Origin: a bacterium
GTDB lineage: Bacteria > Patescibacteriota > Minisyncoccia > Phycocordibacterales > JAKAEA01
Assembly: GCA_021785065.1 (NCBI GenBank)
Contig: JAJYGQ010000017.1
Span: forward strand, 925-64,924
Reading direction: 5' to 3'
Length of the DNA: 64,000 nucleotides
Below, in pieces: positions 1-64,000 of this stretch; positions within the stretch are counted from its first letter, which is position 1; each line of letters begins with the position of its first letter. Both the position numbers and the translations under genes were made by a program. The notes under the pieces are model-generated. The model did no database searches. It was not told the DNA's origin and was given only the letters and a program-made list of their open reading frames with translations.

Positions 1-333
1 ACCAACGCTGTCGCCAACATTAATTTTCTTAATAATATCGCGAGCAGCAATAAATTCTCGGCCGTAAATAATACCGGTACCGTAGGGTGGTAAATCAACA
101 TATACCGCACCTTTATCAATTGCAATAACTAAACCTTCGACGAGATCTCCAACTGATGGCGGTGTTGCGCTATCAGCCAGAATTTTTCCCATCAAAGTTT
201 CTTTTTTAACAACCTCTTTTTGGGAGCGAATTTCTGTTTTTAAATTTTCTTCTTTTTCTTCCGTATCAGTATTAGACGTTATTTTTTCTTGTTCAGTAGC
301 AACTTCTTCAACTACTTTTTTTGTTCGTGGCAT
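1..333 (-). CDS. rpsA: 30S ribosomal protein S1, N-terminal part; partial, continues beyond the window start
   Basis: The minus-strand ATG is the reverse complement of cat at 331-333, and the frame stays open to position 1. The translation MPRTKKVVEEV...SVGDLVEGLVIAIDKGAVYVDLPPYGTGIIYGREF matches the first S1 domain (E. coli [21 protein letters not shown]). It is absent from the ORF track because there is no stop inside the window. Confidence 0.55.
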   Translation of the reverse strand, partial: MPRTKKVVEEVATEQEKITSNTDTEEKEENLKTEIRSQKEVVKKETLMGKILADSATPPSVGDLVEGLVIAIDKGAVYVDLPPYGTGIIYGREFIAARDIIKKINVGDSVG

Positions 334-429
334 ATAATAAAACACAAAAAAACACGTAAGGTCCGTTTAAGTATCGTGGCGGTAGAAACGGGGTTACTTA
401 CATGACTGCTAATAAGGTTCATACTATAT

Positions 430-1125
430 ATGAATGCTAAAAAATTGCAAATACTACCGCGGATTTGTTACACTGACGCTATGATTATTACATCCCAAGG
501 CAACCAGTTTCTAAAACTTCAGGTTGGCGATCTTGTTGTGGCGGTAAATCCGATTTCAAAAGATTCAACGTTGAAGACCAGTCGGTTCGGTGCGGATATT
601 TGTCTTGTTAGCATTAATCACCCGGATTTTAATGGTACAGAACAGGTAGCGCTCGGTGGTAAACAACCACTCGTGATACATGGTCCGGGAGAATATGAGA
701 TTCGCGAAGTTTTTATTCGTGGTTTGCCGTCGCATTCATCCTATGCCCAAACAAAGGGAGGTCTCATGAATACCATTTATCGTTTTATTTTTGATGGTAT
801 TAATATTTGTGTTTTAGGGGCTCTCGATACTGCAAGTTTGCCGGCTGAAACAAAAGAGGATTTAGGGGAAATTGATATTCTCTTTTTACCGATTGGTGGT
901 GATGGTACATTGTCACCGGCGGAAGCATACAAACTAGCGGTATCGCTTGAACCGAAGCTTATTATTCCGCTTGGTTATGATGCGCCTGGTGCCGTTAAAG
1001 ATGCCCTTAAAATTTTTCTTAAAGAAGCCGGTGAAAGTGTGACGGCAGTAGATAAATTAACGCTGAAACGTAAGGACTTAGATGGTAAAGAAGGGGACGT
1101 CGCAGTATTGGCATGCCAGCAATAA
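430..1125 (+). CDS. MBL-fold metallo-hydrolase (Lactamase_B_3-like). The true start may be the internal Met at 481 (MIITSQG).
   Basis: Track ORF. The layout MIITSQGNQFLKLQVGDLVVAVNP...DILFLPIGGDGTLSPAEAYKLAVSLEPKLIIPLGYD is typical of small metallo-beta-lactamase-fold hydrolases. Confidence 0.5.
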   Translation: MNAKKLQILPRICYTDAMIITSQGNQFLKLQVGDLVVAVNPISKDSTLKTSRFGADICLVSINHPDFNGTEQVALGGKQPLVIHGPGEYEIREVFIRGLPSHSSYAQTKGGLMNTIYRFIFDGINICVLGALDTASLPAETKEDLGEIDILFLPIGGDGTLSPAEAYKLAVSLEPKLIIPLGYDAPGAVKDALKIFLKEAGESVTAVDKLTLKRKDLDGKEGDVAVLACQQ

Positions 1126-1128
1126 AAA

Positions 1129-1650
1129 GTGTACACTAGGAGTATGCAAAATCATCTCCACGATTTCATCATTTCCGCTCGTCAATGGCCAGAACATCAT
1201 AGAAAAATGTTTGCGATGGGGGTAAGTAGTGTTATTACGCTCGCTATTGCGGTGGGGTGGGTAGCTACACTACCTGGTCAGTTTGCGGCGCTTCTTAGTG
1301 TGCCACTCCCCACACAAACACAGGCTGCGGCTGTCAGTCTTTCTGTTGTGCCATCACCAACAGCAGCACAAGGAACTCAAGCCACTCCAACACTGCAGAA
1401 TACTTTCCAGCAAGGTTCGCAAATTATTGAATCTATGCAGAAAAATTTTAACACCATTTTTTCTAGTTCAACTCCTCAAAGTAGCACTGCTACATCAGCA
1501 GCACCGACAGTAATAACAATTACAAACTCGTCTTCACAACAAGAAGCTCAAAATAGTAATCCTTATACAAATTTGAAGTACTATGTTTCGAACGGAGTAC
1601 TCATTACTAATTCTTCCGCAGCGGGAACATCTACAGCAACGAGCAGTTAA
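1129..1650 (+). CDS. Hypothetical membrane-anchored protein with a Ser/Thr/Gln-rich low-complexity tail
   Basis: Track ORF with one hydrophobic segment (VSSVITLAIAVGWVATL) followed by a low-complexity S/T/Q region. No recognisable domain. Confidence 0.35.
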   Translation: MYTRSMQNHLHDFIISARQWPEHHRKMFAMGVSSVITLAIAVGWVATLPGQFAALLSVPLPTQTQAAAVSLSVVPSPTAAQGTQATPTLQNTFQQGSQIIESMQKNFNTIFSSSTPQSSTATSAAPTVITITNSSSQQEAQNSNPYTNLKYYVSNGVLITNSSAAGTSTATSS

Positions 1651-1695
1651 TGTTCTTGAGGAAAAGCTTGCAACGTGCTAAAATAAAGGTTTACT

Positions 1696-4182
1696 ATGCC
1701 CGATAAAGGTAAAAAAACAACCGTCGCAGTAGCGGCGGATTCTAATCCGCGAGTAAATGTTATTGATCGCAATATCTCTACCGAGATGCGCGAGGCTTTT
1801 ATCGACTATGCAATGTCGGTAATTACCGATCGCGCATTGCCCGACGTTCGTGATGGTTTAAAGCCAGTGCATCGTCGTATTCTCTACACCTTGCATGAGC
1901 TCGGCTTAACGGCTGGTGCTAAAACTCGTAAGTCGGCGAAAATCGTCGGTGACGTGACTGGTAACTATCACCCGCACGGCACCATTGCGGTGTACGATGC
2001 ATTGGTAAAGCTTGCTCAAGATTTTTCTATGCGTTATCCGCTCGTTATCGGTCAAGGTAACTTCGGTTCCATTGACGGCGATTCGGCTGCCGCTGATCGC
2101 TACACCGAGGCAAAAATGTCCCGGATAGCTAGCGAAATGTTGCGGGATATTGATAAGGAAACCGTTGATTTTCGTCCTAACTACGAAGGCACGCGTAAGG
2201 AGCCGAGCGTGCTTCCAGCCGCAGTCCCTAATCTTTTATTGAACGGCACACTTGGTATTGCTGTTGGTATGGCCACGAACGTGCCGCCGCACAATCTTAA
2301 TGAAATCACCGATGCGGCAGTGCATCTCATTGATAATACCGACGCTACCAACGAAGACCTGATGCAGTTTGTCCAAGGTCCTGATTTTCCCACTGGCGGC
2401 GTGATTTACGGCGAAAAAGACATTCACCATGCGTATGCTAATGGTAAAGGTTCTATTGTAGTGCGCGGCGAAGCGGAAATTATTGAAACGAAGTCGGGCA
2501 GCTACCAAATTATCATTACCTCTATTCCGTATCGCGTGAATAAAGCGTCGCTTATTCAGTCGATTGCTGATCATCATCGCGAGAAAAAACTCGAGGGTCT
2601 GCGCGAATTGCGTGATGAATCAACCGCCGATATTCGCATCGTTATCGAACTAAAAAGTGGAGCCAATCCGCAGGCGGTACTCAATTACCTCTATAAGCAC
2701 ACCCAGCTAGAAGAGCCGTTCCACCTCAACGTGGTGGCGCTTGTTGATGGTGTTCCCCAGACACTCTCCCTCAAAACTATTCTGCAGGAATTTCTTGTGC
2801 ATCGCGGTACGGTGATTCGTCGTCGCACTGAATTCGATCTTCGCCAAGCTCTCGACCGCGAGCACATTTTAATTGGTTTAAAGAAAGCCCTCGACCATAT
2901 CGACGAAATTATTAAGCTCATTAAAAAATCTAAAGATACACCAACGGCGCACGCTGGTTTGATGAAAGAGTTTAAATTTAGCGAGCGGCAAGCCACGGCA
3001 ATTTTGGATATGAAGCTGCAACGCCTGGCTGGTCTGGAGCGCAAGAAAATAGAAGATGAACTCACCGCGGTGCAAGCGCTCATTAAAGAGCTCAAGGAAA
3101 TTTTAGCTAACCCCAAAAAATTACTCGGCATTATTAAAACCGAACTTACTGAAATTAAGAAAAAATATGGCGACGAGCGGCGCACTAAGGTAGTTAAACA
3201 TGCGGCCAAGAGTTTTTCGGCGGAGGATTTGGTGGCCGACGAGGAGTCGGTGCTCGTGCTTACTGCCGGAGGCTATATCAAGCGCACCGATCCGAGCGAG
3301 TACCGTAAGCAGCGGCGCGGGGGAGTGGGAGTTGTTGATTTAGATACCAAAGAGGAAGATTTCGTTACGCACCTTGTCACTACTAATACGCACAGCGATC
3401 TACTCTTCTTTACTGATCGTGGCAAGGTCTACCAAATGAAAATGTATGAGATTCCGGAAGGGCGTCGAGCCACGAAAGGCAAGTCGATTATGAATTTTCT
3501 AGCCCTCGAGCAAGGGGAGCGGGTAACGTCTATTTTGCCGATGCCGAAAGAAACGAAAAAAGGTGACGCTCTCGGTGCCTTAAGCGTGCTTATGGTGACC
3601 CGTGATGGAGTGGCAAAAAAAACAGCCACGAAAGCGTTTGGCGATGTACGCCGCTCGGGCATTATTGCTATCAAGCTTGCAAGTGGCGATCAGCTCGTGT
3701 CTGCCGAATTTGTTGGCCGGGGAGATGACATTGTGCTCGCCACCGCAAAGGGGCAATCAATTCGTTTTAAAGAATCTGATGTGCGTGAGATGGGGCGGGC
3801 GGCGGGTGGGGTGACGGCAATGCGTCTTGATAAAGGTGATCAAATCATCAGTGCTGACGCCGTTAAAAAAGATCTTAAAAATCCTGCTCTGCTCGTCGTT
3901 ATGAAAAACGGTTACGGTAAAAAGACTGAGCTTGGTGAATACAAAGTGCAAAAGCGTGCCGGTTCCGGTATTAAAACCGCTCAAGTAACGAGTAAAACGG
4001 GCGACGTAATTGCCGCAAAAGTTGTTGCTGAAGGAGAAGATGAACTCGTAGCAATGTCAAAAAAGAGTCAGGTAATTCGCGTGGCTATTAATGAGATTCC
4101 CTCACTTGGTCGCCAAACCCAAGGCGTACGCATTATGAAGCTTCGTGAGGGCGATGCTATCGCTGCTGGCGTCATTTTGTAA
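1696..4182 (+). CDS. gyrA: DNA gyrase subunit A
   Basis: Translation carries the canonical GyrA motifs: [26 protein letters not shown], the active-site region, and the C-terminal beta-pinwheel repeats. 828 aa. Confidence 0.95.
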
Positions 4183-4222
4183 TTGTCACAATTTTTTATA
4201 GTGAATTTGCTATACTATACGC

Positions 4223-4750
4223 ATGGCATTTTCTAGCCCGATAGATATTCTTTCACGATTCGGTCTTCACGAAGGACACGTTGTTGCCGATCTCGGTGCG
4301 GGATCGGGGTTCTATACGCTTGCTGCGGCGAAATTGGTTGGTGAAGGCGGTAAGGTATATGCCATTGAAATTCAAAAAGAAGTGCTCGCTCGGCTTGTGC
4401 AGCATGCTCGCCAGGAGCATCTTAAGCATCTTATTTTTATTCATGGTGATGCTGAAAAACCCCAAGGAAGTACCATTGCTGACAGCATGGTTGATGCGGT
4501 ACTGCTGTGTAATGTCCTGTTCCAAACAGAGCAAAAAGCAACATTGCTAGCAGAAGCAAAACGGATTCTCAAACCAGGCGGACGGGTGCTTGTGGTTGAT
4601 TGGGCGGGTAGTTTTGGGGGGACTGGTCCGCAGCCGCAATATGTGGTGATCTCCGATATGGCTCGAGAGCTTTTTAAGCGTGCTGGTTTTGCGGAGGTAG
4701 GTCCTATTCCCGCTGGTGACCACCACTGGGGCTTTATTTTTAGAAAATAA
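4223..4750 (+). CDS. Class I SAM-dependent methyltransferase
   Basis: Motif I is VVADLGAGSGFYTLAAA and motif III-like is ILKPGGRVLVVDW. 175 aa. Confidence 0.65.
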   Translation: MAFSSPIDILSRFGLHEGHVVADLGAGSGFYTLAAAKLVGEGGKVYAIEIQKEVLARLVQHARQEHLKHLIFIHGDAEKPQGSTIADSMVDAVLLCNVLFQTEQKATLLAEAKRILKPGGRVLVVDWAGSFGGTGPQPQYVVISDMARELFKRAGFAEVGPIPAGDHHWGFIFRK

Positions 4751-4751
4751 C

Positions 4752-6080
4752 ATGCTGAGAAAAAAGAACACTAGCGGTATTGCAATGTTTCGCGTCATTT
4801 TACTCGTAGTATTCGGTGCTTTTATTGTAGCTGGAATTTTTTCTTTTGCTTTGTACCGTGGTGGCTCCTCAAGTCAGATGCCCACTATCATCATTTGGGG
4901 CACACTTGATCAAGGTACGATGAGTACACTCATTAACAAAGCAGCTGGCACAAAAGCAAATATCCAATATGTACAAAAAGATCCGACGACATTTAACAGT
5001 GATCTCGTTAATGCGGTAGCTGTTGGTACCGGTCCTGATGTTATTTTAGGTACCCAGGATCAAATTTTTTCAAACAGTAAATTACTCACTATTATTCCTT
5101 ATACCAGTTATCCGCAGCGTACGTTTCTCTCAACATTTATTCCTGAAGCTGATTTGTATTTAGAGTCACAAGGTCTTCTCGCGATTCCTATTGGTGTCGA
5201 TCCACTTATTATGTACTGGAACCGAGCACTCTTTTCTAATGCTGACATTGCTACGCCGCCGACCACGTGGGACCAACTTGTTTCGCTTGTACCCAAACTT
5301 ACCGTAGCCGATAAATCCTACAATATTAGCCAGAGTACAGTTGGTATGGGAGATTACGTGAATGTACAGAATGCACAAGCTATTCTCTCGCTGCTTATGC
5401 TGCAGGCCGGTAATCCTATTGTGAGTATTGATCCAAATGGCAATCTCGTAGCCGCAATTGGAGGAGGAAGCAGTGAGGCTACCGCTGCCGCAAACGCTCT
5501 CTCGTTCTACACACAATTTGCCGATCCCACCTCAGCGACATATAGCTGGAACCGGGCACTCTTGAATTCGCAAGATATGTTTATTGCTAATCAGCTTGCT
5601 ATATATTTTGGTTTTGCCAGTGAGTACAACACTCTTTCGCAGAAAAATCCTAATCTTGATTTTGATGTAGCGACGGTCCCGCAGTTTAGTAAAAATACTA
5701 ACGGCCAATTGGGCGGATCGGGACAATACACCACCTTCGGTAATCTCTACAGTTTTGCTATTCTTCGTCAGTCGCCCAATGCCGCCGCCGCTCTCACTGA
5801 TATTCTCACGCTCACCTCGCAAAACGCGGCGACATTATGGAATTCTTTTACGGGATTACCAGCCGCTCGACTCGATTCTCTAGCGGTTAATCCTGCCAAC
5901 CCAATTGAGCCAATTCTTAGTCAGTCGGCGTTATGGGCTCGTGGCTGGATTGATCCTAATCAAAGTGCAACGAGTCAAATTTTCCAGTCTATGGTAGATA
6001 GTGTTACGTCTGGTCAAGCGGGTCCTTCGCAAGCGGTAATTACTGCGCAAAGTGAACTTAGTACCGCTTTGCAACAATAG
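4752..6080 (+). CDS. Membrane-anchored extracellular solute-binding protein (ABC-type SBP family 1-like, probably sugar or oligosaccharide binding)
   Basis: The track ORF opens at a GTG at 4716, but the first ATG at 4752 lies directly after the preceding stop. It has an N-terminal TM helix, then GTGPDVILGTQDQIF and NPNLDFDVATVPQ segments typical of SBP_bac_1 proteins. No permease or ATPase gene is adjacent. Confidence 0.45.
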   Translation: MLRKKNTSGIAMFRVILLVVFGAFIVAGIFSFALYRGGSSSQMPTIIIWGTLDQGTMSTLINKAAGTKANIQYVQKDPTTFNSDLVNAVAVGTGPDVILGTQDQIFSNSKLLTIIPYTSYPQRTFLSTFIPEADLYLESQGLLAIPIGVDPLIMYWNRALFSNADIATPPTTWDQLVSLVPKLTVADKSYNISQSTVGMGDYVNVQNAQAILSLLMLQAGNPIVSIDPNGNLVAAIGGGSSEATAAANALSFYTQFADPTSATYSWNRALLNSQDMFIANQLAIYFGFASEYNTLSQKNPNLDFDVATVPQFSKNTNGQLGGSGQYTTFGNLYSFAILRQSPNAAAALTDILTLTSQNAATLWNSFTGLPAARLDSLAVNPANPIEPILSQSALWARGWIDPNQSATSQIFQSMVDSVTSGQAGPSQAVITAQSELSTALQQ

Positions 6081-6081
6081 T

Positions 6082-6573
6082 ATGAAAATTTCCATTAAAA
6101 AAATCACCCACATCACAGCGATCTTGCTTGTTTCGGGGATTATCGTAAGTGTTTCTGGTGTTGCGCTTTCGGTGATGGCTGCTCCACAGCCGCCGCTCAC
6201 AAGCGTTGGTGGTTTGGTGCCGTGTGGTAATGGTAGCGGCGCGCAATTAAGTAATAAAAATGGCACCACTAATTTTTATGCTACTGGTAATACTGCTTCA
6301 ACGACCGCTTGCGATTTCGCTGGCTTTGTTGATCTCGTTAAAAACGTTACCAACTTTCTTATTATCCTTTCGGCGCCAATTTTTGTTGGTATTATGATAT
6401 GGGCTGGCATTAAACTGCTTTTAGCACCTGCGAGTCAAGAACAAATTAAAAGAGTTAAGCAGGTTCTTTTTGATACGCTCATCGCCTTTATTATTATTCT
6501 TGCTGGTTGGCTTATTGTGCATGTGATAGCAACAGCACTCTTTAATTCGTCATTTAATATGTTTCAACCATAA
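6082..6573 (+). CDS. Small secreted two-helix membrane protein, VirB2/TrbC-like pilin family; paralog 1 of 5
   Basis: It has a signal peptide and a Cys pair (CGNG...C). Two C-terminal hydrophobic helices (IILSAPIFVGIMIWAGIKLLL and LIAFIIILAGWLIVHVIATALF) are separated by a charged loop (APASQEQIKRVKQ). The ATG at 6082 follows the upstream stop at 6078-6080. Confidence 0.45.
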   Translation: MKISIKKITHITAILLVSGIIVSVSGVALSVMAAPQPPLTSVGGLVPCGNGSGAQLSNKNGTTNFYATGNTASTTACDFAGFVDLVKNVTNFLIILSAPIFVGIMIWAGIKLLLAPASQEQIKRVKQVLFDTLIAFIIILAGWLIVHVIATALFNSSFNMFQP

Positions 6574-6578
6574 TTACT

Positions 6579-7061
6579 ATGATTCGTTATATTTCAAGAG
6601 GATATCTTATTTTTAATATTATTGCGGTGTTTGCGCTCTTTTTTGTTTCGGCGTTGCCGTTGTACCACGCCTCGGCAAATTCACTTCTCAATACCAACAC
6701 CACCCAAAGTCAAGCTGCCTCCTCAAATACAAACACGAGTGGTACGGGCATGGACCTCAATCCATTTAAGGGTGGAACGCTTTGTGACTTTTTAGTAACG
6801 TTACTCGACATTATTACAGAGATCGCGGCGATAGTGGGTGTGCTCGTGCTTATCGGTATTGGCTTTTACTACATACTGGCGCAGGGTAATAAAGAAAAAC
6901 TAGCGACGGCGCACCGTGCTCTTTTTGTAAGTATCATTGCTATCACATTACTTCTTGGCGCGTCTGTATTTGCTCATATTCTCATCACTACGGTTAACGC
7001 AGTTCTTGCGGCTGGCGGCGGCGGGTTTGCGAATCAATCAGCGCTGACGTGTTCACCGTAA
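6579..7061 (+). CDS. VirB2/TrbC-like pilin family protein; paralog 2
   Basis: Signal peptide. The layout CDFLVTLLDIITEIAAIVGVLVLIGIGFYYIL, loop AQGNKEKLATAHR, then ALFVSIIAITLLLGASVFAHIL resembles mature A. tumefaciens VirB2. Confidence 0.45.
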   Translation: MIRYISRGYLIFNIIAVFALFFVSALPLYHASANSLLNTNTTQSQAASSNTNTSGTGMDLNPFKGGTLCDFLVTLLDIITEIAAIVGVLVLIGIGFYYILAQGNKEKLATAHRALFVSIIAITLLLGASVFAHILITTVNAVLAAGGGGFANQSALTCSP

Positions 7062-7107
7062 ATTTTGCGAAGTATGTTATTATTAAAAAACCAAATAATT
7101 CCATAGT

Positions 7108-7521
7108 ATGACCAGCCTGCAACAACTCGTTGATTCACTTATAAAATTAGCAAATACTATAGTACCTCTTCTGCTTTCTGTTGCGGTTATTGTCTTTATT
7201 TGGGGAATAATTCGCTATCTCTGGATTCGTCCCGATAGTCCCGATGAACGAAAGAATCTTCGGAATTTTTTAATTATGGGGGTTATTGCTATTACGGTAA
7301 TTCTATCTATTTGGGGATTATCAACAATGCTTAAAAATACTCTTTTCCCCTCTGCGCCTTGTCCGGTCGGTGTAGCAGGCTGTGGATCGTCGGCCGCGAC
7401 ATCAGGTGGTCCTAGTAGTCCTAATAGTTCCAACAGTTCTAGTAATCCTTCCGGCGTTCAATATAATAACGGTACCTACTACCAGACACAGCCTACTTCT
7501 CCTTTAATACAAGGTGTGTAG
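7108..7521 (+). CDS. VirB2/TrbC-like pilin family protein; paralog 3
   Basis: Helix TIVPLLLSVAVIVFIWGIIRYLWI, loop RPDSPDERKNLR, then NFLIMGVIAITVILSIWG, plus a Gly/Ser/Asn-rich tail. Confidence 0.45.
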   Translation: MTSLQQLVDSLIKLANTIVPLLLSVAVIVFIWGIIRYLWIRPDSPDERKNLRNFLIMGVIAITVILSIWGLSTMLKNTLFPSAPCPVGVAGCGSSAATSGGPSSPNSSNSSSNPSGVQYNNGTYYQTQPTSPLIQGV

Positions 7522-7644
7522 TCGAAATTTGCCTTCAAAGATATCCACAATGCTAGCGATTTGCTTGCTTGCATTTACCAGAGGGCCCCGTATACTTAAA
7601 GTAAATAAAACGTCGTTATTTACACGGCCATTAATTTTAAAAAA

Positions 7645-8073
7645 ATGAGAAAAATTATTTCTTCCGTTGGGCTTATCGCAGGTGGTCTCGTTGCTGTAGC
7701 CGCACCGCTTGTAGCGTTTGGACAACAAAACAATATCGGCTCAGCAGGACAGGGCGCTCTCTACCAATTAAATGGTGTCGTGGGTTCAACGGGAAGTTTG
7801 GTGGCAACATCAAATAATGTCCTTAATATGGTAGTGGGACTCTTAATTACCCTTGCGGTCATTGTCTTTATTGTTAACGTCATTAGATTTGTCTTGAGTA
7901 AAAACGACGAAGAAGCAAGAAAGAATGCCAGAAAATACCTGATCTGGAGCGTTATTGCTATTGCGGTTATTATTGGACTTTTCGGAATTGCAAAACTTCT
8001 TTTGGCGACGTTTGGTATCAACGGTAATAATCTTCAGCAGTCCGATATTCCCACCACACCAATCTATCAGTAA
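7645..8073 (+). CDS. VirB2/TrbC-like pilin family protein; paralog 4
   Basis: Signal peptide. Helix VVGLLITLAVIVFIVNVIRFVL, loop SKNDEEARKNARK, then YLIWSVIAIAVIIGLFGIAKLLL. Confidence 0.45.
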   Translation: MRKIISSVGLIAGGLVAVAAPLVAFGQQNNIGSAGQGALYQLNGVVGSTGSLVATSNNVLNMVVGLLITLAVIVFIVNVIRFVLSKNDEEARKNARKYLIWSVIAIAVIIGLFGIAKLLLATFGINGNNLQQSDIPTTPIYQ

Positions 8074-8085
8074 TCTCCACCCGCG

Positions 8086-8439
8086 GTGAGCATCCCTCAA
8101 TCTTTGGCGGCTACAGGTGTTATTTCAGGAAGTCCTTATTACGCTGCTATACGTGATGATGTGGTAATGCCCATCATCTACCTGGCTTTTGCGGCGGCTC
8201 TACTTGTCTTTATTTGGGGAATGATTCGCTACCTTGTTGCGCTGCATAATGGAGCGGCAGATGAAAAACGTCAGGCAGGGCAGCGACATATGATTTGGGG
8301 CGCCATCGGCATCGCCATCATGATCTCTGTTTTTGGAATTATGCAATTTATTTGGGGCACACTGGCGAGTTTGCCGGGTGGAAGTCAGGGGTTTAATGGC
8401 CAAACAGCGACGCCGCCACCGGAAATCAACGGCTTGTAA
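8086..8439 (+). CDS. VirB2/TrbC-like pilin family protein; paralog 5
   Basis: Helix MPIIYLAFAAALLVFIWGMIRYLVA, loop LHNGAADEKRQAGQRH, then MIWGAIGIAIMISVFGIMQFIWG. It shares the IWG.IRYL motif with paralog 3. Confidence 0.45.
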   Translation: MSIPQSLAATGVISGSPYYAAIRDDVVMPIIYLAFAAALLVFIWGMIRYLVALHNGAADEKRQAGQRHMIWGAIGIAIMISVFGIMQFIWGTLASLPGGSQGFNGQTATPPPEINGL

Positions 8440-8479
8440 TTAAATTAGTTTTGTAAAATTAAAAATTGTCTATAAAAAA

Positions 8480-8516
8480 ACCCTCCCGGAGTGTGGCTCC
8501 AAGGAGGGTAGAGGTG
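8480..8516. terminator. Hairpin ccctcc(N16)ggaggg flanked by an A-run on plus and a T-run on minus; likely a bidirectional intrinsic terminator
   Basis: Plus strand reads aaaaaaaccctcccggagtgtggctccaaggagggt. On the minus strand the hairpin is followed by ttttttt, directly downstream of the stop of the 8534..9508 minus gene. Confidence 0.4.
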
Positions 8517-8533
8517 AGGGGGTGAGAACTTTT

Positions 8534-9508
8534 CTACTGGCGGTGTGTGAACCAGTAGTAAACTCGCCCCCAACAGGGAGAGGAGAAGATGATTCTGGAG
8601 GGAAGGGGAGATATGGATAACCTCTCTCTTCTCCAACCTTCTCTCCATCTCCTTCGGCCCAGCCTATAATAGACTGGGGCCCGGTTTGTGGGGGAGAACA
8701 GGACGTTAATCTTGTTCTCTCTCCGCACAACGGGAGAGATGTTCATGGTGAACACCTCCCCCGGCCACAGCGTCACCTCGTATGCTAGTGGCTGCCGATG
8801 CCGCGGCGCTTTGCGCCGCGGCGGGGGTGCCAGCGGAACCGCTGGCGAAACTGGCGGTGGCATAACCACTGTCGGTTTTGGAGACGGTGGCGCCTGGTGC
8901 ACCACCGTCCGCTGGTTATTGTTAACGTTCTTCACATTAACAATAAACGCGGGTGTCGTTGGTTGTGGCGCTGGCACCACTACCGCGTTTGGTGGCGGCA
9001 GTGGAGAGGTCATCATCACAACTGGTCGTTGTAGTGCTCCCGTCACTGCGGCTACGAGCCACATTACCAGCAGCACAGTCAAGACACTACTGGTGATGAT
9101 GATAATCCACCACCACCATACCGCTCGAATCAGCAATGATACTGCTACTCCGAGCGCGACCGTTGCCACCACGATCCAGAAAAGGATTGTGGTGGGGGGC
9201 ACTACGACTGCTATGAGCAGCAGTAGTAGTGCGCTGGCTATGATAGCCAGCGCGATCTTGCCCGCCAGATCCCACCACCGGTTTGGTGGTGTTGCTGACG
9301 GAGCCGCCGGAGTTGGTGTGGGTGGGGTGCTCCCACCCGAAGCCGGATTACGACGTACCATTTTTTTCTCCTTTTTCTTGGTCCTACTACCGCTTCCTTT
9401 TTTATTAGAAGAAGCGGTAGCGGATGGTTTACCTGTTCCAACTTTCACTGTGGTCACATTGACCACAGTGACTTCAACTCCCCCTTCGGGGCATTTCGGT
9501 TTTGGCAT
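8534..9508 (-). CDS. Hypothetical proline-rich membrane protein
   Basis: An RBS-like aaaagggg lies 8 nt upstream of the ATG at 9508. Three predicted TM helices sit among Pro-rich low-complexity stretches. The C-terminal ~60 aa are Arg-rich and look odd. The antisense ORF 8688..9524 was judged the shadow frame. Confidence 0.35.
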   Translation of the reverse strand: MPKPKCPEGGVEVTVVNVTTVKVGTGKPSATASSNKKGSGSRTKKKEKKMVRRNPASGGSTPPTPTPAAPSATPPNRWWDLAGKIALAIIASALLLLLIAVVVPPTTILFWIVVATVALGVAVSLLIRAVWWWWIIIITSSVLTVLLVMWLVAAVTGALQRPVVMMTSPLPPPNAVVVPAPQPTTPAFIVNVKNVNNNQRTVVHQAPPSPKPTVVMPPPVSPAVPLAPPPRRKAPRHRQPLAYEVTLWPGEVFTMNISPVVRRENKINVLFSPTNRAPVYYRLGRRRWREGWRRERLSISPLPSRIIFSSPCWGRVYYWFTHRQ

Positions 9509-9591
9509 TGCCTGCCCCTTTTAAAAAACAAATCAAAGATCAATACACACCGGCGCGTATTATATAAAATCTATAAAGAAATGTCAAGAGG

Positions 9592-9674
9592 TGGGCGGGG
9601 AGGGACTTGAACCCTCAACCCCTTGCGGGACATGGTCCTAAGCCATGCGCGTCTGCCAATTTCGCCACCCGCCC
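9592..9674 (-). tRNA. tRNA-Leu (anticodon TAG)
   Basis: The reverse complement folds as a type II tRNA. The acceptor stem is gggcggg/cccgccc. The anticodon arm catgg-cttagga-ccatg gives TAG, with a long variable arm, the T-arm gaggg-ttcaagt-ccctc, and discriminator A. Confidence 0.9.
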
Positions 9675-9935
9675 ATTTTTTAAGTGATATTTTTAGAACA
9701 TCAACTTTAAAAGGTAGATAAAATGTAGCACATAATGAGAAAATAATATATAAAAGCTTGACAAAGCTTTGTATTACAAAGTAGGATGGCGGAAGGTTGC
9801 TCTATATTTAGATGACCACAGTTTTGTGAGGAATTTTGTCTTAATATATTAGCGATTTCTTAATTTTTCATACGCGATGTTATGTAACAATGTCGCAATG
9901 TTACTGTCAATGGTTTCGTAATTTACATTTTTAGT

Positions 9936-12900
9936 ATGCCGGTTTTATTAAGGGTGCACATAATTATTATCTCTATGCAAAAATTTAAAAGTTACGTTGG
10001 GCAATTCTGTACGACCCATCGCCAGATAGCGAAAGGGTTAGCTTTTGCGTTTGTCACTGCGCTTTTAGCAACGGGCGGTTTCGCAGTGCATGCCGCATAT
10101 GCTGACTCAGCGACACTCGGCGTGACTCAAATTACGGCGGTGAAGACGTACGCTACTGCTGATGACACTTACGCTAATGGTTGGGAGTGGATATTCGACG
10201 TTACGGTTCCCAGCAACCAGACGCTGTTGCAGATGAAATTTGCTGACTGGACGAATGGTACGAGTGTTATTCCCGCCGCCAACAATATTCAATTTTATTC
10301 TCAGCAATCAACTAACGCTTCCGACGAAGCGCACGCTATTCCTATTACCGCTGCCGACACCTATAGCGGCATTATGTATATCAACCCCAACACTGATCTT
10401 AACGTCAATCAGGCTGGCCGACAGATTCAAATTGTTGTTGAAGCGCGTATTCCCACCGGTTCAACGGGCGGCTCATATTCAACAAGTTACGGCATTAACA
10501 CCACCGCGACCTCAACTATCTCTCTTAGTGATTTAACCCAGACATACGACTCTACGGCGAAGTCGGTGACAGTAACTACTGATCCATCGGGTTTGGCGAC
10601 GCAAGTCACCTACAATGGCTCAGCTACAGCACCAACTGCCGCTGGTACCTATACTGTTGATGCGGTAATAACCGATCCTAATTACACGGGCACTTCTACT
10701 GCGACATTGACTATTAATCCGGCGCAGGTGGCGGTGGTAGCAAATCCTCAAACGAAAGTGTACGACGGTTTGACTACAACCGATCCAGCGTTGACTTACA
10801 CAGCCACCCCAGCGCTCTTCGGTAGCGACACCTTCACAGGCGCGCTCACGCGTACTGCAGGAGAAGGCGTTGGTTCCTATCCCATAACTCAAGGCACACT
10901 CAAACTCGACAGTAACTACGTATTGAACTTTAGTCCGTCGACGTTCGTTATTACCGCCCAGCCTGCAAAAGTGACACTCGGCAACTTGAATCAAGAATAT
11001 GGTTCAACCACTCCGGTTACGGTCACGACAGATCCTTCAGGCCTTGCGACGAGTGTGACGTATAACGGCTCACCGACGGTGCCGACTAATGCGGGCAGTT
11101 ATACTGTTGTCGCAAAAATTACTGATCCTAATTACACGGGCAGCTCGACCGAGACACTCGTTGTTGCGCCGCGACCCATCACTGTTACCGCTACTACCGA
11201 CGACAAGATTTATGACGGCACGACTGCAGCAACTAGCACGCCAACTATCACTTCTGGATATCTCGTTGGTTCTGACACCGCAACACTGACTGAGGCTTTC
11301 CAAAATAAAGACGCGGGCACTGGCAAAACTCTTATCCCGAGCGCAACTATTAGCGATGGTAATGGCGGTGCCAACTACGCGGTTACTCTCGTAAACAATA
11401 CCACCGGCATTATTACATCTGCTCCTGCAACTATTTTAGCGACTGGCGTTGATAAAACATATGATGGCACAACGGCAGCGACAGTTAATTTGAAAGTGCT
11501 TGGTGCCGTTCCTACTGACAGTCTCTCGGCCACCGGCGATGCGGTCTTCGACGGTTCTAATGTTGGACCACACACTATTAATGTAACGAATATTGTGGTT
11601 TCTGGCACAGGCGTTACTTCAAACGATTATTCGTATAACACCTCAACATCTACTACAGCGACTATCAATCCAGCCTCGCTTACTATTACCGCCGATAATG
11701 AATCGAAGACATACGGCGACACCTACACATTTAACGGAACTGAATTTAACGCGACGGGTCTTATAAAAGGTACAAGTGACTCAGTGACATCGGCAACGCT
11801 GACTAGTGCTGGCACTGTAGCAAGCGCGGCTTTTGGAACCTACCCGATCAATATCAGTAATGTTGTTGGTACGGGATTAAGCAATTACAACATTAGCTAC
11901 AATCCAGGAACGTTGACGGTGGGCACCAAGACCGTTACTGCTACCATTACCGCCGAAAGTAAACAGTACGATGGCACTAACACGGCTGACATCACAAGTT
12001 GTACGGTAAACGGCGCGGTAAATGGCGACAATCTTACTTGCACGGCTTCAAATGGAACCTTTAGTGATAAGAATGTTGGTAATGGTAAGACTGTTACTGC
12101 CGATGTTACGCTTGTTGGCACAAATGCCGGTAACTACACCCTGACGTCTCCCGTTACTACAACAGCGAATATTACTGCAGCACCTCTCACGGTAACTGCT
12201 GTGACTGATAACAAAATTTACGACAGCACAGTTGCGGCAACGGGCACGCCATCTATTACCGCTGGCTCTCTTCAGGGTACCGACACCGCAACATTTAGCG
12301 AAGTATTCAAAACAAAAGACGTTGGCAGTAACAAGACACTCATTCCATCCATTTCTATCGATGGTGGGACAGGTAATAGTAACTACAACATTACCTACGT
12401 AAACGATACGACAGGTGTCATCACCGCGCGCCCGCTCTTAGTGACCGCAAAAGGTGTTGATAAAGTCTATGACGGCACCACAGACGCCACAGTAACTCTC
12501 TCTGACAATCGCATTGCTGGTGACAAGCTTACCGACAATTACACCACGGCAACATTTGCCAGTCCGAATGTTGGCAACAATATACCAATTACCGTGACAG
12601 GTATTAGTATTAGCGGTACTGATGCGGGTAACTACACGCTGACCGACACTTCTACAACAACGGCCGCCAATATTACCCCAGCGAAACTCACGATTTTGCC
12701 GTACGGTGTCCAGAAAGTTTACGGTGATGCGATCACGCTGCCAGTACTTCCTCCAGGATTCTTCTCACAAGGTTTACAGGGAACTGATAAGGTGACCTCA
12801 GTAGACCTAACCAGCGCCGGCATCACTTCAACGGCCATCGTTGGAAAATATGACATCTTTGCTAAAGATGCAGTGATTTCGCCTTCCACAAGCTTTGCTA

Positions 12901-14306
12901 ATTACGACATTCAATATGCGACGAATACACTTACAGTAACTAAAGCGCCACTTCTCGGAAAAATTCTCGCATCTAATAAGACGTATGACGGCACCACTGA
13001 TGCCAGCACCACCTGTACCTTTACGGGAATTCTCAATGGCGACAACGTAACCTGCACCACTTCAAACGCTGCATTTGCAACTCGAAACGTTAGTAGCACC
13101 ACGGTGACCGCCGATCTCAATCTCTCTGGTCCTGATGCAGGCAATTACGGAATTAATCCAACAGCAACCACCAACGCTTCTATTAATCCGCTCGCCCTTA
13201 CGGTGACTGCTGTACCGAACACTAAAATTTATGATGGCACCACTGCCGCCGCCGCTCTTCCGACGTTCACGCCCACAATACTCGGTCAGGGCGACACTCC
13301 CGACTTCATAGAGACCTATGACACGGCGACCGCTGGTATAAACAAAACACTAACACCAAGTGGGGTAGTGAATGACGGCAATAATGGTAAAAACTACACG
13401 TACAAATATGTTTCTGTGTCTACTGGCGTTATCTCGAAAGCTAATCAAACTGTTTCTTTCGTTAAATATCCAAGCGGTACTATTAGCGGAAATTCCTTTA
13501 CCGTTAGCGCGACATCAACGTCAGATTTGCCGGTTACCTTTACTGGTGGCACGTCGGGTGTTTGCAGCGTCAACGCCGATGGTACAGTAAATGTTCTAGG
13601 ATCTGGACAGTGTAATGTTATTGCCGAGCAGGCGGGTAATGCTGATTACAATCCCGCATCAACCAATATGACGTTTAGCGTGGTGTATAACGTAACACCT
13701 ACCACAATCACTATTTCATCTGTCTCTCCATCCGCGGCCGCCACCGGCTCTAACGTCACCATCAACTGGACTTCGACGAATGCTCCCACCGGGTCAGCGG
13801 TAGCGCTCACCCTCTTCAATAGTAGCGGTAACGAAGTGGGTGTCTTAACTAAAGACGCCGATAGTACTGGAAGCTATGTTTGGAGCATTCCTACTTGTGT
13901 GTCAGGTCCATCGGGCCCGGGTAGCGGTGGCATTATTCCTATTACCTCCTGTACGCCTACCGATAGCAGCGGTGTCTACGAGACGCCCGTGGGCAACTAC
14001 ACTATTGTAGCCAAGCTCTATACACCGAAAGGTGGCTATGGTGATGGTATGATTGCCCCTTCACCTTCTCTCCAAACTCTCGCGACTTCAGCAGCAATGC
14101 CGTTTACGGTGATACCTGCTCCGACCACTAGGATTGAGTCGTCGCTTAGTTTTGCTGCGCCGTTAATGGTTTCCACCTCAACATCAACGCCATCAACGCC
14201 ACCAACACCAACTTCAACTCCTCCGACTATCGATACTACTTCTACAACCACACCCACAACCGCACCCACAACAACAAGCACAAGCACCTCGACGCCAACG
14301 AAATAG
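9936..14306 (+). CDS. Giant secreted surface protein or adhesin with about ten tandem YDG/MBG-type Ig-like repeats and a Thr/Pro-rich C-terminus
   Basis: 1456 aa. The signal peptide (LAFAFVTALLATGGFAVHAAYA) sits best if the start is the Met at 9975. The unit K(V/I/T)YDGTT...Y.I..G.L....NY.I......LT(I/V) recurs, for example KVYDGLTTTD, KIYDGTTAATSTP, KTYDGTTAATVNL, KQYDGTNTAD, KVYDGTTDATV, KTYDGTTDAST and KIYDGTTAAAALP. The tail reads STSTSTPSTPPTPTSTPPTIDTTSTTTPTT. Confidence 0.8.
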   Translation: MPVLLRVHIIIISMQKFKSYVGQFCTTHRQIAKGLAFAFVTALLATGGFAVHAAYADSATLGVTQITAVKTYATADDTYANGWEWIFDVTVPSNQTLLQMKFADWTNGTSVIPAANNIQFYSQQSTNASDEAHAIPITAADTYSGIMYINPNTDLNVNQAGRQIQIVVEARIPTGSTGGSYSTSYGINTTATSTISLSDLTQTYDSTAKSVTVTTDPSGLATQVTYNGSATAPTAAGTYTVDAVITDPNYTGTSTATLTINPAQVAVVANPQTKVYDGLTTTDPALTYTATPALFGSDTFTGALTRTAGEGVGSYPITQGTLKLDSNYVLNFSPSTFVITAQPAKVTLGNLNQEYGSTTPVTVTTDPSGLATSVTYNGSPTVPTNAGSYTVVAKITDPNYTGSSTETLVVAPRPITVTATTDDKIYDGTTAATSTPTITSGYLVGSDTATLTEAFQNKDAGTGKTLIPSATISDGNGGANYAVTLVNNTTGIITSAPATILATGVDKTYDGTTAATVNLKVLGAVPTDSLSATGDAVFDGSNVGPHTINVTNIVVSGTGVTSNDYSYNTSTSTTATINPASLTITADNESKTYGDTYTFNGTEFNATGLIKGTSDSVTSATLTSAGTVASAAFGTYPINISNVVGTGLSNYNISYNPGTLTVGTKTVTATITAESKQYDGTNTADITSCTVNGAVNGDNLTCTASNGTFSDKNVGNGKTVTADVTLVGTNAGNYTLTSPVTTTANITAAPLTVTAVTDNKIYDSTVAATGTPSITAGSLQGTDTATFSEVFKTKDVGSNKTLIPSISIDGGTGNSNYNITYVNDTTGVITARPLLVTAKGVDKVYDGTTDATVTLSDNRIAGDKLTDNYTTATFASPNVGNNIPITVTGISISGTDAGNYTLTDTSTTTAANITPAKLTILPYGVQKVYGDAITLPVLPPGFFSQGLQGTDKVTSVDLTSAGITSTAIVGKYDIFAKDAVISPSTSFANYDIQYATNTLTVTKAPLLGKILASNKTYDGTTDASTTCTFTGILNGDNVTCTTSNAAFATRNVSSTTVTADLNLSGPDAGNYGINPTATTNASINPLALTVTAVPNTKIYDGTTAAAALPTFTPTILGQGDTPDFIETYDTATAGINKTLTPSGVVNDGNNGKNYTYKYVSVSTGVISKANQTVSFVKYPSGTISGNSFTVSATSTSDLPVTFTGGTSGVCSVNADGTVNVLGSGQCNVIAEQAGNADYNPASTNMTFSVVYNVTPTTITISSVSPSAAATGSNVTINWTSTNAPTGSAVALTLFNSSGNEVGVLTKDADSTGSYVWSIPTCVSGPSGPGSGGIIPITSCTPTDSSGVYETPVGNYTIVAKLYTPKGGYGDGMIAPSPSLQTLATSAAMPFTVIPAPTTRIESSLSFAAPLMVSTSTSTPSTPPTPTSTPPTIDTTSTTTPTTAPTTTSTSTSTPTK
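10441..13400 (+). repeat. Intragenic tandem coding repeats (about 270-nt units, diverged) inside the adhesin gene
   Basis: DNA motifs such as acggcacgactgcagc, tacgacggcacaacggcagcgaca and tatgacggcaccactgatgcc recur at roughly 90-codon spacing. Confidence 0.5.
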
Positions 14307-14328
14307 TGTTGTATAATAAAAATCATCT

Positions 14329-14946
14329 ATGAACATGAACACTTTACTAAAAATCTCATTTTTTTCGGCCGCGACAATTGGTCTTTTGACCTTTAGCCTG
14401 CAGGCCTCCGCGTCTTCTGTAGGGGGAACTCTAACGCCTGGTGGCGGTCTTAGTGGTGTTGGTGTCACCGGTACGGTGGTTACGCCCCCTATCGCCAATC
14501 CTAGTGCTGGTGTCTATACCTCGACGCAAAATGTCACCCTGACGGCCAGCGGCGCCTCGAGCATTCACTTTACGACTGATGGATCCTCACCAACTTGCTC
14601 TACTGGTACGGTTTATTCGAGCGCTATTTCGGTAAGCGTCTCGCAGGTAATAGAAGCTATTTCCTGCTATCCGGGTAACGCCTCATCGACGGTTGCCTCG
14701 TATTTGTACGCGATTAATCCGGGTTCAACCGGTGGTGGCGGGGGTACAACAGGCAGTCCAATTTCGTCACCTAATATCGGCACCACGGGTGGTACAAGTG
14801 GCAGCCAAATCATAGGTATTGCCGATTTTATTCTGCTTATGGAAAACTGGGGTCAAACTGGTCTCGGTAATCCGGCGGACTTCAATAAAGATGGTGCGGT
14901 GAACATCGGCGACTTTATTTGGCTTATGAGTAATTGGAATCAATAA
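14329..14946 (+). CDS. Secreted protein with a CHB_HEX_C-like (Fn3/Ig-like) domain and a C-terminal dockerin-like module
   Basis: Signal peptide. VYTSTQNVTLTASGASSIHFTTDGSSPTCSTGTVYSSAISVS matches the chitobiase/beta-hexosaminidase C-terminal domain signature. The C-terminus reads ADFILLMENWGQTGLGNPADFNKDGAVNIGDFIWLMSNW, a D.N.DG.VN..D calcium loop with a flanking helix, as in dockerin. Confidence 0.6.
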   Translation: MNMNTLLKISFFSAATIGLLTFSLQASASSVGGTLTPGGGLSGVGVTGTVVTPPIANPSAGVYTSTQNVTLTASGASSIHFTTDGSSPTCSTGTVYSSAISVSVSQVIEAISCYPGNASSTVASYLYAINPGSTGGGGGTTGSPISSPNIGTTGGTSGSQIIGIADFILLMENWGQTGLGNPADFNKDGAVNIGDFIWLMSNWNQ

Positions 14947-14951
14947 AATTT

Positions 14952-15677
14952 ATGAATACTAAAAAAATTATTTTTGCTGGCGTAATTACAACTCTCGGCG
15001 TGTTTGCTGTTGCTCTTCCGGCTTTCGCGGCAACTACTGCGTCATTTGTGCCAACTCCTATCAAAGTGGCTACGGGACAGCAATTCAACGTGGTGGTTAT
15101 GGTTAACCCGCAAGGCGTAAAAAATTACGCGGAAAAAGTTGAGGTTGATTATCCTGCCAATCTTCTCCAGGTCATCTCGTTTACACCGGGTAATAGTTGG
15201 ATGACGCTTCAGCAGCCTGGTTATGACTCTATAAACAACAACACGGGCGTGATGATTAAAACAGCTGGCTACCCGACAGGATTTTCATCACAAACACTTT
15301 TCGGTACCATTTTATTTACCGCTAAAAAAGCTGGCAGCGGCACTATCGCTATCGATAATCAATCGATTGCGTTTAAAGCGGGTGCTCAAACTACGACGCT
15401 TACGGGCACTCCGGCGCCGTTTACTATTAGCGTTGCTACTGTACCCGCGGCAAGCACAACTCCCGCTGCTCTTGCTCCGGTTTCTACGGTTAACGGTCAG
15501 GCGATTGCCACCGCTACAACTCCCGCTGGTCTCGCTTCTACCGCTAATTCACAACTTGCGGCCGCTGCCGCAAACGCCGGTGGCGTAGCCTACTGGGTCT
15601 GGATCCTGCTCGTCATCGCGATTATTCTCGTTATTGTACTCTTCATTCTCTACCGCAACCGAAAGGGAAAGATGTAA
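14952..15677 (+). CDS. Membrane-anchored cohesin-domain protein
   Basis: The track ORF starts at a TTG at 14934; the ATG at 14952 gives MNTKKIIFAGVITTLGVFAVALPAFA, a signal peptide. The stretch IKVATGQQFNVVVMVNPQGVKNYAEKVEVDYPANLLQV...LFGTILFTAKKAGSGTIAIDNQSIAF follows the cohesin beta-sandwich pattern (F.V.V......V.YD...L, then LATI.F.A). Then a Thr/Ala linker and the C-terminal TM anchor VAYWVWILLVIAIILVIVLFILYRNRKGKM. Confidence 0.55.
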   Translation: MNTKKIIFAGVITTLGVFAVALPAFAATTASFVPTPIKVATGQQFNVVVMVNPQGVKNYAEKVEVDYPANLLQVISFTPGNSWMTLQQPGYDSINNNTGVMIKTAGYPTGFSSQTLFGTILFTAKKAGSGTIAIDNQSIAFKAGAQTTTLTGTPAPFTISVATVPAASTTPAALAPVSTVNGQAIATATTPAGLASTANSQLAAAAANAGGVAYWVWILLVIAIILVIVLFILYRNRKGKM

Positions 15678-15685
15678 AAATATAG

Positions 15686-15758
15686 TCCGCCCAGCAGGAT
15701 TCGAACCTGCGACCGTTCGCTTAAGAGGCGACTGCTCTACCAACTGAGCTATGGGCGG
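15686..15758 (-). tRNA. tRNA-Lys (anticodon CTT)
   Basis: Reverse complement ccgcccatagctcagttggtagagcagtcgcctcttaagcgaacggtcgcaggttcgaatcctgctgggcgga. The D-arm is gctc-agttggta-gagc, the anticodon loop ctCTTaa, the T-arm gcagg-ttcgaat-cctgc, and the 7-bp acceptor is fully paired. Confidence 0.9.
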
Positions 15759-15799
15759 TGCAGATATGTAGCCTAACAATTTTTCGGCGATTTCGCAAT

Positions 15800-16150
15800 T
15801 TATTTTGCGAGCGTGCCAGGGGCGATGGAGGCGTTTGGTTCAAGAATAGAAAAATTGCCCGCGTCATCAGACACTGCAAAGAGCATGCCGTTTGATTGGT
15901 GACCGCGGATGGTGCGCGGCTCGAGATTGGTGACGAACATGCAGGTGCGGCCAATGAGCGTGGTAGGGTCGGGAAAATAAGCGGCAATACCGGAAACAAT
16001 TTGCCGCGGTGTAGGCTGACCAGCTTCGTCATGCTCGGCAAAATCAACACTAAGCCGCAAGAGCTTATCAGTGTCGGGAATTTTTTCGGCCGTTAAAATT
16101 TTGCCGGCGCGAATTTCTATTTTTTTGAAATCGTCAAGGGTGATAGTCAT
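15800..16150 (-). CDS. csaA: tRNA-binding protein, CsaA/Trbp111 (EMAP/Myf domain) family
   Basis: MTITLDDFKKIEIRAGKILTAEKIPDTDKLLRLSVDFAE...RQIVSGIAAYF matches the YgjH/CsaA pattern ([31 protein letters not shown]). Confidence 0.75.
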   Translation of the reverse strand: MTITLDDFKKIEIRAGKILTAEKIPDTDKLLRLSVDFAEHDEAGQPTPRQIVSGIAAYFPDPTTLIGRTCMFVTNLEPRTIRGHQSNGMLFAVSDDAGNFSILEPNASIAPGTLAK

Positions 16151-16201
16151 ACTACTTTTGATCAGGAGTAATGGAGGGAGTATACCAGATATTATAAAAA
16201 A

Positions 16202-16240
16202 AGCCCGTGCGTTCTCGAGAACGCACGGGCTGCTGTTTTT
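16202..16240 (-). terminator. Intrinsic terminator: perfect 14-bp stem gcccgtgcgttctc/gagaacgcacgggc followed by a T-run on both strands
   Basis: Plus strand reads aaaaaaagcccgtgcgttctcgagaacgcacgggctgctgtttttg. It lies directly downstream of the stop of the 16244..16498 minus gene. Confidence 0.6.
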
Positions 16241-16243
16241 GTA

Positions 16244-16498
16244 CTAGGTCATAACAATAGCGAGAATACTCGCTATAAACATTAGACTCCACACCATGAT
16301 GCCCAATGCCTGATCTAGTGTTATTTCTTTGTCACACACAATGAATGTGACAACTATAACCCCAGATACTATGGCAATAGCATCCAAAAGGTTTTTAGCA
16401 AGACTAATTGATCCCCAACAGCAGGCAGCGACGAGCGCTACTGCTAGCAAGTTACCAATCGCCATAAGCCCCATTCGATGATGTTTTTTAAAAAACAA
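16244..16498 (-). CDS. Hypothetical small membrane protein (84 aa, 2-3 TM helices)
   Basis: Track ORF with hydrophobic helices (LMAIGNLLAVALVAACCWGSISL, IVSGVIVVTFIVC, IMVWSLMFIASILAIVM). It is followed by the strong terminator. Confidence 0.35.
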   Translation of the reverse strand: MFFKKHHRMGLMAIGNLLAVALVAACCWGSISLAKNLLDAIAIVSGVIVVTFIVCDKEITLDQALGIMVWSLMFIASILAIVMT

Positions 16499-16629
16499 TA
16501 GACGACTCCTTTCGCAAAGATCGTAAAGAACAGGTATCGAGCGAACACACTATTCGCTCAGCAGTGAAACAAAATAACATTTTATAGAAATTTTGTCAAT
16601 TTTTTGCAGAATGTCCCGATACTTTTTTG

Positions 16630-16711
16630 TGCCCGGAGTGGGGGTCGAACCCACATTCCTTTCGGAACACGATTTTAAGTCGTGCGCGTATACCAGTTCC
16701 GCCATCCGGGC
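16630..16711 (-). tRNA. tRNA-Leu (anticodon TAA)
   Basis: Reverse complement gcccggatggcggaactggtatacgcgcacgacttaaaatcgtgttccgaaaggaatgtgggttcgacccccactccgggca. The anticodon arm cacga-cttaaaa-tcgtg gives TAA, with a long variable arm and the T-arm gtggg-ttcgacc-cccac. Confidence 0.9.
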
Positions 16712-16717
16712 GTCATG

Positions 16718-16792
16718 AGGCGTAGGCCGGGATCGAACCGGCGCATAGCGGTTTTGCAGACCGCCGCGTTAACCAACTTCGCCACTACGCCG
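16718..16792 (-). tRNA. tRNA-Cys (anticodon GCA)
   Basis: Reverse complement ggcgtagtggcgaagttggttaacgcggcggtctgcaaaaccgctatgcgccggttcgatcccggcctacgcct. The anticodon arm gcggt-ctGCAaa-accgc and the T-arm gccgg-ttcgatc-ccggc are as expected. Confidence 0.9.
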
Positions 16793-17125
16793 TCTATCTT
16801 CCTCCTCGTACGACAGCTCGTCAAGCCGCTGCCGATTCTTTTCGCCGAGGTCGAGCACAAACTCAGTGCTCGGCAAAAAACGAAGCTTGGCTCGCTCGGC
16901 GACGTACGCTCCGAATTCTCTCTTTTTTCTGGCTAAAAAGTCAAGAGCGGCCTGTTCGCGACTCTGTGGTAACACGGTGAGTAAGATGGTCATGGTGTGA
17001 CCGTGGTTACTTTCATGAGCACCGGTAACGGTGATGAGTGATTGTCCTGCCGACTCGCGATTAATAAACTCGGCGGCGAGTTCAGCAAAGAGCGCTTCGG
17101 TTTTTACTGTTTTGAGTGAGCTCAT
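16769..17125 (-). CDS. rbfA: Ribosome-binding factor A
   Basis: MSSLKTVKTEALFAELAAEFINRESAGQSLITVTGAHESNHGHTMTILLTVLP fits the RbfA KH-like fold pattern (LITVT.V.VS.D...A.VY). The C-terminal acidic tail overlaps tRNA-Cys by about 24 nt. Confidence 0.65.
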   Translation of the reverse strand: MSSLKTVKTEALFAELAAEFINRESAGQSLITVTGAHESNHGHTMTILLTVLPQSREQAALDFLARKKREFGAYVAERAKLRFLPSTEFVLDLGEKNRQRLDELSYEEEDRRRSGEVG

Positions 17126-18679
17126 TTATTTTTCTACGACGATAAATGCTTCTAAGCGGTCGCCGGGGGCGATTTCTATTTTTGATTCAACCAGGGCGCC
17201 AAATTCTTGTCCCTCGGGAACTTCAGCAATTTTATTTTTTTGTCGTTGAAGCTCGCGCACTCGACCACGACCAACTTCAAAATCGCGCCGCATAATTTTA
17301 ACCTCGCTGCCAAGTTTGATAAGGCCTTTTTCTACGCGGCCACCAATAACCTGGCGGTCGCGCATCTTACTAAAGAATTTTAGAACTTTAGCAATCCCGA
17401 TTTGTTCGTCGGTTTTTATCTTAGGCACGCTCTGAGCGGCAGTAGCGGCGAACCACTCGGCAAGCTTATAAATAATGTCAAATATTTCTATAGTAACGCC
17501 ACTGGTCTGCGCTAGACCTTTTGCGGCAGTAGCAATGCCAACACCAAAACCAATAATGATGATTCGTTTATCGGCAACAGCGGTCTTAATATCATTTTCA
17601 GTAATATCTCCAATTCCCGCCGTAATAATTTTAATAGTGAGTCGATCGTGGTTGATTTTAGCGATTTCGTGTTTCAGTGCTTCTAAGCCACCGACATTGG
17701 TAGCTTTGATAATAATGGGGAGCGTGGCAGTTGTTGCATCGTCGCTATCGTCTGCGGTAGTATGTGTTTGATTTTTTTTCTGCGGTGTAGGGTGGGTATG
17801 TTGCTCTTCGGCAATGGCGGCCTCAGCTTCTTTTTTTGAAGCAAGTGTACGGAAACGGGTGCCAACTGGCGGTAGCGTATTCCAGCCAAAAAGGCGCACT
17901 GGACTAGAGAAAGTGGCCTGACGGATTGCCGCGCCGGCAGCATTTTCCATAAGGCGTACGGGAGCCCAAGCGGTACCGGCCACAACGGCCGTCCCAGTAG
18001 TAATTGTGCCGTCTTTAATAATGAGCGTGGCGGCAATACCTTTTTTATGATCTACCGAAGATTCAATTACTACACCCTCGGCTGGTTTTGTTGGCGTGCC
18101 CGAAAGCTCGGCAATATCGGCGGCAAGATTAACTAGATCGAGTAGTTCAGGTACGCCCTCGCCGGTTTTTGCGGAAATAGCAACCCACGGTACATCACCA
18201 CCGTATCCTTCAACATATATGTCGTTTTCGGCGAGGCTGGCCTTGGTGCGCTCTACATCTGCACCTTCCTTATCTATTTTATTAATCGCAACCACAAAAG
18301 GAATGCCAGCAGTGCGAATAGCATCACGAGCTTCGATAGTTTGTGGACGAACACCGTCTTCGGCGGATACAACTAGAATAGCCACATCGGCGACTTGCGC
18401 ACCGCGAGAACGAATAGCGGCGAAAGCTGCATGTCCGGGTGTATCCAAAAAAGTGATACGGCGCGTAGTACCGTTAATAGTTCGCTCAACTTCATAGGCA
18501 GAAACCTTCTGAGTAATACCGCCTGCTTCACTGTCGACGATATTAGTGTGACGAATATAATCTAAAAGAGTTGATTTGCCGTGATCAACGTGGCCAAGTA
18601 CAGCTACGACTGGTGGTCGCGGTGTGCGAGTCTCAGTAGAGGAAGCGGTTTTTATTTTTGTATGATTTTTTGTTGACAT
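17126..18679 (-). CDS. infB: Translation initiation factor IF-2, short form (G domain plus domains II-IV only)
   Basis: VAVLGHVDHGKSTLLDYIRHTNIV (G1), DTPGHAAF (G3), NKIDK (G4) and the C-terminal beta-barrels. 517 aa, with only about 30 aa ahead of the G domain. Confidence 0.9.
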   Translation of the reverse strand: MSTKNHTKIKTASSTETRTPRPPVVAVLGHVDHGKSTLLDYIRHTNIVDSEAGGITQKVSAYEVERTINGTTRRITFLDTPGHAAFAAIRSRGAQVADVAILVVSAEDGVRPQTIEARDAIRTAGIPFVVAINKIDKEGADVERTKASLAENDIYVEGYGGDVPWVAISAKTGEGVPELLDLVNLAADIAELSGTPTKPAEGVVIESSVDHKKGIAATLIIKDGTITTGTAVVAGTAWAPVRLMENAAGAAIRQATFSSPVRLFGWNTLPPVGTRFRTLASKKEAEAAIAEEQHTHPTPQKKNQTHTTADDSDDATTATLPIIIKATNVGGLEALKHEIAKINHDRLTIKIITAGIGDITENDIKTAVADKRIIIIGFGVGIATAAKGLAQTSGVTIEIFDIIYKLAEWFAATAAQSVPKIKTDEQIGIAKVLKFFSKMRDRQVIGGRVEKGLIKLGSEVKIMRRDFEVGRGRVRELQRQKNKIAEVPEGQEFGALVESKIEIAPGDRLEAFIVVEK

Positions 18680-19179
18680 GTTGTAATGGCTGCCCGCTCT
18701 TCTTCAGAGAGCTCACGTTCAGATGTAAAGCGGCTAATTGGTTTTCCAAACACGCTGATGCGGTCGCGGGTGTAGAGGCTGGTAATAACAATACCATCAC
18801 CTTGCTCATTTAAAAATGCCGCACTAAAACTATTGTTGCCACCGTCGCCCGTTCCTTTGAAGGGATTATACCGAACGGTGCCAATACTCTGTACACTGTT
18901 TTTTAACCGCTGCTCTACGGTAGTCAGATACTGTCGCATGTCAGTAGTAAATTTTTTAAGCTCGGCGAGATCGGCGGTGGCAGCAACTAAAGCTTCTTCA
19001 ATAGAGGTAATTGGTGTCTTCATATCGTGTTGAAATACATTGCCAATGGCGAGGAGGCGGTTGACTCGTCGATAGAGCCAACCGAGGCGAAGTAGAATAG
19101 CAATGAGTAGAAGGCTAATAACGATAGCGGCGACGGTGAATATGTGTTGACTTATTGTGGTAAAAAAAGCGTTAAACAT
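18652..19179 (-). CDS. Hypothetical membrane-anchored protein (DUF4446-like)
   Basis: N-terminal TM helix (IFTVAAIVISLLLIAILL). RYNPFKGTGDGGNNSFSAAFLNEQGDGIVITSLYTRDRISVFGKPI resembles the DUF4446 core (NPF..GG.QSF..ALLD..GNG.V.T). It lies immediately upstream of infB and overlaps its start by 28 nt. Confidence 0.4.
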   Translation of the reverse strand: MFNAFFTTISQHIFTVAAIVISLLLIAILLRLGWLYRRVNRLLAIGNVFQHDMKTPITSIEEALVAATADLAELKKFTTDMRQYLTTVEQRLKNSVQSIGTVRYNPFKGTGDGGNNSFSAAFLNEQGDGIVITSLYTRDRISVFGKPISRFTSERELSEEERAAITTCQQKIIQK

Positions 19180-19311
19180 AGTGAAAAAGTGGCGAAGGTG
19201 TAAGGAAAATAAAATTCCTTTAAAAAACTTCTAAAATCTTTATGAACCGCCAGTACCATATAATATAGTACACAAACGCATCTTTAGCAAAAATGCGGTA
19301 CCATAGAGCGT

Positions 19312-20544
19312 ATGAAGCGATCCAGAAGAATTTATCTTGATTATGCTGCTGCTACGCCGCTCGATAAGCGGGTGGCAAATGCTATGCGTCCTTATGCGTC
19401 GGATATTTTTGCCAATCCGTCATCTATTCATGAGGAGGGTGTGGTTGCGCGTCGAGTCGTAGATGCCGCGCGGACAAGTATTGCTCGATTGCTCAATATC
19501 CGTTCCGAAGAAATTATTTTTACGGCGAGTGGCACTGAAGCAGATAATTTGGCCATTCTCGGGGTGATACAAAAAGCGCGTGAGAAGGGTGTCGCTACGC
19601 CGCACATTATTACTACGGTAATTGAGCACCCGGCTGTTTTTGAAGCGTGTCACGCGGCCGAGCAATGGGGGATACGCGTTACCTATTTGCCCGTTAATAC
19701 TGCTGGCGTTGTTGACCCTCAAGCAATTGCTCGGGCGCTTACGCCGGAAACGGTGTTGGTGTCGGTGCAATTAGCTAATAGCGAAATTGGCATTATCCAA
19801 TCTCTCCATAGTATTGCTACGGTGATCGCGGAATATAAAAAAAGCAGCGGCAATAACAATCACGCTCTTGGTGATCTTGGATATCCCTATTTCCATACCG
19901 ATGCGAGTCAGGCCCCTAATTATCTTGATGTTTCTTTTCAAAAATACGGCGTCGATATGATGACGCTTGATGCGGCAAAAATCTACGGTCCAAAGGGTAT
20001 TGGCTTGTTGGCAGTAAAACACCAAGTAGCGTTGGCGCCGCGCACGCTTGGTGGCGGGCAGGAGCGAGGATTGCGAGCGGGTACGGAAAACGTGCCGGCG
20101 ATCATTGGTTTCGCTGCTGCGTTATCGCTTGCGACAAAGTTGCGTGAAAGGGAGTATACTCGCTTAAGCGCTTTGCAAAAATATTTTATATACACTCTGA
20201 AAGAAACTTGGCCCGAAAACGTAATTATATTTAGTGATGATTGTCAGAAATATTTACCAAATAGTGTTACTATATGTGTTAGGAGTGGGGAAGAAGCAGA
20301 GCTTATGGTGGTGCGTCTGGATGCTTTGGGTATTGCCTGTTCCGCCGGTAGCGCTTGCACCAATCTCTCTACCGCCGCGTACTCGTATGTAATTGAGGCG
20401 CTTGATACTGCGGCGGCTACCGATTCTTCCCATCAGCCCGCTTGGCGAGATTGTAAAAGTTCCTCAATTCGCTTTAGTTTTGGCCGAAGAACCACCAAGA
20501 AAGACCTTGATTTGACATTAAGAGCTTTACGTTCTATAATTTAA
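19312..20544 (+). CDS. Cysteine desulfurase (NifS/IscS-like, class V aminotransferase fold)
   Basis: IYLDYAAATPLDKRVANAMRPY, the PLP lysine region (MTLDAAKIYGPKGIG) and the C-terminal active-site Cys loop (ACSAGSACTN). Confidence 0.85.
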   Translation: MKRSRRIYLDYAAATPLDKRVANAMRPYASDIFANPSSIHEEGVVARRVVDAARTSIARLLNIRSEEIIFTASGTEADNLAILGVIQKAREKGVATPHIITTVIEHPAVFEACHAAEQWGIRVTYLPVNTAGVVDPQAIARALTPETVLVSVQLANSEIGIIQSLHSIATVIAEYKKSSGNNNHALGDLGYPYFHTDASQAPNYLDVSFQKYGVDMMTLDAAKIYGPKGIGLLAVKHQVALAPRTLGGGQERGLRAGTENVPAIIGFAAALSLATKLREREYTRLSALQKYFIYTLKETWPENVIIFSDDCQKYLPNSVTICVRSGEEAELMVVRLDALGIACSAGSACTNLSTAAYSYVIEALDTAAATDSSHQPAWRDCKSSSIRFSFGRRTTKKDLDLTLRALRSII

Positions 20545-20559
20545 ATTCTACTAAAAAGT

Positions 20560-23313
20560 ATGCCACCACTTAATCATTTCACTACTAAAGCAAAAGAGGC
20601 TATTCGCAAAGCTCATGAGCTGGCCATTGAACGTGGCCAAAACCACGTTAATCCGCTCCATCTATTGGCTGCCCTTATCTTGCAAGAAGAAAGCATGGTA
20701 AATGCTATTCTCGATAAGTTGGAGATTGATACGATTTTATTAACCGATTCGTTGATGGAATCTATTGAGGGGCCAGAAAGCGGCTCGACCCTCAATCCTT
20801 CATATCAAATTTATTTAACGCCAGATTTAGCTCAAGTCATTTCTGATTCAGAGCGCGTGGCCAAATCGCTCAACGATGAATTCATTTCTACTGAGCATAT
20901 GTTTGTTGCCGTTCTTGATGTTGCGGGCGCGGCGCGCGATCTCCTCGCTCGTTTTCGAATTTCTCGCGAGGCGGTGATAAAGGTGCTTGAAGAATTGCGC
21001 GCGAATAAAGTTACTGACGTGCACGCTCCTAAAAAGCCGAAAGCTCTGGCACGCTACACGCGCTCGCTTACTAAGATGGCTGCTGAAAATAAGCTTGATC
21101 CGGTCATTGGTCGCGATAATGAAATTACCCGCATCATCCAAATTCTCTCGCGCCGCACTAAAAATAATCCTATTTTAATTGGTGAGGCTGGGGTTGGTAA
21201 AACGGCTATTGCCGAAGGGTTGGCATTACGAATGGCTCAAGGTGATGTGCCCGAGTCGCTTAAAGATAAAGAGCTTGTGTCGCTCGATCTTGGTTCATTG
21301 GTGGCCGGTACAAAGTACCGCGGTGAATTTGAAGAGCGTTTAAAAAATATTTTAAAGGAAATCGAACGCTCGGCGGGCAAGGTTATTTTGTTTATCGATG
21401 AAATTCATACCATTGTGGGCGCGGGTGGTGCCGAGGGCGCGCTCGATGCCTCTAACATGTTAAAACCCGCTCTGGCTCGCGGTGAACTTCGAGCGATCGG
21501 AGCAACAACCATTAAAGAATATCAAAAGCATATTGAGAAAGATCTTGCCCTCACGCGTCGTTTCCAGCCAGTGCACGTGAACGAGCCGTCGCTTGAGGAC
21601 ACCATTGCTATTTTGCGTGGCTTGAAGGAAAAATATGAACTTTACCACGGCGTACGCATTACCGATGACGCTATCGTGGCGGCTGCTAATCTTTCATCGC
21701 GCTATATCACTGATCGCTATTTGCCCGACAAGGCCGTGGATCTTATCGACGAGTCCGCTTCTTTTTTGAAAATAACTCTCGAAGATATGCCGCCAGTTTT
21801 GCAGGAGACCCACGCCAAAATTATGCGTTTAGAAATCGAGCGTGAGGCGTTGAAAAAGGAAACCGGCAAAACCGCTAAAGAGCGAGTAAAAACCATTGAT
21901 CAAGAGATTGCTAATCTAAAAGAGCAAACGGCCGAAATAGAGCTGAAGTGGAAAAATGAAAAGGAAACACTCGGCGAAATTAAGAGAATTAAAAAAGAGC
22001 TTGAGACGTCTCGTCTTGAAGCGGAAAATGCCGAGGCGCACGCCGACCTCACCAAGGCCGCGGAAATTCGCTATGGCAAAATTCCTCAGCTTGAGAAAAA
22101 TATGGATACGAAATTGAAGCGTCTCAAGAAGTTGCAAAGCTCGCGTCGCATTCTCAAAGAGGAAATCACTCAGGAAGATGTGGCTGATGTAGTGTCGCGC
22201 TGGACGGGTATCCCGGTAACGCGCATGCTTGAAGGTGAAGCAGAAAAACTCAGTCGCATGGAAGAAGAACTTAAAAAGCGTATTGTTGGGCAAGACGATG
22301 CGGTACGTAAAATTGCCGACACGGTGAAACGTTCGCGCGCTGGCATCAGTGATCCCAATCGTCCTATCGGCTCATTTATTTTCTTGGGGCCAACAGGTGT
22401 GGGTAAAACCGAGCTCACCAAAGCGCTCGCTGAATTTATGTTTGATGATGAGAAGGCACTCATTCGCTTGGATATGTCGGAATTTATGGAAAAACACTCG
22501 GTGTCGAAACTAATTGGCGCGCCGGCCGGCTATGTTGGCTATGAAGAAGGCGGTAATTTTACTGAGCTCATTCGCCATCGTCCGTATTCTGTTATTTTGC
22601 TTGATGAAATAGAGAAAGCGCACCCGGAAGTGTTCAATGTATTACTGCAAGTATTAGATAATGGGCAGCTTACCGATGCCAAGGGGCGCCGGGTAAATTT
22701 TCGCAATACTATTATCATTATGACCTCAAACCTCGGAGCAAATTATATCGACAAAATGCAAAAGTTTGGTTTTGGCACTCTTGATCGAAACGCGGCTGGC
22801 AAAAAGCAAGAATCTTTTGTTGCGGACCGTGCTGATTACGAGCAAATTAAAGATCGGGTGATGGAATCGTTGCGTGAGTTTTTCCGCCCAGAATTTCTCA
22901 ATCGTATCGACGACACAATTATTTTTGACATTTTGAATCGCGAGGCGATTCGCAAAATTGTTGAGATCCAAGTTAACCTCGTGAAAGAGCGACTAGCCGC
23001 TAAAGAAATTACGCTCGATATTGTGCCAGAAGTATATGATTATCTTGCTCGCGAAGGGTACAATCCGCAATACGGTGCTCGCCCACTCAAGCGTCTCATT
23101 CAAAATAAAATTTTAACGCCGGTGGCTTCATTTATGATTTCTAAGGGGGTGATGCGCGGCGGGTCAGTTAAAATTAGTCTCAAAGACCCCACTTCTCAAG
23201 ATGGATCCGATTTTGTTTTTGATGTGAAGAAGGGAAGACGAGGTAGCTTATTGCGAGAAAGTCTTATCGATACCACCTTGTCGACGATTACGCCGGAAAG
23301 CGTAAAAAAATAA
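20560..23313 (+). CDS. clpB: ATP-dependent chaperone ClpB
   Basis: Clp N-domain, two AAA+ modules ([15 protein letters not shown], Walker [10 protein letters not shown]; second [15 protein letters not shown]), and a long coiled-coil middle domain specific to ClpB. 917 aa. Confidence 0.9.
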
Positions 23314-23329
23314 AATTACTACACGCAAT

Positions 23330-23878
23330 TTATTGTGTGTTGGCGGCTCGAGCAACTGAAGCTACGGTGGTGGCGAGGGCAGCTCCTGAAGATAGATCAG
23401 CGGTATCTAGTGTGGGGTTCCAGAAAATATATTCAATATCGTGTTTCGCTGAGCGCCACGGGTGCTCGATGGGGCAGCCGGTCTTTTCGCTATTGCTGAT
23501 AGCGGTGTCGTGACCGATATAAAAACCGATGTGGCCGTGCATTTCGCCGCCGCCGAAATCAACTTTTTTCCACACAATGACACTGCCGACGGGCGGCTCG
23601 CTTTCTCCCGGTATCTCATGCCAGCCACTTTCTTGAAGATCTTTGATAGTGGAACCGACAGTGGCGTGCGATTTTTTTATTAATGCCAGGGCAGCGAGTA
23701 CCGAGGAAACAAAATAGGCGCAGGAAAGCTGGCCATCGCGGCCAACGTCAGTTTTAACACCGTCAACGAGAGCGTAAAAGTTGCGATACATTCGCGTACC
23801 GACGCTATTTTTTATAACGGCCAGGTAACTGTCGCGTAAGAGGAATTTGATTGAAGGCTGTTTTTGCATTCTATTCAT
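23330..23878 (-). CDS. Hypothetical protein, possibly a papain-like NlpC/P60-CHAP superfamily hydrolase
   Basis: The track ORF runs to 24028 but overlaps tRNA-Tyr; I trimmed it to the internal ATG at 23878 (MNRMQKQ). A candidate catalytic Cys (LSCAYFVSSVL) and His (GHIGFYIGHDTAIS) are arranged as in NlpC/P60 and CHAP. No signal peptide. Confidence 0.35.
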   Translation of the reverse strand: MNRMQKQPSIKFLLRDSYLAVIKNSVGTRMYRNFYALVDGVKTDVGRDGQLSCAYFVSSVLAALALIKKSHATVGSTIKDLQESGWHEIPGESEPPVGSVIVWKKVDFGGGEMHGHIGFYIGHDTAISNSEKTGCPIEHPWRSAKHDIEYIFWNPTLDTADLSSGAALATTVASVARAANTQ

Positions 23879-23893
23879 TATACTACGTTTGGG

Positions 23894-23977
23894 TGCGCAG
23901 GGAGGGATTTGAACCCCCGTAGCCCGTAGGGCGCCTGATTTACAGTCAGGTGCAATTGACCACTCTGCCACCTGCGC
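23894..23977 (-). tRNA. tRNA-Tyr (anticodon GTA)
   Basis: Reverse complement gcgcaggtggcagagtggtcaattgcacctgactgtaaatcaggcgccctacgggctacgggggttcaaatccctccctgcgca. The anticodon arm cctga-ctGTAaa-tcagg gives GTA, with a long variable arm and an intact acceptor gcgcagg/cctgcgc plus A and CC. Confidence 0.9.
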
Positions 23978-24043
23978 GTTTATACCTACACAAGCTTGTA
24001 TTCTAGTCGCAAAAGCAGTTATAATCAAGTCTATTAAAATTCG

Positions 24044-24919
24044 ATGACCTACTGCTGGCTCAATGGAAAAATTTTACCCACCGAAGAGGCGAGCGTGAAC
24101 GTGCTCGATATTGGTCTTATGCGTGGCTACGCGATTTATGAAGCGTTGACCACGTACGGTGGCAAGCCCTTTATGTTGGCTGATCATTTGCGACGATTTC
24201 GCGCATCGGCCGAGGCGATGCGTCTTGTGGTGCCCGCGAACGATACTGAAATCATCACTGCTATCGCCGAGCTCATCAAGCGCAATGGTTTTAAAGAGAC
24301 GAATGTAAAATTTGTGCTCACGGGCGGCAAAACTATTGCTGGCATAGAATACGATAGTACTAAACCGGTTTTTTATATTCTCGCCGAAGAATTTGTGCCG
24401 GTGCCGGCGAGCGTGGTCACGCAAGGCTGCAAACTTATTACTCACGAGTTTCAGCGTCAGTATCCGGGCTACAAAACCGCCAATTATATTACCGGTGTGA
24501 TGATACAGCCGGCCCGCAAAGCCGCCGGTGCGCTCGAAGTGCTGTTTACCTGGCATGGCAAAATTTCAGAATGTGCCACGAGCAATTTCTTTATCGTGAA
24601 GAGTGGCACTCTCATAACGCCGGTCCACGACATTTTGTTTGGCATTACCCGCAAGGTCGTGTTGGATTTAGCCCGGAAAAATGGCATAGCGGTGGAAGAG
24701 CGAGATGTGGCCGTAGATGAATTGGCAACTGCTGATGAAGCGCTCATCAGTTCGAGCTTTAAAGAGGTGGTGCCGGTGGTGAAGATTGATGAAAAAACTA
24801 TTGGCGATGGCCGGGTTGGACCAGTTGCTAAGAAATTGGTAACTCTTTTTCGAGATTTTTCTCATGGTGGCGCTCTTGCTTCGGATCTCAAGGTTCCAGC
24901 GGCTGCCGTTACCTCATAA
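24044..24919 (+). CDS. Class IV aminotransferase (branched-chain or D-amino-acid aminotransferase family)
   Basis: WLNGKILPTEEASVNVLDIGLMRGYAIYEALTTYGGKPFMLADHLRRFRASA fits the fold-type IV PLP enzyme N-terminal signature. Confidence 0.75.
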   Translation: MTYCWLNGKILPTEEASVNVLDIGLMRGYAIYEALTTYGGKPFMLADHLRRFRASAEAMRLVVPANDTEIITAIAELIKRNGFKETNVKFVLTGGKTIAGIEYDSTKPVFYILAEEFVPVPASVVTQGCKLITHEFQRQYPGYKTANYITGVMIQPARKAAGALEVLFTWHGKISECATSNFFIVKSGTLITPVHDILFGITRKVVLDLARKNGIAVEERDVAVDELATADEALISSSFKEVVPVVKIDEKTIGDGRVGPVAKKLVTLFRDFSHGGALASDLKVPAAAVTS

Positions 24920-24974
24920 CTTGCTTTTTTCGCTCAAATATAGTATTTTTTTCTAACAATCAAATTTTACACGT

Positions 24975-25133
24975 ATGTCCCAAGACCGACTCATAAAACT
25001 TGCCTGCCAAACCTGCAAACGCATCAACTACTGGAGCAGCAAAAATAAGCGCAAAGTAGAGCGCAAAATCGAGCTCAAAAAGTACTGTGCCTGGTGCCGC
25101 AAAAAGACCACCCACAAGGAGACGAAGAAATAG
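24975..25133 (+). CDS. rpmG: 50S ribosomal protein L33
   Basis: A 52-aa ORF below the track cutoff. MSQDRLIKLACQTCKRINYWSSKNKRKVERKIELKKYCAWCRKKTTHKETKK has two CxxC pairs and the LELKKYC..C.KHT.HKE pattern of L33. Confidence 0.8.
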   Translation: MSQDRLIKLACQTCKRINYWSSKNKRKVERKIELKKYCAWCRKKTTHKETKK

Positions 25134-25145
25134 TCGATTGTATTC

Positions 25146-26351
25146 TTGGCCGCGGCGTTCTATGATGCCGCTATGGAGCCGCTCGCTTCTAAAATTAGAC
25201 CCGCCAAGCTAGCCGACTTTGTCGGTCAGGAACATTTAGTAGGAAAGGGCAAACCGCTGGCGCTTGCTATTACCGAGCAGCATCTTTTTTCTTTTATTTT
25301 GTGGGGGCCGCCAGGGACAGGGAAGACGACGTTGGCACGGATCTACGCCAATGCGCTTGATGCTCATCTCTACGAACTTTCAGCAGTGTCGGCGGGTAAG
25401 GAGGATGTGCGGACCATTGTCGAAGACCGTAGTATTTTGGATCAGCGGCCAAAAGTTCTTTTTCTCGACGAAATTCATCGTTTTAATAAAGCTCAGCAGG
25501 ATTTTCTTTTACCGTACGTGGAGAGCGGACGGCTCACGCTGGTTGGCGCGACCACTGAGAATCCAAGCTTCGAAGTTATTCCCGCGCTTCTCTCGCGCTG
25601 TCGCGTTTTCGTGCTCAATGAATTTTCGGAGGCGGAGATGGAGAAAATTATCACCCGTGCCGCGAAAAATTTAAAAGTGAAAATCGACAAGGCCGCGCGC
25701 GACTGGCTTGCCGGTATGGCTAACGGCGATGCTCGCCAAGCTATCACCGTTTTGGAAAACGCTCACCAGCTCTACGGCGCGACACTTTCTCTTGAAGCGC
25801 TCAAAGAAACCATTCAGAGTAAATTTTTACGTTTCGATAAAAAGGGTGAAGAACACTACAACGTGATCAGTGCGTTTATAAAAAGTATGCGGGCGAGCGA
25901 CGCCGATGCCGCGCTCTATTATCTCGCTCGCATGCTCGACGCCGGCGAAGATCCGAAATTTATCGCTCGGCGGATGGTGGTGTTTGCTTCGGAAGATATC
26001 GGCTTAGCTCAGCCCACGGCGCTCGTGGTGGCTAACGACGTATTTCGCGCGGTGGAAACTATCGGCTTGCCCGAGTGCGCTATTAATCTTGCCCATGGTG
26101 TCTCATATCTGGCTGGCGCGCCAAAAGATCGCCGCTCTTATGATGCCCTGCAAGCCGCCCAAGCTGACGTTAAAAAGTATGGCAACTTGCCGGTGCCGCT
26201 GCGCTTACACAACGCACCCACTAAGCTTATGGAGGAGCTTGGCTACCACGCGGGTTACGAGAAATACAGCGCGGAAAGCTACTTACCCGAAAAACTCGCC
26301 GCACTCGGCACAAAATATCTCAAGCGCGACAAAAAGAAAAACGAAAAATAA
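25146..26351 (+). CDS. rarA: Replication-associated recombination protein A (RarA/MgsA AAA+ ATPase)
   Basis: SKIRPAKLADFVGQEHLVGKGKPL, Walker A LWGPPGTGKTTLARI, Walker B VLFLDEIHRFNKAQQD and the C-terminal MgsA helical domain. Confidence 0.85.
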   Translation: MAAAFYDAAMEPLASKIRPAKLADFVGQEHLVGKGKPLALAITEQHLFSFILWGPPGTGKTTLARIYANALDAHLYELSAVSAGKEDVRTIVEDRSILDQRPKVLFLDEIHRFNKAQQDFLLPYVESGRLTLVGATTENPSFEVIPALLSRCRVFVLNEFSEAEMEKIITRAAKNLKVKIDKAARDWLAGMANGDARQAITVLENAHQLYGATLSLEALKETIQSKFLRFDKKGEEHYNVISAFIKSMRASDADAALYYLARMLDAGEDPKFIARRMVVFASEDIGLAQPTALVVANDVFRAVETIGLPECAINLAHGVSYLAGAPKDRRSYDALQAAQADVKKYGNLPVPLRLHNAPTKLMEELGYHAGYEKYSAESYLPEKLAALGTKYLKRDKKKNEK

Positions 26352-26406
26352 AAAAGCAAGTTTTTCAAAACCGCCCTTCTCTGGTACTATGAATTCTGTT
26401 CAGTCT

Positions 26407-26478
26407 GGGCCTATAGTTTCAATGGTAAAACAGCGGTCTCCAAAACCGTAGTTCCCCGTTCGAGTCGGGGTGGGCCCG
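26407..26478 (+). tRNA. tRNA-Trp (anticodon CCA)
   Basis: gggcctatagtttcaatggtaaaacagcggtctccaaaaccgtagttccccgttcgagtcggggtgggcccg. The anticodon arm cggtc-tCCAaaa-ccg gives CCA; the T-arm is ccccg-ttcgagt-cgggg. Confidence 0.9.
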
Positions 26479-26560
26479 CAGCGAGGCGTTACTAGAAAGC
26501 GGCTGGAACCGCATTTACCGTGATATACTCTTATAATAAGATTTATTCACATATTACCAC

Positions 26561-26605
26561 ACTGTTCCAGACAGCCCGCCAGCTCGTGCGTAGCACGAAA
26601 GGTGT
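26561..26605 (+). repeat. Direct repeat copy 1 (45 nt) with hairpin core ctcgtgc-gtag-cacgaaa; upstream of the SNF2-MTase gene
   Basis: actgttccagacagcccgccagctcgtgcgtagcacgaaaggtgt matches 31376..31420 at about 37 of 45 positions. The 32-nt core gcccgcca.ctcgtgcgtagcacgaaagg.gt has two mismatches. Confidence 0.6.
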
Positions 26606-26684
26606 CAAGCCAATGACTTTTTAACTCTGGATAGACTGATAGCGGGTTACGCAGACCAGGGCCTGTATGTGTATAATGTAAAAT

Positions 26685-29600
26685 ATGGAATCTCCAGAAA
26701 AACCTTCTTCAGCAGATAATCTAAAAGATGAAGTATCCCAGGTTGAACAAGACAAGGAGATAGATAAAAAAAGTCTGGAACTTTCTCCTACGAGTGGGCA
26801 ACTAATTGGTAAGGAAGTTATAAAGCATGAATATGCCCGCGCAGATTGGAAAAACAGGCGAGAATTGTCGGATACTTTTCGTACGGGGACCGATGTGATT
26901 GATAGATTAGTGCAGGAGTATTTGGACCTGCATCCTGAGGCGAAATCAGAGGACATCGAAACAGCTAAGAAAAAAGAAACTGGCTTTGTTACTGTCTACT
27001 ATTCTCCCAAGGTGCAATCGTATCTTGAGGAAAAGTTACGAGTATCGTTGCCACCTAGTAACTGGGTACCATTCCCAATTCTTGTTGAAAAGCTGGGTAT
27101 TTCTGCTCCTACTGTTGTCAAATTAGTGAATGCTTATTCTAAAGATTTTCCGAAGATTGCTCAGACAGAAACCGGTACATACAAAGAAGAGAAGGGGCAT
27201 AGGCGGTTATTTTATTCACCTCTATTTGCTGAGTTGCTAAAAAAAGAGTTTGATAAATACCCGGCCGCACCTCAGAATTGGAAGACCCAGATGCAAATGG
27301 CCTCTGAAGAGGGTGTTGATTTCGCACGCCTAGATAAATTTTTAAAAGAGTATTCCATGCAACATTCCCAGGAAGAACATAAGGGTATGTTTCGAAATGG
27401 GCGCAATCAAGTATATGAGCATTATTCACCGCAGGTAGCTGCGTATATACATCAAGAATTACAACGGTACGAAGACACCCCTGAAGGATGGATAAATAGA
27501 AACAAACTCGCTAAAAGACTCAATGTTGTCGATGCGACCGTCCAAAGAATTATCGATAGCTACCTAGCAACCCACCCTAATTCGAAGGATGTTAAAAAAG
27601 CAAAGAGTGATAGGGGGCTGGTTCTTAATGTTTTCTCGCCCGTTATCCAAGAATATGTCGCGGCTACACTGGCTGCTTCTTTAGAAAGTCGCAATAAAGA
27701 GAAAGAACCAGAACCTTCCGCGCCAGAAGACTGGAAGATGGTCAGTGATATTGCAAGTGAGTTAAAAGTAAGCAGAGACATAGTAACAAAAACCATCAAA
27801 GAATATTTTCAGACTCATTCTGAGGAAGGTAGTAAGAAAAAATATCCTGCGACAACTTCTTGGAAGACAGGAAGTATTGTTACTAGACCCGTTGTTCATT
27901 ATTCACCAGCTGTTGTTGATTATTGTCGAACGGTAATTGAAGGCTTAAAAAGCAATATGGCTCAAGAAGGATGGTTAACAGTAAGCGATCTTCAGGAAGT
28001 TCTCGGAATATCGTGGACGACTATAAATTCGTTAATAAAAAAATACCAGACACAAAGCACGGACCCCCAGCTCCCTAAGAGACGTAGAAATCCAAGGGGA
28101 AAGATGTGGAAATATTATCCACCGGTAGTTGTAGAATGGTTAAAAAACGAGGTGGCAAAACATCCCCGTGCACCTAAAGACTGGAAAATTCTTGGCGAGC
28201 TCTCAGAGCAATTTAGTGTCTCCCAGGATACTCTCCGGCGTTTAGTCGAAAGACAGGCAGCGTTAAATCCTGACAGTGTCGTGATCAAAGAACTCAGGAA
28301 TGATCGAGGTGTTGTGTGCACCTTTTACTCACCAGAGACCATATTGCAACTCAAACAGTCTCTTGAACAGCATACTAAAGGGAAAAGTGAGCTTGAGAAC
28401 AAGTTAACAGGTCTCCTTGCAAACCCTGAAAAGGAGGAAGGTCGCAAATTCCGTGAAATGCTCGGACTCTTCGGTCCTTCTAACTTTCTAGATATACTCT
28501 ATGTCTTGCATCCAGAGTTTAGGGATCTTCCGGTAGACCATGTTAAGGGGAAATTAACAGAATATCTTGGTAACTACCTGTTAACTGCTATACCATTTTC
28601 AGTAGATGCTCTCGAGAAAAACCTACCGTCCTTAAAACAGGAAAACCTAAGACGCGGTCTTGCCGAGGTTATAAAGGGTGATTGTCTCAATTTTTATTTG
28701 CTTGAAAAAAAGCAATCGCCTCTTAGGGATGATCTTGAGATATTTCAATTGTATTTTGACGATTTAACTTCAAGGACAGCGAATAACCAAAACCTCGACC
28801 TCAATCAAGTAGTAGCAGAAGTCAGGGAATATTATCAATCAGTTACAGGTTCGTGGGTGAAACCGACAAGGATCATTGAATCCCTAAGCGCTGATAGGCC
28901 GTTCCCCGACATTTATCAGCAAATTAATCGGCAGGAAATCAAAGATAAGAAACGTCTTCTTATTGCTGACGAAATGGGGGTAGGTAAAAGCGCTTCCGTT
29001 ATTCTTGCTAAAGAATCATTGGGAGTAAAAACCGCTCTTGCTGTAGTTCCTAGTAATGTTGTTGCTACATGGGAAAAATATCTTTCTGATACTGTTGGTG
29101 ATGATGGTCGACAGCTAGGCTATTTTAAGCCCGGCCAAGCACCGAGGGTGCTTACTATACGTAGCTCTGACGATCTTATGCGTCTTAACGATGGCTATGA
29201 TTACATTCTTATTTCACAAGAACGTTTGAATGATGCGAACGCTGAGGAGCTTCAAAAACTTGATTACGGAATGCTTATTGTAGATGAAGTCCATAAACTT
29301 AAAAATGTTCGTGATGGTAAGCGAGCAAATCATCTACTAAACCTAGCCGAAAAAATAGAAGGAGATGATAAGTACTTAGTAATGCTTTCGGGTACACCTG
29401 TGCCAAATAAAGTTGAAGATGTTGCAATGCTGCTTAAACTTTTGCATCCCGACCGTTTTGCCCAGGAAGATAGTAAGCGTCTCGTAAGCGCCATTTTGAA
29501 TGGCAGTATTGTCAATATACGTTCTTTGCTCATACCGCACATGCAGATGAAAGGCTTGGCTGAACACGTAGAAATGCCAAACCTTACAGAGGCTACCATT

Positions 29601-31316
29601 TCTATTCCGTTAAGTCGCCAAGAAGAAGATATTTATCAAGTTCTTCTTGAAGAAGACGAACTCACGCCCACACAAAAACTTCAGATTCTTCGACAATTTC
29701 TTCTCAATCATCGCTTGCTAGACATCACCCCCGGTGTGCCAGAAGCAAAAATTGAAAAAACACAAGCAGAAATATCTAAAGCGTTCGAAACAAATAATAA
29801 AGTAATTTTGTTTGTGAATGATTATATTGAGGGTGTATTGAGGGGCGAAAATTCTGTCTTAAGTCAGCTTGCTCTGCCTCCGGGTGTAATAGTGCGAGCC
29901 ATTCATGGCAACACTTCTCCAGAAGAACGTCAGTCTATTCAAGAAGAACTCAACAATTCGTCCCAAAGACTGCTTTTGGCAGTAAGTGGTAATACTGCTG
30001 ATGTGGGAGTTGATTATTCAGGCGCTGAAAGAGTTTTCTTTTATAATGAACCGTGGACAAAAGCAGCCTATGAGCAACAGCTTGCACGTGTATATCGGCC
30101 GGGCGTCACTAAAGATATTCAAGCTGACATTTTTGTTACAGAAGGCACGCTTGAACAAGGTATACATCACTACGTTGAAGTAAAAAATAAAGCAATAGAA
30201 AAGTTGCTTAAAGGCATTCCTATTACCGAGCTGGAAGCAGAGCTGCTGAAAGCTAGTGAAAGAGGTGATAATACAGATCTGGATGTTAATCCTGAATTGG
30301 CCCAGTATTATTTTTCTTCTTTTGATAAGCTCAATAGGATTTTTGCCTCAGTGAAGGAAATAGGTGAAAAGAATTTTACGGAATTCCTGCAGCGACATGG
30401 TGAAGAGTATGCGGAATGCTACCTTAACCTGGGTAGCCGAAGTTATCAGTCGAACGCAAGTCGAGTATCCGCAACAGTCATCAGTGCTCTTGGGCGACAA
30501 GATGGAATTGAAAATCCTAAAATTCTGGATATTGCCTCAGGTCCTGAAATGCTCAAGAAACATTCGGGCGAAGGTTTACAGAAAAACATAACGAGTCTGG
30601 ACATTAATCCCGCACACTTCAAAGATTCAGAGGAAGGCACGACGGTAGTGGGCAGTTTTACTAAAATGCCTTTTCCGGATGGTAGTTTTGATTATACAAA
30701 CCTGTCTTTGGCATTACAATATACAAAGTTTGTACCCAGTCGAGGTGAATATGAACGTATCCGGGTTCTCAAGGAGGCGGCCAGGGTGTTAAAAACGGGT
30801 GGCAAACTGGTTCTAAACATGCCGTACTCGTTAGACTTTAAGAATTATCAAAAATTTAAAGAATTTAGTGAATTATTTGGTTTACGAGTCGTGGACGAAT
30901 ATTCAGATGAAGTACAGGTAGGTAATTCCTATCATTCTCGTGTAATAACTCTTCAGAAAGTCGAAGGCATTGATCAGAGTATTGACGAAATCATCAGGAA
31001 TATGTTTCGTGAAGACTGGGATGGTCTTAAACTTGTTCCGAAAGAAGCGCGTCTTAAGGATTCTCGTAAAATTATCTCTCAATTTAAGATAAGTAATAAA
31101 CAGCTCGATATTTCTTTTAACGAACAGGACAAAAAAATTATTGCTGAAGAAAGAGATGCTCTTGAGAAGGCTGCCGACCTCAAAGAAAAATATGGGGCAA
31201 TAGATCGCATTGATGGAGGGCAGATTCAGGAACATGGTTTTGTCCGGCTTAAGCTGGACAAGAAATACATTCTATTTAAGAAACTTTCTGATGGTAGCGT
31301 AGTGATTGTAAAATAG
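26685..31316 (+). CDS. Large multidomain protein: about seven HTH-like repeats, an SNF2-family ATPase/helicase (N and C lobes) and a C-terminal class I SAM methyltransferase (Methyltransf_11-like)
   Basis: 1543 aa. Repeats of 70-85 aa (aa ~45-560) share YSP....L......P..W......LA..L.VS..TV..LI..Y...HP. SNF2 motifs are LLIADEMGVGKSASV (I) and MLIVDEVHKLKN (II), with a helicase-C lobe (LLLAVSGNTADVGVDYSGAERVFFYNEPW, QQLARVYRPG). The MTase has ILDIASGPEML (motif I), MPFPDGSFDY (motif II) and VLKTGGKLVLNMPYS (motif III), and no DPPY/NPPY motif. The gene is about 41% GC against about 52% for its neighbours. Confidence 0.75.
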   Translation: MESPEKPSSADNLKDEVSQVEQDKEIDKKSLELSPTSGQLIGKEVIKHEYARADWKNRRELSDTFRTGTDVIDRLVQEYLDLHPEAKSEDIETAKKKETGFVTVYYSPKVQSYLEEKLRVSLPPSNWVPFPILVEKLGISAPTVVKLVNAYSKDFPKIAQTETGTYKEEKGHRRLFYSPLFAELLKKEFDKYPAAPQNWKTQMQMASEEGVDFARLDKFLKEYSMQHSQEEHKGMFRNGRNQVYEHYSPQVAAYIHQELQRYEDTPEGWINRNKLAKRLNVVDATVQRIIDSYLATHPNSKDVKKAKSDRGLVLNVFSPVIQEYVAATLAASLESRNKEKEPEPSAPEDWKMVSDIASELKVSRDIVTKTIKEYFQTHSEEGSKKKYPATTSWKTGSIVTRPVVHYSPAVVDYCRTVIEGLKSNMAQEGWLTVSDLQEVLGISWTTINSLIKKYQTQSTDPQLPKRRRNPRGKMWKYYPPVVVEWLKNEVAKHPRAPKDWKILGELSEQFSVSQDTLRRLVERQAALNPDSVVIKELRNDRGVVCTFYSPETILQLKQSLEQHTKGKSELENKLTGLLANPEKEEGRKFREMLGLFGPSNFLDILYVLHPEFRDLPVDHVKGKLTEYLGNYLLTAIPFSVDALEKNLPSLKQENLRRGLAEVIKGDCLNFYLLEKKQSPLRDDLEIFQLYFDDLTSRTANNQNLDLNQVVAEVREYYQSVTGSWVKPTRIIESLSADRPFPDIYQQINRQEIKDKKRLLIADEMGVGKSASVILAKESLGVKTALAVVPSNVVATWEKYLSDTVGDDGRQLGYFKPGQAPRVLTIRSSDDLMRLNDGYDYILISQERLNDANAEELQKLDYGMLIVDEVHKLKNVRDGKRANHLLNLAEKIEGDDKYLVMLSGTPVPNKVEDVAMLLKLLHPDRFAQEDSKRLVSAILNGSIVNIRSLLIPHMQMKGLAEHVEMPNLTEATISIPLSRQEEDIYQVLLEEDELTPTQKLQILRQFLLNHRLLDITPGVPEAKIEKTQAEISKAFETNNKVILFVNDYIEGVLRGENSVLSQLALPPGVIVRAIHGNTSPEERQSIQEELNNSSQRLLLAVSGNTADVGVDYSGAERVFFYNEPWTKAAYEQQLARVYRPGVTKDIQADIFVTEGTLEQGIHHYVEVKNKAIEKLLKGIPITELEAELLKASERGDNTDLDVNPELAQYYFSSFDKLNRIFASVKEIGEKNFTEFLQRHGEEYAECYLNLGSRSYQSNASRVSATVISALGRQDGIENPKILDIASGPEMLKKHSGEGLQKNITSLDINPAHFKDSEEGTTVVGSFTKMPFPDGSFDYTNLSLALQYTKFVPSRGEYERIRVLKEAARVLKTGGKLVLNMPYSLDFKNYQKFKEFSELFGLRVVDEYSDEVQVGNSYHSRVITLQKVEGIDQSIDEIIRNMFREDWDGLKLVPKEARLKDSRKIISQFKISNKQLDISFNEQDKKIIAEERDALEKAADLKEKYGAIDRIDGGQIQEHGFVRLKLDKKYILFKKLSDGSVVIVK

Positions 31317-31375
31317 ATCGGCTCAGTTTTGTAACTAATGTTTTTTTGTTATAATCTCTCCAATTCCGTTCTAAT

Positions 31376-31420
31376 ACTGTCGTACACGGCCCGCCAACTC
31401 GTGCGTAGCACGAAAGGCGT
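31376..31420 (+). repeat. Direct repeat copy 2 (45 nt), 60 nt downstream of the SNF2-MTase stop and about 170 nt upstream of the next gene
   Basis: actgtcgtacacggcccgccaactcgtgcgtagcacgaaaggcgt. An extended -10 tgttataat lies at about 31347-31355, just upstream. Confidence 0.6.
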
Positions 31421-31592
31421 TTGGTTAGTTAGCGCAGATGTTGAACGTCACACTTATAGCAAGTCTATTTGCATAGTGAAATTAAGTCGTTATTGTAGGA
31501 TTTATTAGGCTATTTTTTCCTATTTGTATAGGTGTTATAAAGTTTCTACGCCACTGTCATTATGAGTGTGTGGGGTAATTTTATTAAGAATT

Positions 31593-31907
31593 ATGTTTAA
31601 AAAAGCCTTATTTTTAATAGCTGTAGCAGGTTTGGTAGCGGGTACTTTTGCTGTACCTGCGGGACATATTTTAGCGTGGGGTTATTATGGTGGTTATCAA
31701 AATTATAATGGCTACCATTACTATAATGGCTACCATTATTACGGCGGCTATTACTATACGCCAATGTATTATACGTATCCATCTTGTTCGTGGAATTGTT
31801 CTTCATCCTACAATCACTACTACAATTACAACTATAACTATAACCACTACTACAACTACAACAATCATTACAATTATAACTACAACTACAATCACACGTA
31901 CTGGTAG
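31593..31907 (+). CDS. Secreted Tyr/Asn-rich low-complexity repeat protein
   Basis: The ATG at 31593 gives the signal peptide MFKKALFLIAVAGLVAGTFAVPAG; the track ORF begins at an upstream GTG at 31566. The mature part is YYGGYQNYNGYHYYNGYHYYGGYYY...NYNYNYNHYYNYNNHYNYNYNYN, encoded by in-frame hexanucleotide-like repeats (tacaac/tataac). The locus is AT-rich. Confidence 0.4.
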   Translation: MFKKALFLIAVAGLVAGTFAVPAGHILAWGYYGGYQNYNGYHYYNGYHYYGGYYYTPMYYTYPSCSWNCSSSYNHYYNYNYNYNHYYNYNNHYNYNYNYNHTYW

Positions 31908-31964
31908 TGTGGTAAAAGTAGTAAAAACTGATAGTAAAAAAATTAAACAGTCTCTAAAAAGTTT

Positions 31965-32660
31965 TTAATCAAGATTTTTTATCGCTGCTTCCATATTGCT
32001 CAGGTTAGCAAACGGCGGATAGACGACGCCGTTGACGATGAGGAAGGGCGGTGTGGTGGTGGCGGGAATAGGGGGAAGCGCGATAAGACTTTGCACGGCT
32101 ACCCAATCGTCATTGTAATTAAAGGAGTAAATGTGAGCGCCGGGATACTGCTGCTTGATGGCTTGCAAAATGTAACCCTGACCGACGCATTGGGCGCAGG
32201 TGCCGGTGGGATAGAAATATAAAATAAATGGACGCGTCGTGCTGTTGGGGATTTTGCAGTGATGGGTGATGGTCTGTTCTAAATTGTAATCTTTAATTTC
32301 CATGAGCGAATAATAGCGCTCGAGGCGGAAGAGATCGGGATTATCGGGGCCGAGCTGGCCTTGTAAAAAGGAGAGTTTACTCTGCAGATCATTGAGGCTA
32401 GCGGCGATGCTTGCAGCAGTCGTGGTGGCTGATGCGCCGGCGCTGGTGGTGGACGCGCAGAGTGAGGCGTTGAGATTGGCGGTCAAGATATCGGTTCGTG
32501 CTTGCAATGCGAGAATTTGGGTGGCAATGGCGTCCTCCTCGTTTTTGACCGCGGCAGTTTTTTGGATATTGATGTAGGTGCTGATGAGCCACGCGCCAGC
32601 AAAAATCACAATAGTGATAATGAGTGCAGCGATATAGAGTTTAATGGGGATACGTTTCAT
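31965..32660 (-). CDS. Membrane-anchored thioredoxin-fold protein with a CxxC motif (DsbA-like)
   Basis: N-terminal TM helix, a coiled-coil-like segment, then ILYFYPTGTCAQCVGQ with a CAQC active-site-like motif and downstream cis-Pro-like features. Confidence 0.45.
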   Translation of the reverse strand: MKRIPIKLYIAALIITIVIFAGAWLISTYINIQKTAAVKNEEDAIATQILALQARTDILTANLNASLCASTTSAGASATTTAASIAASLNDLQSKLSFLQGQLGPDNPDLFRLERYYSLMEIKDYNLEQTITHHCKIPNSTTRPFILYFYPTGTCAQCVGQGYILQAIKQQYPGAHIYSFNYNDDWVAVQSLIALPPIPATTTPPFLIVNGVVYPPFANLSNMEAAIKNLD

Positions 32661-32681
32661 TTCGTGCTGTGTGCATGCTAG

Positions 32682-34034
32682 CTAGAGCGCGGTGCGAGAG
32701 GTGGATGGGGCCACGGCTCGCTCACGTTGCCAGCTGGGGGTGCGAGAGCGAGCGGCGTTGTAGACAGATTTTATGAGCCAAAACGGTGCCATAAGGGGAA
32801 AGGTGAAAAAGTATAGGAAGATCGAAGGCGAGAAGCGCGAACGCTCACCGGAAAGAGCGTGCGCCTCAATGACGATGCCAATCATAAGTGCATAAATTAA
32901 AACAGTGAGGAGGAGATATGCGGGAGTGCTGACAAAAAACCAATTCCAGTGCCACGGAGAAAAGGTGAAGCCAATTGTTTCTAGACGCACTGACCACTGC
33001 CACACCATAACGCCGAAACGATAGAGTAATAGTGCGACAGAAATAACCGCGCTCAAGATGAGTGCCAAGCCAAGCGGCGCGGTAAACATCGCCATGTTGC
33101 CATAGCGCGGGCGCAATAAAATCCAGTGATAGTCGCGCAAATTCATGAGGAAACCCGAGGTCCAGCGAACGCGCTGCTTGTATAATTTCTTCACTGTGTC
33201 GGGGCCGGTGGTGTATACAACGGCGTCGTGAGCGTTTTCAATGTGCAGGTGTTTCGACTGAATGCGGAAGGCCATCTCCATATCCTCGGTATTGTGCGCG
33301 TGACGAAAGAGGCCGATGTGGGTAAAAAGGTCGCGGCGAAAAAGGGAAAACGGCCCAGGCGTCACGTAAATAGCGCCAATGAGCGACTGCACTTTTCGGA
33401 TAAAAATACCGATAAGATATTCAACGCGCTGCACAACCTGAGCGAACGTGCGTGGACGATAAATCTTCATAGCCGGTGTGACCGCGGCGGTCATATGTGG
33501 GCGGGTGCCTAAAGACGTTTGCCAATCGCCAAAATAGGGAATCATTCGCTTGAGCGCATTTGGTTCAACAAATGAATCAGCGTCGAGGCAGCCGATGATG
33601 TCGGTGGTGGTGTGTTGGATGGCGTAATTGAGAGCGGTGTATTTGCCGCCATTTTCTTTTCGGTGAGCGGCGACGATGCCGGGGTAACGTTCTTGATATT
33701 TTTGAATTACCTGCCAGGTGTTGTCTTGTGAACCATCATCGATAACGCTCACGCGTAATTTTCCGGCAGGGTATTCTAGTCGCAAGAGCGATTCAATAGT
33801 TTTACCAACAGTCGCTTCTTCGTTGTAACAGGGCACGGCGATAGTAACTGACGGGTAGCTGCGTTCGTCTGCAGCAGCATGCGCGCGAGTGCGCGCCCGG
33901 ATTTTTCGGCGATTGACGAGATACGTGCCCAAAATAAACGTTTGAAAATAAAGGCCGACAAAGAGAAACACATAAAGAATAACGGTCTGCACGGTGTTCA
34001 TAAAGGTGCTTTTTAGTATAGCAAAATAAGGCAT
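32682..34034 (-). CDS. Membrane glycosyltransferase family 2, processive type (cellulose, chitin or hyaluronan synthase-like)
   Basis: TIAVPCYNEE, VSVIDDGSQDNT (DxD), GCLDADSF and the QRVRW motif (QRVRWTSGF), plus multiple TM helices at both ends. 450 aa. Confidence 0.8.
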   Translation of the reverse strand: MPYFAILKSTFMNTVQTVILYVFLFVGLYFQTFILGTYLVNRRKIRARTRAHAAADERSYPSVTIAVPCYNEEATVGKTIESLLRLEYPAGKLRVSVIDDGSQDNTWQVIQKYQERYPGIVAAHRKENGGKYTALNYAIQHTTTDIIGCLDADSFVEPNALKRMIPYFGDWQTSLGTRPHMTAAVTPAMKIYRPRTFAQVVQRVEYLIGIFIRKVQSLIGAIYVTPGPFSLFRRDLFTHIGLFRHAHNTEDMEMAFRIQSKHLHIENAHDAVVYTTGPDTVKKLYKQRVRWTSGFLMNLRDYHWILLRPRYGNMAMFTAPLGLALILSAVISVALLLYRFGVMVWQWSVRLETIGFTFSPWHWNWFFVSTPAYLLLTVLIYALMIGIVIEAHALSGERSRFSPSIFLYFFTFPLMAPFWLIKSVYNAARSRTPSWQRERAVAPSTSRTAL

Positions 34035-34057
34035 TTTGGGCTATAATCAGCCGTACT

Positions 34058-35197
34058 ATGAAAAATATCGTTATTAATGACCCGGAGGAACAGGCACTTA
34101 TTGCGGCATTGGAAAAACGCAGCGATGTGAAGGCTGAGAGAATCAAGCGACTGCTCCGTCTTCCTGATTTGACCAAAAAAGAACATTCGCCAGTAAAAAT
34201 TTTGTTTGATCAAATCAAAGCGTTACCGCGATTTAAAGATTTTGATCTAGTAGATTTTCCAAGGATTGTGACCGTTGAGCAAAATTTTGATCTTTTGAAT
34301 GCGCCGGCGGATCATCCAAGTCGGCGAGAAACGGATACGTATTATGTTGATCAAAATCATGTGTTGCGAACGCAAGCGACGGTGATGTGGTCATTTTATT
34401 TGAAAGATAAGGAAATTCTTGAGAAGTTGGAAAGGGAAGGCGAAATAAAAGCTCTCTCAACTGGTATTGTGTTTCGAAAAGATGAAATTGACCGAAATCA
34501 CTATCCAGCATTTCATCAAATAGACGGCCTCTATGTGTGCAAGCGATCGAAAAAAACCATTACCCAAAAAGATTTAGAGGATGTGCAGGTTGATTTAGCA
34601 AAAAGTATTTTCGGCACCGATATCGAATATCAATTTTTGACGGACACCTTTCCCTTTACTGATCCGTCCGTTGAAATGGATATAAAATTCAACGGCGATT
34701 GGCTTGAGGTCAACGGCGCTGGCTTGGTGCACCCTCAAGTTTTGAGAAATTTTGGACTTGATCCCGAGATGTATAACGGCTGGGCGTTCGGTTTCGGTGA
34801 CCGACTGGCAATGATCAAGATGGGTATTCCCGACATTAGAATTTTATGGTCGGACGACCCACGCATCACGAGTCAATTCAAAGATATCAACAGCACGTTC
34901 AAAGAGGTGAGTAAATATCCGGCGGTGGTCCGCGATATCTCTTTTGTGATTGACGCGAGCATTAGCTTGAATAATTACTATGAAATTGTGCGTGACATTG
35001 CTGGTAATTTAATAGAGGAAGTGCAACTCATTGATACCTTTAAAAATGAGCAGAAATTTGGAGCGGGTAAAGTGTCGTATACATTTCGTATAGTGTACCG
35101 CTCGTTGGAGCGGACGCTTACTAACAGCGAAGTGAACGATATTCACGAGGGAATTAGAAAGAAAACTGAGCAGGAATTCAAGGCGATCTTGCGCTAA
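34058..35197 (+). CDS. pheS: Phenylalanine--tRNA ligase, monomeric type: PheS-like catalytic core fused to a C-terminal FDX-ACB anticodon-binding domain
   Basis: Class II motif 2 is GIVFRKDEIDRNHYPAFHQIDGLYV and motif 3 is GWAFGFGDRLAMIKMGIPDIRILWSDDPR. A further ~105 aa (YPAVVRDISFVID...GKVSYTFRIVYRSLERTLTNSEVNDIHEGI) match the ferredoxin-fold anticodon-binding domain normally found at the PheT C-terminus. Confidence 0.8.
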   Translation: MKNIVINDPEEQALIAALEKRSDVKAERIKRLLRLPDLTKKEHSPVKILFDQIKALPRFKDFDLVDFPRIVTVEQNFDLLNAPADHPSRRETDTYYVDQNHVLRTQATVMWSFYLKDKEILEKLEREGEIKALSTGIVFRKDEIDRNHYPAFHQIDGLYVCKRSKKTITQKDLEDVQVDLAKSIFGTDIEYQFLTDTFPFTDPSVEMDIKFNGDWLEVNGAGLVHPQVLRNFGLDPEMYNGWAFGFGDRLAMIKMGIPDIRILWSDDPRITSQFKDINSTFKEVSKYPAVVRDISFVIDASISLNNYYEIVRDIAGNLIEEVQLIDTFKNEQKFGAGKVSYTFRIVYRSLERTLTNSEVNDIHEGIRKKTEQEFKAILR

Positions 35198-35285
35198 AAT
35201 CTCTGTCTTTTCTAGGTCCTTTGTGCTAGAATATAAGCTATAAAAGCGCTTGCTTCGGCGAGCGCTCGATAATTTCTTAATCTAA

Positions 35286-37992
<2,707 letters not shown>

Positions 37993-38073
37993 TTGACAAT
38001 TATTTTACATATGGTACAATAAGTCCGACAGTTAAAGATCGGGTATTTTAGGAGTTTAATTTTAAAAACTACC

Positions 38074-39012
38074 ATGACTAAAAAATTCATATTTATGGCC
38101 GTTTCTTTGAGCCTTGTAGTGGGTGGTAGTTTCGCTATAGCTTCTCATAAAGTATCTGCAGACGGTTGGTATAATGGTGGAAACTATAATTGTGGTTGTG
38201 ATAACCCTGTGCCGCCAATAGTATATGCTCCACCGCCTATCTATGTTCCTCCTCCAGTTTATACGCCTATTCCTGTGGCCTATGCTCCTACTCCTGTGTA
38301 TGCTCCACCGCCAACCTATACACCACCTCCAACCTACACACCTCCGCCGACCTACACTCCTCCTCCTGTAGTGTATGCTCCTGCTCCGATATACACACCT
38401 CCGCCAGTAGTGCAGGTTGTGCAAACGGCTCCGCTGCAAGTTGTCTGTCAGGCGATCCCAGCAGTTGCGCCAATTGGTTCAACGATTACGTGGCGAGCGT
38501 ATGTGTCAGGTGGGTATGGGTACTACAATAATAATTACTCGGTGAGTTGGACGGGTACTGATGGTTTGTTAGCAAATTCTAGTACGCTTATTTCTAAGAC
38601 GTACATTACGCCCGGCCAAAAAGTAGCGACCGTCACGGTCTACCAAAATGGTCAGACTGTTACGGCAAGCTGTTCTAGCTATGTAACTGCTATTGCTCCG
38701 GCCGCGCCGATTTATACGACGCCTCCGACAGTGCCTCCGACCGGCAATCGCGTCTACCTCAATCAAGTGCCGTATACGGGTGCGGGTAGCGTTACTCGAG
38801 TTAGTCTCTTCTTGGCCTTCTTGGCGTTCTGGAGTATCTTAGTAGCCTGGATAGTTATGAAGCGTCGTCGGGCTGCGCGATTGGCTGCACTTGGTGTGGA
38901 AAATGCTCCTACTCCTCGCAGCGTGGTAGCGCCACTACAAACTTCTTCGGTGAGAATTTCAAGTGGAAACTTCCTCACCGATCACGTCAACCAGTTACGA
39001 CAAGCTCTATAA
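38074..39012 (+). CDS. Secreted Pro/Thr-rich surface protein with a C-terminal sorting-signal-like segment
   Basis: Signal peptide and PPTYTPPPTYTPPPTYTPPP repeats, then an Ig-like segment. The tail reads NQVPYTGAG followed by the hydrophobic stretch SLFLAFLAFWSILVAWIVM and KRRR, the LPXTG-like architecture, though with about 45 further residues after it. Confidence 0.5.
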   Translation: MTKKFIFMAVSLSLVVGGSFAIASHKVSADGWYNGGNYNCGCDNPVPPIVYAPPPIYVPPPVYTPIPVAYAPTPVYAPPPTYTPPPTYTPPPTYTPPPVVYAPAPIYTPPPVVQVVQTAPLQVVCQAIPAVAPIGSTITWRAYVSGGYGYYNNNYSVSWTGTDGLLANSSTLISKTYITPGQKVATVTVYQNGQTVTASCSSYVTAIAPAAPIYTTPPTVPPTGNRVYLNQVPYTGAGSVTRVSLFLAFLAFWSILVAWIVMKRRRAARLAALGVENAPTPRSVVAPLQTSSVRISSGNFLTDHVNQLRQAL

Positions 39013-39020
39013 AGTAATCT

Positions 39021-39054
39021 AAAAAAACAGACGCCCCGCGGCGTCTGTTTTTTT
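39021..39054. terminator. Bidirectional intrinsic terminator between convergent genes
   Basis: aaaaaaacagacgcc-ccgc-ggcgtctgttttttt is an 8-bp GC-rich stem flanked by A7 and T7. It overlaps the thrS stop. Confidence 0.6.
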
Positions 39055-40813
39055 ATGTTCGATTTTTATTTTCCGTCGCAAGGCGCTCAATAATTTCTTT
39101 AACAGGCGAGCTACCGACTTGGCCGTGATCACGACTTTCAAGAGTAGCTTCTTGGGCGGCAATTTCTTTGTCACCCACAACAAGCCAATAAGGAATTTTT
39201 TCTACTTTTGCCGCGCGAATTTTTTTACCAAGTGATTCGTCGGAAAGGTCGAGCGTCGCACGAATTCCAGCCGCCTGCAGTTCGTCGTGAATTTTTTGCG
39301 CGAACGCTTGATGAGCTTGGCCGATGGGAAAAATGCGCGCTTGCACCGGCGAAAGCCAGAGTGGAAAGGCGCCGGCGGTGTGCTCAATGAGCGTGGCCAT
39401 AAAGCGCTCAATCGAACCCATAATAGCGCAGTGAATCATCACTACGTCGTCTTTCTTGCCCTCTTCGTTAATGTAGGTGAGGCCAAAATTTTGCGGCATA
39501 TTAAAGTCGAGCTGAATGGTAGCCACCTGTAAGGTGCGACCCAGAGAATCGGTGGCTATGAAGTCGATTTTTGGTCCATACATTGCCGCTTCACCTTTGC
39601 CGTCGATAAAATCAGTGACGCCGCGCTTTTTTATAAGGGCGGTAAGTTGAGCTTCAGCGTCTTGCCAAATTTCAGGAGTGCCAAGATGTTTTTCAAAATG
39701 TTCAGGGTCGTGGCGCGACAAGCGAATGTGTAGATTTTTAAAGTTGAGGGTGTGATAGAAGGTGTCGATAATATCCCAAATCGCAAACACTTCCTGCTCG
39801 ATCTGATTTTTTCGACAAAAAACATGGGCGTCGTCTTGGGTAATCGAGAGTACGCGCGACAAGCCGGACAGCTCACCAGATTGTTCATCGCGATAGACCA
39901 TAGTGGTTTCGCAATAACGCTGGGGCATATCGCGATAGCTGTGCGGGGCGGCGGCAAAAATCTGGGTATGGTGCGGACAGTTCATGGGCTTCAGGGCATA
40001 GAGCTTCTTTTCGCGGGTGGTGATTTTGAAAAGTTCCTCGCTGAATTTTTTCCAGTGACCCGAGGTTTCGTAGAGATCTTTTTTGGTGATGTGAGGAATC
40101 GTCACTTTCGTATAACCGCGGGCGCGGCGCAGTTCCCACACGTAATCATTCAAAAGTTCGCGGATGAGCGTGCCCTTGGGGGTCCACAGTGGCAGGCCTG
40201 GGCCAACGAGTGGGGAAAAAACAAAAAGGCCGAGTTCTTTACCGAGCTTTTTGTGATCTCGCTTTTCGGCTTCGGAACGCTCGGCGAGGTAGGCATCGAG
40301 CATTTTTTTATTTTCAAAAGCGAGGCCGTAGATGCGGGTGAGCATCGGATTTTTTTCATCACCGCGCCAATAGGCGCCAGCGATGCGGTCAAGAGTAAAG
40401 CTGTCAGCGGGAATATCGCGCGCGGGATTTTCACTGTGGCCACCGCGACAGAGGTCGGTAAAATTGCCGGCGGTGTAGAGGGTAATTTCTTCTTTTTTGC
40501 CGACAATCTCGTCAATTAATTCTAGTTTGAAAGGATTAGCCGAGAAATTTTTTTTCGCTTCTGCCTCGCTCACTTTCTTACCCCTAAACTCTTTCCAGGT
40601 TGGCAAAAGCTCGCGCATCTTTTTCTCAATCGCCGGTAAATCTTTATCAGAAATAGGGGCGCTGAATTTAAAATCGTAATAGAAGCCGGTGTCGATAGCA
40701 GGGCCAAGAGTGGGTTCTGCATCAGGATAGAGCTCAAGTACAGCCGCGGCAAGCAGGTGGGCAAGCGAATGGCGTTGGGGCTCGAGACCGCGAGAATTTT
40801 CGGCGTTTTTCAT
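39053..40813 (-). CDS. thrS: Threonine--tRNA ligase; short form lacking the N-terminal TGS and N2 region
   Basis: The class II core has zinc-site and motif regions (HRDxxH-like SLAHLLAAAVLELYP, FRGE-like, GPxIDxGFY) and a C-terminal anticodon-binding domain. 586 aa. Confidence 0.85.
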   Translation of the reverse strand: MKNAENSRGLEPQRHSLAHLLAAAVLELYPDAEPTLGPAIDTGFYYDFKFSAPISDKDLPAIEKKMRELLPTWKEFRGKKVSEAEAKKNFSANPFKLELIDEIVGKKEEITLYTAGNFTDLCRGGHSENPARDIPADSFTLDRIAGAYWRGDEKNPMLTRIYGLAFENKKMLDAYLAERSEAEKRDHKKLGKELGLFVFSPLVGPGLPLWTPKGTLIRELLNDYVWELRRARGYTKVTIPHITKKDLYETSGHWKKFSEELFKITTREKKLYALKPMNCPHHTQIFAAAPHSYRDMPQRYCETTMVYRDEQSGELSGLSRVLSITQDDAHVFCRKNQIEQEVFAIWDIIDTFYHTLNFKNLHIRLSRHDPEHFEKHLGTPEIWQDAEAQLTALIKKRGVTDFIDGKGEAAMYGPKIDFIATDSLGRTLQVATIQLDFNMPQNFGLTYINEEGKKDDVVMIHCAIMGSIERFMATLIEHTAGAFPLWLSPVQARIFPIGQAHQAFAQKIHDELQAAGIRATLDLSDESLGKKIRAAKVEKIPYWLVVGDKEIAAQEATLESRDHGQVGSSPVKEIIERLATENKNRT

Positions 40814-40878
40814 AAGATTAATTTCTAGAATTACTCTCCATCATAGCAGCTTTACTTGCGCTTTGAAAGTGTCGCGGT

Positions 40879-43800
40879 TTACAGTGCTTTGGCTTTTTCT
40901 ATAACAATGCTCGGCGCATCATTGCGTTTAGAGAGGCGCCCTTTAACGGCGATACAGGCATCGGGCATAAATAACTCGGGGTATTGCTTAAGGGTTTTAG
41001 GAAACACCACACCTTCCATAGAGCCGGTGTAGTCAGCGATTTTTATGAAGAGCATTTTTTCATTTTTCTTTGTTGAAAATTGCTTCACCTCTTCCAGCAG
41101 ACCGTAGGCGACGATAGAGGCGCCCTCCGGCATTTCTTTAAGGCGAGCGATGGGCGAGGTGGTGCCGTCTTTTTGTTTTGCTTCAAGTTTTTCGCGGTGT
41201 GCGTCGAGTGGGTGACCCGAAACATAAAGGCCGAGCAATTCTTTTTCCCAAGCGAGTCGCTCGGTGGGGTTGGCGATGGCGGCAGGCTTGAGGCGGAGCG
41301 TTGGCACACTGGACGTGTCACTCATTAATGTGAAGAGCGAATCTTCGCCGTTGCCCGCTGCGGCTGCTTCTTTGCTATAAGCGAGCAGATCATCGATATT
41401 ACCGAGCAGTTGACCGCGTTCGCATTTTTGCGTTTCATCGAGCGGCAACTCATCAAGAGCACCAGCTTTGATAAGCGCCTCGAGCGACTTGCGGTTGAGG
41501 TTGCGATCTTTAACTCGTGTTAAGAAATCAGTAAGCGATTGAAAGGTGCCACCCGCTTTGCGTTCAGCAATGATAGCGTCAGCGATTCCTTCACCAACAT
41601 TTTTAATAGTGTAGAGGCCGAAACGAATGGCGTCAGCGCCAGCAGCGCCTTGGTAATTTTTAATAACCGTAAAGCCGCCAAAACTTTCGTTAATATCCGG
41701 CGGGAGCACGGGAATTTTCATTCGTATGCATTCGGCGATAGTTTCCGCAATGGTTTCAATATTGCCGCTTTCGGCGGTGAGCACGGCACACATATACACC
41801 GCCGGAAAATTCGCTTTCATATACGCGGTTTGATAGGCCACGCGACCGTAGCTCGCGGCGTGAGCCTTATTGAAACCGTAGGCGGCAAACGGCTCAATCA
41901 ATTTCCAGAGAGTCTCGGCTTTTTGCGGACTCATGCCGTGTTCGAGCAAGCCTTTCATGAGCTTGTCTTTTTCGGCTTGCATGACTTCAGGAATTTTTTT
42001 ACCCATCGCCTTGCGAAATTTATCAGCCTCCAACCACGAATAGCCGGCAAGTTTGATGGCGGTGAGCAATACGTCGTCCTGATACACGAGCAAGCCGTAC
42101 GAAAAACCAAGATACTCTTTCATGCGCGGGTCAAGATAGGTAACAAGCGCGGGATTGTGTTTACGCTCGATGTATTGAGGGATTACTTCCATCGGTCCGG
42201 GGCGATAGAGAGCCACCATTGCGTTAATATCGTGAATCGTGCTCGGCCGCAGCTCTTTAAGAAAGCGCGTCATACCGCTGCCATTTAACTGAAAGAGGCC
42301 AATCGTCTCGCCGCGCGCGAGCATTTTGAAAGTTTTTGTATCATCGAGCGGAATGTGTTCAATATCGACGTCGGCGTTTTCTATTTTTTTAGCCAACTTG
42401 ACGGCGTCAGCGAGGATAGCTAGGTTGCGAATGCCGAGAAAGTCGAATTTTAGCAGGCCAGCATCTTCAACCGACCACATATCGTATTGAGTGATGATTT
42501 TTCCGCCGCTGCCGTCGCCAGAACTTTTAGGATCAATTTGCAGTGGCACGAAATCGGTGAGGGTGGTAGGCGCCATCACCACACCGGCAGCGTGCACGGA
42601 AATGTGGCGAGCGCGCCCCTCGATTTTTTTCGCCGTGTCGATAATTTCTCGCACCTCTGTTTCATCGTCATAAATTTTTTGCAATTCTGGCTCAAGTTCC
42701 ATAGCTTTAGCGATGGTCATCGGCATACCTTGGCTGCCCATAGGAATGAGTTTAGCGATGCGATCGCCGGTAGTGTATGGATAGCCCAATGCGCGCGCCA
42801 CATCGCGTACCGAGCCGCGAGCCATCATCGTGCCAAACGTACCAATCTGAGCAACTTTCTCATAACCGTATTTTTGCTTAGCGTATTCCAGCATCTCGTC
42901 GCGACGATTGTCGGCATAATCCATATCGATATCGGGCGCGCTTGGTCGCTCGGGGTTCAAGAAGCGCTCGAAAGGTAAATGATATTCGAGTGGATCAACG
43001 TTGGTGATGCCAGCAAGATAGGTAGCAAGCGAACCAGCCACCGAGCCGCGAATGGTCGTAAGAATTCCTTGTTCGTGGGCGTGACGAAGCAGGTCGGCCA
43101 CGACAAGAAAATAAGGGGCGTAGCCTTTAGTCTTAATAACGGAAAGCTCGTACTCAATGCGCTCGCGTACTTTTTTAAGCTGCTCGGCATCAGTATATTT
43201 TTTATCAAAACCGCGTTTGAAAAAACCCTGCTCGACCGATTGGCGCAACGCTTCGTCGGCGCTCGTGATGCCGGCGGGCAGAGCGAAATCGGGGAATACC
43301 CATTTACCAAGAGTGATTTCTATATCGCACATTTCGGCGATTTTTGCGCTGTTTTCTATGGCTTCCGGCGTACTTTTAAAAAGTTTCTCGGCCGCTTCGC
43401 CGGAAATAAAAGAAAAATTTTCTTCAGCGTCTTCAAAACCGCCGCGCTCTAAAGCGTCCCCATTTTGCTGGATCGATTGCAGGGTTTCGCGTGCCAAGCG
43501 ATCATCTTGCGAGAGGTAGTACACGTCGTGCGCGGCAACCAGCGGCACCTGAGCGCGTTTGGAAAATGCCACCAACTTTTCCATCGCTTCTTCGTGATTG
43601 GGAATTTCCGGATGGTGGGTGAGCTCAAGAAAAAATGTATCAGCACCAAAAACTTTTTGATAATACTTTACTAGTTCAAGCGCTTTCTCTTCATCGGCAG
43701 CCTTGAGGGCAGCCACAATGTCGCCAGAAAATGAGGGAGAAATACACACCAAGCCCTCGGCATATTTTTCTAAAAGTTCACGATCGACGCGTGGTTTGTA

Positions 43801-44148
43801 ATAGAATCCTTCTAAATAAGAGTCGGTGACTAGGCGCAGTAAATTTTTATAGCCAATCGTATTTTTCGCAAGAAGGACGAGTCGCTGGCGGCGATTGTCG
43901 ACGCCGGTTTGTTTGTCGTGGCGAGTGCGCGCTGCCATGTAGCAGTCAACGCCGATGATTGGTTTAATTTCTTGTTTTTTACATTCTTTATAAAATTCAA
44001 TAGCGCCGTAGAGATTACCGTTATCAGTCAGAGCAAGCGCTTGCATGCCCGCGGCTTTAGCGGCGTCCACAAGCTCATCGACTTTAGGTAAAGCCGAGAG
44101 CAAGGAATAGTGCGAATGGACGTGTAGGTGAACGAATCGAGAAGACAT
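40879..44148 (-). CDS. dnaE: DNA polymerase III alpha subunit
   Basis: PHP domain start MSSRFVHLHVHSHYSLL, then polymerase palm and fingers motifs and an OB fold. 1089 aa. Confidence 0.9.
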   Translation of the reverse strand: MSSRFVHLHVHSHYSLLSALPKVDELVDAAKAAGMQALALTDNGNLYGAIEFYKECKKQEIKPIIGVDCYMAARTRHDKQTGVDNRRQRLVLLAKNTIGYKNLLRLVTDSYLEGFYYKPRVDRELLEKYAEGLVCISPSFSGDIVAALKAADEEKALELVKYYQKVFGADTFFLELTHHPEIPNHEEAMEKLVAFSKRAQVPLVAAHDVYYLSQDDRLARETLQSIQQNGDALERGGFEDAEENFSFISGEAAEKLFKSTPEAIENSAKIAEMCDIEITLGKWVFPDFALPAGITSADEALRQSVEQGFFKRGFDKKYTDAEQLKKVRERIEYELSVIKTKGYAPYFLVVADLLRHAHEQGILTTIRGSVAGSLATYLAGITNVDPLEYHLPFERFLNPERPSAPDIDMDYADNRRDEMLEYAKQKYGYEKVAQIGTFGTMMARGSVRDVARALGYPYTTGDRIAKLIPMGSQGMPMTIAKAMELEPELQKIYDDETEVREIIDTAKKIEGRARHISVHAAGVVMAPTTLTDFVPLQIDPKSSGDGSGGKIITQYDMWSVEDAGLLKFDFLGIRNLAILADAVKLAKKIENADVDIEHIPLDDTKTFKMLARGETIGLFQLNGSGMTRFLKELRPSTIHDINAMVALYRPGPMEVIPQYIERKHNPALVTYLDPRMKEYLGFSYGLLVYQDDVLLTAIKLAGYSWLEADKFRKAMGKKIPEVMQAEKDKLMKGLLEHGMSPQKAETLWKLIEPFAAYGFNKAHAASYGRVAYQTAYMKANFPAVYMCAVLTAESGNIETIAETIAECIRMKIPVLPPDINESFGGFTVIKNYQGAAGADAIRFGLYTIKNVGEGIADAIIAERKAGGTFQSLTDFLTRVKDRNLNRKSLEALIKAGALDELPLDETQKCERGQLLGNIDDLLAYSKEAAAAGNGEDSLFTLMSDTSSVPTLRLKPAAIANPTERLAWEKELLGLYVSGHPLDAHREKLEAKQKDGTTSPIARLKEMPEGASIVAYGLLEEVKQFSTKKNEKMLFIKIADYTGSMEGVVFPKTLKQYPELFMPDACIAVKGRLSKRNDAPSIVIEKAKAL

Positions 44149-44171
44149 AGTAGGATTATACTATCAGACGT

Positions 44172-44783
44172 ATGGCTGCGCATTCTTATGTTATTGGGAT
44201 CGATGAAGTTGGTCGCGGTCCGCTGGCTGGGCCGGTGACGCTCTGTGCCTGCGCCGTTTCCGCACAAACACTTGCGCGCGTTTTTTCTCACGACATGCGA
44301 GGAATTAAAGACTCTAAAAAATTAACGCCCGCCGCGCGCGAAATTTTTTTCGCGATGGCAAAACGTTTGCGGCGCGAGAAAAAAATCAACTATGCCGTGT
44401 CGCACGTGAGCGCTTCGGTGATTGACCGCAAGGGGATTGCTCAGGCGATTGCTATAGCGATTGCCCGCTGTTTACAGAAACTTAATATTTCTCCTCACCA
44501 TGTTCATATTTTTCTTGATGGTAGCTTGAGGGCGCCGCAAAAATTTACTCATCAGAAAACTATCATCGGTGGCGACCAGTCGGTGCCAATTATCTCCCTT
44601 GCGTCAGTTATCGCAAAAGTGACTCGCGATAGAAAAATGACGCGCTTAGCGAAACAGTTTCCGCACTATGGTTTGGAGGTACACAAGGGTTATGGCACCT
44701 TGGTCCATCGTCGGGCTATTCAAAAATACGGTCTTTCGGCGCTCCACCGCCGCACTTTTTGTCAAAAATTCCTTGACAAATAG
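44172..44783 (+). CDS. rnhB: Ribonuclease HII
   Basis: YVIGIDEVGRGPLAGPV opening motif and conserved DSK and GSLRA regions. 203 aa. Confidence 0.85.
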   Translation: MAAHSYVIGIDEVGRGPLAGPVTLCACAVSAQTLARVFSHDMRGIKDSKKLTPAAREIFFAMAKRLRREKKINYAVSHVSASVIDRKGIAQAIAIAIARCLQKLNISPHHVHIFLDGSLRAPQKFTHQKTIIGGDQSVPIISLASVIAKVTRDRKMTRLAKQFPHYGLEVHKGYGTLVHRRAIQKYGLSALHRRTFCQKFLDK

Positions 44784-44808
44784 GCTCTAATATGCTATCA
44801 TTACGCCG

Positions 44809-44847
44809 GCTCTAAAGAATGGTTCTTTAGAGAATTTTTGTTTTTTG
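44809..44847 (+). terminator. Intrinsic terminator after rnhB
   Basis: ctctaaagaa-tgg-ttctttagag is a perfect 10-bp stem followed by aatttttgtttttt. Confidence 0.55.
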
Positions 44848-44860
44848 AAAGGAGGCCGTT

Positions 44861-45823
44861 ATGGCCACGCGTATTACCCAAATTCTGTTTCCAACCAATT
44901 GCAGCGTTGGGGACCTGATCGGCCTCCATCTGTTGCGACGGTGTGGGGAGACCACATTTCCTGGCGTTGCTACGGCACGTTTGGAAACATTTAATGGTAA
45001 TCTCGGCGATCAAACCCACCAAAAGTGGATTGACCGTGGGATTTTCGTAATTGGCATAAAGCCATACGAAAGTCCGGCTTTTGTGTCGATTGCAGAAATT
45101 CTCAATCTGCACAAACACCCATTCTATGGTCACCTCATAAAAAGGGTGTGGCCGGAATTTTGCTCGACGTGCGAGAGTTCTGCCGAAATCGGCAAAATCC
45201 TCGCGCATCTACGAAAGCACAATCCGGCGGGGCTTCTGCCTTGGACGGCGGCGATTTTTAACGCCGACCTCGAGAGACAGAAAGCTTTCCTTAAGGCGCA
45301 GAGTCAGTTGTCCGCGCCTCCTTCTAGGAAGGAGGAAGAACAACTGCCTTCCGGTAGCATTCACTTTGAAGTCGTGGTGCCGGCAGATAAGTCGGCGCTA
45401 CCAATCAAGGGTGTTGTTGTCGCTTCTGATAGCGACAACATGATTGCTGCTGCCCGTTCCCGGCGGATCGCTATCCTAATTCAGGTGCGATCCACGGGGC
45501 ATACCCATCTCTTTTGCTTCTCTCCCGCCATCGACATGAAGTTTGTCGTAGCAGAGATGCGGAAGAAGATACTGAGGTTAGCAGGTCAGAGTAAGAAGGC
45601 CGTTGCTAGTATCACTGCCGAACACCTCCAAGAAGAGGGGGTCATTTCTGAAGTCCCCAATGTGAACTTCACGATTCGGCGCGATATCGACGGGCGGGTT
45701 ACTGGTCAGTCGGTGGTGAATACTCATACGGAAAATCCGATTGGGTTACCTCCAGCAGATATTGAGGCTGTAATCCGGCGCTCGATATTTGTGAACGGTA
45801 ACATTGAGGTGACGGCAGCATAG
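44861..45823 (+). CDS. Hypothetical protein with no recognisable domain
   Basis: 320-aa track ORF. A consensus RBS aaaggagg lies 7 nt upstream of the ATG. The gene is bracketed by predicted terminators on both sides. Confidence 0.5.
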   Translation: MATRITQILFPTNCSVGDLIGLHLLRRCGETTFPGVATARLETFNGNLGDQTHQKWIDRGIFVIGIKPYESPAFVSIAEILNLHKHPFYGHLIKRVWPEFCSTCESSAEIGKILAHLRKHNPAGLLPWTAAIFNADLERQKAFLKAQSQLSAPPSRKEEEQLPSGSIHFEVVVPADKSALPIKGVVVASDSDNMIAAARSRRIAILIQVRSTGHTHLFCFSPAIDMKFVVAEMRKKILRLAGQSKKAVASITAEHLQEEGVISEVPNVNFTIRRDIDGRVTGQSVVNTHTENPIGLPPADIEAVIRRSIFVNGNIEVTAA

Positions 45824-45844
45824 CTGTTCCGCCACCCCAACCCA

Positions 45845-45885
45845 GCCCTGCGGCGAGAAATCGTTGCGGGGCTTTTTATTGTGTG
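45845..45885 (+). terminator. Intrinsic terminator after the 44861 gene
   Basis: agccctgcggcg-agaaat-cgttgcggggct is a 12-bp stem with three G-U pairs, followed by ttttt. Confidence 0.45.
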
Positions 45886-45928
45886 AATTCTTGCGTAAAA
45901 AAGGGTTTTCGGGTAGAATGGCTGGTCT

Positions 45929-46156
45929 ATGGTTAATCACATGCGACATACTCGGGCTCACACCGGTAACCGCCGTTCTCATCATGGCTTGAAAAATCAG
46001 GCTTTGGGTTTTTGCTCTAAATGCGGCTCAGCCAAGCCGGCACATGCAATGTGTCCTCACTGCGGCTTTTATCGCGATCGCACGGTGGTAGATGTCCAAG
46101 CCGCTCTCCTCAAGAAAACTGAACGCCAAAAGAAGCGCGCCGCCAAGACTGCGTAA
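45929..46156 (+). CDS. rpmF: 50S ribosomal protein L32
   Basis: RRSHHGLKNQALGFCSKCGSAKPAHAMCPHCGFYRDRTVV matches L32 ([40 protein letters not shown]). The start may be the Met at 45941. Confidence 0.75.
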   Translation: MVNHMRHTRAHTGNRRSHHGLKNQALGFCSKCGSAKPAHAMCPHCGFYRDRTVVDVQAALLKKTERQKKRAAKTA

Positions 46157-46186
46157 TACACAGCCCCTCTATTTTGTCTAAGCAGC

Positions 46187-47128
46187 ATGCGTGCTACACT
46201 GAAAGGAAATTCGGCTATGGCGAATCGGCACCTTTCACGTTCACTCGTTCTCCAGTCCCTGTATGAATGGGACTTTAATCATCATGGCGATGCTGACATC
46301 GCTGCTATTATTAAACGTAATCAACAAGAGTTTGGTGAAAATCAAACTGATGAACAATTTGCGCAAACGCTTGCTCGCGGTGTGCTGGCGAAACGCGGTG
46401 AGCTCGACACGATTATCGCGAAGGCCGCGCCCGATTGGCCTTTGGAAAAAATTTCTGTAATGGATCGTAATATTTTGCGCATCGGCCTCTACGAGCTGCT
46501 GTTTTCTGATCGCGCTGAAGTGCCAGCAAAAGTGGCGATCAATGAGGCTATTGAATTGGCAAAAGCCTACGGCGGCGAAACGTCGGGGCGCTTTGTGAAT
46601 GGTGTTGTCGGCGCGGTGTATAAAGAAATTGGCGAGCCAGGTAAGGAGGAAGTTTCTAAACGACAAAATGGTGCCGGTGCCGCCGGCGGCAAAAAAGAAA
46701 TCCCCACTCAGCACCTGGGCGGCGCGGTAGTGTTTGCGCGCGAAGGTGAAGAGGTGTACTTGGCACTGGTGCACGATGTCTTTGGGCACTGGACCTTGTC
46801 GAAGGGTGGTATCGATGCGGGTGAAAGTGTTGAAGATGGTACGTTGCGAGGCATTCGCGAAGAGCTCGGTCTTAAAGATTTAACTATTAAAGATAAACTC
46901 GACGAAAACACTTATACCGCTTACAATCCCGAGAGCGGCAAAAAGAAAAAACACGTTACTTACTTCTTACTCCAATCGCCGTTTACGGATTTAAAGCTTG
47001 AAGAGAAAGGCGGCCTCGACGATGCTAAGTGGTTTAAGCTTAAAGATATTTTAGATCTTAATTTTTACAACGATATTTTGCCTATTGTCACAAAAGCAAT
47101 AAATTTGATTTTAGCGCAAAAAAGTTGA
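46187..47128 (+). CDS. nusB: Transcription antitermination factor NusB fused to a C-terminal NUDIX hydrolase domain
   Basis: The N-terminal ~150 aa are NusB; VPAKVAINEAIELAK matches E. coli VPYKVAINEAIELAK almost exactly. A Gly-rich linker follows, then a NUDIX fold with the box GGIDAGESVEDGTLRGIREELGL. 313 aa in a single frame. Confidence 0.8.
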   Translation: MRATLKGNSAMANRHLSRSLVLQSLYEWDFNHHGDADIAAIIKRNQQEFGENQTDEQFAQTLARGVLAKRGELDTIIAKAAPDWPLEKISVMDRNILRIGLYELLFSDRAEVPAKVAINEAIELAKAYGGETSGRFVNGVVGAVYKEIGEPGKEEVSKRQNGAGAAGGKKEIPTQHLGGAVVFAREGEEVYLALVHDVFGHWTLSKGGIDAGESVEDGTLRGIREELGLKDLTIKDKLDENTYTAYNPESGKKKKHVTYFLLQSPFTDLKLEEKGGLDDAKWFKLKDILDLNFYNDILPIVTKAINLILAQKS

Positions 47129-47835
47129 ATACTCTGTATATGGTAAAGGATTTTTCCCGATTTGAAGAAAGTGTGGGGGTGGTATTTAAAGATAAGACGC
47201 TGTTGCAGCAAGCGTTTACGCATCGCTCGTACTTGAATGAGAATAAAGCAGTTGGCCTGGCTGATAACGAGCGCTTGGAATTTCTGGGCGATGCCGTGTT
47301 GCAATTAGCAGTGACGAGTCATCTTTTTAAACTCTATCCCGATCGGCCGGAAGGTGAGCTCACGAGCGTTCGGTCGGCATTGGTTAATACCCAGACGCTC
47401 AGCAAGTTGGCGACTGATGCTGGCATGAATGATTTTCTCTTGCTTTCGCGCGGTGAACAAAAAGATACGGGCCGCGCCCGCACTATTATTTTGGCTGATG
47501 CGTTTGAAGCGCTTATTGGCGCGATGTATCTTGACCAAGGATACGCGGCGGCTGAGCAATTTATCGCCGCGAAAATTTTTCCGCTGGCAGCGGATGTGGT
47601 GGCTGAAAAAGCATGGCTCGATGCCAAATCGCGTTTTCAGGAAGCGGCCCAAGAGCACGTTGGTACTACCCCCGCCTATAAAACGATAAAAGAAAGCGGG
47701 CCCGATCACGATCGTATCTTTACCGTCGGCGTCTACCTAGGTAAGGAATTAATCGCGAGTGGCGAGGGCGCGTCGAAACAAGAAGCTGAACAAGAAGCGG
47801 CGCGTAAAGCGCTTGCTGCGCGCGGTTGGGCATAA
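47125..47835 (+). CDS. rnc: Ribonuclease III
   Basis: Signature ERLEFLGDAVLQLAVTSHLF and a C-terminal dsRBD. 236 aa. Confidence 0.9.
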   Translation: MNTLYMVKDFSRFEESVGVVFKDKTLLQQAFTHRSYLNENKAVGLADNERLEFLGDAVLQLAVTSHLFKLYPDRPEGELTSVRSALVNTQTLSKLATDAGMNDFLLLSRGEQKDTGRARTIILADAFEALIGAMYLDQGYAAAEQFIAAKIFPLAADVVAEKAWLDAKSRFQEAAQEHVGTTPAYKTIKESGPDHDRIFTVGVYLGKELIASGEGASKQEAEQEAARKALAARGWA

Positions 47836-47845
47836 TTTTATTTGC

Positions 47846-50140
47846 ATGCGTCTCAAATCTCTCGAAATCAGCGGGTTCAAATCGTTTGCGAAAAAAGCAA
47901 CGCTAGAATTTTCCACGCCGATTACAGCGATTGTTGGGCCCAATGGCTCAGGCAAATCCAACGTGGCCGAAGCGTTTCGTTTTGTGCTCGGCGAGCAGTC
48001 GATGAAATCACTGCGCGGCAAGCGTGGCGAGGATTTGATTTTTAACGGCGGCGCGGCTGGCGGCCGACTCAATCGAGCGGCGGTCACTCTGCTTTTTGAA
48101 AATACTGATCGGGCACTCAATCTTGATTTTGATGAGGTATCACTGGCGCAGATCGTGCACCGCGATTCAGCGAATGATTATGCTATCAACAATTCGCCGG
48201 CGCGTTTGAAAGATATCGTTGAATTGCTGGCGGGCGCTCATATCGGTTCGTCGGGTCATCATATTATTTCGCAGGGTGAGGCTGACCGAATTTTGAATGC
48301 TAATTTGAAAGAGCGGCGCGAGATGATTGAAGACGCGCTCGGTTTAAAAATTTATCACTACAAGCGCGAGGAGAGCGAACGTAAGCTCGAGAAAACAGCG
48401 GAGAACATGAAGCAGGTGGAAAGTTTGCGTAAGGAAATTGCGCCGCATTTGCGCTTTTTGGAAAAACAGATGGAGAAGGTGGAAAAGACGGAAAAATTGC
48501 GCGGCGATCTCGTTGAGCAGGCAAAAGAATATTTTAAACGTGAAGAAATTTATGTGCGGGTGCACGGTGTGCGTTTGGCCAAAGAGGATCAACCAGTCGC
48601 TCGGCGCAAGGGTGAACTCGATCGGGAACTTACAGCAGCGAAGGCAGTGTTGGAGAAAGCGGCAACGCACGATGGTAAAAAAGACGCGACGACGAGTGCC
48701 TTACTTGATGTTGAGAGAAAAGTAGCGGCGGTGCGAGCGGAGCGAGAGGAGCTGTCGCACCGTGTTGGTCGGTTGGAAGGCGAAATTGCTTCGGAAGAAC
48801 GAACTATTCGCCGCGAAGAGGCGCTAGCAAAGAGTGAAGCGGGGAAAACCGTGCCGTTTGTTGAAATCGAAGCGGCTATTGCCACGGTGCACGAACGCTT
48901 AGCTGAGGCAGAAACGGCGAGCGACCCAAGTTTGTTCAAGAAAATTTCAATTTCTATTAAAGATTTTCTCAAGCAGTTTTTGCATCGCTATCACGATGCC
49001 GCTCAAAACGATTCTGTTATTGCGGCTAGTCGCGCTGACATCGAGCGACTCACCGCCGAGCGCACAGCGGCATCCGACAAAGCAAAAGCTCTGGCGGATG
49101 TTGAAACAGATTTAGTTGCTGAAATTGATCGCTTGCGCGAGACGATTGAAAAAGAAAAAGACACCAATCGCGACGCTGAGAAAGCGGTATTTCGCATTAT
49201 GGCCGAGCTCAATGAAATTAGTTCTAAACGAGCGACAATTCGCGCGCACCAAGAAACACTCGCTGCCATAGAAACCGCATTCAAGCATGACCTTGGTGAT
49301 GTGGCGACGTTGGCTGGGCGTGCCGTGCTTGATTTTGCACATTTCGCCATTGCTGGTGTTTCTGATGAAGATATTGCGAGTGAAGCGCGCGAGCGCCAAG
49401 AAGAGCGCCGCAAACAAATCGAGCGGCTAAAAATTCGTATTGAAGAAGCGGGCGCGGCTGGCGGCGAAGAGATTGCAAAAGAATATCGTGAGGCTAAAGA
49501 GCGCGATGAATTTCTTTCGCGCGAATTAGCTGATTTGGAAAAATCGGCGGAAACATTACAGACACTTATTGCTGACTTGGTAGAAAAACTTGATACTGAT
49601 TTTAAAAATGGCGTGCAGAAAATAAACGAGCAGTTCGGCAAATTTTTTACCCTTATGTTTGGTGGTGGCCAAGCCAAGCTCGAAGTAGTAAAAGCGCCGA
49701 CTCGAGTGCGCGCTAAAAAGTCCGACGATCTCGCCGACCTTACCGACTCATCAGAAGAAGAACTGATTGACGATGAAGACACCGAAGAGGGTATTGATAT
49801 CGCCGTTAGTCTCCCTAAAAAGCGCATTAAGGGTCTCACCATGCTTTCCGGCGGCGAGCGCGCGCTCACCTCCATCGCGCTTCTCTTTGCGATCTCTCAA
49901 GTTAATCCGCCACCCTTTATTATTCTTGACGAAACCGACGCGGCGCTCGACGAAGCCAACTCGCGCAAATATGGCGATATGATCGAAAACCTCTCGAAAT
50001 TTTCGCAGCTGATTTTAATTACCCATAATCGCGAGACGATGTCGCGCGCTGGCGTGCTCTATGGCGTTACCATGGGCAGCGACGGTGCCTCGAAACTTCT
50101 CTCTATAAAATTTGACGAAGCGGTGGCTGTGGCAAAGTAG
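47846..50140 (+). CDS. smc: SMC-family chromosome segregation ATPase; shortened, with a reduced coiled coil and no obvious hinge
   Basis: The ATG at 47846 is in frame with track ORF 47759. The head reads MRLKSLEISGFKSFAKKATLEFSTPITAIVGPNGSGKSNVAEAFRFVLGEQS, the C-terminal signature is LSGGERALTSIALLFAISQVNPPPFIILDETDAALD, and the middle is a long coiled coil. About 764 aa. Confidence 0.75.
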   Translation: MRLKSLEISGFKSFAKKATLEFSTPITAIVGPNGSGKSNVAEAFRFVLGEQSMKSLRGKRGEDLIFNGGAAGGRLNRAAVTLLFENTDRALNLDFDEVSLAQIVHRDSANDYAINNSPARLKDIVELLAGAHIGSSGHHIISQGEADRILNANLKERREMIEDALGLKIYHYKREESERKLEKTAENMKQVESLRKEIAPHLRFLEKQMEKVEKTEKLRGDLVEQAKEYFKREEIYVRVHGVRLAKEDQPVARRKGELDRELTAAKAVLEKAATHDGKKDATTSALLDVERKVAAVRAEREELSHRVGRLEGEIASEERTIRREEALAKSEAGKTVPFVEIEAAIATVHERLAEAETASDPSLFKKISISIKDFLKQFLHRYHDAAQNDSVIAASRADIERLTAERTAASDKAKALADVETDLVAEIDRLRETIEKEKDTNRDAEKAVFRIMAELNEISSKRATIRAHQETLAAIETAFKHDLGDVATLAGRAVLDFAHFAIAGVSDEDIASEARERQEERRKQIERLKIRIEEAGAAGGEEIAKEYREAKERDEFLSRELADLEKSAETLQTLIADLVEKLDTDFKNGVQKINEQFGKFFTLMFGGGQAKLEVVKAPTRVRAKKSDDLADLTDSSEEELIDDEDTEEGIDIAVSLPKKRIKGLTMLSGGERALTSIALLFAISQVNPPPFIILDETDAALDEANSRKYGDMIENLSKFSQLILITHNRETMSRAGVLYGVTMGSDGASKLLSIKFDEAVAVAK

Positions 50141-50245
50141 ATTCTGTGAGTCGTCAATCTTGACCAAGATATTGAATTTGTTAAAATTAGAGTACAGTGT
50201 GCTTCGGCACCCACTCACGTGATCTAGGGTTGTGTGAGAAGAAGT

Positions 50246-50280
50246 GAAAAGCCATTAAAGCATATCTTTAATGGCTTTTC
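50246..50280. terminator. Perfect 15-bp inverted repeat hairpin between smc and the toxin gene
   Basis: gaaaagccattaaag-catat-ctttaatggcttttc. It overlaps the stop of the 50255..50635 minus gene and lies about 100 nt after the smc stop. Confidence 0.5.
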
Positions 50281-50635
50281 TCGTGATTTCGAAAAATTTT
50301 TTATCTAAAATACCTACTTTTTCTACTAAACGTCGACTGTCTATTGTTCGTAATTGAGAGATAATCACACACGATTTTTTACCCGATATATTGCCTATAA
50401 AAATTCTATATGGATGTTTATATATAGAGGTACTAAGAGGTACGACAAGACATATTTCTCCTAATGCTTTTATAATAATAATCGGTCGAATAAAATTTCT
50501 TCCAACACCATTTTGCTCAGAACCAATATTTTTTCCAAGTATACACCACCAAATTTCTCTAGGTCGGTAATATCGAGGTTTATGTGTCAAAACAATAAAT
50601 TTTTTCTTGCTGTTCCAAACGTCAAACTGGTCCAT
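50255..50635 (-). CDS. MazF/EndoA (PemK)-family mRNA interferase toxin-like protein with a ~25-aa N-terminal extension; no cognate antitoxin nearby
   Basis: REIWWCILGKNIGSEQNGVGRNFIRPIIII and CVIISQLRTIDSRRLVEKVGILDKKFFEITRKAI parallel B. subtilis EndoA ([26 protein letters not shown] and [33 protein letters not shown]). The gene sits in an AT-rich patch of about 30% GC. Confidence 0.55.
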   Translation of the reverse strand: MDQFDVWNSKKKFIVLTHKPRYYRPREIWWCILGKNIGSEQNGVGRNFIRPIIIIKALGEICLVVPLSTSIYKHPYRIFIGNISGKKSCVIISQLRTIDSRRLVEKVGILDKKFFEITRKAIKDML

Positions 50636-50700
50636 GTATATACTCTAATGGACGGAGAATAAAAATCTCGTAAATTTTTTATCGAGAAAATATAAAAAAA

Positions 50701-52758
50701 TTACGAAACGATGGCGTAGTCGAGGGTTTTGGAATCGAGGTCGGCGCGGACAACGCGGTAGCGGACGCTGTCGCCGAGGCGAAATTTTCGGCGGGTGCGC
50801 TCGCCTTCAACGGTGTAGGTGCGCGGATTAAACACGTAGTAATCGTCGCCGAGTTCGCGTAGCGGCACCATGCCTTCGCAGCGAGTAGCAGTATCTTCTA
50901 TATAAATGCCCCAGTCGGTGACGCCGGAAATGGTGCCGGAAAATTCTTGGCCGATGCGCTCGCTCATATATTCTACTTGCTTGTATTTGATGCTAGCGCG
51001 CTCGGCTTCAGCGGCAACAATTTCGCGTTCGCTCGCATGAGCTGACACTGCTTCAAGATCTTTAAACACTTTCTGGGTGCCTTCAAGAACGCCGGCTAAA
51101 ACGCGGTGCACGACAAGGTCGGTGTAACGGCGAATGGGCGAGGTAAAATGGGTATAAAATGAAAAGCCGAGGCCAAAGTGACCGATGTTTTTAGTGGAAT
51201 AAGCAGCCTTGGCCATCGAGCGAATAGTGGCGGTTTTAATGAGCGATTCTTCCGGTACACCTTTAACGCTTTCAAGCAGGATGTTGATGTCGCGCGCGGT
51301 GATCTTGCCGTGTTTGACAGGCAAGTGAAAGCCAAGCGCCTGCAAAAAGAGGGCAAGCTCTTGCAGGCGTTCACGCTCGGGCAGATCGTGAATGCGATAA
51401 ATAGATGCCCCAGCGGCACCGTGCACGTGTTCGCCCGCGCCATTGCCGTGTTTTTTGTAAATAAATTCAGCGACTTCGCGGTTGGCCAGCAACATAAATT
51501 CTTCAACAAGCTTGTGGGTGTCGAGACGCTCTTTTTTGATAATTGCAATCGGCTTGCCGTGCTCGTCGAGCTTGAATTTCACTTCGTCTTGTTCAAAGTC
51601 GATGGCGCCGCGCTTATAATTTTCTTGCTGCATTTTTTTAGCGATGCGGTTTAAAGTAGTGAGTGTTTCAGCGTGTTCGTGCCCAGCGCCGGTGCTGCCA
51701 TTCAAAATATCCTGCGCACTTTCGTAGCTGAAGCGGTGGTTGCTGTTTATAACCGTGCGACCAAACCAGCGTTCGTGGATGTGGCCGGCGTCGTCCATAA
51801 TAAAAATAGCGGAAAAAGCAAAACGGTCTTCATGAGGATTGAGGCTGCATAAGTCGTTGGAAAGCACTTCAGGGAGCATGGGAATCGTGCGGTCAACGAG
51901 GTAGACGCTAAAGCTACGCTTCAAGGCCTCCGTGTCGAGTGGTGTGCCGGGGCGCACATAGTAAGAAACGTCAGCGATGTGCACGCCGATTTCGTAGCGG
52001 CCAGCGTGGGGGCCGCTTTCAATTTTTTTATACGAGAGGGCATCGTCGAAATCTTTGGCGTCGATAGGGTCGATAGTAAAAGTGACGGTGTCGCGCATAT
52101 CTCGGCGGCGGGCGATTTCTTCGGCGCGTAGCGGCTTTTCCGTTTGCTCGATTTTGTGGGCTTCGGCAGTGACGGCCTCGGGAAATGTTTGATCGATACC
52201 ACGGTCTAGGAGGATCGATTGGATTTCCACCTCGTGCTCGCCTTTGGTGCCGATGAGTTCAACGAGTGCGCCGGTAGGGTAGTGCTCATTAGCTTGCCAG
52301 TGGGCGAGTGTTACTAACACTTTTTCATTTTTACGATTGGAAGCGTTGGCAATGAGTGGATCGTTCGCGGGAATAAGAAAATCGACATAGGCGCGACGAT
52401 CATCGGGGCGTACCCACCATTGATTGTCGTGTTGCACTAGGGTGCCAACAAACTGCGTACGAGCGCGCCGCACGATGCACTCTACTTGGCCGGCCATTTG
52501 CACGAAATCGCCTTTTTCCACGCTGGTGCGGCGCGCGGAACGCCCCTTGCGTACATCAAAATATTTTCCCGTAATACGCACTTCTACCTCGTCGCCATTA
52601 AGGGCGGTGTTTATGAACTCTGGCGTGACAACGATTTCCTGATCACGTTTTTTTGTTTGAGGTGTGCCAGCAAGGGTAACAAAACCGAATCCTTTAGAGT
52701 TAGTTCTGATAGTGCCAATAGCGCTTTTTGTGCTCGGCGGTTGATTTTTTTGATCCAT
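50701..52758 (-). CDS. rnr: Ribonuclease R (RNB family 3'-5' exoribonuclease with an S1 domain)
   Basis: Cold-shock-like OB folds, the RNB catalytic domain (DFDDALS...) and a C-terminal S1 domain. 685 aa. Confidence 0.85.
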   Translation of the reverse strand: MDQKNQPPSTKSAIGTIRTNSKGFGFVTLAGTPQTKKRDQEIVVTPEFINTALNGDEVEVRITGKYFDVRKGRSARRTSVEKGDFVQMAGQVECIVRRARTQFVGTLVQHDNQWWVRPDDRRAYVDFLIPANDPLIANASNRKNEKVLVTLAHWQANEHYPTGALVELIGTKGEHEVEIQSILLDRGIDQTFPEAVTAEAHKIEQTEKPLRAEEIARRRDMRDTVTFTIDPIDAKDFDDALSYKKIESGPHAGRYEIGVHIADVSYYVRPGTPLDTEALKRSFSVYLVDRTIPMLPEVLSNDLCSLNPHEDRFAFSAIFIMDDAGHIHERWFGRTVINSNHRFSYESAQDILNGSTGAGHEHAETLTTLNRIAKKMQQENYKRGAIDFEQDEVKFKLDEHGKPIAIIKKERLDTHKLVEEFMLLANREVAEFIYKKHGNGAGEHVHGAAGASIYRIHDLPERERLQELALFLQALGFHLPVKHGKITARDINILLESVKGVPEESLIKTATIRSMAKAAYSTKNIGHFGLGFSFYTHFTSPIRRYTDLVVHRVLAGVLEGTQKVFKDLEAVSAHASEREIVAAEAERASIKYKQVEYMSERIGQEFSGTISGVTDWGIYIEDTATRCEGMVPLRELGDDYYVFNPRTYTVEGERTRRKFRLGDSVRYRVVRADLDSKTLDYAIVS

Positions 52759-52818
52759 TAGGTTGGCAGTATACCAGACTATTGACCTTTTGCCATCCCT
52801 CTGCTACTATAGCTGCCT

Positions 52819-53163
52819 ATGTTAAAAATCAGATTGCAACGAGTGGGACGCGTACACGAACCTACCTTTCGCGTGGTCGTGACTGATTCACGCAACAGCA
52901 CTAAAAGTGGCCGAGCTCTAGAAATTGTCGGTTCACATGATTCACGCGATAAGAGCAAAACAGTGCTCAATGTTGACCGTATCAAGCACTGGATTTCCGT
53001 GGGGGCACAGCCGACGATAACGATGCACAATATGCTTGTTTCTAAAAAAATTATTGAGGGTAAGAAAATTAACGCGCTGCCCAAGAAGCTTCCGCAAAAA
53101 AATGAAGCCGAGCAGCAGGCCGAACAGCAGCCGACTACCGAAACCCCAGCCGCTACGAGTTAA
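52819..53163 (+). CDS. rpsP: 30S ribosomal protein S16
   Basis: The start MLKIRLQRVGRVHEPTFRVVVTDSRNSTKSGRALEIVG is canonical S16, followed by a basic and acidic tail. Confidence 0.9.
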   Translation: MLKIRLQRVGRVHEPTFRVVVTDSRNSTKSGRALEIVGSHDSRDKSKTVLNVDRIKHWISVGAQPTITMHNMLVSKKIIEGKKINALPKKLPQKNEAEQQAEQQPTTETPAATS

Positions 53164-53194
53164 AGTATTTCTCAAGCATTCTCCACAGGAGCGA

Positions 53195-53223
53195 TTGACA
53201 CCTTTTGTTGATATCGCTACAAT
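53195..53223 (+). promoter_or_regulatory. Consensus sigma-70-like promoter TTGACA-17 nt-TACAAT upstream of the KH-domain gene
   Basis: ttgaca at 53195-53200, a 17-nt spacer, then tacaat at 53218-53223. A 7-bp hairpin (attcgtc-ccc-gacgaat) follows in the presumed leader. Confidence 0.45.
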
Positions 53224-53299
53224 CCTCACTAGCTGCAGGCATCAGCTCTGCCGCATTACTAATTAACGATTCGTCCCCGACGAATTACCGAACATCATT

Positions 53300-53614
53300 A
53301 TGGAAAAGGAAGGCGATGCACAATTTCTAGATTACGTTATTAAGGCTCTTGTAGATAATCCTAACGACGTTAAAATTACACGTACCGTTGATGAGATGGG
53401 CGTATTACTTACGCTTACCGTCAACGCTGCTGACATGGGGAAAATTATCGGTCGCTCAGGTAACACCGCTAAAGCCGTTCGCACGCTTTTGCGTGTTGTC
53501 GGTATGAAGAATAATGCCCGCGTCAATCTTAAAATTAATGAACCGGAAGGTGGTTCGACGCGCGAGTCCGCGACAAAGTCGGTGGACGAGGCGATGGAAG
53601 ATATCAAGCTCTAA
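53300..53614 (+). CDS. KH-domain RNA-binding protein (YlqC/UPF0109 family)
   Basis: The GKIIGRSGNTAKAVRTLL GxxG loop sits inside a KH fold. It holds the usual position between rpsP and trmD. Confidence 0.8.
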   Translation: MEKEGDAQFLDYVIKALVDNPNDVKITRTVDEMGVLLTLTVNAADMGKIIGRSGNTAKAVRTLLRVVGMKNNARVNLKINEPEGGSTRESATKSVDEAMEDIKL

Positions 53615-53704
53615 AAATAAAAACACTTCTCTTGGCTGGAGGGTAGCAGGGAACGCCGTCGAGAAGTGTTTTTATTTTGTATGGAACTATGCTATTGTCA
53701 CGGC

Positions 53705-54370
53705 ATGCGATTTCATGTTATTACGCTGTTTCCTGGGGCGTTTGGCTCGTATCTCGGCGAGTCGATTTTGAAGCGGGCCATTGAAGATAAAAAAATTTCC
53801 GTCGCGTTTTACAATCCACGTGATTTTGCTGCGGGCACGCGTGGCCGGGCAGTGCGTGTTGACAAGCGACCCTACGGCGGCGGCCCGGGTATGGTGATTG
53901 AAGCGTTACCGGTTATTAAGGCAATAGAAAAAGCCCTCGCAACAATACAAAAAAAATCAAAAAAACCTAAAGTAAAAATTATTTGGCTCTCGCCGGGTGG
54001 CATGCAATTTGATACTGGTGTCGCGGAGACAGTAGCAAAAAAATATACCGACATCATCATCGTTTCCGGCCGCTACGAAGGTATTGACGCTCGGGTTAAA
54101 AAAATTTTCAAATGCGACATTGTCTCGGTGGGGCCGTTTGTGCTGACTGGCGGTGAGTTGCCAGCCATGCTTATTATCGATTGTGTCAGTCGACAGGTGG
54201 CGGGTGTGTTGGGTGATCCTACGTCTGTTGAGGAACGACGCGTAGCGAGCAGAGATGTCTATACTCGTCCAGAAGTATTTGAATATAAAGGTAAAAAATA
54301 TCGCGTGCCCAAAGTACTACTATCGGGCAATCATGCCACCATTAACACCTGGAAGCGTTCACAAAAGTAA
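53705..54370 (+). CDS. trmD: tRNA (guanine37-N1)-methyltransferase
   Basis: The ATG at 53705 gives MRFHVITLFPGAF. SPOUT fold motifs include GGGPGMV, SGRYEGIDARV and VGPFVLTGGELPAMLIIDCVSR. Confidence 0.85.
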   Translation: MRFHVITLFPGAFGSYLGESILKRAIEDKKISVAFYNPRDFAAGTRGRAVRVDKRPYGGGPGMVIEALPVIKAIEKALATIQKKSKKPKVKIIWLSPGGMQFDTGVAETVAKKYTDIIIVSGRYEGIDARVKKIFKCDIVSVGPFVLTGGELPAMLIIDCVSRQVAGVLGDPTSVEERRVASRDVYTRPEVFEYKGKKYRVPKVLLSGNHATINTWKRSQK

Positions 54371-54389
54371 GCGTGATATACTAGGGGTT

Positions 54390-55286
54390 ATGATACGCAA
54401 TCGCCGCTTCATTTTAAGTATCGGTATCGCTCTTATTTTACTCGGACTCATCATTTGGGGTATTGTGTGGCTCGTGGTGGGGCGATCAACACAGCCCTTG
54501 CTTCCTCTCAATGCTCCTGGTACCACATTACCAGGTACGGGTCCCATTACTATCGTTCTCTCGCCAGATTTTGGCGATGCTGTTCTTTCGCTCGGGGGTA
54601 TGCTTGCCCAGCACACACGTCCGGCGATTGTTGTTACGTTTTTTACTGGTGAACCTACGCCGGCTACCAGTACGACGATTGACATGGAAAGCGGTTTTAC
54701 TAATAGTACCATCGCGGGTAATGTACGAGTGGCCGAAAATGATCAGGCCCTCAGCTCATTGGGAGCGGTCGCTGAAAATTATGGTTATCTCGGAAGTGAG
54801 TACGGTCAGCCGATAGCTAGCGACGTTTTAGAAAGTGATATTACACAAAACATTCAAGCCCTCCTAGTTGCTAATACGGGGCGACAGGTGTACGTATACG
54901 GTCCTGCCGATTTTGGTGCACAGACAAGCGCCGATGATGCGGTGGTTCACAACGCGTTTACTGATACGGTGAATGGTTTCCCGGGCACAAACGTGCATTT
55001 CTTCTATTACGAACCCTACCCGGCGGTTGCACTTTGGAATGCAACTGCAACAAGCTCATTGAGAAATTTTCTACAAAATGAAACAGGATTATTCTTAACG
55101 ACGACCAATATTGCTCTTTCTTCAAATCAAGTTAGCGCGAAAATTTCCGCGCTGCAAAAATATCACTCATTGGCGCAAATGTATCAAAAACAAGGCACTA
55201 ATATTGTGCAAGGGGCGCAAAATTTTACCGCGACCCGGTGCGCTGGGCAGGCGTGCGAGGTGGTGTACACCATCGGACAAAATTAA
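54390..55286 (+). CDS. Hypothetical membrane-anchored protein with an LmbE/PIG-L-like fold and a degenerate metal-binding motif
   Basis: The ATG at 54390 has agggg 5 nt upstream; the track ORF starts earlier and overlaps trmD. TM anchor. ITIVLSPDFGDAVLSLGGMLA parallels the PIG-L VLVIAAHPDDEVLGCGG, but with SPDFGD in place of HPDDE. Confidence 0.35.
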   Translation: MIRNRRFILSIGIALILLGLIIWGIVWLVVGRSTQPLLPLNAPGTTLPGTGPITIVLSPDFGDAVLSLGGMLAQHTRPAIVVTFFTGEPTPATSTTIDMESGFTNSTIAGNVRVAENDQALSSLGAVAENYGYLGSEYGQPIASDVLESDITQNIQALLVANTGRQVYVYGPADFGAQTSADDAVVHNAFTDTVNGFPGTNVHFFYYEPYPAVALWNATATSSLRNFLQNETGLFLTTTNIALSSNQVSAKISALQKYHSLAQMYQKQGTNIVQGAQNFTATRCAGQACEVVYTIGQN

Positions 55287-56175
55287 TCTTTTTCTGTACC
55301 TTTTTAAAATCGGGAGGAAACCAGTGTATGTGTTGATCGCGGCGAAACCAGGCGAGTTGGCGTTTGGCATAGTGCCAAATCGCGCTTTCTAATTCTCGTT
55401 GCATCTCTTGCCGGGAAATTTTTTTCTGTAAAAAGCGCGCGAGCGAGCGATACTCTAAACCGAGCAGCTCCATTTTTTGATACGAAAGACCAGCGGCATG
55501 CACGTGGCGGGCTTCGGCAATCATTCCTTGACGCAGACGGGCCAGGAGGCGCGTATGAATTTTTTCTTTGAGAATATGCGGGGGAAGCGTGAGGCCGATA
55601 GTAAGGGACGTATATCGTGAGCGTGAGTGAAGGTGAGGTACTGTGCCTGTTGCCGCAACAATTTCTAGAGCGCGAATAAGTCGTCGGGGATTGTGTCGAT
55701 CAATCGTTGCAGCTCGCCGCGGATCTTTTTTAAGCAACATCGCGTAAAGTTCCGCAGCATTTTTATGAGCAAGTTTTTTACGTAGTGGCACATTAGGGGG
55801 TACATCGGGGAAAAAAATACCTCGCACAAGGGCATCAATGTAAAATCCGGTGCCACCGCAAATAATAGGCACGTTGCCGCGCTGCACAATATCTTCAATT
55901 ATTTTTTCTGCCTGTGTTCGAAAAATTTCTGCCGTAAATTGCTTTGCGGTACCAACAGTACGTGGTGAAGCAACGTTAAGCATATAGTGAGGTACGCCTC
56001 GCATTTCGCGTCGCGTTATTTTTCCGGTGCCAATGTTGAGGTCGCGATAGATCTGGCGCGAGTCAGCAGAGATGACTTCGCCGCCAATGAGTTTAGCGAG
56101 GGCAACAGCAAAAGCACTTTTACCAACAGCCGTCGGCCCGACAATAACAATAATTTTAGGCTTATTTTTAAGCAC
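55225..56175 (-). CDS. miaA: tRNA dimethylallyltransferase
   Basis: IVIVGPTAVGKSAFAVALAKLIGGEVISADSRQIYRDLNIGTGKITRREMRGVPHYMLNV is the canonical MiaA N-terminus with its P-loop. The gene converges on the preceding gene with a 62-nt overlap. Confidence 0.85.
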   Translation of the reverse strand: MLKNKPKIIVIVGPTAVGKSAFAVALAKLIGGEVISADSRQIYRDLNIGTGKITRREMRGVPHYMLNVASPRTVGTAKQFTAEIFRTQAEKIIEDIVQRGNVPIICGGTGFYIDALVRGIFFPDVPPNVPLRKKLAHKNAAELYAMLLKKDPRRAATIDRHNPRRLIRALEIVAATGTVPHLHSRSRYTSLTIGLTLPPHILKEKIHTRLLARLRQGMIAEARHVHAAGLSYQKMELLGLEYRSLARFLQKKISRQEMQRELESAIWHYAKRQLAWFRRDQHIHWFPPDFKKVQKKINFVRWCTPPRTPAQRTGSR

Positions 56176-56322
56176 ACATGGATGCTATCACAGCTTTCGA
56201 TAATGCTGTAGTGGTAATTTTTTTGCAACAGTAAAAGGATTTTGTGAAGCTTGTATTATTTATAATTTTGTGCTATTTTATAGCCTGTTTTGTGTGTTCT
56301 TTGCTAATGAAAGGAGCAAAAG

Positions 56323-57222
56323 ATGAATACAAAGCGTGTACCCGTTACGGCCCTCGTGGGGCTATTGTTGGTTGGATGTGGAGGGGTGGCGCAGGCGAAC
56401 GTGTCGATGAATTTCGACACACTGACCACGTCCCCCTACATCAACTTTAGCAATCTCTACTCCGGCAGTCCGCCGAGTGAGAGTGCTAATCTCTCGGCGT
56501 ATCAGACGGATACGCCGGGGGCGTGGTATGGTGGGAACTACGTTCCTGACCAGTTCCAGATCACGCCGTTCAATGGCGGGAGTGTACTGCAAATGGGGAT
56601 TGCCCCGTCGCAGTATCAGTCGCCGGGCACCGGCGGCTTCAGTTCCCTGAACTTCCAGGGGATGAGGTACGATACAAATCTGTCTGGTACAACCCAGACG
56701 ATGAGTATTCAATTATATGTCGACCCCAACTGGGGTTCGACGACAACTGTCGACGTCGGTATGGCGGCAGTTGGCGTCAACAATGCCAACAGCGTGGTGA
56801 GCAATCCAGCGATTGCTTACCTGAATGCTGATTCGTCGGATCCCATTCCGGGGTATTCGTCGGCAGGGTTCTACTCCTACGACTATTCGTCAGCGAAGTG
56901 GAATTTCCTGGCCGCGGCAAACAGCGGCTTCAACACCGTGAGCTTCACGCTCACGTCTGGGTCGGGTATCCAATATTACCTGAATGGTGCTGCGGTTGGC
57001 AGCTTGTACGCTGACACCGTGACAACGTCGTTGCAGAGCGTCATGTTGTACGCTCTCAATCCCGCTGGCTCGTTGGAATCGCCGGACTCGCTATACGAGT
57101 TTGATAATTTTTCAGCGAACAATACGCCGGTGCCGGAGGGGTCAACACTCTTGCTACTGCTTCCGGCGACTTTCTTGTTACTTCGGCGCGGGCGCCTCAC
57201 GGAGAAGGTGCTCTCCCGATAA
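56323..57222 (+). CDS. Secreted protein with a C-terminal PEP-CTERM-like anchor
   Basis: RBS aaaggagc upstream. Signal peptide MNTKRVPVTALVGLLLVGCGGVAQA. The C-terminus is NNTPVPEGSTLLLLLPATFLLLRRGRL: a VPEG motif, a hydrophobic helix and an Arg cluster. Confidence 0.45.
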   Translation: MNTKRVPVTALVGLLLVGCGGVAQANVSMNFDTLTTSPYINFSNLYSGSPPSESANLSAYQTDTPGAWYGGNYVPDQFQITPFNGGSVLQMGIAPSQYQSPGTGGFSSLNFQGMRYDTNLSGTTQTMSIQLYVDPNWGSTTTVDVGMAAVGVNNANSVVSNPAIAYLNADSSDPIPGYSSAGFYSYDYSSAKWNFLAAANSGFNTVSFTLTSGSGIQYYLNGAAVGSLYADTVTTSLQSVMLYALNPAGSLESPDSLYEFDNFSANNTPVPEGSTLLLLLPATFLLLRRGRLTEKVLSR

Positions 57223-57331
57223 GGCGGCCTTCTCTCTCCCTCTCGTGGCGGAGCAGCAATGTTCCGCAGCCCACAAATCACTAAGTTGGTTTGTGGGTTT
57301 TTTATTTTTATTTCTACATTATTTTTTATGG

Positions 57332-57413
57332 TGCCGGGAGGGAGAATCGAACTCCCATGGATTGCTCCGCACGATTTTGAGTCGTGTGCGTCTACCAATT
57401 CCGCCATCCCGGC
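57332..57413 (-). tRNA. tRNA-Leu (anticodon CAA)
   Basis: Reverse complement gccgggatggcggaattggtagacgcacacgactcaaaatcgtgcggagcaatccatgggagttcgattctccctcccggca. The anticodon arm cacga-ctCAAaa-tcgtg gives CAA, with a long variable arm and the T-arm gggag-ttcgatt-ctccc. Confidence 0.9.
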
Positions 57414-57503
57414 GTGTTGCGCTCGAATGAGCTCCTCACAGCATACCCGATTTTTGCCGAAAATCAATTTGTGATAAAATATGTGTACGATAATTTTTTA
57501 ACT

Positions 57504-58532
57504 ATGTCCCACTTTCACCAAGATTCCATTTTTTGGATTGATACTGATAAGATCAAGCCGAACCCGTTTCAGCCGCGACGCGAATTTGACCCAGTGGCGC
57601 TGCAGGCCCTTGCGGATTCGATTCGCCAGTATGGTGTGCTGCAGGCTTTGGTGGTGACGCGCAAGGAAGTGGTGAAGCCCGATGGCGGGCTCAACACGGA
57701 ATACGAACTTATTGCCGGTGAGCGCCGTTTGCGCGCCGCGCGTTTAGCTGGCGTGCGCGAAGTGCCGTGTCTCATTAAGGTGGGCGAAGAAAATGATTTA
57801 TTGAAACTTGAGCTTGCGATTATTGAAAATGTGCAGCGTGAAGATTTGAACGCTGTTGACCGAGCCCGCGCCTTTCGCCGTCTTATCGATGAATTTAGTT
57901 TTAAGCAAATGCATATTGCCGAGAAAATCGGTAAGAGCCGCGAGTATGTGGCCAACACGTTACGCATTCTCGATTTGCCTGAAGTGATGCTGGCCGCGGT
58001 TTCGGCGGGTACTATTAGCGAAGGGCATACGCGGCCGCTTTTGATGCTTGCGTCGCGACCGGCCGAGCAAGAAACGCTCTTTAAAGAAATTATTGCTAAG
58101 AAATTAACGGTGCGCGATGCTGAGCGTATTGCTCGCCATATTGCCGTGGAGCGAGCTCATAAAAAGAATCCTCTGTTTGACCAAGATATGATTGATATTG
58201 AGCGCAAGCTTGCCGACACGCTGGGCACGCGCGTGCATATTGAAAAGCGCGAGAGTGGCGGCAAGGTGACCATTGATTTCTTTTCTAAGGACGATTTACA
58301 AATGCTCTTGAATTTGGTGAATGGGACGATGGCGTCGACGGCAGTGGGGGCGGCGGGAGTGACAGGAGCGGCGCAAACACCAGCTGCCACTGGTGCCGTC
58401 GCCCCTGAAACCGTTTCTTCAGAAGTTTCTGAAGCTGCACAACCGGCGCGTGCTGAAGATGACCGAACGCCCGCTGAAATTAAGCAAGAAGAAAACGAGG
58501 ATATCTATTCCATTAAAAATTTCAGTCTATAG
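57504..58532 (+). CDS. parB: ParB/Spo0J-family partition protein with a low-complexity Ala/Gly/Thr then acidic C-terminal tail
   Basis: The track ORF was trimmed to the ATG at 57504 to clear the tRNA. Motifs include IKPNPFQPRREFD, the ParB box GERRLRAARLAG and the HTH LRILDLPE. No parA is adjacent. Confidence 0.75.
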   Translation: MSHFHQDSIFWIDTDKIKPNPFQPRREFDPVALQALADSIRQYGVLQALVVTRKEVVKPDGGLNTEYELIAGERRLRAARLAGVREVPCLIKVGEENDLLKLELAIIENVQREDLNAVDRARAFRRLIDEFSFKQMHIAEKIGKSREYVANTLRILDLPEVMLAAVSAGTISEGHTRPLLMLASRPAEQETLFKEIIAKKLTVRDAERIARHIAVERAHKKNPLFDQDMIDIERKLADTLGTRVHIEKRESGGKVTIDFFSKDDLQMLLNLVNGTMASTAVGAAGVTGAAQTPAATGAVAPETVSSEVSEAAQPARAEDDRTPAEIKQEENEDIYSIKNFSL

Positions 58533-58545
58533 CCTTTAGAAAATT

Positions 58546-60741
58546 TTATTTCTTCTTTCGAGCGAAGCCGCGTGGTTTTTTGGGTTCGCGGAGAATTTGC
58601 AGAGCGCGCTCGAGGCCGATAGTGTAGACATCATCGGTTTTGAGTGAGCGGAAATCGCCGTCGCGGACGATGTAGGGGCCGAAGCGGCCGCTCGACGCCA
58701 CCACTTCTTTGCCGGTGTCAGGATCAATGCCGAGCGTTCGGGGCAAGCTAAGATATTTGAGAGCATCTTCAACAGTCACTGTGCTTGGGTCTTTGGTTTT
58801 GGGAATGCTCGCCATTTTAGGCTTCGCGGCTTTTTGACCCTTTACTTTTTTAGGCATTTCGCCGAGTTGCACATAAGGGCCAAAGCGGCCGATTTTAACG
58901 AAGATAGGAAAATTGCTCGAAGGGTCGGTGCCGATAGGTTTGTCGGTAGCAATTTCTTTACCCTCAAGGGTGAGAGCGCCAGTGCAATCGGGAAAACGAG
59001 AACAGCTTAAAAACTTGCCGTTTTTGCCAAGTTTAATAATCATCGCCGCGCCGCAGGTTGGGCATTTGAATTGGGCCGGGGCGGGGCCAAGGTCGGTGAT
59101 TTTTTTAGAACTTTTTGATTTTTTTTGGATCTCTTTGGTGAAAGGTTTATAGAAGGCGGAAAGCACGGGCACGTATTCTTTTTCGCCGCTAGCAATTTCA
59201 TCGAGCTCATTTTCCATCTCCGCGGTGAACGAATCGCTCACATAGTGGCCAAAATTATTTTCCAAAAAAGTGCTTACCACGTCGCCAGTATCAGTGGGTT
59301 TCAAGGCGCGATCGACTTTTTCCACGTAGCCACGGTCGAGTAGTGTCTTAATAATAGAAGCGTAGGTGCTCGGCCGACCGATGCCGCGCGCTTCGAGCTC
59401 TTTTACCAAGCCCGCTTCAGAGTAGCGTGCCGGTGGCTGGGTTTGTTTTTCATCGGTGTGCATGTCGACGAGCGTTAGTGCATCGCCAGCAGCAACTTTT
59501 GGCAAAATTACATCATCTTGTTGAGCGCTCGGGTCAACGCGCAGCCAGCCGTCGAAAAGAATACGCGAGCCGTTCACGGTGAAGTCGGGGATTTTTTCGG
59601 CGCTCGTGATGTTTGCCGTCACTCTGGTGCGTAGGGTTTTCGCGTCGGCCATTTGCGAAGCCACGGCGCGCTGCCAAATGAGCTGATAGAGTCGCTTCTG
59701 CTCATCGGTGTGGCCGGCGCTCGCTCGGGCCACGCTCGTGGGACGAATCGCTTCGTGTGCCTCTTGAGCGTTTTTGCTCTTGGTGTGGTATTGACGCACT
59801 TCTAAATATTTTTCGCCGTATTCTTTGCGGACGAGGCCGGAAATTTGGCCGATTGCCTGACCGCTGAGGGTGGTGCTGTCGGTGCGCATATAGGTGATGA
59901 GACCGGCCTCATAGAGTTTCTGGGCCACGAGCATAGTACGCGACGGAGAAAAACCAAGGCGCGAGCTCGCCGTTTGCTGGAGGGTGGAGGTGGTAAACGG
60001 CGCTCGCGGCGCGCGCTTCACTTCAGTTTCTTTAATATCAGTAATTTGCCAAGGATTTTTTTGGCCGAGTGCTAAAATTCGCTCCACTTCTTTTTTATCG
60101 CGCGGCTCTTCGGAACAAACGAGCGGCAAAGGTTTTTTATCGGCGGTTTTTGTCTCGGCACTAATCACCCAAAATGTTTCCGGTACGAAGGCGCGAATTT
60201 CTCGCTCACGCTCCATTAAGATGCGCAGGGCAGGTGACTGCACGCGGCCGGCCGAAAGGCCATAGCGTACCTTTTTCCAAATCAAGCCGGAAAGGTCGTA
60301 GCCAACCAGGCGATCCAAAACGCGGCGCGCCTCCTGAGCTTCTTTGAGGCGCATATCTATAGAGCGCGGATGCAGCAAGGCTTCGGCCACGGCGTCTTTG
60401 GTGATTTCGTGGAAGACCACGCGCTGAGGCTTCTTGAGGTGCGCGGCTTGGGCCACGTGCCAAGCAATCGCTTCGCCTTCGCGATCAGGGTCGGTCGCGA
60501 GCAGCACCTCGTCCGCTTTTTTGGCAAGTTGCTCAATCTCGTGCACCACCTTTTCTTTTCCTTTAGAAATTTCGTAGTGTGGCGCGAAGTCGTGCTCAAT
60601 GTCGATAGCTTTTTTATTACTCTTCGGTAAATCGCGGATGTGGCCGACCGACGCCACTACTTCGTAGCGCTCGCCGTTGCCAGCCAAATATTTTGAAATA
60701 GTTTTTGCCTTTGAAGGCGACTCAACGATTAATAACTTCAT
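58546..60741 (-). CDS. topA: DNA topoisomerase I
   Basis: The start MKLLIVESPSKAKTISKYL is the Met at 60741. It has a TOPRIM domain, the active-site Tyr region and a C-terminal zinc ribbon (CPTCGAAMIIKLGKNGKFLSCSRFPDC). Confidence 0.9.
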   Translation of the reverse strand: MKLLIVESPSKAKTISKYLAGNGERYEVVASVGHIRDLPKSNKKAIDIEHDFAPHYEISKGKEKVVHEIEQLAKKADEVLLATDPDREGEAIAWHVAQAAHLKKPQRVVFHEITKDAVAEALLHPRSIDMRLKEAQEARRVLDRLVGYDLSGLIWKKVRYGLSAGRVQSPALRILMEREREIRAFVPETFWVISAETKTADKKPLPLVCSEEPRDKKEVERILALGQKNPWQITDIKETEVKRAPRAPFTTSTLQQTASSRLGFSPSRTMLVAQKLYEAGLITYMRTDSTTLSGQAIGQISGLVRKEYGEKYLEVRQYHTKSKNAQEAHEAIRPTSVARASAGHTDEQKRLYQLIWQRAVASQMADAKTLRTRVTANITSAEKIPDFTVNGSRILFDGWLRVDPSAQQDDVILPKVAAGDALTLVDMHTDEKQTQPPARYSEAGLVKELEARGIGRPSTYASIIKTLLDRGYVEKVDRALKPTDTGDVVSTFLENNFGHYVSDSFTAEMENELDEIASGEKEYVPVLSAFYKPFTKEIQKKSKSSKKITDLGPAPAQFKCPTCGAAMIIKLGKNGKFLSCSRFPDCTGALTLEGKEIATDKPIGTDPSSNFPIFVKIGRFGPYVQLGEMPKKVKGQKAAKPKMASIPKTKDPSTVTVEDALKYLSLPRTLGIDPDTGKEVVASSGRFGPYIVRDGDFRSLKTDDVYTIGLERALQILREPKKPRGFARKKK

Positions 60742-60850
60742 ACAGTGTCTACCATTAATACTACGAGCGGCTTTTTTTGGCAAATTTTGCACGAGTAAAA
60801 CAGGGGATAGCGCTTAGAAAAATTTTGAGAAAAAGTTTTCGAAAATTTTA

Positions 60851-62023
60851 TTATAAACCGCCCAAATTTACTCCATGCTGCTGAGCGTGACCGACAGCGT
60901 TCCCATTGTCTTGACCCTTACCAGGATGAATCCAATCGGTTACTGATGCGCCACTTTGTTGGGCAGAATGAACGAGGTTGCTAATAGGGTCGCCGTTGCT
61001 ACTATTCTGTCCATTATTTTGACTATCGTTCTGGTTGAAATTTTGATTGTTATGCTGCGGCTGGTATGAATTTTCTGATGCACTATTTTGTGCGGATGTT
61101 GTTGTGGAAGCTGAAGAAGCGATACGTGCCGAAATAAAACTTGGTATTTTTTCTTGCGGTTGATTAATTGAAGCGTGGAATATTTGCTGGTGTCCGTGAT
61201 CTTTACCAGGACCAGGATTAGAAACTTCTACTGTTGTGCTGGCGGTGTTTGCTTGCGAACTTGTGGCAGCACTTTGATTAGTATTTTGTTGGGCATTAAT
61301 TTGCTCATGTATTTGTAGGCCAAAAGCATGGCCGTGGCTGCGGGCTATGGCGTCGAGCTGATTGAGGATTTGGGCGTGAGCATCCATATTTGCTTGAAAT
61401 TGGGCGCTAATATTTTGCGCCTGACTCGGATTGGTTTTAACAATCGAAGCGAGAGCGGTGTTGAGTGCTGCAGTGTGTTGAGCGAGCAAGTCAGAAAGTT
61501 GCTGCTCTTTCGCACTGTTGAGCTGGCCGGTTTTTGCTAGCATCTCGCCTTCTTGGAGGCGTTCGTTAGCAAAACTTACCGCGAGCGCCGCTTTAGCAGC
61601 TGGTGAAAATGCCAATGCTTCTTGCAGTGGTTCAGTCACATCAATTTTAACAGGGTAGAGAATATCGCCGGGGACGCTGCCTTGGGCAGCAAAAGCTACG
61701 CCGGTTCCAGAACAGATGAGAATGAGTACCGCAGCAACAAAAGCGTAGGTAAAACGTTGCTGGCGAGGGATAAAACCAACCGCCGATTTAAATCCTGAAG
61801 TAGTCCACAGGGCGATTGACGTCACGCTCCACCAACTTGCGGTTTTTCCTGTCGCGCTCGGCGAAGTGCGATCAAAGACACGCGAAAGCATTGCCCGCTT
61901 TTCGTCGCGCGTTAAATGGGTTTTGCGAAGCTCGCGCGCTCCAGCACGCACGCGTTCGTCGAGTTTCGGATTACCAGTATGCGGTTGAAATGAATGATTG
62001 TTCATAATTTTATGCGACGGCAT
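60851..62023 (-). CDS. Putative anti-sigma factor: membrane protein with a DUF5667-like extracytoplasmic domain and a Gln/Asn/Ser-rich tail
   Basis: One TM helix (FTYAFVAAVLILICSGTGVAFAA) is followed by PGDILYPVKIDVTEPLQEAL, which is DUF5667-like, and a low-complexity Q/N/S tail. The start overlaps the ECF sigma stop by 14 nt. Confidence 0.45.
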   Translation of the reverse strand: MPSHKIMNNHSFQPHTGNPKLDERVRAGARELRKTHLTRDEKRAMLSRVFDRTSPSATGKTASWWSVTSIALWTTSGFKSAVGFIPRQQRFTYAFVAAVLILICSGTGVAFAAQGSVPGDILYPVKIDVTEPLQEALAFSPAAKAALAVSFANERLQEGEMLAKTGQLNSAKEQQLSDLLAQHTAALNTALASIVKTNPSQAQNISAQFQANMDAHAQILNQLDAIARSHGHAFGLQIHEQINAQQNTNQSAATSSQANTASTTVEVSNPGPGKDHGHQQIFHASINQPQEKIPSFISARIASSASTTTSAQNSASENSYQPQHNNQNFNQNDSQNNGQNSSNGDPISNLVHSAQQSGASVTDWIHPGKGQDNGNAVGHAQQHGVNLGGL

Positions 62024-62585
62024 CGCCGTGAATAGTGTAGCCAGTTTGCTCGCGCAATTTTTTCAGCGCCCGATTGATGCGGACGGAGGTGGCGTTGGTT
62101 GATATGCCTAGTATCTCGCCAATTTCGCCCGGCGGCAAACCTTCCACAAATCGCAGATAGAGCACCTGGCGGTCGCTCGGCTCGAGGGCGTTAATCTGCT
62201 CGAGGAGGAAACGGCCCTCGGCGCCGACAGGCATATGCTCCGCTGTTGCCGCAAAAGACGTTTCGTCGGGCACATCGGCGGTGTCGTGCTCATCGTCATC
62301 GCTCGTAAGCGCCTCAAGCGACACACTTTTGCGCGCGCGGTACCAATCTATAATAAGGTGATTGGCGACGGTGAATAAAAACGCGCGGGGATTGTGCATA
62401 GGCTTTGCCGTTTCCGGCTCCTCCTCATTTTTTAAAAACGTTTTCCAAAGTCGCACAAATGTCTCCTCGGCAATATCCATCGCGTGCTCGCGATCGGAAA
62501 CTCGGGCCAGGCAGAAGCGAAAAATAGCATCAACTTGGGCGTTGTAGATTTCGGTAAATTGTTTTTTAAGGCTTTCTATAGACAT
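62010..62585 (-). CDS. ECF-subfamily RNA polymerase sigma-70 factor
   Basis: Region 2 is FTEIYNAQVDAIFRFCLARVSDREHAMDIAEETFVRLWK and region 4 is RQVLYLRFVEGLPPGEIGEILGISTNATSVRINRALKKL. Confidence 0.8.
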   Translation of the reverse strand: MSIESLKKQFTEIYNAQVDAIFRFCLARVSDREHAMDIAEETFVRLWKTFLKNEEEPETAKPMHNPRAFLFTVANHLIIDWYRARKSVSLEALTSDDDEHDTADVPDETSFAATAEHMPVGAEGRFLLEQINALEPSDRQVLYLRFVEGLPPGEIGEILGISTNATSVRINRALKKLREQTGYTIHGDAVA

Positions 62586-62736
62586 ATAACGTTGGGAGAG
62601 GCTATTCTTTACCTAACAATAAAATACATTCTCCATTTCGTCTAGGTAAGGAATATGGCGGCGCAACGTTATTTTAGAGGTATCACCACACGGTCACAAG
62701 CTGTTGATATCATTTATCACTAATTTATTTTTTATT

Positions 62737-63639
62737 ATGAACATTCGTTTTACTCATATTTTCGGTGGTGTAGTTGCGGCGACACTTTTTGCTGCGCTAC
62801 CTTTCGCTGCATTCGCGGATGCACCAAGTATGCCGGGCCACGGTCATGGTCGCGGTCACGCCTATGGTCTTATTGGTAAAGAAGTTGTGGCGAATGAAGA
62901 TACTACTTCTACCGAGAGTGAATTCCATAATTTTCTCGGCTCATTCCATGGTCTTTCAAAATATTTTGCGCCACAGCATGCCGTGTTTAATGACGACCGA
63001 GATGATGCTACCACGACTCTTCCCACTACCAACCTAACCATTACCAATGTTACCGTGAACGAGATCAGCTCAACCACGGCGCGCATCAGCTGGTTTAGCA
63101 ATTTGTCAGGCAATACAGAAGTGTGGCTGGGCACTACAACGCCAGTGAGTAGCTCCAACACGCCAACGCTCGATATCGGCAACAACACCTTCTATCATAC
63201 CGCTACGCTCACCGGACTTACCGCGAGCACGACCTACTACCTAGTAGTGGGTACTAAAGCGAGCGTTAATGGTTCTATGGCCACTTCATCAGGAATTACA
63301 TTCACCACTTCGCCCACGCCCGTTTTAGCTCCTGTCATTCATTCGATCTTTGGACCAACGAGTGTCGTAGCTGGTCAAAGCAATACCTGGACAATCAACG
63401 TGTCCGATGCGAATGCTGGAAATCTTACCTACTTAGTCACATGGGGTGACACTACCGGCACAACGACGCTCGTCTCGGTGAGCACACCGCCAGCCGCGCA
63501 AACCGTTACCTTCAGTCACATCTACGCCAACCCAGGCACGTACACCACCACCTTCTTGATTCGTGACGCTGCTGGTTTAACTGCGAGCTCCTCGATCAAT
63601 ATCATTGCCACCTCAACCGCCACAACAACGTCGAGCTAA
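62737..63639 (+). CDS. Secreted protein with a fibronectin type III domain and a second Ig/PKD-like domain
   Basis: The ATG at 62737 gives the signal peptide MNIRFTHIFGGVVAATLFAALPFAAFA. fn3 features are TITNVTVNEISSTTARISWFS...TYYLVV. Confidence 0.5.
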   Translation: MNIRFTHIFGGVVAATLFAALPFAAFADAPSMPGHGHGRGHAYGLIGKEVVANEDTTSTESEFHNFLGSFHGLSKYFAPQHAVFNDDRDDATTTLPTTNLTITNVTVNEISSTTARISWFSNLSGNTEVWLGTTTPVSSSNTPTLDIGNNTFYHTATLTGLTASTTYYLVVGTKASVNGSMATSSGITFTTSPTPVLAPVIHSIFGPTSVVAGQSNTWTINVSDANAGNLTYLVTWGDTTGTTTLVSVSTPPAAQTVTFSHIYANPGTYTTTFLIRDAAGLTASSSINIIATSTATTTSS

Positions 63640-63691
63640 TGCTCGCGTACTCGCTCTAGCATTAAGCGATTGAGGCAGGCGCCTAAACAAC

Positions 63692-63719
63692 AAAAGCCCT
63701 CCGACGGGGCTTTTGTTTT
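63692..63719. terminator. Bidirectional intrinsic terminator between convergent genes
   Basis: aaaagccc-tccgac-gggcttttgtttt. Confidence 0.5.
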
Positions 63720-63762
63720 GGAAAATATTTTTGAGAAAAATAAATAGCGGTCGCGCGAACGT

Positions 63763-64000
63763 TCATTGGATGCTTTCAATGTCGTGCAAAATCTCGGCGG
63801 CGTGGTTGGCGGGATCGACTTTCGGATAGACGCGCAGGATGGTGCCGGCTTTGTGCGTCGTGCCGCCGACACTCGTATCGCTGGCGGCGATAAGGTAGGA
63901 GACGCGCGCCGTGCCGCCTTTGAACACGCCGCTCTCGCGAATCGCGCCATACGCGCGGATGGTCGCTTTCGTGGGGTCGGCGAGAAGGGTAAACGGCAGA
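63763..64000 (-). CDS. bcp: Thiol peroxidase, Bcp/peroxiredoxin family (C-terminal part; the gene continues beyond the window end)
   Basis: The minus frame ending at the stop (the reverse complement of tca at 63763-63765) translates as LPFTLLADPTKATIRAYGAIRESGVFKGGTARVSYLIAASDTSVGGTTHKAGTILRVYPKVDPANHAAEILHDIESIQ. That is the typical Bcp C-terminus (FPLLSDPD...TFLID..G.I). It is not in the ORF track because the start is missing. Confidence 0.55.
   Translation of the reverse strand, partial: LPFTLLADPTKATIRAYGAIRESGVFKGGTARVSYLIAASDTSVGGTTHKAGTILRVYPKVDPANHAAEILHDIESIQ

What the first reader, a model, noticed from the sequence alone, without database searches (positions are those of the whole stretch)
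26685..31316. 1543-aa fusion of HTH-like repeats, an SNF2 ATPase and a small-molecule-type SAM methyltransferase on a low-GC insertion
I do not recognise this architecture. About seven 70-85 aa repeats (nt ~26820-28370) share YSP...L.....P..W.....LA..L.VS..TV..LI..Y...HP, which reads like iterated helix-turn-helix DNA-binding units. A complete SNF2 core follows (nt ~28900-30250): GVGKS Walker A, DEVH box, helicase-C and a QQLARVYRPG motif VI. Then comes a Methyltransf_11-type class I MTase (nt ~30520-30950): DIASGPE motif I, PFPDGSFD motif II and LKTGGKLVL motif III. Bacterial SNF2 proteins such as RapA, and SNF2 fusions on conjugative elements or in defence systems, normally pair with DNA N6-adenine MTases carrying D/NPPY; here that motif is absent. 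The gene is about 41% GC against about 52% for the flanking rarA, sits next to tRNA-Trp, and has a 45-nt direct repeat immediately upstream and downstream. All of this points to horizontal acquisition and possibly a single-protein defence, anti-defence or chromatin-remodelling function.
Basis: partly seen in the sequence, partly recalled or inferred. Interest (0 to 1): 0.85.

Follow-up and report, generated by a model that had tools for sequence, protein, structure and literature searches.

The report
Motor-plus-methylase giant protein of CPR bacteria
A 1543-residue protein of an ultra-small (CPR/Patescibacteria) bacterium joins seven DNA-binding modules, a DNA-tracking motor and a methylase of the kind that normally marks ribosomal RNA. 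It belongs to a large family I found no paper on, and that family usually sits next to a small gene resembling a methylated-base-removing enzyme, which hints at an undescribed way of marking or attacking DNA.

Summary
ORF 26685-31316 (+) encodes 1543 aa: seven repeats, a complete SNF2 ATPase and a class I SAM methyltransferase with no DNA-amino-methylase motif. It has the lowest GC in the window, lies 205 nt after tRNA-Trp, and is bracketed by a 45-nt direct repeat.

It is not an orphan. An exhaustive search found a conserved ~980-aa C-terminal core (helical domain, SNF2, MTase, tail) in more than 230 protein clusters. All named sources are Patescibacteria. The N-terminal repeat arrays vary widely (0-1650 aa).

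New finding: in 14 of 24 other loci a small, divergent methylpurine-DNA-glycosylase-like gene lies directly adjacent. The window copy lacks it.

Low GC is a family-wide trait, so it does not show recent insertion here. No integrase or tRNA-derived att site is present, and no close relative was available for an empty-site test.

Best reading (about 45%): a DNA-anchored, motor-coupled purine methyltransferase linked to methylpurine recognition or excision. No activity has been tested and I found no paper on the family. Its biological role, defence or epigenetic control, is open.

The parts
26407..26479 (+). tRNA-Trp (CCA), 205 nt upstream of the ORF. This is context, not shown to be an integration site.
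   Evidence: ARAGORN. Rfam tRNA, 57 bits.
26561..26605 (+). Upstream copy of the 45-nt direct repeat. The core is 26574-26602 and contains the perfect palindrome TCGTGC-GTA-GCACGA at 26584-26598. A TATAAT box ends 23 nt upstream of the repeat.
   Evidence: No Rfam match.
26685..31316 (+). Whole ORF, 1543 aa. It is a member of the Patescibacteria SNF2-MTase family.
26844..28367 (+). Seven tandem MerR/excisionase-type winged-HTH repeats (aa 54-561). Each has a conserved Trp strand, helix, helix, beta-hairpin wing and helix.
28368..28919 (+). Conserved all-alpha 'pre-SNF2' region (aa 562-745). It consists of a 30-residue helix followed by a helical domain of about 140 aa. It is present in every family member and no fold match was found.
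28920..30248 (+). SNF2-type ATPase/translocase core (aa 746-1188) with motifs I, II, III and VI intact.
   Evidence: Pfam. phrog_62, E 2.6e-42. PDB 1z63 Sulfolobus SNF2, E 1e-15. Motif positions.
30291..30959 (+). Three-helix lead-in plus a class I SAM methyltransferase (aa 1203-1425). In fold it is closest to nucleomethylin/RRP8.
30981..31313 (+). Conserved C-terminal alpha/beta tail domain (aa 1433-1543). Its fold is unassigned.
   Evidence: Model secondary structure. Conserved to the last residues in the family.
31376..31420 (+). Downstream copy of the 45-nt direct repeat. The core is 31389-31417. It lies 20 nt after a TATAAT box and upstream of the small Tyr/Asn-rich ORF.

Best explanation
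**What it is (shown).** An intact member of a conserved family found, among named sources, only in Patescibacteria. The family consists of giant single-chain enzymes with this layout:
- a hypervariable N-terminal array of DNA-binding modules (here seven MerR/RacA/Par-type winged helices);
- a conserved helical domain;
- an SNF2 double-strand-DNA translocase;
- a nucleomethylin/Rrp8-like class I SAM methyltransferase;
- a conserved C-terminal domain.

In most loci of the family (14 of 24) a small, divergent methylpurine-DNA-glycosylase-like gene lies directly adjacent. The window copy is a 'solo' version without it.

**How it most likely works (inferred).**
- The winged-helix array docks the enzyme on DNA, behaving as a covalent version of the head-to-tail multimers formed by small MerR-like proteins.
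- The SNF2 motor uses ATP to track along or locally distort the duplex, or to clear bound proteins.
- This gives the methyltransferase access to a purine ring nitrogen that is buried in normal B-DNA. Its relatives methylate N1 of A or N7 of G in structured RNA.
- The resulting methylpurine is then read or excised by the MPG-like partner where that partner is present.

**Biological role (speculative).** Either sequence-targeted damage of foreign DNA, a restriction-like mechanism, or a writable and erasable mark on the cell's own DNA.
For: **Family and conserved catalytic motifs.**
- Searches show the core. Walker A, DEVH, SGTP, QQxxRxxRxG, D.ASGPE and S.D.N are invariant or nearly invariant.
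- This argues that both activities are under selection.

**DNA-binding repeats.**
- Searches support the repeat fold.
- pSK1 Par bound to centromere DNA and RacA are the top structural matches.
- PMC5859096 shows that a MerR-like protein binds DNA direct repeats as a cooperative multimer.

**Motor.**
- That SNF2 enzymes are dsDNA translocases is established knowledge.

**Methyltransferase type.**
- A sequence profile hits 2zfu at E 4e-5.
- PF05148 matches 15 of 30 relatives.
- Bud23, an rRNA m7G enzyme, is among the next-best matches.
- Yeast Rrp8 makes m1A645 (PMC6085284).

**Partner gene.**
- It lies next to the gene in L006, L007, L009, L010, L012-L017, L161, L166, L167 and L168. In L017 the stop-to-stop ORF ends 158 nt from the gene; in the others the gap is under 100 nt.
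- It occurs upstream or downstream and on either strand, which argues for functional coupling.
- The L010 protein passes the Pfam PF02245 threshold (27.2 bits against 27, E 2.9e-6). The L016 protein reaches E 0.003. The L166 protein has a precomputed faint PF02245 hit.

Three of the four modules (wHTH array, SNF2, MPG-like partner) point to DNA as the substrate.
Against: - The closest characterised relatives of the MTase act on rRNA, not DNA.
- The window protein itself does not reach the PF05148 threshold (E 0.083).
- The window locus has no MPG-like gene within 64 kb, and 10 of 24 other loci lack one too.
- Only one partner protein passes the Pfam threshold. A profile of the partners does not significantly hit AAG in the PDB (E 2.1).
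- The partners are short, with a core of about 105 aa.
- The Glu-x-Tyr motif that is catalytic in human AAG (recalled from memory) is kept in only some of them.
- I know of no dedicated enzymatic DNA ring-nitrogen methylase.
- No fusion of partner and enzyme was found.
- Nothing here has been tested experimentally.
Confidence: 0.45

Rival explanations
1. Co-transcriptional rRNA (or other RNA) methyltransferase. The winged-helix array binds DNA, for example at rRNA operons. The SNF2 motor travels with RNA polymerase or displaces it, in a RapA/CSB-like manner. The Rrp8-like domain puts m1A, or a similar mark, on nascent rRNA.
For: - The nearest structural and sequence relative of the MTase is the rRNA m1A enzyme Rrp8/nucleomethylin (PMC6085284).
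- The next-best structural matches include the rRNA m7G enzyme Bud23 and Trm112-dependent RNA methylases.
- One locus (L167) lies directly after the ribosomal-protein/rpoA cluster.
- Nucleomethylin associates with rDNA chromatin in eukaryotes (recalled from memory).
Against: - I know of no rRNA methylase that needs a dsDNA motor.
- A ribosome-biogenesis factor should not have a hypervariable N-terminus of 0-1650 aa with changing repeat types.
- It should not have shifting genomic positions.
- It should not have a recurrent DNA-glycosylase-like neighbour.
- The RapA model scores 25 bits against a cut-off of 576.
Confidence: 0.2
2. This is a recently acquired single-gene genomic island inserted next to tRNA-Trp, with the 45-nt repeats as attL/attR remnants. 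It acts as a stand-alone anti-phage or anti-defence protein.
For: - It is the lowest-GC segment of the window, with GC3 of 0.33-0.36 against 0.37-0.60 in neighbouring genes.
- The flanking direct repeat is not expected by chance.
- A tRNA lies 205 nt upstream.
- There is no synteny among family loci.
- The variable N-terminal arrays look like an arms-race signature.
- The best SNF2 profile match is a phage helicase family, phrog_62, E 2.6e-42.
- Toxin-antitoxin genes lie near the gene in two loci: an AbiEii-like toxin in L161 and a PemK toxin in L163.
Against: - Low GC relative to flanks is family-wide. Gene GC tracks host GC (r = 0.66; 20 of 25 loci lower), so it is not evidence of a recent event here.
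- Only one ORF lies between the repeats. There is no integrase, recombinase or transposase.
- The repeat lies 82 nt beyond the tRNA and shares nothing with the tRNA 3' end.
- None of 15 other loci has flanking repeats.
- Each repeat copy sits just downstream of a TATAAT box and upstream of a gene, which fits a shared regulatory element equally well.
- The family is absent from 2.9 million viral contigs.
- PADLOC and NCBIfam defence models match only the generic SNF2 part, far below their cut-offs.
- Most sampled neighbours are housekeeping genes or genes of unknown function; the two toxin-antitoxin hits above are the exceptions.
Confidence: 0.2
3. Nucleoid remodeller with a protein methyltransferase. 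The motor repositions DNA-bound proteins, and the MTase methylates a DNA-associated protein such as an HU-like protein or RNA polymerase. This would resemble eukaryotic remodeller-plus-histone-methylase pairs.
For: - SNF2 enzymes are classically protein-DNA remodellers (established knowledge). PDB matches are to SWR1, INO80, ISWI and CHD1.
- Class I Methyltransf_11-type enzymes include protein methylases.
- Nucleomethylin binds methylated histone H3 (recalled from memory).
Against: - No protein methylase appears among the close structural matches. The top 60 are RNA, small-molecule and lipid methylases.
- This reading does not explain the MPG-like neighbour.
- No candidate substrate gene is linked to the family.
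Confidence: 0.1

Closest known systems
Rrp8 / nucleomethylin (RRP8; Pfam Methyltransf_8, PF05148), the eukaryotic rRNA m1A methyltransferase
   Different: - Identity is only 17-18%, and the window protein is below the Pfam threshold.
- Here the domain is fused to an SNF2 motor and a DNA-binding array, and it occurs in bacteria.
- Rrp8 is a free-standing nucleolar protein acting on 25S/28S rRNA (PMC6085284).
- The substrate here is unknown.
SNF2 helicase plus DNA methylase combinations of defence systems and mobile elements: DISARM DrmD/DrmMI, BREX BrxH/PglX, Dpd DpdE, Zorya ZorD, and large phage helicase proteins of phrog_62
   Same: An SNF2-type ATPase is combined with a SAM methyltransferase. 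The SNF2 core gives weak to moderate matches to ZorD, DpdE, DrmD and BrxH models (E 1e-10 to 1e-16) and a better one to phrog_62 (E 2.6e-42).
   Different: - Those methylases are N6-adenine or C5-cytosine DNA enzymes. Here (D/N/S)PP(Y/F/W) and PCQ are absent.
- Scores are 10 to 20 times below the equivalog cut-offs.
- None of the partner genes of those systems is nearby.
- The recurrent neighbour here is an MPG-like protein instead.
Small MerR-like winged-helix DNA binders that act as multimers: RacA, pSK1 Par, BldC and Xis/excisionase-type proteins
   Different: Here 1 to 12 such modules are covalently linked in one chain and are attached to enzymes. No DNA target is known.
Methylpurine DNA glycosylase (MPG/AAG, PF02245), and methylase-glycosylase pairs such as the PabI restriction-modification system
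   Same: The recurrent neighbour of the family matches PF02245. A methylase genetically paired with a DNA glycosylase has a precedent in R.PabI/M.PabI (PMC4615327).
   Different: - The neighbours are short and very divergent, and most fall below the Pfam threshold.
- In PabI the glycosylase attacks unmethylated sites and methylation protects. MPG enzymes remove methylated purines, so the logic would be reversed.
- The window locus has no such gene.
RapA (HepA), the bacterial RNA-polymerase-associated SNF2 ATPase
   Same: It is a bacterial SNF2 ATPase with N-terminal accessory domains.
   Different: The NCBIfam RapA model scores 25 bits against a cut-off of 576. RapA has no methyltransferase and no winged-helix array.

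Membership tests
SNF2 (SWI2/SNF2) ATPases | Pfam SNF2-rel_dom plus Helicase_C above threshold, with helicase motifs I (GxGKS/T), II (DExH), III and VI intact | tested here: met
   SNF2-rel_dom scores 64.9 bits (cut-off 24.9) and Helicase_C scores 51.1 bits (cut-off 23.5). The motifs are GVGKS at 765, DEVH at 867, SGTP at 902 and QQLARVYRPG at 1131.
SNF2 (SWI2/SNF2) ATPases | DNA-stimulated ATPase and dsDNA translocation | not testable with these tools
   This needs biochemistry.
Patescibacteria SNF2-MTase family (defined here) | End-to-end match of the ~980-aa C-terminal core: pre-SNF2 helical domain, SNF2, MTase and tail ending at the protein C-terminus | tested here: met
   In 91 of 150 representatives the alignment covers positions 40-960 or more of the 981-residue core and ends within about 25 residues of the protein C-terminus in all but one; overall identities are 33-53%. 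At least 236 clusters have E <= 1e-30. 179 full-core members were collected.
Rrp8 / Methyltransf_8 (PF05148) | Sequence match to PF05148 above the gathering score | tested here: not met
   The window protein gives E 0.083 and 13.2 bits against a cut-off of 27. 15 of 30 relatives match at E <= 0.01, with a best E of 4e-10.
Rrp8 / Methyltransf_8 (PF05148) | Fold closest to the solved nucleomethylin MTase domain | tested here: met
Rrp8 / Methyltransf_8 (PF05148) | N1-adenine methylation of large-subunit rRNA | not testable with these tools
   The activity is unknown for any member of this family.
DNA N6-adenine/N4-cytosine methylases of RM, BREX and DISARM systems | Catalytic motif IV (D/N/S)PP(Y/F/W) | tested here: not met
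   A regular-expression search of the whole protein finds none. No DNA-methylase Pfam family is among the 25 of 28 listed whole-protein hits or the hits to the C-terminal 354 aa. The one hit annotated as a DNA methyltransferase is weak: phrog_954, E 4.4e-4 on aa 1253-1378.
DNA C5-cytosine methylases | Catalytic PC(Q/H) motif | tested here: not met
   None is found.
Known SNF2-containing defence systems (DISARM DrmD, Zorya ZorD, Dpd DpdE, BREX BrxH) | Equivalog-level match and the system's partner genes in the neighbourhood | tested here: not met
   NCBIfam scores are 38-47 bits against cut-offs of 500-950. PADLOC hits cover only the SNF2 part. The window neighbours are rarA, tRNA-Trp, a Y/N-rich ORF, a glycosyltransferase and pheS.
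RapA | Equivalog match to NF003426 | tested here: not met
   25.4 bits against a cut-off of 576.
MerR/excisionase-type winged HTH | Helix-turn-helix followed by a beta-hairpin wing, with structural similarity to solved DNA-bound members | tested here: met
MerR/excisionase-type winged HTH | Sequence-specific DNA binding | not testable with these tools
   No target is known. Binding to the palindrome in the flanking repeat is only an idea.
tRNA-associated genomic island | Integrase or recombinase gene within the element | tested here: not met
   The only sizeable ORFs between the repeats are the gene itself and short antisense overlaps of it.
tRNA-associated genomic island | Flanking direct repeats derived from the tRNA 3' end | tested here: not met
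   Repeats exist, but they start 82 nt after the tRNA and do not include tRNA sequence.
tRNA-associated genomic island | Empty site in a close relative | tested here: inconclusive
   The closest rarA homologues in metagenomes are 76% identical or less and share no synteny. The window contig is not in the gene-position index.
SNF2-MTase plus MPG-like gene pair (defined here) | MPG-like (PF02245-related) small gene adjacent to the SNF2-MTase gene | tested here: not met
   It is absent from all six frames of the 64-kb window. It is present in 14 of 24 other loci.

The most novel reading that the evidence does not exclude
The family, together with its MPG-like neighbour, is a new kind of programmable DNA alkylation and base-excision system.
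- A variable array of winged helices selects target DNA.
- An SNF2 motor feeds the duplex to an Rrp8-like enzyme that methylates purine ring nitrogens (for example N1-A, N3-A or N7-G) in DNA.
- A dedicated mini-glycosylase then removes the marked bases.

The outcome would be either destruction of foreign DNA, which is restriction by enzymatic alkylation, or an erasable epigenetic mark in organisms with very small genomes. Distant homologues in DPANN archaea would extend this to the other great group of ultra-small episymbionts.
Probability: 0.2. Interest if true: 0.9.

Novelty: new variant of a known kind. Interest (0 to 1): 0.65.

Why it matters
CPR/Patescibacteria make up a large share of bacterial diversity, and many of their proteins have no assigned function. 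This family is one of their largest conserved proteins. It is conserved across at least three classes of the group. It combines a eukaryote-style remodelling motor with a methylase whose closest relative is a nucleolar enzyme.

If the methylase acts on DNA, it would be the first dedicated enzyme I know of that writes a ring-nitrogen methylpurine into DNA. Its pairing with an MPG-like protein would define a new logic for restriction or for reversible DNA marking. The modular winged-helix arrays (1-12 copies) could also be of interest as a natural, possibly programmable, DNA-recognition scaffold.

If it acts on rRNA instead, it would show a DNA motor coupled to ribosome modification, which would also be unexpected.

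Tried and rejected
**Searches that gave nothing or misled.**
- The word-index protein search with the single sequence found only the protein itself and suggested an orphan. The exhaustive search corrected this.
- An exact look-up of the protein's contig found nothing on record. The cluster has one unnamed NCBI member.
- Rfam over 24000-34000 found only the tRNA.
- tblastn against 50,697 phage genomes matched only the SNF2 part, at 22-25% identity.
- The IMG/VR scan with the family profile found no full-length member. The repeat motif is also absent there.
- The afdb50 fold library was unavailable.
- Five literature searches found no paper on the family.

**Empty-site test.** A metagenome scan with RarA gave 80 loci at 76% identity or less. 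None shares any neighbour with the window, so the test failed.

**Flanking repeats.** I looked for flanking repeats in 15 other loci and for the motif in the 160 loci held at the time. Neither was found. The repeat is therefore lineage-specific and not a property of the family.

**RNA folding of the repeat regions.** This gave no significant stability (z -0.05 and -1.3).

**Promoter/terminator scan.** This was not above shuffled expectation.

**MPG-like neighbours.**
- A profile against PDB sequences was not significant.
- A third database search found only 11 relatives, mostly unnamed.
- No fusion with the big protein was found.
- None lies next to the archaeal homologue.

**Considered and rejected.** Membership of DISARM, BREX, Zorya, Dpd or RapA, because scores are far below the cut-offs and no partner genes are present.
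Full report
**1.

The ORF 26685-31316 (+) encodes 1543 aa.

Seven tandem repeats of 65-89 aa span aa 54-561. Each has a conserved Trp at its start and a Y/F-S/P-P motif near its end. A repeat HMM refined on the family finds exactly seven copies in this protein.

Pfam places SNF2-rel_dom at aa 754-993, Helicase_C at aa 1026-1140 and Methyltransf_11 at aa 1281-1377. All three are above their curated cut-offs. There is no (D/N/S)PP(Y/F/W) or PC(Q/H) motif anywhere.

The gene has 40.9% GC, against 51.8% for rarA and 47.8% for the rest of the window. It is the lowest-GC 4.6-kb stretch in the window.

tRNA-Trp lies at 26407-26479.

A 45-nt direct repeat, 84% identical with a 29-nt core matching at 28 of 29 positions, brackets the gene at 26561-26605 and 31376-31420. 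These are the only two copies in the window, and none is expected by chance.

**2. What the parts are**

*The repeats.* An AlphaFold2 model of aa 430-760, built with 56 relatives, has mean pLDDT 92.8.
- It shows two identical repeat units. Each has a short strand at the conserved Trp, an 8-residue helix, a 14-residue helix, a beta-hairpin and a 12-residue helix.
- The repeats are therefore MerR/excisionase-type winged helices.

*The pre-SNF2 region.* After the repeats come a 30-residue helix and an all-alpha domain of about 140 aa (aa 562-745). The region is conserved across the whole family but matches no known fold specifically.

*The SNF2 core.* It matches a phage helicase family best (phrog_62, E 2.6e-42). 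In the PDB the best match is the Sulfolobus SNF2 core 1z63.

*The C-terminal part.* A second model covers aa 1190-1543 (pLDDT 91.3, pTM 0.90).
- It shows three helices, a class I methyltransferase fold and a C-terminal alpha/beta domain.
- Foldseek independently ranks the same entry first (E 6e-10, TM 0.74). Its E-value is about 200 times lower than that of the next hit.
- A family profile hits 2zfu by sequence at E 4e-5.
- Half of the relatives tested match Pfam Methyltransf_8, the Rrp8 family (15 of 30, best E 4e-10).
- The window protein itself does not reach that threshold (E 0.083).
- Yeast Rrp8 makes m1A645 of 25S rRNA (PMC6085284).
- The next-best structural neighbours include Bud23, an rRNA m7G enzyme, and Trm112-dependent methylases.

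The domain therefore belongs to the group of class I enzymes that methylate purine ring nitrogens in structured RNA. 'Small-molecule type' is less precise than this.

**3. It is a family, not an orphan**

The word-indexed search returned only the protein itself. An exhaustive phmmer search of 1.84 billion representatives with aa 344-1543 returned 230 proteins at E <= 1e-30.
- In 91 of the best 150, the alignment covers at least positions 40-960 of the 981-aa core (window aa 563-1543).
- In all but one of these (P0094) the core ends within about 25 residues of the protein C-terminus.
- A profile search found 236 clusters at E <= 1e-30 among the 8000 candidates scored.
- Sources name them only 'SNF2-related protein', 'methyltransferase domain-containing protein' or 'hypothetical'.
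- The named sources are Saccharimonadia, Levybacteria, Roizmanbacteria, Paceibacterota and 'Patescibacteria group'. Contigs reach 1.1 Mb.

In one genome per species of GTDB, 17 full-length loci were among the best 80 kept.
- Twelve are labelled as Patescibacteria-type MAGs or simply 'bacterium'.
- Five carry a 'Gammaproteobacteria' label that I did not verify.

All catalytic motifs of both enzymes are invariant or nearly so.

The N-terminal extension is the opposite of conserved.
- Its length ranges from 1 to 1647 aa, with a median of 441.
- 95 of 179 members carry 1-12 copies of the winged-helix repeat.
- Others carry different repeats: P0038 and P0080, HNH_repeat, and OST-HTH in the precomputed lists.

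More distant SNF2-plus-Methyltransf_11 proteins also exist. One is in a Micrarchaeota (DPANN) MAG, at 25.5% identity over the SNF2 and MTase parts.

No full-length member was found on 2.9 million viral contigs. I found no paper describing the family.

**4. Context and a recurrent partner**

The window neighbours are housekeeping genes: infB, a cysteine desulfurase, clpB, an aminotransferase, rarA, pheS, gyrB, thrS and dnaE.

The 17 other loci share none of these neighbours. The gene usually stands alone among unrelated genes such as a pilin, a MurA-like enzyme, a histidine kinase, TPR proteins and ribosomal proteins. The exceptions are toxin-antitoxin genes: a weak AbiEii hit in L161 and a PemK toxin in L163.

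Clustering all flanking ORFs exposed one recurrent neighbour. It is a small protein with a conserved core of about 105 aa.
- It lies directly upstream on the same strand in L007, L009, L010, L013, L015 and L017.
- It lies directly downstream on the opposite strand in L006, L012, L014 and L016.

In seven further independent loci, fetched through exact protein look-ups, it is again adjacent in four: L161, L166, L167 and L168.

Overall that is 14 of 24 loci. In L017 the stop-to-stop ORF ends 158 nt from the big gene. In the others the gap is under 100 nt. The position and strand vary.

Evidence that the neighbour is MPG-like:
- The L010 protein passes the Pfam threshold for Pur_DNA_glyco, the methylpurine DNA glycosylase family (27.2 bits against 27, E 2.9e-6).
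- The L016 protein reaches E 0.003.
- The L166 protein has a precomputed faint hit to the same family.
- The remaining proteins are tied to these by HMM and phmmer matches.

The assignment is moderate rather than strong.
- A profile of the ten proteins does not significantly hit AAG in the PDB.
- The Glu-x-Tyr motif that is catalytic in human AAG (recalled from memory) is kept in only part of the set.

The window has no such gene in any frame.

**5. Was it inserted here?**

Evidence in favour:
- The composition is deviant. GC3 is 0.33-0.36, lower than that of every neighbouring gene.
- A tRNA is nearby.
- The gene is flanked by a direct repeat.

Evidence against treating this as proof:
- Across 25 loci the family gene is lower in GC than its flanks in 20. 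The mean difference is -0.032 (Wilcoxon p = 0.0013). Gene GC still tracks host GC (r = 0.66). Low GC is therefore a trait of the family and not a sign of a recent event in this genome.
- Only one real ORF lies between the repeats. There is no integrase.
- The repeat begins 82 nt after the tRNA and shares nothing with it.
- No other locus has flanking repeats.

Each repeat copy lies 20-23 nt downstream of a TATAAT box and upstream of a + strand gene. Each contains a perfect palindrome, TCGTGC-GTA-GCACGA. This fits a shared operator or 5' leader as well as it fits an att remnant.

The decisive test would be an empty site in a close relative. It could not be run. The nearest RarA homologues in the metagenome collection are 76% identical or less and share no synteny.

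I rate recent site-specific insertion at about 20%.

**6. How it most likely works**

*Shown:*
- a DNA-binding-type array;
- an intact SNF2 motor;
- an intact SAM methylase of the Rrp8 structural class;
- strong purifying selection on the core;
- rapid turnover of the N-terminal array;
- a frequent, tightly linked MPG-like neighbour.

*Inferred:*
- The array docks the enzyme on DNA. Small MerR-like proteins such as BldC bind direct repeats as head-to-tail multimers (PMC5859096), so a covalent chain of seven such modules is a plausible equivalent.
- The motor translocates on the duplex or distorts it.
- This exposes a purine ring nitrogen to the methylase.
- The MPG-like partner, where present, recognises or excises the product.

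Three of the four modules point to DNA. The methylase's own relatives point to RNA. I therefore give the DNA-methylpurine model 0.45 and a co-transcriptional rRNA/RNA methylase model 0.20.

The rRNA model does not explain the hypervariable N-terminus, the patchy distribution or the glycosylase-like neighbour.

A protein-methylase remodeller gets 0.10.

Whether the biological role is conflict with foreign DNA or regulation of the cell's own DNA cannot be decided from sequence.

**7. Comparison with known systems**

It works like an SNF2-plus-methylase module of the kind known from DISARM, BREX-associated helicases and large phage or plasmid proteins. It is not a member of any of them.
- Equivalog scores are 10-20 times below the cut-offs.
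- PADLOC matches only the SNF2 part.
- The catalytic motifs of DNA methylases are absent.
- The partner genes of those systems are absent.

It is not RapA either (25 bits against a cut-off of 576).

Its methylase is a structural relative of Rrp8/nucleomethylin but fails the sequence threshold for that family.

A methylase paired with a glycosylase has a precedent in the PabI restriction system (PMC4615327). The logic there is opposite.

**8. Verdict**

The window gene is one intact member, lacking the partner, of a widespread family. That family has only generic database names, and I found no publication on it.

I rate it a new variant of a known kind, namely SNF2-methylase fusions. There is a minority chance that the family together with its MPG-like neighbour is a categorically new DNA alkylation and excision system.

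**Limits.** All functional statements are inferences from sequence, predicted structure and gene neighbourhood. Counts of loci come from capped searches. Some MAG taxonomic labels were not checked.

Noticed in passing
window 31593-31907 (+): A small ORF directly downstream of the gene. It has a signal-peptide-like N-terminus followed by an extreme Tyr/Asn/Gly-rich repeat region (YNYNYNH...). The DNA shows 12-18-nt periodic repeats. There is no Pfam hit. The second copy of the 45-nt repeat lies in its upstream region.
   Followed up: partly
window 26584-26598 and 31399-31413: A perfect palindrome, TCGTGC-GTA-GCACGA, lies inside both copies of the direct repeat. Each copy is 20-23 nt downstream of a TATAAT box. 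This could be an operator or a 5' leader hairpin shared by the two adjacent genes. It is not in Rfam, in the 160 loci held at the time, or in IMG/VR.
   Followed up: partly
L006, L007, L009, L010, L012-L017, L161, L166, L167, L168 (for example L010 2833-3225, L014 5114-5425, L166 9090-9482): Small, divergent methylpurine-DNA-glycosylase-like genes lie immediately adjacent to the SNF2-MTase gene in 14 of 24 loci. They occur on either side and on either strand. None is present in the window.
   Followed up: yes
L018 9260-12421: A Micrarchaeota (DPANN archaea) MAG encodes a 1053-aa SNF2 plus Methyltransf_11 protein. It is 25.5% identical to the family over the motor and methylase parts. It has no MPG-like neighbour.
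   Followed up: partly
L009 6056-12976; L013 3183-8455: In two loci the N-terminal repeat array and the core are split into several consecutive ORFs. These could be frameshifts in repeats, assembly errors or genuine splitting.
   Followed up: no
L161 253-1181: A DUF6922 gene and an AbiEii-like toxin gene lie three and four genes upstream of the family gene in a Roizmanbacteria-type contig. A PemK toxin gene near the family gene in L163 is the only other toxin- or defence-related neighbour seen.
   Followed up: no
window 38074-39012 (+) and 37297-37992 (+): A 312-aa protein has TPPPxY proline-rich repeats and a C-terminal membrane anchor. It lies next to a 231-aa ORF that I took for a sortase from its sequence but did not scan. 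This may be a surface-protein and sortase pair.
   Followed up: no
window 23330-24028 (-): An ORF with a weak CHAP/NlpC-P60 hit overlaps tRNA-Tyr (23892-23977) at its listed 5' end. The true start codon is probably further downstream.
   Followed up: no
L004, L005, L010, L015, L017: Five MAGs that carry the family gene are labelled 'uncultured Gammaproteobacteria'. One contig is 928 kb. The labels may be wrong and were not checked.
   Followed up: no

What the first reader, a model, noticed from the sequence alone, without database searches (positions are those of the whole stretch)
34058..35197. Monomeric, mitochondrial-type phenylalanyl-tRNA synthetase: PheS core fused to an FDX-ACB domain
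Bacterial PheRS is normally an (alpha-beta)2 heterotetramer. Here class II motifs 2 and 3 of PheS are followed in the same polypeptide by a ~105-aa ferredoxin-fold anticodon-binding domain (nt ~34880-35197), the domain otherwise found at the C-terminus of PheT. That arrangement is characteristic of the monomeric mitochondrial enzyme FARS2. No pheT follows; the next gene is gyrB. A single-chain PheRS fits genome reduction and is uncommon in bacteria.
Basis: partly seen in the sequence, partly recalled or inferred. Interest (0 to 1): 0.6.

Follow-up and report, generated by a model that had tools for sequence, protein, structure and literature searches.

The report
Single-chain PheRS of a CPR bacterium
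This gene encodes a one-piece version of the enzyme that attaches phenylalanine to its tRNA, a design otherwise known from mitochondria, and it appears to be the normal and probably only such enzyme in a very large group of tiny-genome bacteria (Parcubacteria/Paceibacteria).

Summary
The ORF at 34058-35197 (+, 379 aa) has a PheS class-II catalytic core (residues 38-274) joined to an FDX-ACB anticodon-binding domain (285-379). It has no PheS N-terminal domain and no other PheT domains. Human mitochondrial PheRS is the best match by sequence and by predicted fold. The window holds no pheT, no second pheS and no tRNA-Phe; gyrB follows.

The gene is not a one-off. More than 5,400 protein clusters and at least 568 GTDB species genomes, all Parcubacteria-type where reliably named, carry close relatives. 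Catalytic residues are invariant, and the protein is more conserved than the adjacent GyrB.

I could not scan this genome for pheT. Indirect evidence supports replacement of the alpha2beta2 enzyme:
- Six near-complete relatives have exactly one PheS-like marker gene.
- A published CPR family table shows canonical PheS and PheT jointly missing from about 330-470 CPR genomes.
- 1.3 Mb of flanking DNA holds no PheT.

It is not the NCBIfam SrmL ligase. It forms a bacterial clade separate from the mitochondrial/giant-virus clade. Some relatives, not this window, carry an adjacent PheT N-terminal remnant gene.

Verdict: new member of a known kind; moderate interest.

The parts
34058..35197 (+). Complete CDS of the single-chain phenylalanyl-tRNA synthetase (379 aa plus stop codon)
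   Evidence: ORF list. The identical protein is called in NCBI GCA_027328845.1, in an ENA assembly and in a Logan assembly. The N-terminus aligns with homologs.
34058..34168 (+). N-terminal extension (aa 1-37) made of two short helices. It is not the PheS coiled-coil domain (PF02912).
   Evidence: No Pfam hit before residue 38. The AlphaFold model shows helices at residues 9-19 and 24-34. The region is conserved among homologs.
34169..34879 (+). Class IIc catalytic core (PF01409, aa 38-274)
   Evidence: Pfam E 2e-55. 34% identity to E. coli PheS over 288 aa. Core superposition on bacterial PheS at rmsd 2.1-2.6 A.
34463..34531 (+). Motif 2 region (aa 136-158, GIVFRKDEIDRNHYPAFHQIDGL), including the motif-2 arginine R140
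   Evidence: Alignment with E. coli PheS. R140, H148, F152 and Q154 are invariant in 81 species-level sequences.
34649..34669 (+). FPFTDPS phenylalanine-pocket motif (aa 198-204)
   Evidence: Alignment. F198, P199, T201 and S204 are invariant; F200 is F or Y. Genuine SrmL proteins have HPYT at this position instead.
34778..34813 (+). Motif 3 (aa 241-252, GWAFGFGDRLAM), with specificity alanine A243 and arginine R249
   Evidence: Alignment. G241, A243, G247 and R249 are invariant. A one-residue indel before [DE]R is polymorphic in the family: absent in 38 sequences and present in 43.
34910..35194 (+). Ferredoxin-fold anticodon-binding domain (FDX-ACB, PF03147, aa 285-379), the homolog of PheT domain B8
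   Evidence: Pfam E 3.8e-26. Matches TIGR00472 positions 693-798 of 798. R292, D293, S295 and F296 are invariant.
34042..34047 (+). TATAAT hexamer 10 nt upstream of the ATG, with no Shine-Dalgarno-like sequence. This is a possible own promoter giving a very short or absent leader (inference).
   Evidence: Read directly from the sequence. The consensus scan, which requires a -35 element, reported no + strand promoter here, so the evidence is weak.
35289..37358 (+). gyrB, the conserved downstream neighbour of the single-chain PheRS
   Evidence: ORF and Pfam assignments. gyrB lies on the same strand within 4 kb downstream in 36 of 60 GTDB loci that have enough downstream sequence.

Best explanation
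The gene encodes a functional single-chain phenylalanyl-tRNA synthetase of the PheRS-M (mitochondrial-type) architecture in a Parcubacteria/Paceibacteria (CPR) bacterium, and it is most likely the cell's only PheRS. The catalytic core binds Phe and ATP, forms Phe-AMP and transfers Phe to tRNA-Phe. The C-terminal FDX-ACB domain, the equivalent of PheT domain B8, reads the GAA anticodon. By analogy with human mtPheRS, the anticodon domain is packed against the core in a closed resting state and must swing open to bind tRNA. There is no B3/B4 editing domain, so Tyr-tRNA-Phe cannot be proofread in cis and accuracy rests on the synthetic site. What is shown: the architecture, the conserved catalytic and anticodon-domain residues, the fold, the wide clade distribution and the housekeeping synteny. 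What is inferred: the monomeric state, the activity, the domain swing, and the absence of pheS/pheT from this particular genome.
For: Domains and family scores. Best PDB hits are human mtPheRS. The AlphaFold model has pLDDT 89 and superposes over its full length on closed human mtPheRS structures (3cmq, 5mg*) at TMq 0.72-0.75, against rmsd 18 A for the open tRNA-bound 3tup. Motif 2, FPFTxPS and motif 3 residues, together with the RDISF residues of the anticodon domain, are invariant in 81 species-level sequences. The protein is more conserved than the adjacent GyrB (71.9% against 62.8% mean identity; higher in 36 of 40 loci). The family has more than 5,400 clusters at 90% identity and at least 568 GTDB species, all with the same two domains. 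Synteny with gyrB is conserved. No PheT and no second PheS is present in the window or in 1.3 Mb of flanks from 88 loci. The 'PheRS alpha' marker count is exactly 1 in six 88-99.9% complete relatives in which I located the single-chain gene. In Meheust et al. 2019 Table S2, canonical PheS and PheT are found in 1,645 and 1,642 CPR genomes, against 1,978-2,118 for ArgRS, GyrB, ThrRS, HisRS and AlaRS, with no such dip in non-CPR bacteria.
Against: This genome could not be searched outside the 64-kb window, so a pheS/pheT pair elsewhere is not excluded directly. The marker-count argument assumes that the published pipeline counted the single-chain gene as 'PheRS alpha'. The Meheust deficit does not identify which genomes lack the canonical families. 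No tRNA-Phe gene was available for checking identity elements. The TIGR00469 score is only just above its cut-off. Oligomeric state and activity are untested. Some relatives carry an adjacent PheT N-terminal remnant gene, so a strictly one-protein enzyme is not universal in the family.
Confidence: 0.8

Rival explanations
1. The gene is an extra paralog with some other role, and a normal pheS-pheT pair elsewhere in the genome supplies Phe-tRNA-Phe.
For: The rest of the genome could not be read. Related single-chain proteins do exist as extra paralogs in other bacteria: SrmL occurs in Actinomycetota with 3-6 Mb genomes. Some CPR lineages do have PheRS-beta (Mukai et al. 2017, PMC5370408).
Against: Six near-complete relatives have exactly one PheS-like marker gene. 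Canonical PheS and PheT are jointly missing from about 330-470 CPR genomes. No PheT or second PheS was found in 1.3 Mb of flanks. All Phe-specific pocket residues are invariant, and conservation exceeds that of GyrB. The gene is present in at least 568 species in a housekeeping neighbourhood.
Confidence: 0.08
2. The enzyme does not work alone in this organism. It needs a small trans-acting tRNA-binding protein, a PheT B1-B2 remnant ('mini-beta'), encoded elsewhere in the genome.
For: In 9 of 75 GTDB loci with enough upstream sequence, and in two independent metagenome contigs, a 141-142-aa tRNA_bind (PF01588) gene sits about 20 nt upstream of the single-chain PheRS. It is 35-46% identical to E. 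coli PheT residues 1-160.
Against: The window has no such gene (tblastn), and neither do the loci of its closest relatives. The mini-beta family is about ten times smaller than the PheRS family (471 proteins against more than 5,400). From established knowledge, human and yeast mitochondrial PheRS need no such partner, and the B2 domain is dispensable for aminoacylation in E. coli (Roy and Ibba 2006, cited in PMC5370408).
Confidence: 0.1
3. It is a member of the NCBIfam family NF051887, 'PheS-related mystery ligase SrmL', which has an unknown, non-PheRS substrate.
For: NF051887 aligns over the full length at 255.9 bits, nearly as high as the pheS_mito score.
Against: The score is below the curated cut-off of 300. 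Genuine SrmL proteins score 359-415 bits and have different pocket motifs: HPYT instead of FPFT, and G(L/W)A(S/L)G instead of GWAFG. They form their own clade with 200/200 bootstrap support. They occur mostly in large actinobacterial genomes among unrelated genes.
Confidence: 0.02
4. It is a eukaryotic or viral sequence mis-binned into a bacterial MAG, or a very recent transfer from a eukaryote.
For: The best characterised relatives are eukaryotic mitochondrial enzymes. Giant-virus contigs also carry related genes.
Against: The gene lies inside a 64-kb stretch of bacterial housekeeping genes (gyrA, gyrB, thrS, dnaE, topA, infB, bacterial tRNAs). The same gene order is seen in three independent assemblies and in dozens of species. 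The bacterial sequences form their own clade (182/200) outside the eukaryote and virus clade (177/200).
Confidence: 0.01

Closest known systems
Mitochondrial phenylalanyl-tRNA synthetase (human FARS2, yeast MSF1; NCBIfam TIGR00469 pheS_mito; the 'PheRS-M' family of AARS Online, PMC11580382)
   Same: It has the same two-module single chain: a PheS-type class IIc core followed by a C-terminal FDX-ACB anticodon-binding domain, with no editing domain. It passes the TIGR00469 cut-off. It is about 32-33% identical to human mtPheRS and superposes over its full length on the closed form. The catalytic motifs are the same.
   Different: It is encoded in a bacterial chromosome next to gyrB and has no targeting peptide. 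It is shorter (379 aa against about 405-415 aa in the crystallised human chains and 420-540 aa in the eukaryotic representatives examined). It has its own N-terminal two-helix extension and an 8-residue insertion after the RTQ motif. It belongs to a separate bacterial clade, not the eukaryotic one. Its TIGR00469 score is marginal (263 against 361-477 bits for P0143, P0138 and P0149 of the mitochondrial-type clade; P0138 and P0149 are confirmed eukaryotic).
Canonical bacterial PheRS, the (alpha-beta)2 heterotetramer PheS + PheT (TIGR00468 and TIGR00472)
   Same: The catalytic core is homologous to PheS (34% identity to E. coli PheS; core rmsd 2.1-2.6 A) and the C-terminal domain is homologous to PheT domain B8. 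The predicted chemistry and the anticodon-reading module are the same.
   Different: It lacks the PheS N-terminal coiled coil (PF02912) and PheT domains B1-B7, including the B3/B4 editing site. It is below both curated cut-offs (171.9 against 237.45; 84 against 402.65). It is one gene rather than a pheS-pheT operon.
PheS-related mystery ligase SrmL (NCBIfam NF051887)
   Same: The two-domain architecture and length are the same, and it belongs to the same monophyletic group of single-chain proteins (200/200).
   Different: The window protein scores below the SrmL cut-off. SrmL has altered amino-acid-pocket motifs, forms a distinct clade, and occurs as an extra gene mainly in Actinomycetota with normal pheST-sized genomes.
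Free-standing tRNA_bind proteins (YtpR, Trbp111, CsaA, EMAP-like; PF01588). These are relevant to the 'mini-beta' found in related loci, not in this window.
   Same: The 141-142-aa gene upstream of the single-chain PheRS in Moranbacteria-type genomes is a PF01588 OB-fold protein. NCBI labels some members 'YtpR family tRNA-binding protein' or 'EMAP domain-containing protein'.
   Different: It retains the PheT-like B1 N-terminus (MKFLFDWLK..., compared with E. coli PheT MKFSELWLREW...). It is 35-46% identical to E. coli PheT residues 1-160. It is operonic with the PheRS gene. It is absent from this window.

Membership tests
PheRS-M / pheS_mito (TIGR00469) | Class IIc PheS-type catalytic core with motif 2, FPF pocket motif and motif 3 | tested here: met
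   PF01409 E 2e-55. Motifs align with E. coli PheS. The residues are invariant in 81 sequences.
PheRS-M / pheS_mito (TIGR00469) | FDX-ACB (B8-type) anticodon-binding domain fused to the C-terminus of the same polypeptide | tested here: met
   PF03147 at residues 285-379, E 3.8e-26, full-length profile match.
PheRS-M / pheS_mito (TIGR00469) | Absence of the PheS N-terminal coiled coil and of PheT domains B1-B7 (no editing domain) | tested here: met
   No other Pfam domain above threshold in the protein. The protein is only 379 aa.
PheRS-M / pheS_mito (TIGR00469) | Whole-protein score above the curated cut-off (258.35 bits) | tested here: met
   263.2 bits, which is marginal. P0143, P0138 and P0149 of the mitochondrial-type clade score 361-477 bits; P0138 and P0149 are confirmed eukaryotic.
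PheRS-M / pheS_mito (TIGR00469) | Full-length three-dimensional similarity to solved mitochondrial PheRS | tested here: met
   The AlphaFold model (pLDDT 89) against 3cmq and 5mg* gives TMq 0.72-0.75 over 390-408 columns. This rests on a predicted model, not a solved structure.
PheRS-M / pheS_mito (TIGR00469) | Orthology with the eukaryotic mitochondrial enzymes (placement inside their clade; a nuclear gene whose product is organelle-targeted) | tested here: not met
   The gene is bacterial and chromosomal. It falls in a separate bacterial clade (182/200) outside the eukaryote and virus clade (177/200). It therefore shares the architecture and works like the mitochondrial enzyme but is not an ortholog within the mitochondrial clade.
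PheRS-M / pheS_mito (TIGR00469) | Active as a monomer in Phe-tRNA-Phe synthesis | not testable with these tools
   Requires biochemistry (size-exclusion chromatography or SEC-MALS, and an aminoacylation assay).
Canonical bacterial PheS (TIGR00468) | Score above cut-off (237.45 bits), N-terminal PF02912 domain, and an adjacent or co-encoded PheT partner | tested here: not met
   171.9 bits. No PF02912 hit. No PheT in the window or in 88 related loci.
SrmL mystery ligase (NF051887) | Score above the curated cut-off (300 bits) | tested here: not met
   255.9 bits. Genuine members score 359-415 bits.
SrmL mystery ligase (NF051887) | SrmL-type pocket motifs and placement in the SrmL clade | tested here: not met
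   The window protein has FPFTDPS and GWAFG, whereas SrmL has HPYT and G(L/W)A(S/L)G. The SrmL clade has 200/200 support and excludes the window protein.

The most novel reading that the evidence does not exclude
The single-chain PheRS is not a eukaryotic invention. The fusion of the PheS core to the PheT B8 domain happened once, and a deep bacterial lineage (Paceibacteria and a few other bacteria) carries one branch of the descendants. The mitochondrial enzymes (FARS2/MSF1), the giant-virus PheRS genes and the actinobacterial SrmL ligases are the other branches. Under this reading the mitochondrial PheRS was acquired from, or shares a donor with, a bacterial single-chain gene. The Moranbacteria-type arrangement, with a PheT B1-B2 remnant gene next to the single chain, would preserve an intermediate stage in the breakdown of the alpha2beta2 enzyme.
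Probability: 0.3. Interest if true: 0.75.

Novelty: new member of a known kind. Interest (0 to 1): 0.55.

Why it matters
Textbooks and family descriptions treat monomeric PheRS as special to organelles, and the alpha2beta2 enzyme as universal in free-living cells.

- **Scale of the exception.** Here the single-chain form is the standard, and probably sole, PheRS of a very large bacterial radiation, with at least 568 species genomes.
- **Editing.** These bacteria would translate Phe codons without a PheRS editing site.
- **Genome annotation and markers.** pheT is a marker gene in some standard bacterial sets (from memory it is in the GTDB bac120 set; not checked here), and it would be legitimately absent from these genomes. 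KEGG- or IMG-style annotation conceals this, because the single chain is labelled 'alpha chain' and, where present, the 140-aa remnant is labelled 'beta chain'.
- **Origin of the mitochondrial enzyme.** The family provides a bacterial outgroup for asking where mitochondrial FARS2 came from.
- **Practical use.** A compact bacterial PheRS of about 380 aa could be useful for engineering.

Tried and rejected
- **Possible free-standing editing domain.** A weak tblastn hit of the E. coli PheT B3/B4 region at 19858-20145 looked like one, but the ORF at 19312-20544 is a NifS/IscS cysteine desulfurase. Rejected.
- **Whole-genome pheT check.** The tools give at most 10 kb on each side of a hit and allow no walking along a contig, so I could not scan GCA_027328845.1 or the 540-845-kb contigs of relatives.
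- **Literature.** Ten full-text searches (monomeric PheRS with CPR, Parcubacteria or Patescibacteria; PheRS-M; SrmL; K01889/K01890) found no paper describing this bacterial family. Subscription journals are not covered, so this is not proof of absence.
- **Supplement searches without result.** The supplements of the Minisyncoccus and Parcubacteria-streamlining papers had no pheS/pheT entries.
- **tRNA-Phe identity elements.** There is no tRNA-Phe in the window. The only call in 1.36 Mb of loci is a dubious 79-nt prediction with an AAA anticodon. Abandoned.
- **SrmL membership.** Considered because of the near-equal NCBIfam score. Rejected on cut-off, motifs, tree and taxonomy.
- **Phage origin of the IMG/VR homologs.** The neighbours (PARP, Kelch, Thg1) point to giant eukaryotic viruses instead.
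- **Promoter and terminator scan.** The scan gave nothing above shuffled expectation. The TATAAT noted upstream was read by eye only.
Full report
**1. Observation**

The ORF is at exactly 34058-35197 on the + strand and is 379 aa with an ATG start. Pfam finds the PheS class-II core (PF01409, residues 38-274, E 2e-55) and the ferredoxin-fold anticodon-binding domain (PF03147, residues 285-379, E 3.8e-26, full profile length). No other domain is present. In particular there is no PheS N-terminal coiled coil and none of the PheT domains B1-B7.

NCBIfam scores are as follows:

| Model | Score (bits) | Curated cut-off | Result |
|---|---|---|---|
| TIGR00469 pheS_mito | 263.2 | 258.35 | passes, marginally |
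| TIGR00468 pheS | 171.9 | 237.45 | fails |
| TIGR00472 pheT (positions 693-798 of 798 only) | 84 | 402.65 | fails |
| NF051887 SrmL | 255.9 | 300 | fails |

The best PDB sequence matches are the human mitochondrial PheRS entries (E about 1e-61), well ahead of bacterial PheS chains (1e-42 and weaker). PheT chains match only through their C-terminal domain. Motif 2, FPFTDPS and motif 3 align with E. coli PheS.

**2. Surroundings**

The window is ordinary bacterial housekeeping DNA. It carries gyrA, SMC, topA, RNase R, ClpB, dnaE, thrS and infB. It has seven tRNA genes, none of them tRNA-Phe.
- Upstream, a glycosyltransferase is transcribed divergently, with only 23 nt between the two start codons.
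- Downstream, gyrB starts 91 nt after the stop codon.
- tblastn with E. coli PheT, PheS, L20 and L35 finds nothing else related to PheRS in the window.
- One weak PheT B3/B4-like hit turned out to be a NifS/IscS cysteine desulfurase.
- A TATAAT hexamer lies 10 nt before the ATG and there is no Shine-Dalgarno-like sequence. This hints at an own promoter and a near-leaderless mRNA, but the consensus scan gave nothing significant.

**3. Source and distribution**

The identical protein is encoded in NCBI MAG GCA_027328845.1 and in independent ENA and Logan assemblies with the same gene order.
- A search of 5.8 billion proteins gave more than 5,400 clusters. The best 120 are all 375-399 aa, carry both domains and are 73-100% identical. 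Where named, they are mostly Parcubacteria, Paceibacterota or Patescibacteria; one is labelled Thermodesulfobacteriota and is probably mis-binned. IMG calls them 'PheRS alpha chain', and NCBI mostly calls them 'hypothetical protein'.
Named examples include Staskawicz-, Nealson-, Taylor-, Moran- and Wolfebacteria and Paceibacter, which belong to the Parcubacteria group.
- In the library clustered at 50% identity the whole family collapses to a handful of representatives. Only 318 representatives out of 1.8 billion score at 1e-30 or better.

**4. Is it a working PheRS?**

Across 81 species-level sequences the following residues are invariant:
- the motif-2 arginine R140, with H148, F152 and Q154;
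- pocket residues F198, P199, T201 and S204;
- A243, G247 and R249 of motif 3;
- R292, D293, S295 and F296 of the anticodon domain.

The protein is more conserved than the neighbouring GyrB, with mean identity to the window of 71.9% against 62.8%, and higher in 36 of 40 loci. gyrB lies within 4 kb downstream in 36 of 60 loci that have enough sequence.

An AlphaFold2 model is confident (pLDDT 89, pTM 0.79). It superposes over its full length on human mtPheRS in the closed state (3cmq, 5mg*; TMq 0.72-0.75). The open, tRNA-bound form (3tup) fits poorly as a rigid body (rmsd 18 A), and bacterial PheS chains cover only the core.

From established knowledge of human mtPheRS (the closed apo structure 3CMQ and the open tRNA-bound structure 3TUP), this implies a hinge movement of the anticodon domain on tRNA binding. 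That step is an inference. With no B3/B4 domain there is no cis-editing. From memory, the same has been reported for yeast and human mtPheRS (Roy et al. 2005).

**5. Is it the only PheRS?**

I could not read the rest of this genome. Three indirect lines of evidence agree.
- **Flanking DNA.** In 1.3 Mb of flanks from 88 loci there is exactly one PheS-like gene per locus and no match to E. coli PheT residues 162-608. On its own this is a weak test. If every genome had a pheST pair at a random position, and assuming genomes of about 0.8 Mb, only about 1.5 hits would be expected in this much sequence.
- **Marker counts in relatives.** Anantharaman et al. 2016 (PMC5079060, supplementary marker table) gives 'Phenylalanyl tRNA synthetase alpha' a count of 1 in all six genomes in which I had located the single-chain gene. 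These are Staskawiczbacteria RIFOXYB1_FULL_38_37, RIFCSPHIGHO2_02_FULL_43_16 and _42_22; Nealsonbacteria RIFOXYB1_FULL_40_15 and RIFCSPHIGHO2_02_FULL_43_13; and Taylorbacteria RIFCSPHIGHO2_02_FULL_46_13. Their completeness is 88-99.9%. A canonical pheS in addition should give a count of 2.
- **Published family table.** Meheust et al. 2019 (PMC6744442, Table S2) reports, per protein family, the number of genomes that contain it:

| Family | CPR genomes | Non-CPR bacterial genomes |
|---|---|---|
| Canonical PheS | 1,645 | 1,011 |
| Canonical PheT | 1,642 | 1,046 |
| ArgRS | 1,978 | 1,029 |
| GyrB | 1,985 | 1,057 |
| ThrRS | 2,011 | 1,027 |
| HisRS | 2,053 | 1,023 |
| AlaRS | 2,118 | 1,039 |

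About 330-470 CPR genomes therefore lack both canonical subunits together, which is what replacement by a single-chain enzyme predicts. I put the probability that this genome has no canonical pheS/pheT at about 0.8.

**6. The SrmL rival**

Three representatives with altered pocket motifs (HPYT instead of FPFT; G(L/W)A(S/L)G instead of GWAFG) score 359-415 bits on NF051887 and are genuine SrmL proteins. Their relatives are mostly Actinomycetota with 3-6-Mb contigs, such as Kibdelosporangium, Microbacterium, Kocuria and Arthrobacter, together with a few Patescibacteria. In a Microbacterium contig the gene sits among unrelated genes. The window protein fails the cut-off, keeps the PheRS motifs and lies outside that clade, so it is not SrmL.

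**7. Relationship to mitochondria**

I built a bootstrapped neighbour-joining tree on 222 core columns, rooted on E. coli PheS (an earlier version is).

| Grouping | Bootstrap support |
|---|---|
| All two-domain proteins, apart from canonical PheS | 200/200 |
| Bacterial clade: Paceibacteria plus a few other bacterial sequences, including one labelled Oligoflexia | 182/200 |
| Clade with confirmed eukaryotic mitochondrial enzymes (Salpingoeca, Coemansia) and short viral-type sequences | 177/200 |
| SrmL | 200/200 |

The position of SrmL relative to the other clades is unresolved. The bacterial enzymes are therefore not nested within eukaryotes. This argues against a recent eukaryote-to-CPR transfer and is compatible with a single ancient fusion. 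The method is crude (NJ, a single outgroup, possible long-branch effects), so I treat the evolutionary reading as the 'novel case' (probability about 0.3).

**8. A related arrangement, not in this window**

In 9 of 75 GTDB loci with enough upstream sequence, and in two independent metagenome contigs, a 141-142-aa gene lies about 20 nt upstream of the single-chain PheRS and downstream of tyrS.
- It is a tRNA_bind (PF01588) protein that is 35-46% identical to E. coli PheT residues 1-160 (domains B1-B2) and has a PheT-like N-terminus.
- It forms its own family of 471 proteins. The 120 best hits are all free-standing proteins of 108-210 aa from Parcubacteria or Moranbacteria. IMG labels them 'PheRS beta chain' and NCBI labels them 'EMAP domain' or 'YtpR family'.
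- The window and its nearest relatives lack it.
- It looks like a remnant of PheT kept as a trans-acting tRNA-binding factor. It also explains why KEGG-style annotation can report both subunits as present in such genomes.

**9. Novelty and score**

The architecture and the inferred mechanism are those of a known kind, PheRS-M. Automated pipelines already label the proteins 'PheS alpha chain', or would name them through TIGR00469. Ten full-text searches found no paper describing a bacterial single-chain PheRS family, although the library does not include subscription journals.

I classify this as a new member of a known kind. Interest is moderate, at 0.55. An aaRS specialist would be surprised that a whole bacterial radiation uses the 'mitochondrial' design, apparently in place of the alpha2beta2 enzyme. 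The finding also makes the origin of mitochondrial PheRS testable. However, the gene in this window is a typical representative of a very large, already sequenced family.

Noticed in passing
L077:9554-9979, L024:9552-9980, L091:6001-6429 (also L016, L021, L041, L062, L063, L067, L069, L092); not in the window: A 141-142-aa 'mini-beta' gene (tRNA_bind PF01588, homologous to PheT domains B1-B2, 35-46% identical to E. coli PheT residues 1-160) lies about 20 nt upstream of the single-chain PheRS and downstream of tyrS in Moranbacteria-type genomes. It forms its own family of 471 proteins; the 120 best hits listed are all free-standing proteins of 108-210 aa, labelled 'PheRS beta chain' by IMG.
   Followed up: yes
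L008:10001-11023 and L009:9923-11026 (IMG/VR contigs of 130 kb and 204 kb): Two 'viral' contigs encode a single-chain PheRS (38% identical to the window protein; pheS_mito 257 bits). In L009 the neighbours are PARP with WGR and regulatory domains, Kelch repeats, Thg1, NAD-dependent DNA ligase, ADP-ribosylglycohydrolase and a D12 methyltransferase, all on one strand. That looks like a giant eukaryotic virus rather than a phage. Only L009's neighbours were examined.
   Followed up: partly
P0185, P0260, P0262 and their relatives; L090:7001-8116: The genuine 'SrmL mystery ligases' have the same two-domain architecture but altered pocket motifs (HPYT, G(L/W)A(S/L)G). They occur in Actinomycetota with large genomes, and SrmL-like proteins also occur in a few Patescibacteria (for example a Giovannonibacteria protein named 'Phenylalanyl-tRNA synthetase domain protein'). 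Their substrate is unknown.
   Followed up: partly
window 35245-35266: A 9-bp stem (one G-U pair) with a UUCG tetraloop lies in the 91-nt spacer between the PheRS stop codon and the gyrB start codon. It is preceded by an extended -10-like TGCTAGAAT at 35224-35232. It could be a gyrB 5'-UTR structure or a weak terminator; the terminator scan did not flag it.
   Followed up: no
window 34035-34057: Only 23 nt separate the divergent start codons of the glycosyltransferase (32682-34034, - strand) and the PheRS gene. A TATAAT at 34042-34047 with no Shine-Dalgarno-like sequence suggests a near-leaderless PheRS transcript. ENA and Logan gene calls start the glycosyltransferase 33 nt further in (439 aa instead of 450 aa).
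   Followed up: no
P0122 (MBX7144632.1); record titles of L016, L020, L021, L035, L062 and of many loci between L010 and L088: A 414-aa single-chain homolog (53% identical) is labelled 'Oligoflexia bacterium'. Several GTDB records carrying 67-82% identical genes are titled Bdellovibrionales, Gammaproteobacteria or Saccharibacteria. These titles probably reflect loose labelling or mis-binning of Patescibacteria MAGs, but I did not check whether the Oligoflexia genome also has pheST.
   Followed up: no
window aa 247-249 of the PheRS (nt 34796-34804): Compared with E. coli PheS and human mtPheRS, the window protein lacks one residue in motif 3 (GFG-DRLAM against GMGMERLTM and GLGLERLAM). The indel is polymorphic within the family: 38 sequences lack the residue and 43 have it. 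It is probably neutral.
   Followed up: yes
window 9936-14306 and 26685-31316: Two very large ORFs (1,456 aa and 1,543 aa, + strand) were not examined. ORFs 31965-32660 (231 aa) and 38074-39012 (312 aa) have no Pfam hit.
   Followed up: no
window 19312-20544: This NifS/IscS-type cysteine desulfurase gave a spurious weak tblastn match to the E. coli PheT B3/B4 region (E 0.002). It is a reminder that such hits need a domain check.
   Followed up: yes

Follow-up and report, generated by a model that had tools for sequence, protein, structure and literature searches.

NusB is universal and normally consists of a single domain of ~140 aa; to our knowledge, the only widely known fusion of this domain is the N-terminus of the RsmB/Sun methyltransferase. 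The E. coli protein recognizes BoxA RNA through Phe122, which stacks on U8, Glu81, an acidic ligand of U8, and helix α6 (K101–E106) (PMC3177189). SuhB works with NusB/NusE on BoxA transcripts, and catalysis is not what counts for its role in transcription (PMC4807359). How rRNA transcription, 5′-end chemistry, and processing are coordinated is incompletely understood, with next to no information from the Patescibacteria/CPR, a large share of bacterial diversity with minimal regulatory repertoires.

The Nudix fold has likewise been joined to other domains. In TRPM2, the NUDT9-H domain combines a degenerate Nudix box with a retained pocket for an ADP-ribose-type ligand and is fused to an ion channel. 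Some members of the clade containing the Ap4A hydrolases, NUDT2, RppH, and Dcp2 act on RNA 5′ ends; NUDT2 dephosphorylates PPP-RNA, as RppH does, and its E58A mutant showed no activity in assays (PMC8616924). The NUDT2 residues K42, Y82, and K89 are ligands of the P1-phosphate, Y82 and F128 sandwich the adenine, and E130 is the N6 ligand (PMC4734340).

Within the 64-kb stretch of DNA analyzed here (the window; coordinates are positions on its + strand), both folds are encoded by a single gene, nusB-NUDIX. We found no description of a NusB–Nudix fusion in the searchable literature, and nothing relevant on Nudix proteins in Patescibacteria/CPR/Parcubacteria. Public databases annotate these proteins plainly as “NusB”, which hides the second domain from annotation-based surveys.

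The reading frame, its NusB half, and its neighbors

Positions 46187..47128 form one open reading frame without interruption. An upstream ATG at 46187 would yield a 313-aa protein; the start is almost certainly the ATG at 46217 (MANRH...), because nearly all homologs start there, an AGGA is found 8 nt before it, and gene calls made independently predict 303 aa. The most likely coding sequence is thus 46217..47128, with 303 codons and a stop. Three contigs assembled independently of one another (GCA_027328845.1, ERZ27236914, and SRR13178631) encode an identical protein of 303 aa, which rules out that a stop was missed or a frameshift introduced locally. An artefact of assembly or annotation that joined two separate genes through such an error is effectively refuted by the same continuous frame in three assemblies, by more than 200 full-length homologs with the same architecture, and by a confident two-domain AF2 model (pTM 0.78 for the whole fusion). 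This explanation has no direct support, although frameshifted copies in two related species-level genomes (L042 and L046) show that such errors or pseudogenes do occur. The fusion is genuine, as the initial annotation had proposed.

The N-terminal domain (residues 1–140; 46217..46636) is all-helical. PF01029 matches residues 17–145 (E 3e-35, 122 bits vs a curated cut-off of 23.1), the TIGR01951 nusB equivalog model scores 127.3 bits (cut-off 88.35), and AF2 places seven helices over residues 4–138 with pLDDT of ~90–98. Alignment with the NusB structures 1tzv, 3r2c, and 3d3b gave TM-scores of 0.83–0.87, with 0.87 obtained for NusB of the NusB–NusE–BoxA complex. Across 218 sequences, F126 (equivalent to EcF122) shows no changes and D83 (equivalent to EcE81) shows two, while KVAINE in α6 is identical to E. 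coli NusB (helix α6 K101–E106). The near-identity to E. coli that first drew attention to this half also held, with VPAKVAINEAIELAK and the E. coli VPYKVAINEAIELAK agreeing at 14 of 15 positions. By profile and structural model, the N-terminal half is a bona fide NusB with intact BoxA-recognition residues, and it is predicted to bind S10/NusE and BoxA.

NusB is followed by a disordered basic linker of ~23 aa (residues 141–163; 46637..46705; pLDDT 53–58). Its earlier description as Gly-rich applies to this protein and its clade, where the G/A-rich stretch NGAGAAGGKK occurs, but not to the family, in which the linker is a variable basic segment (8–36 aa, median pI 9.4) that is rich in Lys, Glu, and Asp and has a high substitution rate. 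Unfused relatives carry a tail resembling this linker.

Fused lineages are placed in the “Parcubacteria group” of the NCBI taxonomy, a set of uncultured bacteria of ultra-small size, where the >200 full-length homologs, with identities down to 32%, confirm that the architecture is conserved in relatives. They include at least 120 clusters at 63–99% identity and ~58 additional full-length 50%-identity representatives, again reaching 32%; ~50 species-level genomes carry the fusion. Neither an unfused ancestor of the Nudix half nor a fission product was found among the homologs. Two apparent free-standing Nudix orthologs were rejected: P0244 is a fusion cut at a contig edge, with an adaptor followed by the NusB C-terminus “...YREMGEPD”, and P0247 comes from a contig of 695 bp whose sequence seems to be chimeric at the Nudix box.

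Upstream, a terminator-like hairpin with a 13-bp stem and a T-run (45844..45873) closes a gene of unknown function and is the likely 5′ limit of an rpmF-nusB/NUDIX-rnc-smc transcription unit; no terminator comparable to it was found between rpmF, the fusion, and rnc. Profile matches agree with the neighbors first assigned, namely rpmF upstream (ribosomal protein L32, 75 aa; 45929..46156; PF01783 E 2e-14; TIGR01031 51.7 bits) and rnc downstream (RNase III; 47140..47835; TIGR02191 256 bits). The rpmF gene lies upstream of nusB in nearly all of 80 related loci. The 4-nt stop/start overlaps reported initially are not supported: rpmF and the fusion are 30–60 nt apart, and independent gene calls, including those of three assemblies that give a 231-aa product, start rnc at ATG 47140, leaving an 11-nt gap. 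The sole possible overlap is TTGA at 47125–47128, which would require TTG 47125 as the rnc start and would extend 4 nt over the fusion stop. Downstream of rnc, smc (764 aa from ATG 47846; 47846..50140; SMC_N Pfam on the called products; other gene calls start at 47813) is kept in related loci.

The gene order rnhB-rpmF-nusB-rnc-smc dates back to the ancestor of Patescibacteria and is seen, across Patescibacteria loci, with unfused NusB as well. Since lineages with plain NusB share it, having rnc next door is no peculiarity of the fusion; we therefore rejected rpmF/rnc adjacency as a fusion-specific functional cluster, and a coupling of the fusion to RNase III finds no particular backing in this context. 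Searches of the 64-kb window with family HMMs at --max sensitivity returned no second NusB or Nudix gene, and no rRNA or BoxA-bearing leader was found within it.

The operon context bears on whether the two domains are functionally coupled at all. A housekeeping Nudix hydrolase clearing ApnA or the nucleotide pool might have been joined to nusB incidentally, by intergenic loss in a streamlined genome. These genomes are compact, with intergenic gaps in the operon that are short or absent, and the closest relatives of the Nudix domain are small-molecule ApnA hydrolases. We nevertheless regard an incidental fusion as very unlikely, given that it is retained over deep divergence (identities as low as 32%), that no fission product was found, and that catalytic Glu residues were lost repeatedly while the rest of the domain is conserved, which would be unexpected for a housekeeping enzyme.

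The Nudix domain and its catalytic box

Residues 164–303 (46706..47125) adopt a Nudix fold of the Ap4A/ApnA-hydrolase type according to PF00293, Foldseek, and the family profile. PF00293 matches residues 180–295 (E 7e-13, 49.2 bits vs a cut-off of 21.1), and the AF2 model of this half has a mean pLDDT of 91.8, with a strand-helix-strand pattern above 90. Hundreds of Nudix structures match in Foldseek. The nearest are 3i7u, the Aquifex Ap4A hydrolase aq_158 (TM-score 0.88 at 1.8 Å), and 1vc8, Ndx1 (0.84), along with MutT1/Rv2985, NUDT2, and CT771. The family profile gave E-values of 6e-24 for 3i7u, 5e-17 for CT771, 1e-14 for Ndx1, and 5e-14 for NUDT2. Dcp2 and BdRppH (TM-score 0.66) also appear among the structural or profile matches, and NrtR (3gz8) and AraR (5bs6) are found in both. 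The best of the RppH equivalog models (PRK00714), NF001936, scores 32.4 bits vs a cut-off of 118. The domain has a net charge of −7, an acidic character shared by Ndx1 and NUDT2, and a charge proxy indicates no basic surface for an RNA backbone. The initial assignment to the Nudix fold is thus secure and places this half in the clade of Ap4A hydrolases, NUDT2, RppH, and Dcp2, but the RppH-like identity attached to it is not supported: by sequence and model comparisons, the domain is closest to the Ap4A/Ap6A hydrolases.

Alignment to the consensus GX5EX7REUXEEXGU identified a non-canonical Nudix box, GGIDAGESVEDGTLRGIREELGL, at residues 197–219 (46805..46873). It has G1, E7, R15, E19, E20, and G22, with Gly instead of Glu at position 16. 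The box that was initially read as complete, and whose catalytic glutamates were to be checked by careful alignment, is therefore present but incomplete: E7, E19, and E20 are kept, and Gly212, encoded by GGC at 46850..46852, occupies the site equivalent to NUDT2 E58 and MutT E53. We rejected a sequencing error at this codon, as GGC is two substitutions from a Glu codon, 39 related clusters likewise have Gly, and three assemblies give one and the same protein.

Erosion of the box extends across the family. Position 16 is Gly in 39 of 121 close clusters and Glu in 50; among 52 representatives, 14 have Glu at this position and 11 have all three Glu. E16, E/D19, and E20 are all kept in 79 of 218 family sequences (~36%). 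With Fitch counts on an NJ tree, which overestimate changes if the tree is wrong, position 16 requires 65 steps, the 79th percentile of variability within the domain (218 sequences), and parsimony demands at least 32 switches between Glu and non-Glu. Positions 16 and 19 change at the rate of unconstrained or ordinary surface sites, while the metal-ligand Glu, E216, is invariant. Because the catalytic positions vary like surface sites while ligand-binding residues are invariant, hydrolysis does not appear to be the conserved function. The deep-branching L048 and L055 keep a canonical box, suggesting that the ancestor of the Nudix half was catalytically active.

These data weigh on the role that had been advanced for the protein, an active RNA 5′-end pyrophosphohydrolase or decapping enzyme that would strip pyrophosphate or Np4 caps from the 5′ ends of nascent BoxA transcripts and couple 5′ maturation or decay to antitermination. 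The clade includes Dcp2, BdRppH, and NUDT2, which dephosphorylates PPP-RNA (PMC8616924); ~36% of the family, its deepest members included, have a canonical box; the protein of this genome keeps E7, R15, E19, and E20; and an RppH model is matched weakly, at 32 bits. Set against these points are Gly at position 16, where the equivalent E58A substitution abolishes NUDT2 activity, the seemingly unconstrained evolution of positions 16 and 19, RppH equivalog scores far below the cut-offs, and the acidic domain, which by the charge proxy lacks a basic RNA-backbone surface. We judge this role unlikely. Judging from the box, hydrolysis by the protein of this genome is more likely to be weak or absent; residual or altered activity is conceivable, since four of the conserved box residues (E7, R15, E19, and E20) are kept and other general bases serve in some Nudix enzymes.

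The predicted ligand pocket and its possible role

In contrast to the catalytic positions, the residues predicted to line the ligand pocket are nearly invariant (0–12 Fitch steps in 218 sequences). They are scattered discontinuously over 46775..47074 and comprise D187, W192, T193, K196, Y233, K245, Y249, W272, Y284, and D286. Step counts are 0 for Y284, 2 each for K196, W192, and D187, 9 for Y233, 11 each for K245 and Y249, and 12 for D286, and the residues are unchanged in sequences with and without the Glu triad alike. Alignment to NUDT2 pairs K196 with K42, Y233 with Y82, K245 with K89, Y284 with F128, and D286 with E130. The conserved job of the domain is most likely the binding of an adenine-nucleotide or polyphosphate group, with the qualification that the conserved aromatic and Lys residues of this set also serve the fold.

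Pocket conservation also bears on a purely structural role, in which the Nudix domain would serve the rRNA antitermination complex as a SuhB-like protein–protein scaffold that touches RNAP, NusA, or S10 and binds no ligand. SuhB sets a precedent, as the growth defect linked to it is independent of IMPase activity (PMC4807359). The catalytic residues here are dispensable, and the pTM of 0.78 for two domains may indicate a defined inter-domain arrangement. For a generic protein interface, however, it would be unexpected that the most conserved residues are the equivalents of adenine- and phosphate-binding residues in Ap4A hydrolases together with the invariant E216, and the disordered linker differs in length among family members. 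A scaffold of this kind therefore seems quite unlikely.

We favor, by a modest balance of probability, a functional NusB with a tethered Nudix module that binds a nucleotide or polyphosphate, descends from an active enzyme, and has lost some or all of its activity in this genome. The NusB half would bind BoxA RNA with S10/NusE and nucleate the antitermination complex, and the Ap4A-hydrolase-type domain would hang from the NusB C-terminus on a flexible basic tether of ~20 residues. At the time of fusion, the domain was probably an active hydrolase of (di)nucleoside polyphosphates or RNA 5′ ends; its catalytic glutamates were afterwards lost repeatedly, with the adenine-stacking and P1-phosphate residues remaining nearly invariant. 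Counting against this reading, ~36% of the family retains the full Glu triad, so that catalysis must be of importance in a part of the lineages, if not in all.

What such a module might do is a more tentative matter. Positioned at the NusB/S10/BoxA complex, it could read the 5′ (p)ppN or Np4N end of the nascent BoxA transcript or, alternatively, a free ApnA-type nucleotide. We entertain as possible, without considering it probable, that the domain is a dedicated reader of the 5′-end state of nascent BoxA pre-rRNA (a triphosphate or an Np4A-type cap) or of a free ApnA-type alarmone, which would tune the antitermination/rRNA-maturation complex through the NusB tether. If so, it would constitute a new regulatory input to the Nus system in bacteria with very few classical regulators, and a change from enzyme to sensor could be traced in progress across one lineage. 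Triad-intact and triad-eroded orthologs offer a natural series in which the passage from an enzyme to a binding module can be followed, and a lineage-wide Ap4A-hydrolase-type module on NusB points to an unrecognized accessory function of the antitermination machinery.

Comparison with known systems

NusB–Nudix is a new combination of known parts. Its NusB half resembles NusB of E. coli, Aquifex, and T. maritima in passing the equivalog cut-off, in its all-helical fold, and in F126/D83 and KVAINE, and like other Patescibacteria NusB it is encoded within rpmF-nusB-rnc-smc. Unlike canonical, single-domain NusB, it continues into a C-terminal basic linker and a ~140-aa Nudix domain.

This domain shares the W-x-x-P/S-K-G strand, the equivalents of the pocket ligands, and an acidic character with the Ap4A/ApnA hydrolases (3i7u, 1vc8, NUDT2 3u53, CT771, and MutT1/Rv2985), but differs in the NUDT2 E58 site, which is Gly here and variable in the fusion family. 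Those hydrolases are free-standing or, in MutT1, fused to a histidine-phosphatase domain, whereas the partner here is NusB. RppH and Dcp2 belong to the same Nudix clade, and action on an RNA 5′ terminus is a likeness in functional idea only; the domain departs from RppH in its model score (32 vs 118 bits), the TM-score of 0.66 to BdRppH, the loss of one catalytic Glu, and the lack of any indicated basic RNA-binding surface.

In NrtR (3gz8) and Bacteroides AraR (5bs6), a regulator of gene expression carries a Nudix domain whose box has degenerated and whose pocket is retained, a pattern that the fusion may share, although one third of its family still has a canonical box. NrtR and AraR pair the fold with a winged-helix DNA-binding domain, and TRPM2 with an ion channel, for ligands of the ADP-ribose type, whereas in the fusion the predicted pocket resembles that of Ap4A hydrolases and the fold is joined to an RNA-binding elongation factor. 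By analogy, SuhB in the rrnTAC also represents an enzyme fold working with Nus factors in a non-catalytic role. SuhB, however, is a protein of its own with an IMPase fold and binds NusA and RNAP, whereas the Nudix domain described here is covalently attached to NusB itself.

Reading frame and distribution of the fusion

The stretch at 46187..47128 (+) is a single open reading frame without interruption. Both of its Pfam matches exceed their gathering scores (NusB, residues 17-145, E 3e-35; NUDIX, residues 180-295, E 7e-13; 313-aa version), and the NCBIfam NusB equivalog TIGR01951 gives 127 bits against a cut-off of 88. Translation almost certainly begins at the second ATG, 46217, rather than at 46187, because nearly all homologs begin with MANRH, AGGA lies 8 nt upstream of this ATG (none precedes 46187), and independent gene calls give a 303-aa product. 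Apart from the Pfam ranges, residue numbers refer to the 303-aa protein. Three contigs from independent assemblies (NCBI MAG GCA_027328845.1, ENA ERZ27236914, and Logan SRR13178631) encode an identical protein, which argues against a missed stop or frameshift; we regard an artefactual origin as exceedingly improbable.

The fusion is also conserved in relatives. In a word-indexed search, at least 120 clusters matched at 63-99% identity; nearly all contained PF01029 plus PF00293 and spanned about 295-313 aa. Their sources are MAGs of Parcubacteria, Paceibacterota, Zambryskibacteria, and Kaiserbacteria. An exhaustive search of 50%-identity representatives yielded 136 proteins at E<1e-30, and about 58 of the best 150 were full-length fusions, with identities as low as 32%. 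When one genome per GTDB species was scanned, about 50 encoded a full-length fusion (labeled Kaiser-, Zambryski-, Nomura-, Ryan-, Niyogi-, and Komeilibacteria, and Paceibacterota), and roughly 30 further genomes encoded a plain NusB of 140-192 aa (Azam-, Moran-, Yanofsky-, Nealson-, Wildermuth-, Staskawicz-, and Kerfeldbacteria). In two species-representative genomes the gene is frameshifted or fragmented (L042 4001-4956 and L046 3992-4546), and these could be pseudogenes or assembly errors. Many loci labeled "uncultured Candidatus Saccharibacteria bacterium" (L002, L005, L009, L013, and others) encode fusions 50-65% identical to Parcubacteria/Paceibacterota proteins, suggesting that this MAG series carries an unreliable organism label.

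Fusion proteins are already in public databases, where those given a name are called simply "NusB". Our literature search, which was not exhaustive, found no paper describing a NusB-Nudix fusion; the parts are known, and the architecture and its evolutionary pattern appear to be undescribed.

Gene neighborhood and origin

The fusion is flanked by rnhB (44172..44783), rpmF (45929..46156), rnc (231 aa, from ATG 47140 in three gene calls), and then smc. Because a strong terminator-like hairpin (45844-45873) precedes rpmF and none comparable was found between rpmF, the fusion, and rnc, these three genes probably form one transcription unit. The 4-nt stop/start overlaps initially proposed for this cluster are not borne out: a gap of 30-60 nt separates rpmF from the fusion, and a TTGA overlap with rnc requires a TTG start at 47125, whereas gene callers chose ATG 47140. 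The same hairpin lies in the 3′ flank of a 320-aa ORF without a Pfam match (44861..45823, +), situated between rnhB and rpmF in an interval that spans only 300-700 bp in most other Patescibacteria. In its other flank (44773-44801) lies a promoter-like sequence close to consensus (TTGACA-17-TATCAT, with TG). Gene calls in independent assemblies include this ORF, as do those in a relative at 88% identity, where the product is 340 aa long and likewise has no Pfam match.

The order rnhB-rpmF-nusB-rnc-smc is identical in fused and unfused groups, from which we infer that the cluster is ancestral to Patescibacteria and that the Nudix domain was added at the 3′ end of nusB within one sub-lineage. RNase III adjacency is found equally around plain NusB and is not specific to the fusion. 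Given the persistence of the joined form down to 32% identity, we consider an incidental fusion of a housekeeping hydrolase quite improbable. Among the unfused NusBs closest to the fusion, many share the C-terminal motif "...YKEIGEPGKD", after which comes a low-complexity tail of 10-45 aa enriched in Lys, Glu, and Asp (L051-L066 and similar loci, e.g., L053 4001-4495, L060 4001-4510, and L064 4001-4552). This tail resembles the fusion linker and could be either a fusion precursor or a remnant after Nudix loss. Two apparent free-standing Nudix orthologs proved to be artefacts.

Elsewhere in the window, a MazF/PemK-type toxin gene (50255..50635, −) lies directly downstream of smc in a low-GC patch (about 0.42 versus about 0.50), followed by RNase R (50701..52758, −). 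What looks like a paralogous pilin cluster lies at 6052..8073 (+), where a run of three small ORFs (173, 137, and 142 aa) matches T4SS_pilin PF18895, with an unassigned 160-aa ORF among them. Two giant ORFs encode 1456 aa (9936..14306, +) and 1543 aa (26685..31316, +); downstream of the first are ORFs bearing chitobiase-C/Fn3-associated and cohesin-like domains, a context that suggests large surface proteins. The 5′ end of a mechanically called ORF with a weak CHAP-domain match (23330..24028, −) overlaps tRNA-Tyr (23892..23977, −), which means that translation of this ORF must begin farther downstream.

Domain architecture and the predicted Nudix pocket

An AlphaFold2 model built from a 54-sequence alignment (mean pLDDT 91.8, pTM 0.78) places helices at residues 4-138 and a beta-rich domain at 164-302, joined by a low-confidence linker at residues ~140-163 (pLDDT 53-58); the pTM only suggests a defined inter-domain arrangement. 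The N-terminal half superposes on NusB from T. maritima (TM 0.83), the Aquifex NusB-NusE-BoxA complex (TM 0.87), and E. coli NusB-S10 (TM 0.83). NusB recognizes BoxA U8 through F122, E81, and helix α6 K101-E106, and F122D abolishes BoxA binding (Stagno et al., PMC3177189). Relative to the E. coli protein, F122 corresponds to F126, E81 to D83, and the KVAINE motif is identical; across a tree of 218 fused sequences, F126 underwent 0 changes and D83 underwent 2. With these residues conserved, NusB function is expected to be retained.

For the Nudix half, the nearest solved proteins by sequence are NudI, Ndx1, Ap4A hydrolases, and Dcp2. Family-profile E-values were 6e-24 for Aquifex Ap4A hydrolase (3i7u), 5e-17 for Chlamydia CT771, 1e-14 for Ndx1, 5e-14 for human NUDT2, and 1e-10 for Dcp2. 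Structural matches were led by 3i7u (TM 0.88 at 1.8 Å) and Ndx1 (TM 0.84), then mycobacterial MutT1/Rv2985, the NrtR Nudix domain, NUDT2, and CT771. An RppH-like identity, as suggested by the initial annotation, is disfavored: RppH equivalog models fall far short (32 bits versus 118), and BdRppH superposes with a TM of only 0.66. With a median net charge of −7 and a pI of 5.1, the domain is acidic, as are Ndx1 and NUDT2; the linker is basic. This pattern is more in keeping with a domain that would recognize a terminal nucleotide or polyphosphate together with metal than with one that binds along an extended RNA backbone.

The reported Nudix motif, GGIDAGESVEDGTLRGIREELGL, is present, but aligned to GX5EX7REUXEEXGU it lacks the catalytic Glu at position 16, which is Gly (codon GGC, two substitutions from Glu); "RG" stands opposite "RE" in every PDB alignment. 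The equivalent NUDT2 residue is E58 (by chain index). E58A, crystallized as 4ijx, has no activity on PPP-RNA or PPP-dinucleotides (PMC8616924). Across the 121 closest clusters, position 16 is E in 50, G in 39, N in 19, and K in 5; position 19 is E in 76 and D in 36; and position 20 is E in all 121. Among 52 full-length 50%-identity representatives, 14 have E at position 16, 11 retain all three Glu, and 7 retain none. On the neighbor-joining tree used for all parsimony counts (the same 218 sequences), position 16 switched between Glu and non-Glu at least 32 times. By Fitch steps within the domain, positions 16, 19, and 7 fall at the 79th, 52nd, and 31st variability percentiles, while E20 (E216) and G1 are slow (10th). 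Since the deepest fused members (Komeilibacteria L048, and L055) keep a canonical box, the domain was probably an active enzyme at fusion, with later parallel erosion in many lineages, including that of the window. An active RppH-like enzyme, to which triad-intact members lend some credence, we consider unlikely.

The slowest Nudix sites are Y284 (0 steps), D187, W192, and K196 (2), W272 (3), and T193 (4), followed by Y233 (9), K245 and Y249 (11), and D286 (12); these sites are identical in triad-plus and triad-minus sequences. Family-profile alignment to NUDT2, combined with residue roles in Ap4A hydrolases (PMC4734340), maps K196 to K42 (P1 phosphate), Y233 to Y82 (P1 phosphate and adenine stacking), K245 to K89 (counterpart of PfLys94; PfLys94, unlike HsLys89, engages sulphate), Y284 to F128 (adenine stacking), and D286 to E130 (adenine N6). 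Because these sites are the slowest and catalytic positions vary, selection has maintained the predicted pocket for substrate, along with one metal-ligand Glu, and has relaxed on the remaining catalytic residues. A structural scaffold without ligand could accommodate the eroded box; beside so constrained a pocket, we find it improbable.

Proposed role and precedents

The protein thus combines a functional-looking NusB and a flexible tether with a predicted Ap4A-hydrolase-type pocket under strong purifying selection, its catalytic residues being under weak selection and one of them missing in the window protein. We somewhat favor a conserved binding role, with the Nudix domain holding an adenine-nucleotide/polyphosphate group at the NusB/S10/BoxA complex. 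On this view hydrolysis would not be required; triad-intact lineages may use it as a turnover step, and in the window organism it would be weak or absent. In model rRNA operons, the transcript 5′ end lies only tens of nucleotides from BoxA. Plausible ligands are the 5′-terminal (p)ppN or Np4N end of a nascent BoxA-bearing transcript and a free ApnA-type nucleotide.

Both halves of this idea have precedents. PPP-RNA is a substrate of the Ap4A hydrolase NUDT2 as well (PMC8616924), and SuhB, which has an enzyme fold, cooperates with Nus factors without needing its catalytic activity (PMC4807359). Nudix domains serve as ligand sensors in NrtR and AraR, both of which are among the matches to the Nudix half.
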